From contig JABANN010000198.1 of the NCBI GenBank assembly GCA_013115125.1, forward strand, positions 1 through 53,879: 53,879 nucleotides of DNA, written 5' to 3'. Below the pieces are notes generated by a model. The model ran no database searches, was not told the origin of the DNA, and was given only the letters and a program-made list of their open reading frames with translations. Shown here piece after piece: positions 1-53,879 of the stretch. Position numbers and translations under genes: made by a program. This stretch comes from Perkinsus olseni. Taxonomy: Eukaryota. Position 1 is the stretch's first letter. Every line of letters begins with the position of its first letter.

Positions 1-739
1 TGTGGCTAACTACACTCTGTACTCTTTTAATATGGCACCTCCGGTTGTGTTGCTTCATGGCAAGGATATGACAAATGAAATCCCGTGGGGGTGCCCAATA
101 ATATTCGGCCGATGGACCTTCACGTCTTTCCGTCGTAATGGCCCTCGCCATAGCGTACTTCGCTACCACCCCTACCTATTGTAAGCCGAGCGTAATTAGT
201 AAATGCCTCCAACAGGGGTTTCTGGTAGCTCTAGGCTATTATGATTATGACAACGTCTCATGAACACGGATTTATAGTAGATCTCTCACCATCACAGTAG
301 TTGAGTTGTGTTGGCGAATTTGGTGCAGTGCACGGAGTCAATGCCGGTATCAGTTCTGATGATATGGAGGGCATTGTTTTGTGCACGGCGGTAGAGGATT
401 ATGCGAGACACATCTTTCGCCTGACACAGTGTGGTAGCGAGAACGGGAGAAAAACGGAACGATTAGGTCCGGAACATCATTGTCGTGGGCAGGCATTCTC
501 CGAAATGGATATACTCAATTATGCCCTCATAATACTGCCGCAGCTCAGCATGGAACTGGGCCTGTTATTTCTGTGCGTTGCTGCGCTTCGTGCTGCCTCC
601 CCTCGTCCAAGCAACAGCGGTCCACCTACCACGATTTTGACTCTACAGGCCGCCCCCATCGTGGGTAAAATATCTTTAATAATTGAAGTTTAATTGCTGA
701 TCCCGTTTTTAAGAGTTATGATAACGCGAGGTTGTCTCT

Positions 740-975
740 GCTGTAAGCTCTCCATCAGCTCTTTCACGTGGACCTTCATCATCCTCAGAGGCACTCCTCG
801 GATAACTCCGTACCTGTTAATGACAAGGAATGCAGAAAATGGACTCGCAAGCAAACTGACATAGTCAAATGCTCCTGCACCGTGAGACCATCGATGAGAG
901 CATCTTGCTGTTGACAGTAGCCTATATTCTTGCGGGCCTGAACACGCTCGAGCTTTCACACGATCGACTAGCGGT
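740..975 (-). pseudogene. Duplicated fragment of the ABCA gene (NBD2 region, two exon pieces plus intron)
   Basis: 740-941 is near-identical to 9743-9944 ([47 protein letters not shown]), including the intervening intron. Similarity fades inside the upstream intron at ~975. Confidence 0.9.
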
Positions 976-1172
976 AAATGATTCACTTCAATGCGAAGGC
1001 TTACCTGCGGTACTAGCTTCGTGATACAATGGGACGGTTGGGCTGCTAGCCATTTGGGTGAGACAGGCTGACGGTAGGGTTCCAAAAGTTAATACTATTA
1101 AACACACCATGAGTGTCGTAAGTAGAGAAGAGTGTCGCGACTTGGCTTTGCAAGCATACCTCGATGGTTGAG

Positions 1173-1194
1173 AAACCAACTTGGTTTAACCAAG
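1173..1194. repeat. 22-bp palindromic scar, S=AAACCAAG
   Basis: AAACCAA CTTGGTTT AACCAAG. The paralogous position in unit B (~5952-5970) lacks the extra 14 nt. Confidence 0.9.
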
Positions 1195-1475
1195 GCGAGA
1201 TAGCGAGATTCTTGGTCCTTGTGGGAGATGACAGTACGAGTTGGCGATTCTCTTAAGGGAATCCCTCCAATGGAGGGCCTCCATCGCCTTGAAGAACCTG
1301 AGATCCCGAACATAGGATGCTTCCCATATACTCTGCGGGGGATTCGGACAACCACATCGGTTTCTGAGTCGGTACGGAAGTTACTCGTATCGTGAACAAA
1401 GTTGCATCGTCACACAAGGCATGTGTCACAAGATGTTATGACTGCGTAAACCAAAGACTGACGCTTGCTCGGACA

Positions 1476-1497
1476 CCCAGTACTACTGGGCCAGTAG
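1476..1497. repeat. 22-bp palindromic scar, S=CCCAGTAG
   Basis: CCCAGTA CTACTGGG CCAGTAG, perfect. Confidence 0.9.
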
Positions 1498-1635
1498 TAA
1501 TGAAGAACGCTCCGAGTATGGCGCTGAGTAGGATCGATAGACGTAGAGATTACAGCTGAAAATTCAAACGGCAATACAGTATTTCCATGATGGTATACAA
1601 ATTGTAGTGAAGATACAATGTAGGCACACAAAAGT

Positions 1636-2664
1636 TCATCTCTTTCTACCTCTTCGCCTTCTATTTTTCTTTTTCTTCTTTTCTCTCTTTTTCTCAGTGT
1701 TCTCGGAATTGAGCGAGGGCCCAGTTGGCATCTCTCCACCCCCAGCGAACGGAGGGGTCGTCAGGGTTTCCTCATCGCTCGAAGGAACATCAACCTCCAT
1801 CAATTCTGGGCTGGTAGCTCTCTCATGCAGTGACTGACCAGCAGTAGTAGTAGCAGCAGTGAAAGTGCCTGTAGCTGTCCATATCGTGGCAGGCATTACA
1901 GCTCTGCCGGCTGTGGCCTCTATAAGGGTCGTGGCTCTCCGCATTGGAAGGGGTGGAGATATCCTAGCCCTCCCTGTCGGAGCGATCGTATCCTTGGCTG
2001 CTGTGAAAGTTGAAAGGGTCGTCTCGCCCCGTGTTGGAACGCTCAGAGGAGTCATAGCCCTTCTTGTCGCATGAGTTACCAGATGAAGGTGTTGCCCTCG
2101 AAGTGTATCTAGCTCGGGAATTCGTTCTGCATTTTCCACCATCAGCACTGGGAACAGCAGGTCGTCACCATGAGTAGAGAGAAATATATACCAGCTCTCA
2201 GCTATCGAGCACAGCTTCAGTTGCCGTGCCCATTGCCGGTGCGAAGCAACAGGAATCGAGAAAACACCATAGGACCTCTCCAATTTTCGTTCCGTGCGCT
2301 CATCCATACCGACTGGCTCGTAGCAATGTTCGACTTCACTTACGCCGTCAGGGCCGAAAGCTGCTAGTACGTCAGAAAGGACAGGAGCAGATTTCCATTT
2401 CACCTCGGCGTTGGCGATCACCTTCAATTTTCCGTAAGAGGTTAAGCCTCTGAATTTGATGTCGCTGATTAGAACGTTTTCATCGGAGCGTGCGGAGGTC
2501 ACGTCCATGGCAATACTCCGAAGGGTGCCGATAGGACGGTTTGGATCCACTCGACCTTCATAGTGACCAGCCTCAACCATCGGAGGGGAAGCACGCAGCA
2601 GATCTATGAGTGTGATTAGAAGGAAAATGATGGGAGTATGACAGGTGTGATGGCCGGCTGCCAT
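1636..2664 (-). CDS. Hypothetical protein, 342 aa: hydrophobic N-terminal stretch, Thr/Ala-rich linker, Lys/Arg-rich C-terminus
   Basis: Uninterrupted ATG-initiated ORF. IIFLLITLIDLLRA near the N-terminus, EKKREKKKKKNRRRRGRKR at the C-terminus. The first 7 codons are homologous to the start at 6606. Confidence 0.6.
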   Translation of the reverse strand: MAAGHHTCHTPIIFLLITLIDLLRASPPMVEAGHYEGRVDPNRPIGTLRSIAMDVTSARSDENVLISDIKFRGLTSYGKLKVIANAEVKWKSAPVLSDVLAAFGPDGVSEVEHCYEPVGMDERTERKLERSYGVFSIPVASHRQWARQLKLCSIAESWYIFLSTHGDDLLFPVLMVENAERIPELDTLRGQHLHLVTHATRRAMTPLSVPTRGETTLSTFTAAKDTIAPTGRARISPPLPMRRATTLIEATAGRAVMPATIWTATGTFTAATTTAGQSLHERATSPELMEVDVPSSDEETLTTPPFAGGGEMPTGPSLNSENTEKKREKKKKKNRRRRGRKR

Positions 2665-2835
2665 TTTTAATAGATACTGAGGTCTATAGTCACTATAGAC
2701 ACTATAGTTATAATGGTGTCGTATAGAGGCACTATACTATAGTATAGTACATATAGTGTCGTGTCGGTTGTGGGAAGGCGTCAAGAGTGTACCACACTAG
2801 TCTGATGGTGGCCTAGAACCGTCACCTCTGTGAGT

Positions 2836-2857
2836 TCTGCTACTAGCAGACTGCTAG
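2836..2857. repeat. 22-bp palindromic scar, S=TCTGCTAG
   Basis: TCTGCTA CTAGCAGA CTGCTAG, perfect. Confidence 0.9.
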
Positions 2858-3004
2858 TTGGTTGGCGGCGTCCCACAAAGCGCGAGGAGTTCAGCCCGTC
2901 CTGGTGAGACGCTTCAACGCACTTTCCAGTTGAAGTCTCCTTTCCTGCATCCTACACGAACGAGACGAGACGAGCGCTCTCAGTTGTGGCGCTCAGAAGA
3001 CGCG

Positions 3005-3026
3005 CCATATAGTATATGGCATATAC
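3005..3026. repeat. 22-bp palindromic scar, S=CCATATAC
   Basis: CCATATA GTATATGG CATATAC, perfect. Absent at the homologous position of unit B (~6878). Confidence 0.9.
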
Positions 3027-3072
3027 ATACATTTTCAAAACGGCCCCATCGATTTTCATATCTTGAGTCGCC

Positions 3073-3276
3073 TAATACTGCTCATANNNNNNNNNNNNNN
3101 NNNNNNNNNNNNNNNNNNNNNNNNNNNNNNNNNNNNNNNNNNNNNNNNNNNNNNNNNNNNNNNNNNNNNNNNNNNNNNNNNNNTTACTACTAATACTGCT
3201 CATACTACTAATACTGCTCATACTACTAATACTGCTCATACTACTAATACTGCTCATACTACTAATACTGCTCATA
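3073..3276. repeat. 18-bp tandem array (TAATACTGCTCATACTAC)n spanning an N gap
   Basis: About 5 perfect units at 3185-3276 and a partial unit at 3073-3086 flank the N run, so the true length is unknown. Confidence 0.95.
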
Positions 3277-3291
3277 GTATGAGCCTCATAC
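3270..3291. repeat. 22-bp palindromic scar, S=GCTCATAC
   Basis: GCTCATA GTATGAGC CTCATAC, perfect, at the edge of the 18-bp array. Confidence 0.9.
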
Positions 3292-4024
3292 TACTGTACG
3301 CCAGTAAGTCTTTTCTCACATAGTCCACATTGGACGTAGTTTCCACACGCGACCGGGCTATAGCTGAGGCCTAGTGCCGGTTTTCGATTTCCCACCTTTA
3401 TACTTCGGAGACCTAGTTCACTCCTATCACTGACAGACTGTCCGGCTGCCTCTGATGGACTTCGTATCGTATGGACTTCGTGCCTTTGTTCCATATCCAA
3501 TTGGAGGACTCCACGTACTCTATAGGAGTTGGATCGGCGGCCTCGGGGACTACGCCCTACGAATGTCTATTTAGGGCGGGGTTGCTCTGGGTTACTTGCT
3601 CCATGCGAGGTTGATTACCACAGCTTACACTGAGCGTTATAACCGCGGTTGTTGTGCTGATGCCCTTGAGCTATATTATGGCAATAATAGGGTATAACGT
3701 AAGGCGTCGTCGAATTACCGATACCATGTCCGAGACCACATCAACGTCCAGCCCCCCGAAACAAGGCGAGAGGAGTGGTACTAAGTCTAGAATATTTGTG
3801 AATGTGTCAATTCTCATCGAAGACTACCAAACAGCGGTACTGGAGGATTTATCAGAGTGTAGCGGGGCCTTCCTCTACGATTTGAGCAACACAGGTTCGC
3901 TGTATCTCAGATGACACAGAATTGGGGGATATGGCGACTGAAGCGGATGGCCAGGAAACTGCTTTGATGCGGATGCAAGCGAAGGGAAGGTAGCAGTACA
4001 CTTGATGGTCGGAAAATTTTTCTC

Positions 4025-4046
4025 ACCAGTATTACTGGTCTAGTAA
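4025..4046. repeat. 22-bp palindromic scar, S=ACCAGTAA (1 mismatch)
   Basis: ACCAGTA TTACTGGT CtAGTAA. Confidence 0.8.
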
Positions 4047-6712
4047 TGACTATCCGACCTGATAGCTGCTGACAGTAGCCTGCTGATAAACAGTACCTGC
4101 GACTACTTGTCTGAAGAGAATCTTGTCCAGGTCGATTATCAGCCTCCCTCCTGTGCAAGGAGCCGTAGAGGCTCTGAGATGCCTCGATAACTGCGATGTC
4201 GAGGTAAACAGTTCGATTTCGTATTTTTATCTGATTCCTTGGCATTGTCTCTCCGACTCTTGACGTTCAAGGTTTGCTTGGTCGGCGTTCTCTCGCAACC
4301 TTATCCTATCTACTCAGCATTCATCTATCTCTGGGTCAAGAAGAATATCGGTAAGTTCGCAGGCGCACTAGTAACACATTGGCAAATGTTCATTCTCACG
4401 AATTGCCCGTTTAAGGTGCGGACTATGCCAGCCGACTGAGCTTGATCAAGGAGAGCAGTTTGCCACTGTTGAAGGGTGTCGCTCTCATAAGCGATACGAA
4501 GGATTCTGGTCAGTGTACAGAAAATAGTCGCTGCGGTAACGGTATCTGCTTCATCACTTCAAGGTCCTCCGGCTCATGGGAATCTTTGTCGGCATTACGG
4601 CAAACATGTTATGCTGACCCCTCGGTGGGCTAAATGACTATAATGCTCGAAGTATCGCTCGGTAGTACTAATCGTGTGTTCTTTCAGCAACTCATCGACA
4701 ATCAACGAGCCAGAGGGATACCGGTTGAACAAATGGTTCACGTCCTCGGAAGAGGCCTTTGACTTCGTACAGCACATCAAGTCAGATTCGAAGGCATGGA
4801 GCTTTGTCTCTACTGGGGATGGCTCGTGAGCGTGCACATTTTGTTCTCACTTGTCGGAATGTTCTTCTATATACACTACGATGCCTCATGGGACCATTTA
4901 TGCCATGAATTTTATGCTCACCATTACAGCACTCAGAATTATATCAGTCTTGTATTATCCGACATACTTTGATAGTACCTCTTGAGTTTGTTGAGTTTAT
5001 TCATATTCACGCTTGATTGTACCGCAGCAGTTCAGTCAGCTTCGTGCTACGAATTTGCCTGAGTTGACGGGTTGACTACGAAGTTCGTAGAAGTATCTCT
5101 CTTTTTGTGACCGATGGTCACGATGCTCATCGACTTCGGCACTGTAGTACATTTGGGCCATTTGATAGCAGCGGCATTCAACAGAAGTACCGAAACGTGC
5201 CGAGCTAGAAACGTGCTGATGATTCTTCCTTGTTCTCTCAGCCCATCCGGAGATAGTTCCTCCCCTTGATGTTATAACAGGCGAGGAGGCGAGACAACAC
5301 GATACCCACTGTAACCAGGTGATTAGCGTCGGTTCAGTCAGGTTGACGCAGAATCAGCCCGTTTCTGTCAAACATACCAAAGCGACATCTGGCAAGGAAT
5401 GCTCGCGACTCCTCCCACACCGGCCGCGCTCTACACTCTGAACGTGCTGAACCAACGGAGGGACATTGACGTGAGCAGAGGGGTTAGATAGGCTGTAAAT
5501 CACCACTAAAGCCATCGGCCGCCGAAGTTCGGCCTGTCCTATTTCGTAACCAAGATTTATCAAGCTCAATTCCTGTGTAGCACAGAGAGCTGCTCGAGTT
5601 CAATCGCGTTCAGCCGTGCTCTTCCAGGTGAGGTTGTTCGTGAGGGAGTTTATCTGCGGCACTAGCTTGTGATACACTGGTATGGTTGGGCTGTTAACCA
5701 TTTGGGTGAGAGAGGATGACGGTGTATCCCATACTGCGGTTTGAATCGGTAGGTCCTCTCGTCAGGGAAATACCCATAGAACTACTGGGACCGGCCGATG
5801 TTTTCGCTGATAGCTTAATGATCAGTTCTGTCATGATTGATGATAAGTTGATATTATTTGATACGGTGTGAGTTCCGTAAGTTGGAGGAAGTGTCGTGAA
5901 GTGCTCTTACAGGTACAATACCTACCTCGATGCTGCGTATAGGCTCTCTCGCTGGTTGCGGAACCCAGACGAGATCTCGAGATTCTTGCTTCTTGCGCGA
6001 GATGAGAGTACTCTGAGCTGGCGGTTCCCTTAAGAGAATGCCTAACATATATGCACATGTTATGTGTAGATGGCACGGCGCAGTACCTGTGTCTGAGGAC
6101 ATTTCAGCTAGACTGGACTTGCGTGACACTAGTTCGATACTCTGATGTGAGCTGTCGCCTGGATCCATCCAGTCCTGTGAACCGAGGCATTCGGGGTGAG
6201 TGTCAGTGGGGCCTCCTCTGCGCATTTAACTCTGCAGATAAATCGAGAACAGGAAAGAAGACGGTATTCCCCTTTAGGCTTCACGTGATGCTTCTCCCCG
6301 ATATGTCACGCTGGCGAAAGTCAATAGAAGGCGAACATCTCGTTGTGCGCTCGAACCCCGCTGGGCTCCTCACGCAGACATCGTGATCCACAACTGTCGG
6401 TGTCAATCACACAGGCGCGTAAGAATACATGCTGCCCGCAGCGGCTACTGGATGCCGTCAACGACGATTGTAAGCTTCTTTCCATCAGCCAGACGGTGCC
6501 CGATTGTTGGCAAGTGACGGAAGGCATGGCAGTTTTTTTTCCGAAATTTAGAGAGGATTTAGAACGAACTTTCGACGATGGATTTTGTGTGACGGTCAGA
6601 TGCCATGTTTAATAGATACTTAGGACTTAAGTATTGGTTGAGGGAAGGATTCGCGAGTGTACAACATTAGCACTAGTCTGAAGGCGGACTGGGACGTCCA
6701 ACTCTGTGAGTC

Positions 6713-6734
6713 CTGCTGAATCAGCAGCGCTGAT
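6713..6734. repeat. 22-bp palindromic scar, S=CTGCTGAT (1 mismatch)
   Basis: CTGCTGA ATCAGCAG cGCTGAT. Confidence 0.8.
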
Positions 6735-7655
6735 TAGCTGACGTAGTGTCCCACAAACCATGAGGAGTTCAGCCCCTCATGGTGAAACGCTTGAACACAC
6801 TTTCTACTTGAAAATTTTTTACCTGCATCCTACACGAACGAGGCGAACGCTCTCAGTTACGGCGCTCAGAAGATGCGCCAAATGGGCGCCGCCGGTATAT
6901 TTTCAAAACGGCGGCACCGATTTTGATATCCTGAGTTGCCGATGATAGGGGTCGCAAGATCCGCTTCACTGATAATCGGTCACTACTAGGCACCCGTTCT
7001 CGCAGAGAGGACCGACGTCAACACGCTTCCCTGGCTCGACTGATGATTTCAACGCTATCTCTGCTGAATCGAGCCACTGCTACCGATCGGCCCAGTACAC
7101 CACATCACCGGAGTCGATCGGAGTGAAACGCATTTCCCACTAAGACACGATACTGCTAGTGAATCACTGAGGTCCGCGTAAATACGATACTGGTTAAAAC
7201 ACAAAAAAGGCAGATCTAATATCAACATACCCGGAAAAAACCAAACTGATATATTTATGAGATGTGTAATAGCCGGAAAGCGCCTTGGGAGGTAGGAACC
7301 CCGTACGATCCTCATACGACGGACAAACCATCATGAGATGCTTCACCGACCTCGTCTACCTAACTACTACCCGAAGCCACATTCCACGGACAATCATAGA
7401 TCATGCATGCATCAGTGTTGACTAGCGAGATTCTCACGACAAAGTTGCCGATGGTAATACACACCCGCGTGACCCACGTGGCTCATGTGACGTTAGCGAA
7501 TGAGTAAGTGGTACGCTTCCAACTTTAGATCGCGAGACTCGTCAAATGTAATATTAGATACGTTCAACTACTCGACACTGTCGACTTATATAAACATGAA
7601 CATCACAACTAACATGGCGATCACAACTAACACGGTAATCACAGACTAAGGCTTC

Positions 7656-8341
7656 CTACTCCTTTGGTTTCTCTGCTTCTGCAGCCTCCTTCGCCTTGCG
7701 AAATCTCTCGAAGAATTCGGTCCTCTTGTCATCAATGAACTTCTTAAGCCAATCTCTTCCGGCATCTTCGTATCCATCAGGGGGATTGCTGTCGATTGAA
7801 TTCATTAGCTCTTCGCAGTCTTCTTTTTTGAGCGGAGCATTGTATTTGTTTAGAATTTCTTTCACCAAATGAGCATAGGGATTTAGTCCAGCAAAAAGCC
7901 GATTTATCTCATCAGCTCGGCCGAGGGGCATCGCGGTCTCATTCCCCCGTTTCACCCAGAACCCTCCCTTCGCTCCAGTTTTGTCGTACCTGGGAGCAGT
8001 AGCACGACCAACCACAGCGTATGGCAGCAAGTGGGCAGCATCCAAACTACCAGAAACTGAATACATCCTCTTCTTTGGCCGTGTACCACTGGAAGAAAAG
8101 GTTAGTGCTCTCCAGACCCACTCTCAAGAAAGAACCCGACAAAGAGTACAGCGACACGCAGTTCTTATCCCTGGGATCGAAAGACACCTGAAGACATACG
8201 GAGTGGATTGGACCGAGCGATTGCGGGTAAGCTTAGGAGATGCACCCATTCATCTACCATAGACTGTGGGGCAGCAGCCCGCAGGGCCGTGGTAACCGTG
8301 ACCAGAGCCGGCAGTATGGCCAAGGTGAAGTAGCCGAGCAT
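7656..8341 (-). CDS. Hypothetical secreted protein, 3 exons (8341-8258, ~8187-8051, ~7989-7656)
   Basis: Signal-peptide-like MLGYFTLAILPALVTVTTALRA. GT-AG joins keep frame (QSM|VSFDPRD...FSFW|YDKTGAKGG...EKPKE*). Confidence 0.7.
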
Positions 8342-8672
8342 TGCACTGGAAGGGGGAAATGTTCAACACGTTTACAAATTCCTTTTCGAGCAGTAGATTC
8401 CGCCAGCCACAGCGATCGATTCCGCCATCGCTGCCCCTCAGGGCTTCTAGCCGTCAGATTACCGCGACTCTGCGGGGACTGTGGAACCAAACACTGGTAT
8501 TGAGACAAAGACAAATCCGCTCACAAATGCACATAAGAATGCCCTCCGCCTGTAACCGCGGAGATGCAAGGAATTAACAACTGTATATATGGTACCAATA
8601 TTAGAGGAACAAGAAACATTGCGTGAAAGATTGCGCAGTAACACAACAAGGAACAGCACTGTTAGTAAATCG

Positions 8673-11600
8673 TCAATCCTCGTCTTTTGCAGCACTCTGC
8701 TTGGCGAAGGAATTGAAAACATGCTCCAGCGTTGCCTGAGTAAGCTGGAAGTCGTCGTAACCGAGCCCTTGCTTCACGCTGGCGTCAGTCAGTCGAGTGA
8801 ACACTTCGCCAAGCTTCAGCTCTCTCGGGAGGCTGTACTCGCCAAAACCGTCTAGAGAAGCACATCCGGCGCCCAAATTTCCCTGCAGCCACCGCAGCAT
8901 ACGCTCGTGCACCTGCGCACGATGGACGCCTTCTGCAAGGGTCGGACCGCTAAACATTCGGACACCGTCTGGCTGAGGGGACCCGAGCAGCACTACGCAG
9001 TTTATGGCGCTGGAATCGGTGACACCTGACGAGCATGCACCACTATCAGCACGGTCGGGCAGAATTGCTCCTACCGTTGTCTTCAAGGAGCTCTCTAATC
9101 TCATCATCCGTACGCATGAGGTAGTCGCTCCTGTCACCCTTCTTTGCCGAAGATATCCTCCGCAGCGTCAAGGTTCTCTCACGGATGGGTGCCGGTATGA
9201 AATGAACTTGCAGCTTGTAACCAGCACCATACTCAGACTTGATCTGTTGTGAAGTCCCGAGGCATCGGAACTGACCATCGACCTACGACAACAGCAGTGA
9301 TATCGGAGATGCCTCGCCCCAACTTGTTGGTGAGACCTACTTGTATGACCATCTCATTACAAAGGGCGTCTGCTTCTTCCATGCTGTGCGTAGTGAGAAT
9401 CACCGCTGACCTCTTCGCGCGACCGTTTGCTATCTTATTTATCACGTTCCAGATATTCCTGATGGGAACCATGAAGGAAGGAACGTGACGCCGACTATGT
9501 TGGCACGGAGGAGGGTTACGAGGCGCATCATATCTGCATCCTCGGTACTCACCTTCTGGCTTCAGGGTCCACTCCAGTGGTGGGCTCATCGAGAAAGACT
9601 ATAGATGGATGGCCAATGAGGGCCATACCAACACACAGCTTCCTCTTGTTGCCTCCTGATAGTCTTGTCGCATATGAGTGGGCGTAGCGGCTGACCACAA
9701 ATAGGAGTAGACACACCTTCTGCAGGCTGCAACCATACCTCAGCTGTAAGATTTCCATCAGCTCTTTCACGTGGACCTTCATCATCCTCAGAGGCACTCC
9801 TCGGATAACTCCGTACCTGTTGGTGACAAGGAATGCAGAAAATGGATGCGCAAGAAAACTGACATAGTCAAATGCTCTTGCACTGTGAGACCATCGATTA
9901 GAGCATCTTGCTGCGGACAGTAGCCAATATTCTTGCGGGCCTGAATACGATGAAATCTTCGCTCGATCGGCTGGCCAATGGTGGTAATCGTGACCTCGTC
10001 AGTGTTTCCCGAGAGACTCCGGCCAGCCAGATAGATGTCACCAGCGGAAGGTTTCAGGAGACCGCAGAGCATCTTGAAGGTAGTAGTCTTGCCAGCGCCG
10101 TTAACGCCAAGCAGGCCGAAGATACCACCGTCCGCCAGAGCGTAGTTGAGACCACGCACGGCCCAGACCTGGGAAGAACAAGTACTGCGGCAATCAGCAT
10201 TTCTGCATCATTGAATGTTGCTACCTGCTTCTTCTTGTTGTGCTGATGGAAGACTTTCTTCAAGTTGCGTATATAAACCATCTGTGTCTCGGGATCGAGC
10301 GCTGCAACTCTTTTCTTCTCCTCAAGCACCCGATGATCCTCGAAGCCTAGCTTATCAGCCGGGACTACGACGTCCTTCTTAGTGTTCCAGCGGGTATTGC
10401 AGAGCCAGTAGTCCAGACAGATGGCCACGACTAGATAGAAGACTCCCATGATGAATAGCATAATGATATCATCGCCAGCGACGGCGGCACAGTAGTACCC
10501 CTGGCTGCCGGGTGTGGACCCTTCCACACAGTTGCCTGCTATCACTGAGGTCAGCGGCGGGACAACAACCCCGGAACGACCGTCGGGCGTTCGAACCATA
10601 CCAAGTGTGGCGAAAAACATCGTTGTGATGCCGTTGGCCAGAGGGAAGGAGGGGACCAGACGGAAGACCCACATGAGCGGTACCCCGGCAGGATTACGAA
10701 GACCACCGTAGAGAAGGAAGGCCACTACAAAAGAGCCAATCATACCGATGACCAGACCTATGCCAACTCTGATGTACGTCGCGATGGTCGTTGTTTTCGA
10801 TATCAATGACACGCAGTAGTTGAAGCCAGGAGCACAGAAACAGAAGCCCAGCAAGAGCAGCCAAGTGGCCGCCAGAGCCCTGCCGTGCAGGAAGAGGTCC
10901 AAGCCGTATATCTTGATAGAACTGAAGCAGAGTGCGGCGCATGCGAATATCGTTAGGAAGTCGTAGATCCAGCAGGATATCCAATACATAACGATGTTGC
11001 AACCACTGACGTACAACTGTTCCTTCACCAGAGAGGTCTTCTCCATCATAGCGTATGATAGCATGTTACTGGCTGCGATGATAAAGGCAATGACAAACAT
11101 ACCACCCAGAGAGAAGGACATCGACAGGTTGACCATGTCCGCGCTCTTCTGACCGTACGTGACCGGTAGAGGATGGTTCACTACAGTGGCATTGGGATGG
11201 TCCGTAGCCATTGCGTACGGGACCATATGCATGGCCGTCATATCAGCGAAGACTACTCGAGTAGTGATACCATACGCGGTAGTATCGAAAGTTGCGGTAT
11301 TATTGCCGAGCAACGATCTCGAGAAGGTTGTTACTGCCTTGCAGATTGCCTGATTCCTAGGGAATAGGGGATCGACCTTCTTCCTAGGGTTGGCCATGAA
11401 GTACCATGGTTGCATGTGCATGCACTCGACAAATTGGAAGAAGCTCAGCTTCTCTTTGGACAGATCAGTGATGACTTCCGTGTCACCAAAGACGGTCCGC
11501 AGCACCTGCGGTCGGTCATAGTCCCAATAGCCGCTGACGTGTGTTGATGGGCCAAGATCATACGGGCTATCGGTTGGCCCTAGGACCTTGGGGATAGGGT

Positions 11601-14600
11601 CCTTCAGAGCCAGCGAGGCCTTCTGTAGCCCAAGGAGAGCCAGAAGCACCAGGAAGGGTATGATGAAGCCAGTTAGGGTGGCACCCCACTTTCGGTAACC
11701 GTAGATTAGACGGCGAAGGGAAAGGATGAGAAACTGATTGAAGACGTTACGTCTCACTGGAATGTCGGCGTGGATCTTCGTCCGCTGAGCTTTGACGTCT
11801 TCTGGCGTTGGATTCTCCGTCTTGCTGCTCACCTGAGAAAATAGCACAGCAGTAAGCTCGAATGCGAAAAGTGACGGGAGCCACTGAATCATGGCGGAAC
11901 CGAACACACCAAGAGAAGCGGTTATTTCGGGTTAACTCAAAAACCGATTGCTCTAACATCGCTGTATAGACTCACCTTAAGGAAGACTTCCTCAAGATTG
12001 GTGACTGACACGCCATAGGAAGATATGCCGAGAGCCTCTTTGTCGGCATCCAAGCTCTGGAACATAGGGCCAAACTTATTCACGGCCTCGAAGGGTATCC
12101 GCAGGCCAAGCTCTAGACCAATGCTTGACACGACTGTGACTGGATAGTCACCACCGAGGCACTTGTCCACGCAGCTCAGTATGGGCTCGTCAGGGACGCT
12201 CTCCGCCGCTGTTTTGGCGATGGTAACGTTGTACCCACTACCTGTAGACGATCGTAAGAAACTTCTCATCGAACGCCGCAGCAGCAGGTACTGCTCGACG
12301 ATGAGCTTACCATAGTGGCGCTTGAGAAAGCTGGTAGATCCATAGGCAAGCAGCTTGCCATTTCCTATGATACCAACACGGTCGGCCAGGACATCAGCCT
12401 CGTCCATGTAATGTGTGGTGACACACATAATGCGTCCTTCTCGTTTGGCACGGAGGAAGTCCCACATGCTACGACGAGCACTGGGGTCCATACCGCTCGA
12501 TGGCTCATCCAGAATGACTACTTTAGGGTCGCCAACAAAGGCTACCCCTACTGACAGCTTCCTTTGCATACCACCTAATACAGAGAAAACATGTCAAAGT
12601 CTACGTCGGTGATGAGTGACGTTAAATCAGGATCGCCCTGGCTCGCCGAGGGCCATAGAGCACTGTACCACTGTATAACCAATCTGTGTGTTATTGACCA
12701 TCCTAACGCGATAGCCGGTAACGAAAGTCCGACCGCCATATGTCATGATGAGTGCTTCGATATACGCGAAGTCACCCACTGCGAGTAGCTTACCGGAAAG
12801 AGTCTTCGCCTTAGCGTTGTACTTCATGCCAAGGCCAACTTCATCTGCCAGTTTCTTCGACCCATCCGTCTTGAGCCCTCGGATCCTCGCGAAGAGATCT
12901 AGATGCTCCTTGACTGTGAGGTCACCCCAAAGGACGTTATGCTGTAGACACACACCCATGCTACGCCGAATCAACGGCATATCATCTGGCACTCTGTGGT
13001 TGAAGATACGGACATCCTGAAGTGATATTACCATAAAGGATACGCAAGACATGAGTAAATGTGGCAGTAGAGAAGACGAGGAAGTTGATGCTAGTGCGTA
13101 GAGCTCATTGGTTAACCTATCCGTTGTTATACCACAACTCCATTCCATTCCATCACCATGAGTGACTCCTGCTGATGAGTCAAGGTATCGGTATCTTATA
13201 TGACATCATCGAGTATGGTCATGGTCCATGAGCATACTCAATGCCATCACTGCGTTTATATACTCATTCGCTCCGTAGCGGGTCAAATGCATCGAAGAAG
13301 AGACTGTACGAGAGACTTTGCGGGAGACAGGAGCAAGGACTTTCTACAGTGTAGGTTATTCGGGATATCCGTGAGCATCCAAGGCTCGTCTAGTGAAGAT
13401 GCCCTGGCTGGCTCCTCCCACTTACTCCGCTTGTAGGCTTCACGACACCAGAGAGAACGTTGATGGTAGTGGACTTCCCTGCACCATTATGGCCGAGGAG
13501 GACGAAGAGCTCATCTCGGAACATCTCCAGGTCCAGACCATTAACTGCGTTGATACTACCAGACGGAGTCTTGAACCGGACCTAGGGACGGAGATCTGAC
13601 CGTATGCCGAAATTAGCTACGACTCACCTTGAGGTCGTGTACATCAACTGTTTGGCCCTCTCGTAGTAGCTCCAGCTGTTGCTGATCCCAAGTCTTTTCG
13701 ATACCACTCACTTCGTCCGGGTTAACCTCCTCAGCATCACCATCACCGCTAGAATTACGACGAGACTTTCGCGTCACGTCGCGACCTAGTATCTCATCCC
13801 AGTAACTTTTTTGGAAGGGGAAGTACCACTTCCTCGTAGCCCGATACTCATGGGGGATAACTTGGTCGAGGTAGAGATAGACCAGCGTCCAAACAAAGAA
13901 GCCAACAATGAGCATAACTACTCCTATGGTGAGGTCGAACCCGTGGTTCACGACGCTGGCTGAAATATTAGTAATACCGATACCAAACTGGTATCCAATA
14001 TTATTGCAAATCATAGTGAAGGTACATTGAGGGAAGAGGGATATGCCCCAAAGGGGCTGCTCCCGACCGAAGAGGGCCAGAGTAAAGGCGATGATGTAAT
14101 AGATAGCACATGTGAATACTGCACCAGAATTGGGACTAGAAAACAAGGTTGAAACCGCAAACGTGAACGCCATCGAGGAGAGCTGATCTAGGAAGGCTAG
14201 TAGGAAGAGCCAGAGGGAGCCGGTGATAGGCAGCATCCATAGAGAGAAGAGGAAGACTATGAGGGCTATGACGAAGTAGAATGCAAAGTACCATAGATAC
14301 CAAGACACGATGTAAGGGTAGTCCTTCAGGCCCATTACACGCATACCTGATCAGAGACAACGAGCTTCCATTCACCACCGGAGGAACTCGCGTGAGAGGG
14401 GCGAGATAGACGGAAAAGTGAGAGGAACTCTATCCGGAGTGTTGGACCGAACTCTAGGCTCAATGGGCTATGGGAAGTTCCTGGTATTCGAGGAGCCTTG
14501 AATTCACCACTGGACTAGCGAGAACAAGTACCACCGCACTTGTGTTCTACATAGAATGAAGCAAGCTTTACGGCAACTTCCTGAAAATTGCAGATCTCAA

Positions 14601-16219
14601 CACAAGATGGGATGAATCTCTCTTTGTCATGCAATTTTCCGGTCCAATTTTCACTTATTTCGGATAACGTTCCTCTACACCCGATAATGTCACTAGTACC
14701 ACCACTAATACTACCTTCCCTGAGCCTTCCAGATCTCTCTGCAATCAGTTTCCGCGCCACCGCAAAGGAAGGGAACATGTAGAAGAGTACACCAAACATA
14801 CTGGCCAAGCCCCGGAAGGCCTCACCAGCCGCCACAGTCTTGTACGCTCGATACGGCATCGGAAACTGCCCCAGATATATCGTACCATTGCCACCACTTT
14901 TGAAGTCATCAAGAACTGCCTGTATAATGGCAAAGCCCATATCAGCGTAGTACTCAGGGCCGTTGTCATTAGGATCTCCCCGTTGGATCTGCTCATTCTC
15001 TCCCCACCAAAGAGTGTTGTATCGGGAGTATTTACTCTTCACCGTACCATTGCCTCTGATGATGGGCTCATCAAGATCCTCCAAATCTATGTATGCACAG
15101 AGGCGATCCTGATAGTCCGTCTGGCTGACTCTAGTCTTACTGTAGCTACCGTAGTCAACTAACCGTACCACTCCATCCGGATCTCGTAAAGTAGTCGTTA
15201 CTATCGGCCGAGACTCCATCTCGTTCAACACCTTGCACTCCGGAAAGGTCCATGTAGTATTCTTATCATCATATCCGAGTATACCAGCATAGCTATCTGC
15301 CTTCACCCGCGCTGGGTACTTATCCCATTCCGAAAATTGCTCTCGTATATACTCCGCGAACTCCATTGCATTCTTGTTGCCACTTGGGCCGATCGCCAGC
15401 GTTTTACAGAAACAGAAATCATACAGAGCCAGAGAGTTGATACGGGTGAATCGGTCGTGGTACTTGGGATCTGGCGCGGAGGCATTGTACAGAGGATCGT
15501 AGGCTATCTTCTGATACAGATTGACCCCTTCTCGCGCTGGCACTGCGGGTAGAGTCTCTCTAGTGGTACTATTATAGTCGACGGTGAACTCGAAGGGATA
15601 CGGCTGGCCCGGCTGAGAAGAGAGACAACTGTGCACTGGCGGCAACCGACTGAGAATGCATCGAAGGACTGTTCCAAGTCTCATCACACCCACCATCTCC
15701 GACAAGCCTTATCGGATTACTATACGGAAGCAAGATACCTCAGCGAGGCAGTGAGTCCCTAAGTATTACTGTAGTGATTGGTTCTAGTGTACCAGAGTTG
15801 ATGATGGGGACCAAGAGGAGGGCGGCGAAGGATACGATGACTGGTATGATGAATTCGCAGATGACTGATACTTTCGATCGTCGTGCCAGTAGGAAGTTCT
15901 TCCACCATAAAGCCGCTATCTGAGCATCCACAACAGCAACTTGAGCTTCTCAGCAGCGGGGCTGCCACGCCACCGGATCGAGTACTGTAGGGCTCTGACT
16001 CTCGACCACCCGCACTACCTGAGAGCGGCGCAAGGCCCGAGATCTCATTTTCTCCTTCTTGCCATCTTCACACGTCGATGCTCCATCGCTACTCGGCCGT
16101 GAAGACACCGGAGACGATGAAGTGTCTAAGAGGAGTTGTGGGCGTCGGTGGTCATCAGCCATACTGCTGCCATCATCCTTTGGGCACTTGACTGATGATG
16201 GGCTCGACGTAGTCATCAT
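8673..16219 (-). CDS. ABCA: ABC transporter subfamily A, full-length (TMD-NBD x2), multi-exon
   Basis: ABCA N-terminal motif [17 protein letters not shown]1: [44 protein letters not shown]2: [41 protein letters not shown]-terminal TLEHVF. Start ATG is my best guess. Confidence 0.95.
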
Positions 16220-16442
16220 AACGAAAATTGGGTTAGTCGAACTGCAAACATCAAGGGGATACACGCATGGAGAAGTAGAAGGCCACCGTGACCAGTCGAA
16301 GCTGCTCTGGCAAAACGGCTGCAACTAGTTCACCAACAGCGTCTCCAGAAAGTTCAATTAAGCCGACAAGCGAGCATTACCTACTTGAACGCAACAGCAT
16401 GCTACTGTGGACACCCCTCTCACAACGCAAGCATGAGTAACA

Positions 16443-17444
16443 TTAACTATCCATGTGCCCCTGCTGGGCAACACCCTTAATGTGATGATATCGTCCATGT
16501 TGAGAATCTTTCCAAGCTCTCATGATCTGAGAACATCGGCAGATTCACGTCGCTCAGTATGTGCTCAGCCAATTGGCCAAGCCAAGGGAATCTCATTGGT
16601 GATGTTGCACCGCGACCTCATAACAACTACCTTGCCACCTTCTTTCTGCCATTCATCCATCCGCCTCTGCTGTGCCTCGTCCCTGTCCATAGCCTGTTGA
16701 AGTTTGATAGCTTGGGCTACTCTATTGGCATTAGCAAATACTTGGCCGAATACGTTGTCACTGTACTTGCCTGGGATGTACCCGCCGTAGCTGTAATGAG
16801 CATCACTACAGCTACGGCGGCCAGAAACAATAGACCCTTACCCGGGTATATCGGCTCCTGACCGATCTCCTAATCCCCCTGGATTCTGCCCTCTGCCTGA
16901 AAGAGGACGATAAGAGGTGCATCATAGAAAGGGAGACCAAGTGCCATAATCATTACATGTACGTGCGGCAAGCTGAGGATCTCTGTAAAGTGCTAGCTCG
17001 TTGGCCCTCCGGAAGCTGGCGCCAATAACATTTTCTGGCCACTTCCTAGGTACGTATCCTGTATACCCAGGGATGCCAGTAAGAGCGTAGCAACCTGAAC
17101 AACAAGCCACTTCCAGAGCACAGAGGGATGGCCTGTTCACCTATTTGAGGCAGGAAGCCTGTACTGCGTGATCTACTGAGTGGGTAGTAGCCAGGACCAT
17201 CGGCAGTCTCCTCGTACCACTCCCAGCCATCATCGTCCGAGGACGGGCTCTTCGGCGACGAGCTTGACTGAAATGTACGACAGGGACTACTACTAGCATG
17301 TCGTGGTGGTATTACTCGTGTCTTCCTCGTGGAACGACTAGATGAGCGTGACTTTATGGACCTAGCTGCTACTGATGATGCGTTGCTGAGTCTGGAAGTG
17401 CTGATAGACTTAGAAACCCTTCTGGTGGAGTTGGAAGAGGACAT
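16443..17444 (-). CDS. PYG-repeat protein, FAM166/CIMIP2-like microtubule inner protein, multi-exon
   Basis: Ser/Arg-rich N-terminus followed by IPGYTGYVPRKWPENVIGASF and IPG|YGGYIPGKYSDNVFGQVF repeats. 3' end uncertain (alternative stop at 16565). Confidence 0.6.
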
Positions 17445-17899
17445 ACTAACAATGGGACTCTTGATAGCCACTGCTATTCTTCTCTATTCGAGTATCCCCG
17501 TGTTGATGACGCGAGTATAGCTAGTATCTCTTACTATCGAATACCTTCCTGTGGTATGCGAGGGAGGGTTGATGATGACAGGGGTGTAGGTCCATCGTCC
17601 TTCATTGTGTCAGACCATGGGACAGTTGCAGCGCGGCGAAGCTCGTCGCTGAGCAGTCACCTCTTGCAGTTTTGTTTCGCTCCAACAGCACTCAGGCCAC
17701 CTCTGTGCTTACTACGTTACCGTCAATCTACACTGTCTGCATGTCCCGCTAATGCTCGTGAAGAAGCTAACTTTCACGTCTTTAGCTTCGGCACATCACT
17801 GTGGATCATACTGGACTTTTTCATGCATTTAGGTTAATTTTTTTCGTGCAATTTTGTCGCGCCGTCCAGCGGCACTCAGCGTATACAGCTACACCAAAA

Positions 17900-19714
17900 A
17901 TGCTGTCTTGCACTCGGAACGCTCTAACCGTGGCCAGCAGGGCCCAAGTGGCAGTACTTAGTCGCTGCGCTAGGGCCTTCGCCACTAAGGCGGACCAAGT
18001 GGAAGATATAGAATATAGCAGACCGGTAAGATGGGGGTTCATCATGGTTCAGCTCGGAATAGGTAGAGCTTAGGGTTGTAAACATGCGCTGAATGGGAGG
18101 ATCTCTGATGGAAAGTTTCAGTCGTTCGGTTGAGTGGTTGTGGTGAGAGAATTTTCGGGGTCAGTCGTGAAAGTTGCGAAGAGTATCCGGGGGTTGAGCG
18201 CGAATGATACAAAATAGGTCAGGGTTGAGTGTATGATGAGATCTTAATGTTGCTCTTGAATGTGTTCAGGCCTATTTCGATAATGGTGCTACGACTGTTA
18301 TGGATCCCCGAGTACTTGATGCCATGCTGCCTTACTTCTCAAACATGTGAGTCCCCTCCTCTTGGTCTCCTCTTGTTCATCGTTCCCATCATCACCAGGT
18401 ACGGCAACCCCCACAGCCGAAGTCATGCCTACGGTTGGGAGGCCGATGATGCTTGTGAGCATGCTAGAGACCAAGTGGCCAACTTGATAGGGGCTAATTC
18501 CAAGGAGATCATATTCACCAGCGGTGCTACCGAGTCTAACAATCTCGCCTTGAAGGGTGTCACCAACTACGCCAAGTAATGAGAGTCCGCTTACTAGCGT
18601 CTTCGACGTTCGCCTAGCGTTCACTCTTCAGGACTAAGACTGGCAAGAAGCACGTCATTACCACTCAGATTGAGCATAAGTGTGTGTTGGCCAGTGCCCG
18701 TGCCTTGGCTGAGCAGAATGACGATGTTGACGTTACGTACCTGCCTGTGAATCATGAGGGTCTGATCGACCTCCAACAGCTCGAGGATACCATCAGGCCT
18801 GGCGAGACTGTCCTAGTCAGCGTGATGGCTGTGAACAACGAGATTGGTGTCGAGCAGCCGTTGAAGAAGATCGGTGAGATCTGCAGGAAGCACGGTGTCT
18901 ACTTCCATACGGACTGCGCCCAGGCTGTTGGCAAGATCCCATTGGACGTCAATGACATGAACATTGATCTGATGAGTATCTCTGGCCATAAGGTGTATGG
19001 TCCTAAGGGAGTTGGTGCTCTCTATGTGAGACGCAGACATCCACGTGTCCGTATGCGCCCTATCATTGATGGTGGTGGACAGGAGCGTGGTCTGCGTTCT
19101 GGCACTCTGGCTACTCCTAATGTTGTGGGCTTTGGTGCTGCCTGTCAGATCTGCCAGAAGGAGATGGACAGAGATAAGGAGCATGTGTCGAGGTTGGCTC
19201 GGAAGCTCTTGGATGGTATTAGAGGCCATCTGCCTAAGGTCATCCTCAATGGAAGTGAGACTGAAAGGTATTGCGCAGAGGGCTACTCGGCCATCGCTGG
19301 GTTCATGTTTCTTTTGCTAGGTATTTCGGTAACGTCAACCTCTCCTTCTCTGCCGTTGAAGGAGAGTCCCTTTTGATGGCCCTTAACAAGGACCTTTGCG
19401 TATCTAGTGGTTCAGCATGCACTAGTGCCAGTCTTGAGCCTAGCTACGTCCTTCGTGCTATCGGCGTCGGCGATGACTTAGCCCATACTAGTCTTAGGTG
19501 AGCGCTCTATACTCCCCTTCATGGTGGCTCTGTTCATCCTCTCCTCTATGTTAGATTCGGTATTGGCCGTTTCACTACTGATGAGGAGGTTGACAATGCT
19601 ATTGCGAAGGTGATCGAGCAGGTGACCAACCTGCGTGAGTTGTCCCCTCTCTGGGAGATGATGGTGGAAGCTGAGGAGAGCGGAGAGCCTCTGCCCAAAG
19701 TTGCCTGGAGCTAA
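17900..19714 (+). CDS. NFS1: Mitochondrial cysteine desulfurase (IscS/Nfs1), multi-exon
   Basis: Transit-peptide-like N-terminus; [48 protein letters not shown] (PLP Lys), [29 protein letters not shown] (catalytic Cys), [12 protein letters not shown] at 19712. Confidence 0.97.
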
Positions 19715-20161
19715 ATGCGAAGGCTTAACCTTGTCTCTGGCTCTGTGTGTATGTAAGGAATCTTGCAGTCTCGCAATTCCTCAACGAAGATTCAGTTTGG
19801 GCAAGAGAGGAGTACTCTAGTAGATTAGTAGCTGACGAGCTTGTTTGTTCTTCTTCATCTTGTTCCATCATCGTCAGCGGTATCATCAGACTTATTACAC
19901 TTGCAATGACAACAACACCCCCTCCCCTCATTCGGGACATCGATAGTGTCCCTATGTTGATGGCATTAAACATACTGTCACTGAGATTTTTTCTTCGTTG
20001 TGGAATGGGACGCCTTTCTGGACATTGTGTTGGGTGCGCGCATCTTTGGTCGAAGCTGGGAAGATATGAGTGAGGTCGCGGAGATGGAGTCTTTCAGTTG
20101 TTAGTTGAGTTTTTTCTCCTGCTCATAGAGCTTCACTTCACCAGTAACTGCTACTAACAAG

Positions 20162-20754
20162 ATGCGTTCTTTCAATGCCTTCTTCGTTTTCTGCATCGTT
20201 GCAGTTCTCTCCGTCTTCGGCCAGGAGCAATCTGTGGCTTCCGTAAGATCCTCACCTTGTGTACAATCATCTCACCGTCCCATCTCAGGAAGTAGCCGTC
20301 CCCGTGGCCGCCGCCCCTGCTGAGCAGTTTGGCCAGGCCAAGCCTCTTCTTAGTGAGCAGCAGCAGCAGCAGAAGGAGGAGGAGGAGCAACATGAGGAGG
20401 TAGGCTGTGCCCCCCCGTCGGAGCCTCCCTGTGTCATTCTCTGCTCTTATTAGATTATCGAGGAGGTGCAGGTCGCCCTCGCCAAGTCTGGTTGGATGAA
20501 GCGTGTTGTGACCCCTACCTTCCTTGCCGGCACTTTTGTTACGTAAGTTTCTCACCAGTCGTTCTCTATGCCATGCATCCATCATCGCGGCCTTCTCAGT
20601 ATCATAATGTTCGTGGTGGTGTGGATTGGTACCTGCTGTCTGTATGACATCAGAACTCCTGACAAGTTCGCCACCAAGGCCATGAACATTCATAAGGAGT
20701 AAACCCTTCACGCTAGACTCTTACATGCACTCATTATCCTGCCTTAGGTACTAA
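20162..20754 (+). CDS. Small type-I membrane protein, V-ATPase Ac45/Voa1 (ATP6AP1)-like C-terminal TM module, 5 exons
   Basis: Signal peptide MRSFNAFFVFCIVAVLSVFG, short acidic Q/E linker, then VTPTFLAGTFVTIIMFVVVWIGTCCLYDIRTPDKFATKAMNIHKEY*. All joins GT-AG and in frame. Confidence 0.65.
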
Positions 20755-21141
20755 GTAACTCTATCATCAGAGTCGTAGTGATGAAAGTGTGTGGTCATAA
20801 GGCCCGCTTCCGATTCCTCTCCCACTACCCAGATGCTAAGACTGCAGGGTGAAGAGGTCCGCCATTAGATGGTGCTTCCTCTTGCTGTACTGCCGTCCGA
20901 TTTTCTTCCTTATCGGTTGCTTCTCGTCGTCATAGTTCACTCGTGTCTAGATGGGCTAGTCGTATCGCGGTGTATGCTAGAGTCCAGTGTGTGGTACTGA
21001 GTGATCGAGAAGAGCAACAACAACAGTTACTATTGACTTCACTAGTGTATTTGTCTTGTGTTGAGTGGTTATACACAGCGGAAAGGAGAGACCCGGATGA
21101 GTAGTTTTTGATATCATCATCACCCACTACCACCACCCTGA

Positions 21142-24100
21142 ATGTTTAAGTGGCTGTCATCATTCCGGGACTCCTTATGGTCGACGAGTCAATCCCGTGC
21201 AGCACTGGAGATACAACTGGAGTTTGGCGATAAGCGGACCGGTATCATTACGCGACGGTTGCCATTCTCTTGCGTGTTCATTTCCTTCTTGGTGATCAAC
21301 AGTGTGGGTAATATGTAGGTAAGCGTGGCCCTGTGCTGTCCTCGGGTATCATCCCAATAGACGAGAAGGAGATGGCCTACTCTCTCACACCTAGTGGTAA
21401 GTGTAATGGTAGAGAAGTCAGGGGCTGATCACTACGATTGGCATACTGAGTGGTGGTAGCCAGCCTCAGTCGGATATCGTCTTCAGTGCTCGAGGTCTAC
21501 TCATTGGACTCGGAGTTCAAGAAGGGAAAATTAGAGTATTCACATACACCTCGGGAGGGTAGTGATACTAACACGCTGCCCTAGTGATAGCATGCCTCGG
21601 TGTGTTCAGGGCAATCGTTCACGTGTGGTGCTCAAGGGCTTATAGCTGGTAATCCTGTGATCTACTTAGGCTGTCAAGAGCGGAATCTCATAGAGGTAGT
21701 CGGGCTGCTTGGTCCTCCTCGTGGATGTCCTGGCACGAGGACTGTCAGGTCTTTGCTCCGCAGCAGAAGACAGTTATACACACATACTTTACGGCACCAT
21801 CAGAGGCGCACTCGGAGGTCGGCGCTGAGGCCCTCCTTGATGGCATAACCTGCATGACTATCATGCCAGCTGGAGAGGATGAAGGCGTGGATCGAACAGC
21901 TGCTGTTGCTGGTACTCTACTAGTGCTGTACCCGGTTCTTGTGTAGAGATGCCTCAGGTTCAACCTCGGGGCTTGTATACGTGTTTAATTCTCTCGACAG
22001 CCCTGCCCCATCAGGAGTTGTCACTCTTACCCTCCCTAGTATTGGACAGGAGCAAGGTAGTAGGGTGTATGGTGAAGCAGCTGCTGCTGCTGTCGAAAAT
22101 CAGTTAATGACCCAACACGCGGCATTGTGAGCTTTCGGGGTTATCGTCAGACCCCTCTGGGAGGAAGTCGCCTCCCGCTGTTACGGCCATATGCTACCTC
22201 CACGATGAGTTCTGGGTTGGGCTAGAGAATGGCGAGATCATTGTCCTGGACAAGGAGTTCAACAAAGTGGCCAACCTCACGTGAGCCCGGCCAGGAGCAC
22301 ATCATTCCATGCCTCATCGCTGTGCTGTCCAGCTTGGCTGACGCCGCCGATGCTCTTGACTAGTTTCCGCTCAGCTGGCGGGAACTACAGAGTGTATTAG
22401 AGTCTGTATTAGCACTTCCTCTCCTTTCAGTTCACCATCCTCGGTACCCACTGGTGAGACTAATAACGACACGAGTGGAGGCAGCGGGCCACGGTCGTCG
22501 TCCCAAAGTGTTAGTAGTGGGAGCCACGACGCTATCACATGTATAAACTATTGTGATATGCTCGATGTGGTATTCACTCTAGCTGCTCATCATACTGTAG
22601 TATTATGGAAACGAGGAGATAGGACAGTGGAGCATGTGTAGGTTGCTGGGCTATTGATAACCTAGCTCATGTCCTAACACTAGTATCATTCCCTCTGGGA
22701 GTGGTATGCGCTGCGTGTCCGTCTTCGAGGGAGGCGCCGTTAAATCGTCGATCGTTGATTCTTTCACGAGTGCATTGTACTGTTAGAGGCTATTGGTGAG
22801 ATTTCTCAGGGCGTGTATGATCTCGTGATAACCTTGCGGGGGACACCCGTCGAGTCTGTGTTAGTTCAGAGAGTAGCGATGAGTCCATTTGGTATAACGT
22901 GATTTGAAGAGTATTCCCGCCGTTACACGTGGAGTATTCCCCGAACTCGTTTTAGGTATCCTACGTCGATCATGACGTGTGGCACGCCTCTATCGGCCTT
23001 CGCCGTGGTCCAATTGGATGTCAAAATGGAACTCCCGATCGCGAGGAACGGCCAGACGAAACCAGCAGCCTCTCAAGAGGACGAATCTGATGAGAGTAGT
23101 GAGGAGGCGACAACGACTGAACAGGGAGAGGGAGACCATGCTACCACGACACCGAAGAAGGGCAGTCACAAAAAGAAAGGAAAAAAGGTGAGGTACTCAG
23201 TTGGTAGTCCTTCCCTCGGCTATGTGATGGCCGTTGGGGCTTCTGCTCCACCTTATAGGAATAGTTCATGGTCGGTGGTCGATACGTTGTCATGTCGTGC
23301 GGGGAGTGAGGTGTGTCTTCTTCGCAGCATTCGAAGTCTTCGTCATCGCCGAGCGAGAGTGCCGAGGATACTTCATCCTCGGAACCCGCCCCCACGAGGG
23401 AGGTGGAGAAGCCTGTAGCGCTGATGGTCTTGGGCGGTACGGATGGTAGTATTGTACTGCGGCAGCTTGTGAGTAATAACAACGGGAGCGGGGATCGAAC
23501 CAGGGATCTCTGTTGTTCAATCATTATGTAGTTTGCTGGCTGCATCTATTGCAATTGTCAGGGCGGGCAGCGGACTCGAGGTTGCAAATCATCCTCCTTC
23601 GGCACTATGAATCCCTAGCCGACTTCCAACGGAGAGAAGATGATGAGAACTATGACGAGTATTTCCTCCTTCCTTCGCCGCCCGACCCCTCCTACTGTGT
23701 CTGTGTAGATACCTCTGTCCTTTGACCTCCTTGGTGTATGTACCATCGAAGAAGTGCATTCTAGTGGGTGATGCGGGATGCAGAGTTCACGGCTTCGGCC
23801 CGCTAGATGAGATCGTAAGCAGCGAGATGGATCATGGAGGATGATCGAGGAGGATCATCTGGCTTCCGTCACTTCTTTGGTCTATCAGGTTCTAGACTGT
23901 TCCAGTATGATACGATCAATGGTCGAGCATCAAGAGGATAGAGATGCTCTGCCTTTTGGACGACCGGATCTAGGTAGCGAACCACCTTCTAAACTCTCAG
24001 CTAGAGCTCAGTTTTTGTCGTTGACCGTATGAGTGGTAGGAGTAGGGTCCCGACCGGATAATAGTTGGCACGTTGGGTATAAAGCGTCGCCTTGTTTCTA

Positions 24101-24308
24101 GTTGCTTCGCCTGGTGGTGAGGCGCCGACGGACTCTGGCGGAGAATGTGTGAGTGAAATTGAACTGGACGACGAGTCGCCCAAGCGGGATGAGGCAAACG
24201 CGAGTCCGATGCCCCAAATAGATCGTAAGCTAGCCCACCCTTCTGGGCTTCGATGCCAGCCTCGCTGTGGATGTGATCCGTCTCTCAGAATTAGCGGACA
24301 AAGTCTGA
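21142..24308 (+). CDS. Hypothetical multi-exon protein, probable WD40/beta-propeller
   Basis: Chain of GT-AG exons from MFKWLSSF... Segments GSHDAITCINYCDMLDVVFTLAAHHTVVLWK, EFWVGLENGEIIVLD, VLGGTDGSIVL and DHLASVTSLVY resemble WD repeats. Ends QLADKV*. Confidence 0.5.
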
Positions 24309-24543
24309 GTGTATGCCGAGCATTAGTCGATATATAAGATTATTGGAAACCCTCAATGAGGGCGATATTCAATTCATCATCATCATCATCATCATCACTA
24401 TATTGGCAGCCCTGGAATCTCCACTGCACCCCATATGTCGTCGTAATATTTACCGCTCGTTGTTGTTACAAGTGTTGCTTGCGTCAATTGGGTCTCAACT
24501 GGGGAAGTGTCACATCCTCAGCTTTGTCCATTGTTAGTCAGTA

Positions 24544-25314
24544 ATGCTGAGGAATATTATGCAGCCCGAGGACATACCATCCCTGTTGGAGTTCTCGATC
24601 GATGTCAATGAGAGTGTGGCCCTCTGTGGGAAGGACACCGCTCCGCCGCCGCTGGCCTTGAGGGACAAAGAGAACGTCGACATGAACAACACGCTGGACA
24701 ATCATTCGGTGATGATCGCAGGGAACAGCATTGTTCGTACCATCTAATAGATTGCCATGCGGATAGGGGGTATCTGCCATTGTCAAACTGGTTATCAGAT
24801 CGGTAAGCCAGCAGCAGCAGCAAGCGTACTGTCTCCAACACCCCCGATGATGACGCCGCCGTCAAAGGGTTCAAGGCCACGTCCGAGAACAACGGAAGGG
24901 GGTGCTAGACAGAGGTGCCCCCACGATCTTGCGAAAACATACCTCCCCCGAGGCTCTGGTGGTATCCAGTTGGTCCTCAGGTCTGTAACGACGCGAAGTA
25001 ATGGGACTGGAAATCTCATGCCACCACTCACTAGTCGAAGTGCCATTCACGAGGATGTGCCGAGGAGTGAGAGGAGGATTCCCCCGAGACCGAAGAGCGT
25101 TGGAGGACAGGCCAAGCGAGGTACCAGTGGGCACGTCCGACTCTCTCGGTACTCGACCATAGCGGCTGCCTTGCTAACGGGGTACCCTTCTGAGCGGTCC
25201 GAAATTCCGCTCGATAGGTGTTGCGCTGCGCGGCGCAGTGCTTTGGGAGGGGTCTGGAAGATACCGTTCAAGACCCCCTGCGTTGTGCAACTCCATCGGT
25301 GTCGTTCTTGTTAA
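24544..25314 (+). CDS. Hypothetical Pro/Arg/Ser-rich protein (boundaries uncertain)
   Basis: ORFs 24544-24747 and 24757-25314 can be joined by a short intron. Low-complexity, no recognisable domain. Confidence 0.35.
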
Positions 25315-26030
25315 ATTTTCTTCCTACATTCAGACACGTTCTTATGGCCACCGCTAATTCGTGGTAAGGATAGGTTGGGTGCGGCTACCCACAAGCAGCG
25401 AAGTCTAATTCAGGCGCTCTATCACTTGCATGCTCGCTGTCGTAAATTCGGCGTTTTCGTTGCCGTGGAAAATCTGAGAAACCGAATGCTGAGGGCTTAT
25501 TGGCTCAGCCTCATAAGTCAATGATCATCGGGCTGCGTAGCTTGGTCTAGGTGAGCTATACAACGTTCGGGCTAGTCTCCTTTATTGCTCCGTAAACTTG
25601 AAAAGTTCCAATACCCAACCGGCACATGGTGGCATAGCGATAAGAGATAAGGTTGGGCGCATTCACTTCTGAGTTTGAGTAACTGGATTCAAGTTGTTGC
25701 ACCCTGGAGGTGGACCTGGGTCAAGTCTGTAGAACGAGTCCTGTCTGTCTCTGCTTCCGCCTCTCGCCTCGTGTGGGCGGTAGTGCGACACTGAAGGGTT
25801 GGAATTAACGTCGTGTTGTGGGGTGTGTGTGCAGGGAATTTCACTTTCCAACCCCTCTTTCTTTAATCGAGTGCAATTTCGAGTGTCACGCTATTCTCCA
25901 ACGTTTCTCCCCTTCCTGCTTAGCGCCTACCAACATCGGCACGTCTAATAGGAACTGTGACATCTCCTTACTGTCCAGCTATCGGGTAAACCACAGTTCG
26001 AGTGCGTGGTGGTGAGCTCCTATACAGCAG

Positions 26031-29000
26031 GTCCCTTCACCGTGTAATTCCTCGGCTATCAGTGGCGATTCGAGGATCATCACCTCGACTGCACCAACGC
26101 TCTCAGCTCGCCCTTCAACTATGCGACCGACGATAAGCGACTTGGCGCAGAAAGGTAAGTCAAAACGAAAGTGGATCGCCAATTCCGGACTTTCAATGTG
26201 GCACAGTACCCGCTAAGCTCTACAGAAGCTCATCAGTGCTGTAGAGCCGGTTTGAGGAGGCCCTAGTCTGCTATATAACCTCTGGGGGCCCTCAATGAGA
26301 TGGAACCGCTCTGGAGCTACAGTACTGTATCAGCATTATTCGCCTGCTGTTCCAGGTCACGAGGTGTGTACGTGTGGTGCCAGTAAGATATGGGAGAGAA
26401 TCAGAGCACGCCACGTAGCTGAGCTCCAAGAGGCTAAGTGAGCTTATCAACACCGAGCCTCGTACGATTCCCAGGGCTTCTCAACTATTGCACACGCGAA
26501 AGCCCGTGTTACCGATTTTTCAAGGTTTCGCTCTCTACGATTTGGCATAGCCTTGCTGTTCTCAGGAAAGTGAAGCAGTCTGCTGCAAAGATTCGCGAAG
26601 AGGCACGCGCCCTGGAACGGGAGAAGTTACTCTTCGAGGTACTTTCGGAAGACGCTGCAATTGAGGAATTCAGACTGGCCTACCTGGCAGGAACAAATGC
26701 AGCACTTCAAGTGCAGTAGGGAGGACTTGCAGAAGCAGAAACAAAGAGTACAAGAGATGTGGGAAGATGTGAGGCCGGGGAGAATCCAGCGCGGGTAGTC
26801 TTGCACGCTCTTCTTTCTACCGAGTTCTAAACCTACTAAATATGAGCTCGGATCGTCACGATGGGGCCTGTCAGACGAAGAGAATGCAAGAACGTGAAGG
26901 GTCCTTCAAGAGCCGAGTGGCCGAGCTGGAAACACAGGTGACGCGCCTGCTAGAAGAGAAGAAAGGATTACAGCAGGAGGTTGAAGATCTGCGGTGTGCA
27001 TCAGCTGAACAACAGGCGGCCTTTTAACATGGAACCCAACTCCGTCCCTCAGGATGGATGGTGAGGTTCTCCGAGCCGACGTAGAACAGAGCAACGCGGA
27101 AGCCGCGAAGTGGAAAAAGCAAGTCGACATATTGGAAGAACAGGCCTGTGTAGTCTATGCCCCCTCCTACCCCACCTTCTGTGAAGACTTCATCGAGGGT
27201 TACTCATCATCACATCTGACAGTGTGCGTGATGATGGTATCTCAGTGTGCACATTTCCGAACAAAGCAGGACTGCATCTTTTCTGACAAATCTATTGCGC
27301 TATAGAGCATATCCGTTGGATCAGGATTGCGCTGCTCAACTCTCGGCGGTGGAGGTGCAGCAGAAAGCGTTGAAGGCTCAGGAAGCTAAGTGGATAGCAG
27401 ATCTCAAGGCCAATAAGGTACGAAAGAAGTTATAGAATTTTCGTTTCGCTCGGCCAGAGGGCTCGCCTTCTCAGGAGGAGGTGAAAAAGGCCGAAGCCGC
27501 TGTGGAAGATGCAACCAAGCGACTAAATGAGCAAGCCACTGCATTGAGGCAGGGAGAGGAGAAGCTGGCGTAACGCGCGGAATATGGGTTTTTTTGGTGG
27601 CTTCGCTGATATCCGCGCTTTATCAGGCTCGCAAAAGAGGAACTGGCTTTGGAACGAAAGGTGCTCGCACAAGAGGGAGAGGCTTGCGAGCTCGAACATC
27701 AGCGAGCCCGATCCGCTTTGGAAGACGTGGAAGCCAAGAAGGTGATAAAATCACTCCGCGGAAAAGCCTTCGTCGGCGGCTCTTGAGTTAGCTCTGGTCA
27801 CAGTGGATGGAATCTTGTTAGGAGGAACTGAGGAGGCTTGAAGCAACTGTCAAGGATGCGATGGAGCAACAGAGTAATCGAGCCAACGAGCTGGAGAGCA
27901 AGGAGGCGGCACTCGCGTAAGGAGGCGGAAGGGCTTGCCCTTTCAGCAGCGGTGGATTCAGTACTTAAGTACTGAAAATTGATCTTTCTTCGTGATCACA
28001 TTTTCAAGGTGACATTGCTGTAGCGGAATTGAAGGTGTCATGAGCGAGCGGTCATGTGTGATGTACTTTTTTAAGGGACGAGAAGGAGCTGCTTACAGAG
28101 GAGAGAAGGATGCTCGATGAGGCCAACGAGGCCAATCGTCATGAACTTTCAAGGATACAGTGCCTTTTGGAGGAAGTCGAAGTCAAGAGAGTGAGCATGC
28201 TTCCTAGTAGCCTCCTCGAAGGATGATCTATCCTGAACGTCTCTCAGGAGGAAATCGAAAATTCGGAAGCAGCTGTCGAGGAGGCCACCAAGCGGTTGAA
28301 GGATGAATCCAGCGAACTGGAGCGCGCAAAAGCGGCTTTAGCGTATTTGTTTTCATTTGTCACGACCTGAAGCGGCCATGGAATTCTTTCAGAGAGACGA
28401 GAGAGGAACTTGCCTCGGAGAGGAGAACGCTAACTGTAGAAAGAGAGGCGAACGATCGTGAATATGCGGAGAGGAAGGCTGTCTTTTCAAGTATCGAAGC
28501 TAGGGAGGTGAGCAAATAGAGCGCTCCCGTGGCGGTTCCTTCTCGCTGGCTGATGTGAGAGCTGCTGTACGCCTTGTTCTGCCCAGAAAAAGGTCAAGAT
28601 CGCAGAAACGGCTCTGGAGGACGAGACGAATCGAGTCAACGACCAAGCCACCGCGGTAGCACGCAGAGAGGCGGCACTGATGTAATTCAAGACCCGCTCT
28701 AAGAGACTCGTCCCATGCGGAGCATTTGGGCCTGTCAGCGATGCTGAGGCGAATCTGGTATCGGAGAGAGCAGCTCTGAGTGAGCAGAGGCAGGTCATTG
28801 AGCGTGAGCAAGCAGAGCTTCGGTCCCTGATGAAAGATGTAGAAGCAGAAAGGGTGAGAAAGCTGCCCGATACCCTTTCCAACTAGAAAAAGTCGCGCTT
28901 TTCCTCGGCTGTTCAGGAGAAAGTTGCCGCCGAAGGAGCCGCTGCTGAGGAAGCCTCGAAGCGGCTCGATGAGCGAGCTGCCGAGTTGGAGCGGCAGGAA

Positions 29001-32000
29001 GCAGTCTTAGCGTAATGTTTTCTTCGTGTTCTTGAATAGTGAGATCTGCGCTTCACTAGTAGCACGATTGGCTGAGCTCAGTGAGGGCAGCGTGAGCGGC
29101 GACCGTGGACGGCATTCTTGTTCAGGACCGCGAACGAAGAACTGGTTTTGGAGAAGAGCACGCTCAACACACAGCGTGAGGCCAATGAGCGTGAATACTC
29201 GAGAGCACAGTCAATTTTGGACGAGGTCGAAGCCAAGAAAGTGAGCAACATTCGAATCTTTTAGCGCGCTGTAGCCCCTCGACTGTCTCAATCGACTGTC
29301 TGTAGAGCGAAATCGAGAAGTCTGAAGCGGCTCTTGAAGAAGCTACTGAGCGGCTGAATACCCGACGGAACGAGCTGGAGCGTAGAGAGACGGCTCTGCT
29401 GTAGGGGCAATGAGTTGTCGAGCTGATGTCGGTAACATGCAGTGGAACGCTCTTAGTGAGGCGAACAGGGAGCTGGATTCTGAGAGAAAAGATCTTCGTG
29501 ATGCGAGAGACGCTAGCGAACGTGAACGCGCGAGGCAACAGGCAATACTAGAAGACATGGAAGCCAGGAAAGTGAGAGGAGCTCACTGCTGACTACATCT
29601 TCGCGGCGGCATTCCGATGGGGTTCCAACGTGCTCGTCTTCGTTCAGGGAGCGATGGAAAAAGCTGAGGCAAACCTTGACGAAGTGAGGAAGCAGTTGGA
29701 TGAAGAAGCTGCTGCCCTTGGACGCGAAAAGGCGGTGTTAGCGTAATGCAGTTCAAGTGTAGCGCTCCATCTTGTCGTTCGCTTGCGCAATCACGGCGAT
29801 CTCTACTGCTGTCTCCTTAGGAACGCGAACGAGGAGCTAGCATTAGAGAGAAGTAGGCTTGCGGACGAGAGTGGGACAAATAAACGCGAGTACTCCATCA
29901 ACCAGTCCATGCTGGAGAATGTCAACTCCAACAAGGTGAGGGCGATGTTTATTTGTGGAGAACCGCCCATTCGGGTTGCCCGCGTCCGTCGGCCAATGGG
30001 AGCGTGATCGTCGCTTAGGAAGAGGTCAAGAGGGCGGAAGCGGCCGTCGAAAAAGCACAGGAGCGGTTGAATGAACAAGCTGCCGAGCTTCAACGCAGAG
30101 AGGCGGCACTTGCGTGATTCAAGGGAACGGGACTCTTGAATTGATGAACTACTCATCTTGTATTAGTGGCGCTGAAGAGAACCTGGCCTCGGAGAGACGG
30201 ATCCTGAGCCAGGAGCGACAAGCAAACGAGCGAGACCGTGCGGAAATCCAGTCACTTCTTGAGAGTTCGGCAGCCAAGATGGTGAGCACGCGGTTAATCA
30301 TGTCGTGAGCTCTCATAGTGGTATGTGGAGAGGCCTTCGCAAGTTTAGCCCGCCTCAGGAGGAAGCTGAAGGGGCAAGACTGGCCGTTGAAGAAGTTACC
30401 AAGCGGCACGAAGAACGGGCAGTTGACCTGGAGGAAAGGGAGGCTGCGCTGAGGTAATGTGAGATGCATATGCCTGCAGAACAGCGGAGCTTGAGCAGTG
30501 AGAGCTAGTAGCGATTCATCGCAGACGATTTTTCTCCCCTCAGCGAAGCTAGCAGGGCACTAGCATTGGAGAGGGAGAAACTTTCTGAAGTGGCTGAGGA
30601 GAACAAACGCGAGTATTCGAGTGTTCAGGCCTTTAAGGAAAGCATTGAAATCGAGAAGGTGGGCTAGCTTCTTTCTGCAACTGCTTTCAGTCTCGCCTCC
30701 TCTTCGTTTACTGGCATTTTTGGTCTTTTGTTGCAGAAGGAAGTCGCCGAATCAAGAGCGAGCCTGGAGGAGGCTACCAGAAGGTTGAATGACCGATCCG
30801 ACGAGCTGAATCGCAGAGAGGCGTCACTAGTGTAGTCTGGTGGTGACTGGTTGTTGAGCTGCAACTTGTGAGGCTTGGTGGTTGACCTCAGTGAGGCGAA
30901 GGAGGAATCGAAGTCGGAAAGGAGAAACCTCGATGAGCAGAGGGAGGCCAATGAGCTTGAGCGTGCACAGAACCAGTCAATAATGGCGGAGATCGAAGCT
31001 AGAAGGGTGAGCATGGTGTGAAAACGTCTCAGAGGTTTGTTGTTTTGCTGACTGTTTGACAAGCTATTTGTAGCCGGGCAATGCGTAGGCACAAGCCGAG
31101 AAAGAGGAGGCTGAGCTTAATGAAGCCAGGGTTCGGCTGAATGAGCGGGCAACCGAGTTGGAGCGCAAAGAGGCAGCGCTGGCGTAAGGCGGTGGTGGTG
31201 TGAATGATATTCGAGTCGCTACCCTTGTGTATACTCGGCCCGCCATAGACGACGGCCGCAAGTGATGTGTCTCAGAGAGGCAAACGAGGAGCTGACGTTA
31301 GCGAGGGAGAAGCTCAATGAAGAAGGTGATGCCATGAAACGTGAGCACTCGGTGAACCAGTCCATCCTGGAGAACATCGACGCCCAGAAGGTGAGGACGC
31401 CGCCGCGCACCATAGCGAGCCCTGTTTATCCGCACTGGCTCATCCGGGGCTTGCCGAAGTTCAACTGTGGTTTAGGAAGACCTTCTGAGAGCCGAGAGTG
31501 CAGTTGAAAAAGCACGCGAGCGAGTGGATGAACGAGAAGTTGATCTTGTCCGAAAAGAGGCGGATCTTGCGTAATGCGGTCATAGAGCGTCTGAATCGAG
31601 ACGGGTTACACTTTATCAGTGAAGCCCAGGAAAAGCTTGCTTTGGAGAGGAGAACTTTCGGAGAGGAGAAGGAAGCAAACGAACGTGAATATTTGAAGAA
31701 TCAGTCAGTTTTGGAGAGCATCGACGCGCAGAAAGTATGTTAAATTGTTGCTGTCCAGTGGACCTTTAGAGAGCGGTTGAGGAGTGATCTTCTCTCAGGA
31801 GAAAGTCAAGAAATTAGAACTGGCCGTGGAGGAAGCCACCCAACGGTTGACTGAGCAATCTTGCGAGCTAGAACGCAGGGAGGCGGCGATAGTGTAATGA
31901 GCGGCTTACTTCTCACAACTCCGCATGGCTGATCGGCAGTAGTGTTCTGGCAGGGAGGCAAACAAGGAATTGAGTATACAGAGGAAAGCGCTCGATGAAG

Positions 32001-32871
32001 AGAAAGAAGCGAACGAGCGTGAGTATGCTGGAATGCAGTCCATTTTGGAAGAGGTCGAAGCCAGGAAGGTGATCTCGGTCGATTTTCATGTTCTCTCAAA
32101 CTCTGTCTAGGAGGAGATTGCAAATGCAGCTGCAGCGGCTGAGGAAGCAACGAGGCGAGTGGATGAGAGAGCTGCCACGCTGGACCGCAGGGAAGCTGAG
32201 CTAGTGTATAGTGAGGGGCAAAAGGCGAGCTCGTGGCTTCTCACAATTGAACAGAGGAAGTTCGGAGGGGCCCAAACTCGGCAGCAATTTCTCGTGAATC
32301 GAATTGCGCGTTCATCTGAGTTGTTGACTCTGTGCAGGTCAGAGGAAGCCAGAACTTCACCCATTAAGGCAGTCTCTCATGATGAAGATTCGCCTGAATC
32401 CTGGGATGATGCTAGAAGTGAGGATGAGGTAAGTACTCGGCCCTGAGGAGAGAGCAGAACATCTTCTTAAGCGAGAGTTAGGGATCGAGTTTCTCTTATG
32501 CTTGCATTCATTAGGGCGACCTTGACCTCCGCGAAGCTATCTGGTCCCATAAGATGGAAGTGCTTGAGCGGGAGCGGGCGAAGCTTGATGAAGAGAAAGA
32601 ACGGTTCGCTAGGCAGATGGAGCTGGAGAACGAAAATCTGAAGTGGGTTCTTGGACGCTATGGGACAGCTATCTGACACTGCTAGGGAGCGGCGCACCAG
32701 GGTAATTCAGAGAGAGAAGAAATTGGAGGCACAGAAGAAGGCGATCGAACCTGTGAGTTTAAGCGATGATGAAAGAAACGGTTCTGTTTGCTCGCTACTA
32801 CCGACATCATTCAGGAACTTCGCAAGCATCTTACCCACAGCAAGCACCCCAGCCTGGCTCCAACACCTTGA
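26031..32871 (+). CDS. Long coiled-coil repeat protein built from tandem exon pairs (5' end uncertain)
   Basis: More than 30 short E/R/K/A/L-rich exons. From 27475 to 32205, 95-nt and 115-nt exons alternate (e.g. 27627-27741 and 27822-27916). Last exon ELRKHLTHSKHPSLAPTP* ends at 32871. Confidence 0.85.
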
Positions 32872-33203
32872 ATTAACCTCGAAAATGAGGTTCATCCATG
32901 CATCCTAGAATGAAGCCGTACAGTGAATTACAGGAATTGTTTTCCAGTTCGTCCACGTGTTGACTTTCTGTCCCGGGCGCTGGAAAAGAGGGAATAGCAG
33001 TCGGTTGCAATGCTCACGTGCCACTTGCCGTGTAGCCTGACTTCCGAGGAGGGGCGTTAAGAACTCAGGTTGGCAGGATTCCTGCCAAGTCCAGGAAGTT
33101 CCTGCCGCAGGAACTAAGGAACGAACCTGTCGAGCATAAGAAAGACGGGATTCATTGTAGTTGTTGCGGCACACATTAGTTGCTAAGAGGAAGTGAGGCA
33201 TAC

Positions 33204-33252
33204 CACCCATGAGTCCTACAAACGCACCCATGAGTCCTACAAACGCACCCAT
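33204..33252. repeat. 21-bp direct tandem duplication CACCCATGAGTCCTACAAACG x2.3
   Basis: Read directly from the sequence. Confidence 0.9.
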
Positions 33253-34535
33253 TACTCATCTTGACTGCCTCCCAGAGTATCTCGAAAGCGTATTGAATTC
33301 GCAAGCTTTTGTAAGCTCGATACTGACGAAGGATATCACCGAATTCAAAACGCGCAACCTCGATTCATTACTGGAAAGCCACGAGCGTAGGGACTCTCCT
33401 TTGGGGTGCTCACAAGCGAAATCTTCGGACTGACCAGGGTTGTAAACCTTGCGTTAGTTCCGTGTTGCCCTTTCTCTTAGCCGTCACGCATAGAAATCTG
33501 TCGGGTGAAGAGCATTGAGGCTACGCGGACCCTGTGGGAGAGACATGTCGGTGAAGCTAGGGATGCATGGTTTCGAGTCCCGTAAGAAACTTGCACCCCT
33601 GAGAAGTGAATGATCGTCATATTAGAAGATTCCCGAAGCTCACCTAATTTGTATCCTGAAAGCTGAAACTGACGACGCATCTACTATGCCCAGAGGCACT
33701 AGGCCAGAGCAATCTTTAGGTCGAGCATGCAGGATTTGAAGCCGCTCAGGTCAAGGTCGCGCGGCCATTAACATCACACTCGTCGAAGAGAATCTCAGCT
33801 CGCACATTAATGCACGTGTTAACGCACCCAAGTCCCAACTAAGGGACACTACGCTAACACAAATGCTCGTTGTACCGCCACAAAAGGGCGGCTGCGTACC
33901 ACCCCATATGGAAGGAAGTCGGCTTGCTAGATCAGCGCCGTACATGTGGACGTCAAGCTGGTTGGCCGCATCTCATACCCTCAACATGATGAAGTGTTCT
34001 CGTGCGATCTTGTATTCAGCGATGAGGTCTCCTCGTGGTCGGGAGTTGAAGGAAGCATGACACCTGAACAAAGTGCACAGTTCATAAAAACCTCGCTAGC
34101 TCGTCCATTCCGGCTTGGTATATCCCTTGCTATCTGCAGTCGATAATGGAGTCTCTGAGCAGGCTCCATATTGAATCCTCGGCCATGTCGGGTAGCTAGT
34201 AGTCTTCGACTATGGCTGCGATGATTACGCCTTGCATACGCGCTGGAAGAGGGACGACAAAATAGGAGATGAGTAATGCAAAAGAAAGTTGACCGAAGCG
34301 AGTCTGAGTCTTTCTGCGGTGAGCGTGATCACCCGCGGGTATATGAGCCTCGGCCTGAGCTGTTTCGAATCTTGCATGCGCGACCTAAAGATACTTCTGC
34401 ACGCATATCTTAGAGTTGAGCATGCAAGATACGGAACAGGTCAGGTAAGAGCATGTGAGCCTATTCATGGAAACTCTAAATTCAGCAGTGCTCGACTCTC
34501 ATGAATCTCGGTTTCCATTAATTCTAGACTTAGTT

Positions 34536-34557
34536 GTTATGGTCCATAACTTATGGA
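34536..34557. repeat. 22-bp palindromic scar, S=GTTATGGA
   Basis: GTTATGG TCCATAAC TTATGGA, perfect, intergenic. Confidence 0.9.
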
Positions 34558-35784
34558 TCTTCCACTTCAGTCCTATCAGCTGGGAGGTGCTAGAAAACGA
34601 CTGGCATTTCTGAGATTAGACTAATCAGAGGGAGGTGAGACATCCCTTCGGTACATCAGTACGTGAGATTTCAGTAGGCTTTCAGCATAAATCAAGACTC
34701 TGCCATAGACCATACTTCTCTTTTCTTGGGTATCCATCGGCATGGCGTCATTTCAACGCCTTCCGGAGGCCTCAGATATCTGAACCCTTGCTCCAGTCGT
34801 TGAAGACATAAGTCATTACTCGTTGAAGTCTAAGAGCGCATACGATGTTGCTGTGTTTACGCGGTGGTACTCATTTGAAATTTGGGTCTCGAGGCTGTGA
34901 GTTCTGTCGAGTGCGATTGGTCATGGAGCAACGTGTGTGTGAGTTTATAGTCCAACGCTGATACCGGCTGAGTTAGACTCTTGCCGATGTGATCAGTTGG
35001 AGACTTTCTGTAGCGTTGACACGCAGTGCAATCAGACAGATTATCAAGAAGCTTCCCTCAGGGTATATTCAACTAGAGAAGCTTTCTTTCCTCCTGGAAG
35101 GACCCGCTTACTGGAGCTACGTGCTTCTATCCTGCCCGTGTTGAATCTTGCTCGCTCAACCAGAACGAATCTTCCACGGACTTATCTTGAAGGGTGCAGG
35201 ATACGGAATAGGTGAGGTTAGCCAGTGACTTCATGAACGATATTGCACATACCAGCAGCACTACTGCTATGTGGAGCTCCCATCTACCTTCGCTTCTAGC
35301 TATGCCCTTCCTACAGCTTACATGGAGGACCAGCACACGAGAGAACGATGCTACAGATACTCGATGTAGAATCGGAAATGACTAGCGAGTTCGCACACGC
35401 ATCTCTCAAGGTACGTAAGATTATTTCCAGCCCTCAGTAATCGCTTATCTCCGTTCGCCATCCCTGTTTCGAAAGAAGAAGCCACAACAAACATTGCATC
35501 TTCATCACGGAAATGACTTCACTTCGGCACTCTCCTGTAAGGCCCGCCTAGGTCTCAGGAGGGCGGACCTGACGTCTCGATTCCCATTGATTTGCTCGGA
35601 CACCACGGATTCCGAGCAGCATTGTCGGTCAGAGCTTTCAAGGGTTTGTTGGGTTCATTCCCTCCTTCATGCATATCGTTCGAAGCGCGGGTGCAGTCCT
35701 GGTAAAGATCTCTTTTCCCGAGTTTTGCCTCTCATCTGATAGAATTGTGATGCCTGCCTCAGGGTTTTCCGAGTTCATATAGAA

Positions 35785-36691
35785 ATGATTGCTAATACTC
35801 TTCTCCTCACCGCCATGGCTTCGTCTCTTACCCGAGGCTACGACTTATCTGGTTTCAGTGGACAAGTGGAGCGCCAGCTGCAGGAGTCGTGTGGTCAAGA
35901 CTGTGTTACCGCTTGGAGCGATGAGATGCTGCCGATGTTAGAGAAGTTTCAGGCCAAAGAGAAAGGGCAACACGGAGCTGACGTAAGCCTCATAATTTCG
36001 GCTAGTCCCAAGGACATCGCTGGTAGGACGTGATCCCCCTCGCTGTCTTTGACATGATCGCCGATCTCAACGGCAAGCTAAAGACGGCGAGGCAGGCCAT
36101 TTTACGGGATGTAGCCAGCTTCGCCAAGAGCGGTGATCCTGCGACTCACTCGTTGTCTCTTGCCATCACTGACACGGATATCCAAGGTGAGTCGTTACGC
36201 AACGGCCATCCCTCATACTCCGCGCCCTCGTTAGAGCAGAAGAACCGCTGTACTTACGTACGTCAGGTCGCTTCAGGAGCTTATGAAGCGTCCAGGATAA
36301 TCGTGAGTTGACTACACCGGATGGCGGATTAGGGGATTCGTTCAGGTCCACACAATGGCTTCATCGCTGGCGGTTCTTTGCGGATGTGTGTATTCACTCC
36401 CGTGAAATCTGAATGGTCTGCTTCTAACCCGGGCTGCTCGTAGGAATCGACGCTTTTGCCTTGTCAGCACCCTGAAAGAAAATCCCTACACGTGCGGATT
36501 TCCAGTAAGGACGCGGAGCTGTCAATGTGACACCACGTGGTACCTCCCTTCAGTACCGAGCTTACGAGAGCTTGTACTACACTTCAGAGGTGCTGTGGGA
36601 GGCCGTCAAAGTGAGTAATAGATACGTCAGCGAACGCCCTGCAGCTCTATCTGACTACCTCTCAGCAACGAACATGTGCCGCATCAATTGA
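35785..36691 (+). pseudogene. Secreted Cys-containing protein, tandem copy 1 (frameshifted)
   Basis: Same 7-exon structure as copies 2 and 3, but GGATGTGTGTATTC (extra TG at ~36385-36390) gives a premature TGA at 36403. Confidence 0.7.
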
Positions 36692-37235
36692 GCGCGCTAT
36701 CACTGTTTTCATGCTTAATTGCCTCCTCTTTTTGTGTTTTCGTTGGAATGCTCATGATGAGCAGCTCATACGGTAGCGTCGTACAGGTAGTATTTTTAGC
36801 CTTTTCACTAGCTTTTGCATGTCACAGCTGGATATTGGCTCGACTATTCCCCTAGTCTAGGACTCCTAGACGAACACGTGGAGCTATTCACAGGGCGATG
36901 AGTGTAAAATCATTCCAAACAATAGCAGGTGCCGGTCGCTGGAAGTGGAGGGAGAACGTCGAGCTTGCAGTTTCCTGCCAGGTCTTCAACCAGCATCCTC
37001 ATATTGATCACTGATGAATCACCTGATAGCCACAGCATTGGTTGATAACACAGAAATGACGCTCGTCTCTCATGCCTTACCATCCGATTTGTATGGGAAA
37101 CGCCAGTCTAATGGCCCACTCGGGGACCATCATTGTCAGTATGTAACTGCAGAAGCCTTGCAAACATTTTCTTTGAGGACCGAGTAGGATTCGAGCTACC
37201 CGTCCTAGTGGTTTCTCCGTGCCAAGTTCGTACCC

Positions 37236-38143
37236 ATGATGATCGCTAATATTCTTCTCCTCACCGTCATCGCTACGTCTCTCTCCCGAGGCTACGACTT
37301 ATCTGGTTTCAGTGGACAAGTGGAGCGCCAGCTGCAGGAGTCGTGTGGTCAAGACTGTGTTACCGCTTGGAGCGATGAGATGCTGCCGATGTTAGAGAAG
37401 TTTCAGGCCAAAGAGAAAGGGCAACACGGAGCTGACGTAAGCCTCATAATTTCGGCTAGTCCCAAGGACATCGTTGGTAGGACGTGATCCCCCTCGCTAT
37501 CTTTGACGTGATCGCCGATCTCAACGGCAAGCTAAAGACGGCGAGGCAGGCCATTTTACGGGATGTAGCCAGCTTCGCCAAGAGCGGTGATCCTGCGACT
37601 CACTCGTTGTCTCTTGCCATCACTGACACGGATATCCAAGGTGAGTCGTTACGCAACGGCCATCCCTCATACTCCGCGCCCTCGTTAGAGCAGAAGAACC
37701 GCTGTACTTACGTACGTCAGGTCGCTTCAGAAGCTTATGAAGCGTCCAGGATAATCGTGAGTTGACTACACCGGATGGCGGATTAGGGGATTCGTTCAGG
37801 TCCACACAATGGCTTCATCGCTGGCGGTTCTTTGCGGATGTGTATTCACTCCCGTGAAATCTGAATGGTCTGCTTCTAACCCGGGCTGCTCGTAGGAATC
37901 GACGCTTTTGTGTTTTCAGCACCCTGAGAGAAAATCCCTACACGTGCGGATTTCCAGTAAGGACGCGGAGCTGTCAATGTGACACCACGTGGTACCTCCC
38001 TTCAGTACCGAGCTTACGAGAGCTTGTACTACACTTCAGAGATGCTGTGGGAGGCCGTCAAAATGAGTAATAGATACGTCAGCGAACGCCTTGCAGCTCT
38101 ATCTGACTACCTCTCAGCGACGAACATGTGCCGCATCAATTGA
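37236..38143 (+). CDS. Secreted Cys-containing hypothetical protein, tandem copy 2 (7 exons)
   Basis: Signal peptide MMIANILLLTVIATSLSRG. Spliced product contains SCGQDC...RCTYVR...LCGCVFTPVKSECTLRENPYTCGFPYRAYESLYYTSEMLWEAVKMTTNMCRIN*. Confidence 0.8.
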
Positions 38144-38687
38144 GCGCGCTATCACTGTTTTCATGCTTAATTGCCTCCTCTTTTTGGGTTTGCGTTGGAA
38201 TGCTCATGATAAGCAGCTCATACGGTAGCGTCGTACAGGTAGTATTTTTAGCCTTTTCACTAGCTTTTGCATGTCACAGCTGGATATTGGCTCGACTATT
38301 CCCCTAGTCTAGGACTCCTAGACGAACACGTGGAGCTATTCACAGGGCGATGAGTGTAAAATCATTCCAAACAATAGCAGGTGCCGGTCGCTGGAAGTGG
38401 AGGGAGAACGTCGAGCTTGCAATTTCCTGCCAGGTCTTCAACCAGCATCCTCATATTGATCACTGATGAATCACCTGATAGCCACAGCATTGGTTGATAA
38501 CACAGAAATGACGCTCGTCTCTCATGCCTTACCATCCGATTCGTATGGGAAACGCCAGTCTAATGGTCCACTCGAGGACCATCATTGTCAGCATGTTACT
38601 GCAGAAGCCTTGCAAACATTTTCTTTGAGGACCGAGTAGGATTCGAGCTACCCGTCTTAGTGGTTTCTCCGTGCCAAGTTCGTATCC

Positions 38688-39594
38688 ATGATGATCGCTA
38701 ATATTCTTCTCCTCACCGTCATCGCTACGTCTCTCTCCCGAGGCTACGACATATCTGGTTTCAGTGGACAAGTGGAGCGCCAGCTGCAGGAGTCGTGTGG
38801 TCAAGACTGTGTTACCGCTTGGAGGGATAAGATGCTGCCGATGTTAGAGAAGTTTCAGGCCAATGAGAAAGGGAAACACGGAGCTAACGTAAGCCTCACA
38901 ATTTCGGCTAGTCCCAAGGACATCGCTGGTAGAACGTGATTCCCCTCGCTGTCTTTGACATGATCGCCGATCTCAACGGCAAGCTAAAGACGGCGAGGCA
39001 GGCCATTTTACGGGATGTAGCCAGCTTCGCCAAGAGCGGCGATCCTGCGACTCACTCGTTGTCTCTTGCCGTCACTGACACGGATATCCAAGGTGAGTCG
39101 TTACGCAACGGCTATCCTCATACTCCGCGCCCTCGTTAGAGCAGAAGAACCGCTGCACTTACGTACGCCAGGTCGCTTCAGAAGCTTATGAAGCGTCCAG
39201 GATAATCGTGAGTTGACTACACCGGATGGCGGATTACGGTATTCGTTCAGGTCCACACAATGGCTTCATCGCTGGCGGTTCTTTGCGGATGTGTATTCAC
39301 TCCCGTGAAATCTGAATGGTCTGCTTCTAACCCGGGCTGCTTGTAGGAATCGACGCTTTTGTCTTTTCAGCACCCTGAAAGAAAATCCCTACACGTGCGG
39401 ATTTCCAGTAAGGACGCGGAGCTGTCAATGTGACACCACGTGGTACCTCCCTTCAGTACCGAGCTTACGAGAGCTTGTACTACACTTCAGAGATGCTGTG
39501 GGAGGCCGTCAAGATGAGTAATAGATACGTCAGCAAACGCCCTGCAGATCTATCTGACTGCCTCTCAGCAACGAACATGTGCCGCATCAATTAA
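38688..39594 (+). CDS. Secreted Cys-containing hypothetical protein, tandem copy 3 (7 exons)
   Basis: Near-identical to copy 2 at an offset of 1452 bp; ends with TAA. Confidence 0.8.
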
Positions 39595-40185
39595 AGGCGC
39601 TATCATGCTTAATCATCCTTTTTTGGGTTCGCGTTAGAATGCTCATCCGGTAGTGCCGCTCAGATTTTTTTTCTTGGCTTCCTCACTAGCTATTGCATGT
39701 CACGAGTGGAAAGTGACTTTGTCGAGTAATCTCCGAGCCGTCTGCATCGAGATGTGTGTTGGGAGATAAGTGTGAGATCAATTCCAACCGATAGATTTTG
39801 ATGAACGTCTGAATTTTGAGAAGATCAGTGAACGTGAAATTTCCCGTCATGTCTCCAACCCTGGCAGTTCTGTGACAGAACTTCTGTCCATCAGATAGCC
39901 CCTGCATTGGAATGACGCAAAGGAATGACGCAAAGGAGTGACGCCTCCATCTGTGTGGCATACCAGTTGCTCATTTCTATACGATACGCTAGTCTATTGC
40001 TCAGATCGAGTCCGTGAAATCAGGCACTTCTTTCGGGTCCACTGAATGTTCCAAGGAACATAACTAAAGTCACCTCACTCATATTACTTAAAATGGTTAG
40101 GATTAACACAACAGCCTAAGGATTCATTGAAAGGTCAGTATTCAGCAGGAGTGAGTCTCAGTAAAAAATCCCTTTACTGCAAGCT

Positions 40186-41223
40186 CTACTGCGAAGAATC
40201 GGCGAGAAGCTGACCAACGAACTTCCCGTTTCGGACGGTAAGTCCGCAAGCCTCTCCTTGGACGAGATCCTCGAGCTCCGCGCAAGAGCCTCCAACGAGC
40301 TGAAAAAGGAGCCGTCGAACAGCTTACAACGTGAAAATCAGCTCGAGTGCTAGATCCACGAGTTGGTCTTACCTGAAGAGCCATTGACGCTAGGCCCACA
40401 GCGTGACCGAAAACAACGACAGTCTCGGTCTTTTCGGGAAGCAACTCGCAAATCTTCCCCACGGCTACTGCACCATAGTTGTCCACGATAGCCTTGGATT
40501 CGGGACTGACCAAGTGACACGATGAGATTAATAGAGCACGATTATCACTAGAATCCTCCTCCCAAGCTCTTACGTCTTTCGGTATTCCTTGAGTGGTGCA
40601 TAGCCTATCTGTTTGAAGAGGTTGTCGAAATCATCTGCTTGAATAATTCCTTCCCAGATATACCTGCCACATAAGTGAGCCTACGTCTCCCACGGCATCA
40701 TAATTAGACGAGAAGACCGTCAGAAGGTTGGTATAATGCCAAACGAGCAGGGAAGAAGCAGGGATGCCTGTTAGCTTACGGACAAAGTCTGAATTCACTA
40801 TCCTCGATGGTAACTATGTCTTTCTTTTCGCCATCGAACTCGCCCTTGCCGCCAAGAATGGCGTCGGCTGTCTGTAGACAGCGCGTAGCAGGAGAAGAAA
40901 CGAATGCGACTGGCCTAAGGAAAACAAGAGACAATTGCATATGCAACAGTGGAACACTCTATGCGGTTTATCCAGGATTCAGACGGGCCTGTGCGGTTGC
41001 TCACTTGGGTGCCTTGTCCATGAAGTCCATGAAGTAACTCTGACGAGCCTTGGAAGCAAGGGCTTTGCCTTCTTCACTAAGTACCTGCGTTTTGCCGAAT
41101 GGCACTTCAGTTGCCCAAAAGGTAACCGAATCTTACTCTCTTCTTATCAGCCTCGGGGCTCGGATCACTGGGCCTAGGAGTTTTGCTGTGGCGAATAAAT
41201 ATCCAGGTTGAAGGACACGTCAT
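40186..41223 (-). CDS. Histidine phosphatase superfamily (phosphoglycerate mutase/SixA-like) protein, multi-exon
   Basis: WIFIRHSKT (RH motif), DKKR|VLSEEGKALA, FVSSPATRCLQTA, VVVFGHAVG. Confidence 0.8.
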
Positions 41224-41477
41224 GGATGAGATCGAAAGTTCTAACTGCTGCTCGCAGGAAGTGGAATCAACTTGATAAGGTGATGAAGTCCTACGTGGTC
41301 TACTACATCCAGCGCGAATGCACAATGTACAGTTCAATGCAACTAGCAGTCTGCACTGCTTGCCTGCCAGCGTCACAAGGGCACGGGACATCGCGTCACA
41401 CAAAGAATCATCGTGAGCCGTTCTCTTGATATTCACCCTCTAGTAAATGACAGTCTGAGCCTCAAACTCTGAGGACT

Positions 41478-44400
41478 ATGAATCCGAAGACTCCAAAATA
41501 GTATTTGTTCCGATCTAGCCGGCAGGAGATGTATTAGGTGAACGCGGGCTTCGCGTGTGTCACCATGATAAGTTTTGGGGCCGTTGGCATCAATACTCAA
41601 GATCCGCAAAGCTCAAGGGACAGTGCCCATGAATCGGACACAAAGCGCAGGAAGAGATTGAGATTTGATATGAACTTGCCTCGGATCCCGATCCTCATGC
41701 TCCGCATGTCTGTGAGCTCATGCCCCTTCGTGTCTCGAGTGCTGGTCTCGGCAGGTCGAATTGTTGCTTGACAATCGAGAACCCAGGCTCTCTCAGCTTC
41801 TCATTATCATAGATCCATCGAGGACTTGATGATCTATTGGTCGAACTTTAACGATTGGCAGATCAGTGAAGTTGTCACATTACTTTGCGCATGCCCCGCG
41901 GTATCGACTACAAGTGGTCCGAAGACCTTAAATGCATCTTCATCACTTTCACAGGAATCGTTGGCGTAAAGATGCAGAACCTCGATGTGCAACTCGCTGG
42001 TGAGCACTGGTGGTATAAGGACTTCTAATACCCCTTTAGCTCGACAGTAACGTGACTTGATCATAGAGGAGGCTTACTTGAGTACAGGGTCGTCACTGTT
42101 CCCGCTCATAAGGCGTTCTCACATCGTTCGAGCGTGGTCACTCGCTCCCGAGCAGCATCACGTTTTCCCCGTGGAGTTTCTCTGTACCGTTACTCGCAGA
42201 TGTTTTCCTCAAAGTTAACCACGCGCCGAGTAAGCAGCTGCAGGTCATCGACTTGCGCGACTCTGTGGACATATCGACATCCTCCACAGTGATACATGGC
42301 TCCTCAGTCCAGGTTCAGCTCACAAAGTAGGTGGGAACTGGGCAACCTCCTGAGCCCAGGAACGGCAGCGACGGATTTTTTTAATTATTCTCCGTAGACG
42401 GGAGAGTTTGGAGAGCCTCGAATATGAAAGTACCGCTCAAATGTGAATGTATCTCCTCAGGTGCTCGCCTAAGATATGGGGCTGCTTGGAGTACACAGAT
42501 GAGGATGTGAGTCCGTATCTGTCACTTGAGCGGAGTTCTGTTGATCCGAAAAACCTGGCCGTGTTCTGCAGGTGAGGGTTAGGCGTGCTGAGAGCTTAGC
42601 TCGAGCTGAGATGTTCGAGAAGGGCCGCATAGAATCAGCAGGTGAGTTCCCGGTTGATAGCCGCAGTAGCTGCCACTGTGCTTGACAATTGAACTTGCGA
42701 CATCCCTCTCAGCGAAAGCCAGACAGGAGCAAGTGAAACACAGTGAACAGATGCAGTGGAAGGAAGACAGAGAGAGCCGCGAGCTCTTCGAGAAAAAAAG
42801 GCTTGATGTGAGCCGCCAGACGCACACAATCTCGGTCTTCATAAAAGGGTAAGGGTTTCATCCATCATCGATCATTCATAGGCCAAGACGGCAGCTGAGA
42901 ACCAAGTGTACGAAGATCTCGCAGAAATAGGAGTCCAGGATGCCGTGGTACCCCCTGATGAGGGAGGGCACGTGAAGCCAGAAACGAACACAGAAGGGCT
43001 GAGACTCTACGAATCCGAGGATTCAGACTCCGAGGCCGGCGACTCCGACGAACCCAAGGTTGTTGAAGTGTTGACCTCGGGCAGAGGAGGACCATCCGGT
43101 GAGTCTCGCTCAGCATGCTCACGTTCCCAATGCGAGATCTGGTGGTGTGTCAGGAGAGACTACTCCTGCGGAAGAGCATCTTCAGGCTCCCATACGTAAT
43201 CAAGGCGACCGTTCAGTGAAAATAGGCCTGGAGTTCACGAAAAGGCGCCAGGTGAATCCGTTATCTCCGAGATGGACGGTAGAGTGCCCATGTAGGTCGG
43301 AGTACCTGCTCGTGATCGACCAGGACGGGAGGCTCCGAGGCCCAGAGCAGGTAGGGGACTCTACCACTCAATGCATGATTCGAGCATTTTGCTGCTAGAT
43401 GCCACCGGCATTATGGGAGTTTCGCAACGCTCGGGAGAGACGGACGCGGAGGAGAACTTTCCAATGATGTTGAAAACTCGAGGGGACAAAATGATGAGCA
43501 ATGGCGATTTCAAAGGAGCGTAACTCTGGTCGACGACGACATCATGGACAGAATATAACAGATACAATGCGTACACATCCGCTCTTCGGCAATCAACAAG
43601 TGCCAAGTGTTTCGCCAATCGAGCCCTCGCGGCGCTGTAGGTCAACCTCGGAGACTCCCTCAGAGGCCTCAAGGCTCGGAGGCTCGCTGCAACAAGGTAC
43701 ACTGGTCGGCTGTCCCCGGCGTGCGAGGACTGTCGTCATGCCCTGGCCGCCCTCGATCTCCAGCTCAAACATCAAACGGCCGGCATAGTTGGAGGTGCAG
43801 TAATCGAGCCTGAGGAATCTAAGCGAACACGAGTGGGTCGAAAGCTTCAACATTAGCCAACCATTCACGAAGGTGGCTCAAGGACATTTCTGACAGGCGG
43901 TAATATATAGTCGACTGGCCGTTGCCTCTCTATGGCTCGGCAGATTCGAGATGGCTTCAGAAGCAGCATCGAAGGCTGAGGAGATCGCCCGCGCATGTAG
44001 AAGCGGTGCTGTTCACAGAGGAGTGATCTTTCTGCATAGGTCTCTTGTTCTCGGAAGAAGAGCGCGGGCGAATAGCAAGCGATAAAAGAAGAATATCCGA
44101 CATAATTGAGCGTATTTGGACAACGAAAAAGGCCGCAGACGAACTCTATCGACAGAGAGGCCTCGCTGAGGCTGTTGACCAATACGAGAAGCTCATATCA
44201 AGTGTGTAAGTGCTCTACTTGCGAGCTGAGATGCAGTGATCAGGCATCGATCGCAATCCAATTTTACTGGCGAACCTGAGCCAGTTCAAGTTGCAACAAG
44301 GTGAATTTGAGCGAACCATAAACCTTGTGGACGAAGCTCTCGAGGCCACTTGGAGCATTCCTTGTGTGGGAGCCGGGGTCAGCGCTGCAGCTATTAGATG

Positions 44401-45316
44401 ATGCCTCTTGTCTGCAGATGAACCCGGCAGTCCCGCCCAAGTACGAAGCCCACTTACATCAGCTCCTGACTGACCCTCTTACTTTCAACGACGTGAGCTC
44501 AAATCCGGCTATAATATTCGAAGTCACTGGTTATCACGGGCTTTCTGAAACTACAGCGCGTACTTAAGTGAAAGAGCGCAAACTCCCTCTCAGTCAGCCG
44601 TTGATCCGACAGCTGCTCAGTGGTTGATGAAGCGCGAAGGTGAGAAGACGCCCACCGAATGAAGAACGAATTCGACCCTCCAACGAGCACTCTCTTAGGA
44701 TGCGACCTCAAAGACCTGCCTGAGGTTCCTCCCGAGTTCGAATGGGTCAGATCCGGCGGCCAAGACAAAAACTGGATTGCGGTAAGAATTGAGGAATGGC
44801 CGGAACAATCGAGCAGGGTGGATACTGTTTGTAAAGGTACGAAAGAAGCCGTCAGAGAAGACGGTTGAGGACGTAAAGGCGTGTGTCGCCGACCTCCAAG
44901 ATGCTGTGACATCTAGGATTCCCGCCCGAATCAGGGGAGTTGCCGAGAAACACGGTGCATCCGAATATACCACTGTTCAAAAAGCTGTCATGGATGCCCT
45001 TCGATATGCGGCTGATCTCGAAAATGCATTGAAAATGCGGGAAGAGTCTGAACACCATCTTCAAGAGAATATATCTCTCAATGACCTGCTTGGCACTGGC
45101 GCGTTTATAAATAAACACCCGATCTGCGTGAACCGCAGGAAACTCTTTACTAAGCTGCAGCTGAGATGGTCAACAGCAGCCGTGAGAGCTGGCAACAAAC
45201 AAGAAGAAGCTATTGGACGATTAAGAAAAGTCATCTCTATAGACAGGGATAACAAGGAGGCGATGTTGCTCATCAGTCGTCTGCTGGCTAAGCAGGATAC
45301 TGAGGCTTCTGCATGA
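41478..45316 (+). CDS. TPR-containing multi-exon protein (5' part may be a separate gene)
   Basis: LKTRGDKMMSNGDFKGA, AKCFANRALAAL, and last exon EAIGRLRKVISIDRDNKEAMLLISRL are TPR-like. Many GT-AG exons; start uncertain. Confidence 0.5.
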
Positions 45317-45510
45317 GGATCATAGCGTGATTGTCACAGTTGTCGACCGACGTTTCGTTAGAAAGTTGGTATTTTACAGCGGAAACGGGCCATTATCCAT
45401 GTGTAGGGACGATAGACAATTTGCGATCGAACTTCAAACTCAACGCCTCTGGCAAGGATTGTCGCTACATTTCGCGCTTTCCATGGTCGGTCGGCGATGC
45501 CCACCCATGG

Positions 45511-47034
45511 TCAACTCTCTTGTTCTTCGTTGGCGGTCTTCTCGGTCACGTTGCGGTAGCTAAGAGAGATCGAATTGAGGACATCAGTGAATGTGACCTG
45601 GGTGACTCACATGAAGACGGTGCCTACACCCCAGTCGAACTCAATTTCGACCTCATCCTCGAGGTACCATACACGCGCGGCGTCCCTTCTAAGGAGATGG
45701 GTCACTAGCACGAGCACCTACATGCAGACGAAAGAGAAATACATAAAGTCGCCTCCCTGAGATGGGCTGGGGTTTCAACTGCGCCATATCACCCTTGACG
45801 CATACGATGGCGCACGCGGTGAGCCTCAAGGGAAGACCTCGCAGCGCTGTGTTGGTCAGGCCGCCCCTACCGTGTCTTTGGGTGTATCCTGTGCCAAACA
45901 AAGAGCCTTCGACTGTACGAGATCCTCATTAAAGCAAGTGCCTGCCAAAAAAATCCCACCACTGTGCTGCTATGGAGCGATGAGCGGCAGTCACGCCTCC
46001 TACTCAGCCAGTATATGATGAGTGGAGTATTTGGCTTGACAGGCTGTGCATCTCCAAGCGAGGCATCGTTTTCCGGGTGTCCTTCCGCTAGAGTATCCGC
46101 CTCCGCATTTCCCGAGTCAGTCAGCTCCTCTGTGGCAACAGGCAATACCAGAGCAGGATCAACAAAATCAGAGCCATCTGTAGGACACGAGGATGGGACA
46201 CAGGACACAGGACACTGCAGAGCGCTTACCGCCAAGAAGCTTCGGGATTTCCTCGAAGGCCTCCCCTTCGATAAACTCAATGTTCGATGTCACTCCAGGG
46301 ACTGCGGGCTCGGCTGCTGGTGTCCCATCCTCCCCACTAGGGAAAAGCACCGACGAAAGCGAATCTGTGATTGAAACACTCGCTTCGGGTCAACCATGCA
46401 GCGATACTCTCCAACTGGATTGATATACTCCCCATGAGGAATGATGAGAACCCGTTGCCGCACCTTTGAGCTCATTCGACTTGGCTACCAGCTCCGGAAC
46501 ACACTCGAGGCCGACTGCCTTCCTGAATGGGTGGCAAGTGGCGGCTGCCAGTACGGCCGTACCCGCCCCAGAACCGATGTCAAGGAAGGAGGTGCTCCCC
46601 GGAACCACAGTGACCTTGCACATCGACAACCTGATATGTGGCATAAAGAATGCAGTCTTACCGTCCGCTCAACAGCAGCCATGAGAGTTCGCATGGGCTG
46701 CAAACTAGTCTCTCCGTACGTGAGGCTTGGATCGTGAACTTGGTCCGGATTGGGCTCGGCGTTCTCATCTGAGAGAACATGAGTTAGCAACTACGTTGAA
46801 AATTCTTCGTAGCCGGTACTCACTATCATCTCCCTTGGTTCGATGAGCGCTCGCTATCTGCTTCCCATGTTTCGGTTGGTACTGGAAGGCACTATCGAAA
46901 AAGTTCTTCGATTCTCAACCTACTGCTGCTAGAGCGTTGTCGTAGAGATCCTTGGTGAGATCTGCTGGAGGAAGGATCTCTTCGTCGTGGAGCTGAGTAT
47001 CAGCAGCGTTATCTGCAACTACTTCTTCCGACAT
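45511..47034 (-). CDS. Class I SAM-dependent methyltransferase, DOT1-like, multi-exon
   Basis: SLTYGET, FLDIGSGAGTAVLAAA, AVGLECVPEL, IEFIEGEAF, TCF, FDWGVGTVFIY. Confidence 0.75.
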
Positions 47035-47118
47035 TTGAAAAAAGTCACTGAGGTTTGGTGAAGGAAAATCACATTGACACAAGTCCGGAGAAATTGTGGA
47101 AATGCCAATACATCAATT

Positions 47119-48445
47119 TCATGCTGTCTCCTCTTCCCCTTTTCGCCAGACCCACGCCCGAACGCCTATTGACGGTAACCCAGGACTGCCTTCATTTACT
47201 CTGCGGATGAGACCTTCGAGGCGGAGCGAAGCTATAGGATCGATCTGTATGAGAGGCGTGCAGCAACAAGTAGCGCCGCTACTGTAGCGGAAACGCCTAT
47301 CCATCACACTCAAGAAGCAAATTTGGGAGAAAGGCCTTACCTTAGCGTCGATGAAGCGTGCTCCAACCTCTTCTATCTCGGCGTAGTTGACGAGGTCCCT
47401 CCATGCGAAAAGGACGACTCCTTTGCGAGTGTTAGCGCCAATGTTACGCAATAGGCTTGATAGCTCATCGGCACGACTGCTTGAGTTATCCGATACTAGC
47501 GAGAGTACCTGAGAATTCAGTGTCGCTGGTGCCTCAAGCACAGAAGGGGGCCCACGTTCATAACCAGACCCCAGTCGAAAGGCCCGTACGGAAGGTCTAC
47601 GGCCTCGTGAACTATGGCTGGTTCAAAAGACACCGCGCCGCGGGTAATGGCCTGAATGTTAGAGAGGATTGAAGGTGCCGCCTTTACGGCCTACGGAGCT
47701 CTCTGAGTAGCGATGCTCGAAACCATACGCTGATACCAGTGAGGTGTCGTTCAAGTGAAGGACGTTGTGACCCCTGAACGGGAAGTTCCTGCCTCATGTA
47801 TTCAGAGGAGCATGCCAGAACTACTCACAGAGCAGCTCCGACCTCCATCACAGAATCGTCCACTTCAAGCAGGAGCTCCATCAGCGCTCGAAGGCACAAC
47901 TGAGATGATAGGCAAGCGGCAAAACTCGATCACGTCTGGGTTGTCACCTTCTCATGACGATAGTCTCTCACGTGGTCTGTAACAACCGCATCCATGAAAG
48001 GGGCGACATCGATCGGTTCGACTGGCAGCTCCCATGAGGACAAAGCTGACTGCAATTCAGACAGCACTCAGCTCTGCAGTGCGGCAACCGAGCCGACTTC
48101 AAGTGACCGTATGGCCAGTGCCAAATACTGCTCCGCTTTGTGGATGTAGTTGAAGGCGCTCGCTCGGAACTCCGGTCTCGTAGTGGATTGTGCCAGCAAC
48201 CAGAGCGTACGGAGCTCGCTGTCTCCTAGTGAAGCGAGGCGGCCGATACCTGCCAGACGGACCTTCCTGCAACGAAAGTTGGCTTCTGGTCCAGGGCTAC
48301 TGATAGCCTGAGTAACCTGAATAGCTCGATTGAAGCAGCGGTCGGCGTGGTTGGCAGCCACAGCCGTCGTGAAGTGAGCGTGAGCCGCTAGGTAGCTTGA
48401 GACAGCGGAGGCTCCATTCAGGAGTTCCTCCTCAATGCTAGCCAT
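47119..48445 (-). CDS. Hypothetical multi-exon protein
   Basis: ATG at 48445 (MASIEEELLNG...) with GT-AG exons ending ...WVWRKGEEETA*. No domain recognised. Confidence 0.5.
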
Positions 48446-48529
48446 ATCTTCGCCATCGCTGCCCTCGGTGGCCTGAGAGTATTTACTGTTAAACAGCGAA
48501 TCAAACGGTTCATGCTCACGTTGTCATTA

Positions 48530-48862
48530 TTAGAAGTATTCAGCAACCCAGTAACCCTCTCCCGTACGGCCTTCACTTGCTCCCACGCCGAGAGCCGTGA
48601 CGCGTATAGGAACTCCAGTACCTACACCGTGGGTCCTGCAGTCTTTCTTTACCTCACTACGCACCTGAGTGCAATTCTCCTTTCCGTAGACGTATGCGTC
48701 TAGTTGCCCTTCCCAGCCCGCTAGCTGTTCATCTACAGAATTGATGAGTGCTCGTGGAGCCCCACAGAGGGCGCTGGGTGTGCTATCGACCACGGAGAGG
48801 ACAGTAAGTCCGATGGTACTCACTAGAAGGTATGGTGGTGAAAGCATTTGCATGACTTTCAA
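48530..48862 (-). CDS. Small hypothetical protein, possibly secreted
   Basis: 110-aa ORF with hydrophobic LLVSTIGLTVLSVV and three Cys. Confidence 0.3.
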   Translation of the reverse strand: MKVMQMLSPPYLLVSTIGLTVLSVVDSTPSALCGAPRALINSVDEQLAGWEGQLDAYVYGKENCTQVRSEVKKDCRTHGVGTGVPIRVTALGVGASEGRTGEGYWVAEYF

Positions 48863-49140
48863 GATTCGGATCGTAACTGAGTTTGCCAGTTACGGCAAGT
48901 CATGAACTATTAGTTGCCAGCAATCGTGCAGCTCGATTGTAGGTCGGTCCCGAGAGCCGAATCGAGTCCGTCTGCTACCCTTGGAATGCCGTGGTTGGCA
49001 ACAAAACTCCAAGTGATTGGCACAACGATTAACATCATCCTGCCCCGCCTTCTAGAGGCGGTAGCATTGCACATAAAAACATGAAGGAAGACAATCGAAG
49101 ATAATAATATGAAGGTGGTCCAGCGGCGGAAGCTCACGGC

Positions 49141-52100
49141 TCATGGGTTTCGTCGGACCTGAACCTCCCCGTGCGATCAGATCGCGACAGTCGTCTTACT
49201 TCGACGGTGAGCTCTTCAGTGTACTCGACGGTCTCTACGACTTCACCACTCTGTTGAACGACGTCCTGGGATTCGGCCTAGGGAGAGCTGGTGCTATGGC
49301 GGGAGCGCCAGCTTGGGTGCTTACTGGTCGAGGACTGACCACTGGCTGCCCGAGGGGAAATGAGCCACTTCGATTCGGATACCGCAGGTTGAAGGACTGG
49401 GAGGAGTAGGTGGAAATTCTCTCTTCCGGCGAACTGCTTGTGGGAATCTGAAGAAAGAAATCCGTCTAAACAGCTCTTACAGGCCGGAAACGCAATCACC
49501 CACCATGCCACTCATATCACTCTCTACTGCCGGTCGTGATGTATAAGTTGCTGCGATGTAACCTACGTGAACAACGCCGCTCCGACTCATATTAAGGGTT
49601 ATCATACCACGGTCTTAATCAAGGGCTGCTCGAGACCTACTTCCAAACCTACCTGATGATTCAGGATCTTCCGCGTTGGCTCGGCCATTCAGGCTGTCAA
49701 CTGAGTCGATGGAATTCCCGAAGATACCAGAGTCCGTCATACCTGCACCACAGTGCCGTGGTAGGAGCTCAGAGTGGAAGGGTGGATGGATGCTGCCGAT
49801 TGAACTTACCAGGATACTCACGATCCGTCTGCCTCACGTCGCCCTCGGTTTCCTCTTCTGCGATAACCTGAGGGAGAGAAACGTCCGATAGGGGAAGAAT
49901 GCCGCTCTAAGTAGAGTAGTTGAGCTTATGAAAGGCTTCATGTCTCACTTCAAGCTCAGTTTTATCGAATCCGGAGCTGTAAGTCTCTGGTATCGCCTTC
50001 CCTTCTCGAGTATCACCCGTGGCCCCTACGCTATTCACGGACATCGTGCTGTCTTCACTCGCTTCGATATTGGGCACTCTGCTGTCACCGATTCGGGAAG
50101 CATAATGTTCTTCCGCAATTTGGTGAACCTATTGAAAGCGGAAAAATGGAGAACCCGGGCATCGATCCCGGTGCCTCTCGCTTGCTAAGCGAGCGCTCTA
50201 CCATTTGAGCTAGTCCCCCACACACTAATTGCAAGTCTAATCGGTTGGACCAGCATGAACTTATGAGACCTACCTCGGCAGTGACGACCATGGGAGCTGC
50301 AGGGGGTTGTTGATGGACACCGTGATGATGCTTGGTCACCATACCCTGCGTAGATTCCCCAGCGGCCAACAGCGACCACTTTCCCTTTGGATTCGATAAC
50401 CTCCCGCCGTCACCATCATCTCCCTCGCCGGGATCTGGCTCTTCCGAGAGCATCTCGAGCATCGGCATCTCGGGGTCAGTGGTCAGGCTTATGGACGATG
50501 AAGAGGCATGTCCCAGAGGCCTCGGTGTCGGGCCACTCCCGGTGCTGACTATATCCTTCCTTGCGGCACTGCTAGCGATGACATGCCACAGGTCAGCAGC
50601 ATTCTGGACCATCGTGACCGAGGGAGACGACCCGTTAGCAGCTCCTGAGACGATCGAGATATTATCCATATCAGAGGTCTGATGTCTACCTTCGCTCGCC
50701 CCAGGGACCATCCACGAAAGTTCACGAAGGGCTTCTGGATTCAAAAATACTATCGCGGCAGCCGGAGGGCCCCCCGGTACGGGATTCCAGCTGCATACCG
50801 GCGAGTCCGCCGTGGCAATGGGTATTTGAGGGACCACTTGAGGTGACTAAGATCGGCAAGACTGGTCAAAGGCATGGTTGTTACGAAGAGGATTCACCTT
50901 GCTTGAGGACCCCTCTGGTGCTGTCTCAGACCCGTTCCCGATAGACTCGGCTCCAGGATAGTTCATTGATTCATCAGTGAACAGTGGCTCTTGTGCAGGA
51001 GAGTCCGGCCGCCGCTTGGCCTCGTGTAGATGATGCATCCTGTTACTGCCATCAGCATCGTTATGATGTCGATGCTTATGCTTAAGGCCCTCCGAGGAAT
51101 AACCAGCCGCTAGACAGTCCCAGCGGGTCAGCTCTTTCGACGGGTTCCCAGGAGACATGTACCTCGCCCTCGTTCGGGGAGGGGAAGCGCGAGAGACAAC
51201 GGGTGGGGGGACCTCGGGAATGTGAGCCTGATAAGAGCATCGAATGATCCCGGCTCTCCGTGTCCGCGGTAGTGAAGCTGGTCAAAGTTCACATCTTGCG
51301 ACCACGGTTCGAGTCCCAGCGAAAGAACGAGCTATGTCCCCGGTGAAGGTCCCCCCAGTATCCCTACTTTGGAGGCACCAATTCTCCACGGCGGCCTTGT
51401 ATCCTGTCGCAAAGAGGGATCGGCGGGTCCGTGGCTCTTCGGCCTAGCTTGGCGCGATGCCGACGGACCCCGCCTCCCTTCAGCTGACCTCACAGCCCGC
51501 GACGGAGTGTAGGACTCGTATGCCTGAGCACAGAGAGGTGTACTGTCGAGGGCCCCGCACGCTCTATCCTATGAGCCCACTCGGCTTCCAGTCTCTTGGG
51601 CGAGGTGCTCTATGTCGGCGTGATAGCTCCGACTTGCCAAGGGCCTCGAAAATCCCTCTCCTCTCGCAGGAGGGAGTACCTAGGCGGCATGCTGTTAGCC
51701 CTCATAGACCATACGGCGGCACCAACGAAGCGAAAACAGGCGGCGTGGCGGGCCAGGAGCCCGACCTCTTCCCTCCTTGTCTGTTGACTCCCTCTGCTGT
51801 ATCCTCGTATGAGCCTCTTTTTCGATGCAGCGGTTTCCTGTCGGCTTCTCGGCAAATCGCCTCCGTCCTTCTGCTCTTCCTCCTTTTTCGCCGATCGCCG
51901 CTGCAGCGAGGATGACACCGAAGTACCTGTGCAACAGTGGGTAATAACCATCCGCCCCGCCGCTGTTTGGAAACCCACTTGCACTCTCCCTGGAGGCATC
52001 CCCACTCCTAGAGCGTTGCCTCTTGGCAATAGAGGCGTTGGAAGAGGTGGAGACCGACCGGGCTCCACCCTGTGAAATCCTAGTGTTGCTATCCCAACCA

Positions 52101-53675
52101 ACACCGCTCATCTCCTCATTAGAGCGTTTAGTGCTGCCTGCTTCGTGTGACGCCACAATCGACGCACCCAATTGCCCGGACTGTGATCGTGGACTGCCCG
52201 CCCCACTGCTAGGTTCTATGCCCTCATCAGATTGCATCTTTGTATTGTCAGCCCGACTCTCCCCAATGATCTCATTGACCGACCTCTGCCTGTCCGACGA
52301 GGATGAAATTGCCTTGCAGCTATCGGCGTTGGTAGGTTGGAGGAGCCTGCCGGACCTCTCGGTGCTGCTGCTATCGTCCCAATCTTCACTGGAGTTCAAA
52401 ATCAACCTCACTATGCTACTCGCCGCCCACTTCTCATCACCCTCTCCCTCATCGGTAACCCTCGACGCCGACTTATCAGTGCCTCGAGGCTCGCTCTGTC
52501 GCCCGCTGCTCTTCGTAACAACTCTGCTGACTACACTCTTGTTACTATCGAGAACTGCACTCTCATGGGCTCCTTCCACGGAGCGGCCGCTGATATCCCA
52601 AGTATTGCTACCATCAGCAGGGTTCGATCTCCCCGAGGGCACTACACTCTTCTCGCTATCGTCCTGAAGGCTCCTACGTGAGGGTTTGGCACTGTCCTCC
52701 TCCTCCTTCATCGTGTCGTCGTAACTAGTCCATTGAAGGCTGGGAGGAAAGGAGTCCTCAGTGGTTTTCCCAGAGACGCTTGCCCCTCCGCTGGACCCCC
52801 AGGCAGACTGCAAACGGCTATTAGTCGGGGCCACACTTGAGGATAGGATAGAGCTTTGCTGTACCGATGACGATGACGACGCCAGAGTTACCTGAGGATT
52901 TATGTGCGGTGCTCGAGGGACTCTGCTGGCTAAGCATCCCGAACAGGAGGAAGCTGTAGTACTCCACGACTGCCCCTATTCGGCCGGCCGAGAGCAAATT
53001 GCGGGCAGTGGTAACACCACCGGCATCCAGGCGAACCGCTCACGACTGCCCTAGGCGATAAGAGTGGGACTAGGTTATTGATTTTGAGCAGCAGCAGCAG
53101 CAGCAGCAGCAGGGAGGGGAGGATGAACTGGGGGGATAGGTAGAAGGCTTACCTGTGATGCCTTGATAGAGTCCATTACCGGTCCACTACTCGACTTAAT
53201 ATAGGATCTACTAGCCTCCACCCCTGGGGCCCGACGCTGAACCAACGCTACTGACTTTTGGGACATGAGAGAGTACCAATACTACCTCTCGCTGGGCCAC
53301 AGAGCCATCCTTGAATGATGAGGATGATGATGCCCACTGACGTGTGCCGGTCTCCACAACATCTACGATTAATCATCATCATGCCAGACTAGCAGCCGAG
53401 TCCCTCACCATGGTCACTGTCGGCATCCCAGGAGTCAGCCACCCCACCAGGCGGGGGTAGGGTGGCAGTCGATGGACCTTTCCCACTGCTGTTCCCCTGT
53501 CACTAATCATACAAAGCAATCCCGTGTCTCGATTTACTACCATAACAATGGTAGCCTTCTTGCCACCGCCTCCCCCGTCCATGAGTTTATTCAGCAGATC
53601 GGCCGCGGACAGCTCCTGTTTACCTCCCGGCCTCTTAACCCTAGCCTTGGACTTGCCGCGGGCTCTCCCCGGCAT
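49141..53675 (-). CDS. Large Ser/Gly/acidic low-complexity multi-exon protein
   Basis: Starts MPGRARGKSK at 53675. Long open exons within 52834-51695 and 50837-50274 and shorter exons join in frame via GT-AG introns. 3' end approximate. Confidence 0.6.
50142..50146 (-). terminator. RNA polymerase III terminator (T5)
   Basis: TTTTT immediately 3' of the tRNA discriminator base. Confidence 0.85.
50147..50219 (-). tRNA. tRNA-Ala: tRNA-Ala(AGC)
   Basis: GGGGGACTAGCTCAAATGGTAGAGCGCTCGCTTAGCAAGCGAGAGGCACCGGGATCGATGCCCGGGTTCTCCA: 73-nt cloverleaf, G3:U70 Ala identity pair, anticodon arm CTCGC-TTAGCAA-GCGAG. Confidence 0.97.
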
Positions 53676-53747
53676 ACTATTACAAGAGGAAGAAGCCACT
53701 ACAACAATAACGACAACAGCGTCCGCGTTTCCAAGACTGCCACTCAT

Positions 53748-53777
53748 CAATTCAAATTCAATTCAATTCAATTCAAA
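53748..53777. repeat. (AATTC)n microsatellite
   Basis: caattcaaattcaattcaattcaattcaaa, upstream of the ATG at 53675. Confidence 0.8.
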
Positions 53778-53879
53778 CTTTATTGCCCGGGCGTTACAAG
53801 CTCAAAGCTTATCGCCCATCACACGGCCCGCGCAAGCGGATCCCGATATGGTTAGACCCAACCATAGAGCCTTAAAACA

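What the first reader, a model, noticed from the sequence alone, without database searches (positions are those of the whole stretch)
1173..6734. Fixed-geometry 22-bp palindromic scars S[1-7]+revcomp(S)+S[2-8]: a stereotyped transposon-excision repair signature
Seen: seven sites in 5.6 kb share the same geometry around different 8-mers S: 1173 AAACCAAG, 1476 CCCAGTAG, 2836 TCTGCTAG, 3005 CCATATAC, 3270 GCTCATAC (perfect), 4025 ACCAGTAA and 6713 CTGCTGAT (1 mismatch). An eighth perfect one is at 34536. Each equals a +14-nt insertion, and at 1173 and 3005 the paralogous copy lacks it. All seven have A at position 7. Since 14 bases are fixed by the other 8, chance expectation is about 4^-14 per position (~2e-4 per window at uniform composition). 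Known: hAT transposons (Ac/Ds, Tam3, hobo/Hermes, Ascot-1) make 8-bp TSDs, several prefer nTnnnnAn targets, and they excise via flank hairpins that lose the element-adjacent base and leave palindromic nucleotides, usually of variable length. Inference: both hairpins are opened and the two 8-nt overhangs, which are complementary because of the TSD, anneal to give one invariant product. That implies a deterministic microhomology-driven repair route and a readable record of past hAT visits, each leaving a +14 frameshift.
Basis: partly seen in the sequence, partly recalled or inferred. Interest (0 to 1): 0.88.

Follow-up and report, generated by a model that had tools for sequence, protein, structure and literature searches.

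The report
Uniform 22-base transposon excision scars
A stretch of a Perkinsus-like protist genome is dotted with 22-base double palindromes of one fixed geometry, best read as healed wounds left each time a hAT-type jumping gene cut itself out, so the DNA keeps a readable record of past transposon visits.

Summary
A further 5 have one change and 8 have two. Only k=8 with one base lost per junction is enriched, and only odd-centred palindromes are in excess. The reconstructed 8-base target words show a two-fold symmetric preference, pyrimidine at position 2 and purine at 7 (33 of 40 half-sites). One variant site carries both flank palindromes of the same word joined through filler. Independent contigs of a source-like run reproduce the eight scars between 1173 and 6734, and a divergent strain keeps two of them. 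All this fits excision of a transposon that makes 8-bp target duplications and flank hairpins, hAT-like. Any pair of hairpin openings that together expose 8 or more bases converges on this one product through the complementarity given by the duplication. Not shown: the element itself (none in the window), clean empty or occupied alleles, and the repair enzymes. Classical 1-2-base footprints cannot be excluded. The footprint chemistry is known; the uniform, dense, full-length form, in an alveolate, appears undescribed.

The parts
1173..1194 (.). perfect 22-base scar
   Evidence: reproduced in X1 contig 789-3086 with 0 differences; present in the divergent strain X7 contig 958-1456 with 0 gaps
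   Evidence: X1 and X7 contigs as for 1173
1476..1497 (.). perfect scar
   Evidence: X1 contig
2836..2857 (.). perfect scar; the paralogous place 6713 also carries a scar with the same right border
   Evidence: X1 contig; lies in the stretch 2530-3086 where the X7 contig is 14 bases shorter
3005..3026 (.). perfect scar; the paralogue has a 3-change scar 3 bases upstream (6875)
   Evidence: X1 contig
3270..3291 (.). perfect scar in the last unit of an 18-base tandem array
   Evidence: X1 contig 3247-9783
34536..34557 (.). perfect scar
674..695 (.). scar with one change (in the middle copy)
4025..4046 (.). scar with one change
   Evidence: X1 contig
6713..6734 (.). scar with one change, in paralogue B
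   Evidence: X1 contig
36749..36770 (.). scar with one change, in tandem unit 1; its copy in unit 2 (38201) has two
41453..41474 (.). scar with one change (in the middle copy)
1412..1433 (.). scar with two changes
   Evidence: class: 8 seen, 0.25 expected
4065..4086 (.). scar with two changes
4896..4917 (.). scar with two changes
5513..5534 (.). scar with two changes
33689..33710 (.). scar with two changes
36849..36870 (.). scar with two changes; an identical copy at 38301 in the next tandem unit shows it predates that duplication
38201..38222 (.). tandem-unit-2 copy of the 36749 scar, two changes
38301..38322 (.). tandem-unit-2 copy of the 36849 scar
33070..33115 (.). variant footprint: two separate odd-centred palindromes with 9-base arms (7 bases of the target word plus 2 of unique flank), both built on the same 8-base word, joined through 8 filler bases instead of merging
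   Evidence: my own parsing of the sequence
2677..2760 (.). block of nested palindromes, mostly absent from paralogue B; possibly a compound footprint, unresolved

Best explanation
The 22-mers are excision footprints of a cut-and-paste transposon that makes 8-bp target-site duplications (TSDs) and leaves hairpin-capped flanks with a one-base offset. That is the chemistry known for hAT elements. The inferred sequence of events is as follows. (1) The element inserts and duplicates an 8-base word S, preferring pyrimidine at position 2 and purine at position 7. (2) At excision, each flank's 3'-OH, made by a nick one base inside the flank, attacks the opposite strand. The left hairpin then reads S1..S7, the complement of S8, then back; the right one is its mirror image. 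(3) The hairpins are opened several bases from the tip on the 3' side and unfold. (4) The left tail now ends in part or all of revcomp(S), and the right tail carries its complement, because both derive from the TSD. (5) Whenever the two openings together expose 8 or more bases, the tails abut or anneal in register. Flaps are trimmed, gaps are filled, and the result is always S[1-7]+revcomp(S)+S[2-8], a net +14 bases. The uniform geometry therefore reflects convergence through TSD-derived microhomology, not a fixed cut. Scars accumulate in gene-poor DNA and decay by point mutation. Shown here: the geometry, its statistics, the odd centres, the target symmetry, the variant and the read support. 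Inferred: the element, the hairpins and the repair route.
For: Counts: 9 perfect, 5 one-change and 8 two-change sites against 0, 0 and 0.25 in shuffles. Geometry: only k=8 with one base lost per junction is enriched, and even-centred geometries give none. Palindromes: odd-centred ones with arm >=7 number 30 vs 3.0 and with arm >=8 number 10 vs 0.5; even-centred give 3 vs 2.1 and a 2-base loop 4 vs 3.0. This matches the Ac/Ds rule that palindromic insertions are centred on the complement of the base next to the transposon end (PMC5873905, passages). Convergence: all nine splits p+q=8 return the same 9 sites. Target words of 20 unique sites: pyrimidine at position 2 in 17 of 20, purine at position 7 in 16 of 20, and T2 or A7 in 15 of 20 (binomial tail 0.0035). 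This is a relaxed form of nTnnnnAn, reported for Hermes (PMC2803484, passages) and hobo (PMC11226609, passages). Variant at 33070-33115: both flank palindromes of one word sit side by side, each running 2 bases into unique flank. Reality: X1 contigs are identical over 789-3086 and 3247-9783. Divergent strain X7 keeps 1173 and 1263 (contig 958-1456, 0 gaps; 7 of its 9 substitutions are listed and all lie outside the scars). X7 is exactly 14 bases shorter over 2530-3086, which holds two perfect scars. Age series: two scars are copied in both units of a 1452-base tandem repeat. Distribution: no site with <=2 changes lies between 6735 and 33688, the part holding the expressed ABC-transporter and cysteine-desulfurase genes.
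Against: No transposon with an 8-bp TSD and inverted ends is in the window, and none of 38 ORFs has a transposase domain. No clean empty or occupied allele was seen; the position of the 14-base shortfall in X7 was not shown (table cut). T at 2 and A at 7 occur together in only 1 of 20 words, and C at 2 and G at 7 are as common as T and A, so the match to nTnnnnAn is partial. All studied hAT systems give heterogeneous footprints (28 types among 128 events in Candida, PMC5873905), whereas here one type dominates the detectable range. At all three places where paralogues A and B can be compared, both copies carry palindromic scars at the same or nearly the same position, which needs an added assumption of target hot spots. 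My ten literature searches found no paper reporting hAT in Perkinsus. The one-base offset of the first nick in Hermes is recalled (Zhou et al. 2004), not read here.
Confidence: 0.72

Rival explanations
1. The same footprint mechanism, but the element belongs to another superfamily with 8-bp TSDs, such as a Mutator-like or Merlin-like element, and not to hAT.
For: The Mutator-like element Muta1 has 8-9-bp TSDs and forms hairpins on flanking DNA in vitro (PMC5499845, passages). Merlin elements have 8-9-bp TSDs, and Merlin-related transposase ORFs are reported in Perkinsus marinus (PMC8101967, passages). No hAT report for Perkinsus was found.
Against: More than 90% of Muta1 excisions in yeast were precise (PMC5499845). 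A one-base offset and a position-2/position-7 target rule are documented for hAT only. No TSDs or inverted ends could be found for the P. marinus Merlin copies. No 9-base class was seen here (k=9: 0 perfect, 0 one-change).
Confidence: 0.14
2. Replication template switching or microhomology-mediated break-induced replication makes small inverted triplications without any transposon.
For: Template switching is known to create hairpin-forming inverted copies (PMC8794818, listing and abstract only). The product is formally an inverted triplication.
Against: Such processes have no reason to pick exactly 8 bases with exactly one base lost at each junction. Lengths 6, 7, 9, 10 and 11 and even-centred forms are not enriched. 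The symmetric position-2/position-7 preference points to a dimeric protein choosing the site.
Confidence: 0.04
3. The palindromes are functional sequence elements, for example protein-binding or cruciform-forming sites kept by selection.
For: Some remain perfect while the flanks differ by about 2% between strains. Paralogues carry palindromes at the same places.
Against: The words differ from site to site with only a two-position preference. There is a continuous decay series. The sites lie in barely expressed DNA (depth 0-4 in the RNA runs over 1-8000). With 44 scar bases at 1.8% divergence, under one change is expected, so perfection in X7 carries no weight.
Confidence: 0.03
4. Assembly or library artefact.
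For: Palindromes can arise from chimeric reads, and an assembly gap lies nearby (3087-3183).
Against: Logan contigs of run X1 at depth about 80 reproduce eight scars with 0 differences, and a divergent strain carries two of them inside a contig with 9 substitutions. Tn5 library gaps are 9 bases (PMC11226609), not 8.
Confidence: 0.01

Closest known systems
Ac/Ds (hAT) excision footprints in plants, Saccharomyces cerevisiae and Candida albicans
   Same: TSD copies are retained on both sides. Palindromic (P) nucleotides are centred on the complement of the base next to the element. Junctions use microhomology in 85-100% of events in Arabidopsis and 88-89% in yeast. Palindrome arms reach 20 nt in yeast (PMC5873905, passages).
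   Different: Those footprints are heterogeneous (28 types in 128 Candida events) and mostly carry 0-3 P nucleotides. Here the detectable footprints are almost all the one full-length form in which the two P tracts merge into a complete inverted copy of the TSD, and they are seen as fixed genomic fossils, not experimental revertants. I found no description of this exact product, but Yu et al. 2004, Huefner et al. 2011, Lazarow et al. 2012 and Colot et al. 1998 were not readable here, and supplements were closed.
Ascot-1 of Ascobolus immersus (Colot et al. 1998, Mol Cell Biol 18:4337)
   Same: By its title: a Ds-like element with extensive but non-random footprint diversity and parallels to V(D)J hairpins.
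   Different: The paper is not held. I saw only its citation, so no detailed comparison is possible. The host is a fungus, not an alveolate.
V(D)J coding joints with P nucleotides
   Same: Hairpin-capped coding ends are opened off-centre, which gives palindromic additions. From recall, abnormally long P tracts are described where normal hairpin opening is defective (scid mice).
   Different: RAG hairpins form without the one-base offset, so their palindromes are even-centred. There is no TSD, hence no built-in 8-base complementarity between the two ends. This row rests on recall except for the hAT-V(D)J link (PMC5499845, PMC2803484 passages).
TSD-derived microhomology in repair of mPing excision sites (PMC4561436)
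   Same: The duplication made at insertion supplies the microhomology that steers repair to one outcome (title and start of the abstract only).
   Different: mPing has a 3-bp TSD and no flank hairpin, and the steered outcome is precise restoration, not a +14 palindromic scar.

Membership tests
hAT-type excision footprint | 8-bp target-site duplication retained on both sides of the joint | tested here: met
   Only k=8 is enriched: 9/5/8 sites at 0/1/2 changes vs 0/0/0.4 in shuffles, and no perfect site at k=6, 7 or 9-11 beyond chance.
hAT-type excision footprint | [quoted passage not shown] | tested here: met
   Each scar has two 15-base odd palindromes whose centres are the complements of S8 and S1. 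Only odd-centred palindromes are in excess (30 vs 3.0 at arm >=7; even-centred 3 vs 2.1). The rule comes from PMC5873905.
hAT-type excision footprint | Target consensus nTnnnnAn (Ac/hobo/Hermes group) | tested here: inconclusive
   T2 or A7 occurs in 15 of 20 words (p=0.0035) but both together in only 1 of 20. The clear signal is pyrimidine at 2 (17 of 20) and purine at 7 (16 of 20), a relaxed form of the rule. Consensus from PMC2803484 and PMC11226609.
hAT-type excision footprint | A hAT transposase or hAT-type non-autonomous element in the same genome | not testable with these tools
   No whole genome is held. None is in the window (38 ORFs without a transposase domain). No paper was found.
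hAT-type excision footprint | Allelic series: empty site (S), occupied site (S-element-S), scar | tested here: inconclusive
   The X7 contig over 2530-3086 is exactly 14 bases shorter, but the position was not shown. The paralogues are not clean empty sites.
Mutator-like or Merlin-like footprint | TSD of 9-11 bp (typical Mutator-like elements) or 8-9 bp (Merlin, Muta1) | tested here: inconclusive
   Eight bases is compatible with Muta1 and Merlin. No 9-base class was seen (k=9: 0/0/2, and one of the two hits is the variant at 33090).
Replication template-switch inverted triplication | Broad, microhomology-dependent length distribution with no fixed unit | tested here: not met
   There is a single sharp class at k=8 with one base lost per junction.

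The most novel reading that the evidence does not exclude
In this alveolate, breaks left by a hAT-like transposon are healed almost only by unfolding the flank hairpins far from the tip and annealing the 8-base complementarity supplied by the target duplication. On this reading the apex-opening, Ku-type end joining that gives the small, varied footprints of plants, yeasts and animals is weak or absent. The genome would then carry thousands of identical-geometry +14-base scars (about 0.4 per kb here, 1.7 per kb in the first 7.5 kb). That would be a countable fossil record of cut-and-paste traffic showing local hopping trails and recurrent hits at the same homologous positions, even where no element remains.
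Probability: 0.35. Interest if true: 0.7.

Novelty: new variant of a known kind. Interest (0 to 1): 0.55.

Why it matters
Excision footprints are normally seen a few at a time in revertant screens. They are usually too short and varied to be recognised in a bare genome, so past cut-and-paste activity is invisible once the element has left. Here the footprint is long (14 determined bases) and uniform. It can therefore be found from sequence alone with essentially no false positives, dated by its decay, and used to rebuild the target word. If it holds genome-wide, it gives a direct count of transposon visits, target preference, local hopping and hot spots in a lineage (Perkinsozoa) whose DNA transposons are barely described. 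It also gives a natural read-out of how hairpin-capped breaks are repaired there, which is useful background for genome-editing work in these protists. Each scar adds 14 bases, so the process is also a distinct source of frameshifting indels. That fits the absence of scars from the expressed genes of the window.

Tried and rejected
- Whole-genome scan: not possible, because no genome is held.
- Intact elements: a scan for perfect 8-bp TSDs with inverted ends, then one allowing one TSD mismatch, gave only tandem-repeat artefacts and chance pairs.
- Transposase domains: 38 ORFs of 110 aa or more (of 71 listed) gave no transposase domain.
- Frame restoration: removing each scar, or all of 1173, 1263 and 1476 together, restored no longer ORF, so no broken gene could be shown.
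- Classical short footprints with 1-7 palindromic bases: not enriched. Power is poor at 0-2 bases.
- Protein atlas: it gave nothing for the 366-aa ORF at 1636-2736 (best score 0.77) and only 'eukaryotic ABC transporter' for 10054-11931.
- Earlier scan notes: none for this genome or its relatives, and none on such scars.
- Papers not held: Colot 1998, Hickman 2014 and Yu 2004.
- Search for end-joining genes in Perkinsus: none of the 12 papers listed mentions Perkinsus.
- First guess of a basidiomycete fungus (from intron size and a 43-Mb genome): dropped.
- Parts of the laid stretch without cover in the RNA runs X12 and X13: not used as evidence of absence.

Full report
**Observation**

I read 1100-6800 and scanned the whole window by script. 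Those at 1173, 1476, 2836, 3005, 3270 and 34536 are perfect instances of S[1-7]+revcomp(S)+S[2-8]. Those at 4025 and 6713 have one mismatch. The example at 1173 reads AAACCAACTTGGTTTAACCAAG. Three further perfect sites (1263, 39867, 47269) and several near-perfect ones were missed.

With 14 of 22 bases fixed by the other 8, about 2e-4 sites are expected in 53,879 bases. Block shuffles gave 0 in every run. Scoring each 22-mer by the fewest changes from a perfect scar gives 9, 5, 8 and 13 sites with 0, 1, 2 and 3 changes. Shuffle means are 0, 0, 0.25 and 3.6. So about 22 sites are secure, and roughly nine more of the 3-change class are probably real.

**Geometry tests**

- Among k=4-13 with 0, 1 or 2 bases lost per junction, only k=8 with one base lost stands out for perfect sites.
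- The same holds when up to two changes are allowed, tested for k=6-11: 9/5/8 against 0/0/0.4, while k=9 gives 0/0/2 and all even-centred forms give none.
- Odd-centred palindromes are in clear excess: arm 7 or more, 30 against 3.0; arm 8 or more, 10 against 0.5.
- Even-centred palindromes (3 against 2.1) and those with a two-base loop (4 against 3.0) are not in excess.
- A one-base centre is what published Ac/Ds footprints show: palindromic insertions centred on the complement of the base next to the transposon end (PMC5873905, passages).

**Why the product is uniform**

A general hAT footprint can be written as S[1-7], then p palindromic bases from the left hairpin, then q from the right, then S[2-8]. 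Every split with p+q=8 gives the same string, and all nine splits return the same 9 sites. If the openings together expose more than 8 bases, the two tails end in complementary sequence, because both derive from the target duplication. Annealing in register followed by flap removal and fill-in then gives the same 22-mer. This last step is my inference. The fixed geometry therefore needs no fixed cut.

Footprints with p+q of 3 to 7 are rare (2 seen, about 0.6 expected). Those with p+q of 0 to 2 cannot be told from background (10 seen, 9.5 expected). 'One invariant product' is therefore not fully testable.

**A variant that shows both hairpins**

At 33070-33115 two odd-centred palindromes with 9-base arms lie side by side. 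Both are built on the same 8-base word, and each runs 2 bases into its own unique flank. They are joined through 8 filler bases. This is what is expected if both hairpins were opened 10 bases from the tip and then joined without annealing. Template switching does not readily explain it.

**Target preference**

I rebuilt the target word for 20 unique sites with two changes or fewer.
- Position 2 is a pyrimidine in 17 of 20, and position 7 a purine in 16 of 20 (33 of 40 half-sites).
- T at 2 or A at 7 occurs in 15 of 20 (binomial tail 0.0035), but both together in only one.
- A two-fold symmetric preference at positions 2 and 7 is the pattern reported for Hermes and hobo as nTnnnnAn (PMC2803484 and PMC11226609, passages). 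Here it is a relaxed nYnnnnRn.

**Reality and age**

- Contigs of the source-like run X1 (depth about 80) match 789-3086 and 3247-9783 with no difference. They cover the eight scars from 1173 to 6734.
- The divergent strain X7 has a contig over 958-1456 with 9 substitutions and no gaps, so it carries the scars at 1173 and 1263. Seven of the nine substitutions are listed and lie outside the scars; two are not shown.
- Another X7 contig covers 2530-3086 with 543 letters against 557, listed as 14 gaps. This stretch holds two perfect scars, so an empty site is plausible, but the table was cut and the position is unknown.

Two decayed scars occur as identical or near-identical copies in two units of a 1452-base tandem repeat, so they predate that duplication. 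Together with the decay series, this points to activity over a long time.

**Context**

The best matches of the cysteine-desulfurase ORF are from Perkinsus olseni (88%) and P. marinus (84%). The window is therefore from a Perkinsus-type alveolate. Runs X12 and X13 are spliced RNA identical to the window, with introns of about 46-58 bases. They define an ABC-transporter gene (about 8.5-15.7 kb, minus strand) and the desulfurase gene (18-20 kb).

No scar with two changes or fewer lies between 6735 and 33688. Thirteen lie in the first 7.5 kb and nine between 33.7 and 47.3 kb. Removing scars restores no long ORF.

**Paralogues**

The stretch 700-3086 has a diverged copy at about 5650-6950. Opposite 1173 the copy has an imperfect palindrome. 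Opposite 3005 it has a 3-change scar displaced by 3 bases. Opposite 2836 it has the one-mismatch scar at 6713, built on a different word but with the same right border.

The perfect scars must be younger than the duplication, because the flanks differ by 15-20%. These are therefore independent events at homologous places, which implies target hot spots.

**What is missing**

No element with an 8-bp duplication and inverted ends is in the window. No transposase domain was found in 38 ORFs. Ten literature searches found no report of hAT or of such scars in Perkinsus. Reported DNA transposons there are Dada, with 6-7-bp duplications (PMC3706591), and Merlin-related ORFs without recognisable ends (PMC8101967). 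Mutator-like Muta1 also forms flank hairpins and makes 8-9-bp duplications, but excises precisely in more than 90% of cases (PMC5499845).

**Verdict**

The best reading (0.72) is a hAT-type excision footprint made uniform by microhomology from the target duplication. Another 8-bp-duplicating superfamily is the main rival (0.14). The chemistry is known. The dominance, density and full-length form of the scar, and its host lineage, appear new. I file it as a new variant of a known kind, interest 0.55.

Noticed in passing
window 1-73: The first 73 bases are a multi-copy repeat. A 147-base X1 contig covers them at depth 1085 against about 80 elsewhere, and contigs of all four runs, RNA included, diverge right after position 73.
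   Followed up: no
window 3087-3276: An assembly gap of 97 N sits in an array of an 18-base unit (5.1 perfect copies after the gap). A perfect scar sits in the last unit.
   Followed up: partly
window 35785-39589: Three tandem copies of a 1452-base unit (95-100% alike). Parts of the unit recur inverted at 33243-33478, so the 33-40 kb scar cluster lies in a foldback-like repeat structure.
   Followed up: no
window 27855-32209: Nine to twelve diverged copies of a 51-66-base motif recur every 310-730 bases, in a stretch with strong GC skew (0.19-0.24). It looks like a long repetitive coding region with a repeated exon-like unit.
   Followed up: no
window 13453-13515: A 63-base piece inside the ABC-transporter gene region also occurs elsewhere in the genome. 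Contigs of X1, X12 and X13 carry it with other flanks (tables 7 and 8).
   Followed up: no
window 50147-50219 (minus strand): A single tRNA gene (Rfam RF00005, 55 bits). Dada transposons of Perkinsus marinus are reported to target tRNA genes (PMC3706591), but none is evident here.
   Followed up: no
window 700-3086 and about 5650-6950; also 736-972 and 9739-9975: Diverged paralogous segments (80-89% alike) include an ORF of 366 aa (1636-2736, minus strand) with no Pfam family and no atlas relative.
   Followed up: partly
window 5090-6174, run X7: The divergent strain's contig is 27 bases longer than the window here, and 12 bases shorter over 3524-4118. The positions were not shown, so any link to scars is unknown.
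   Followed up: no
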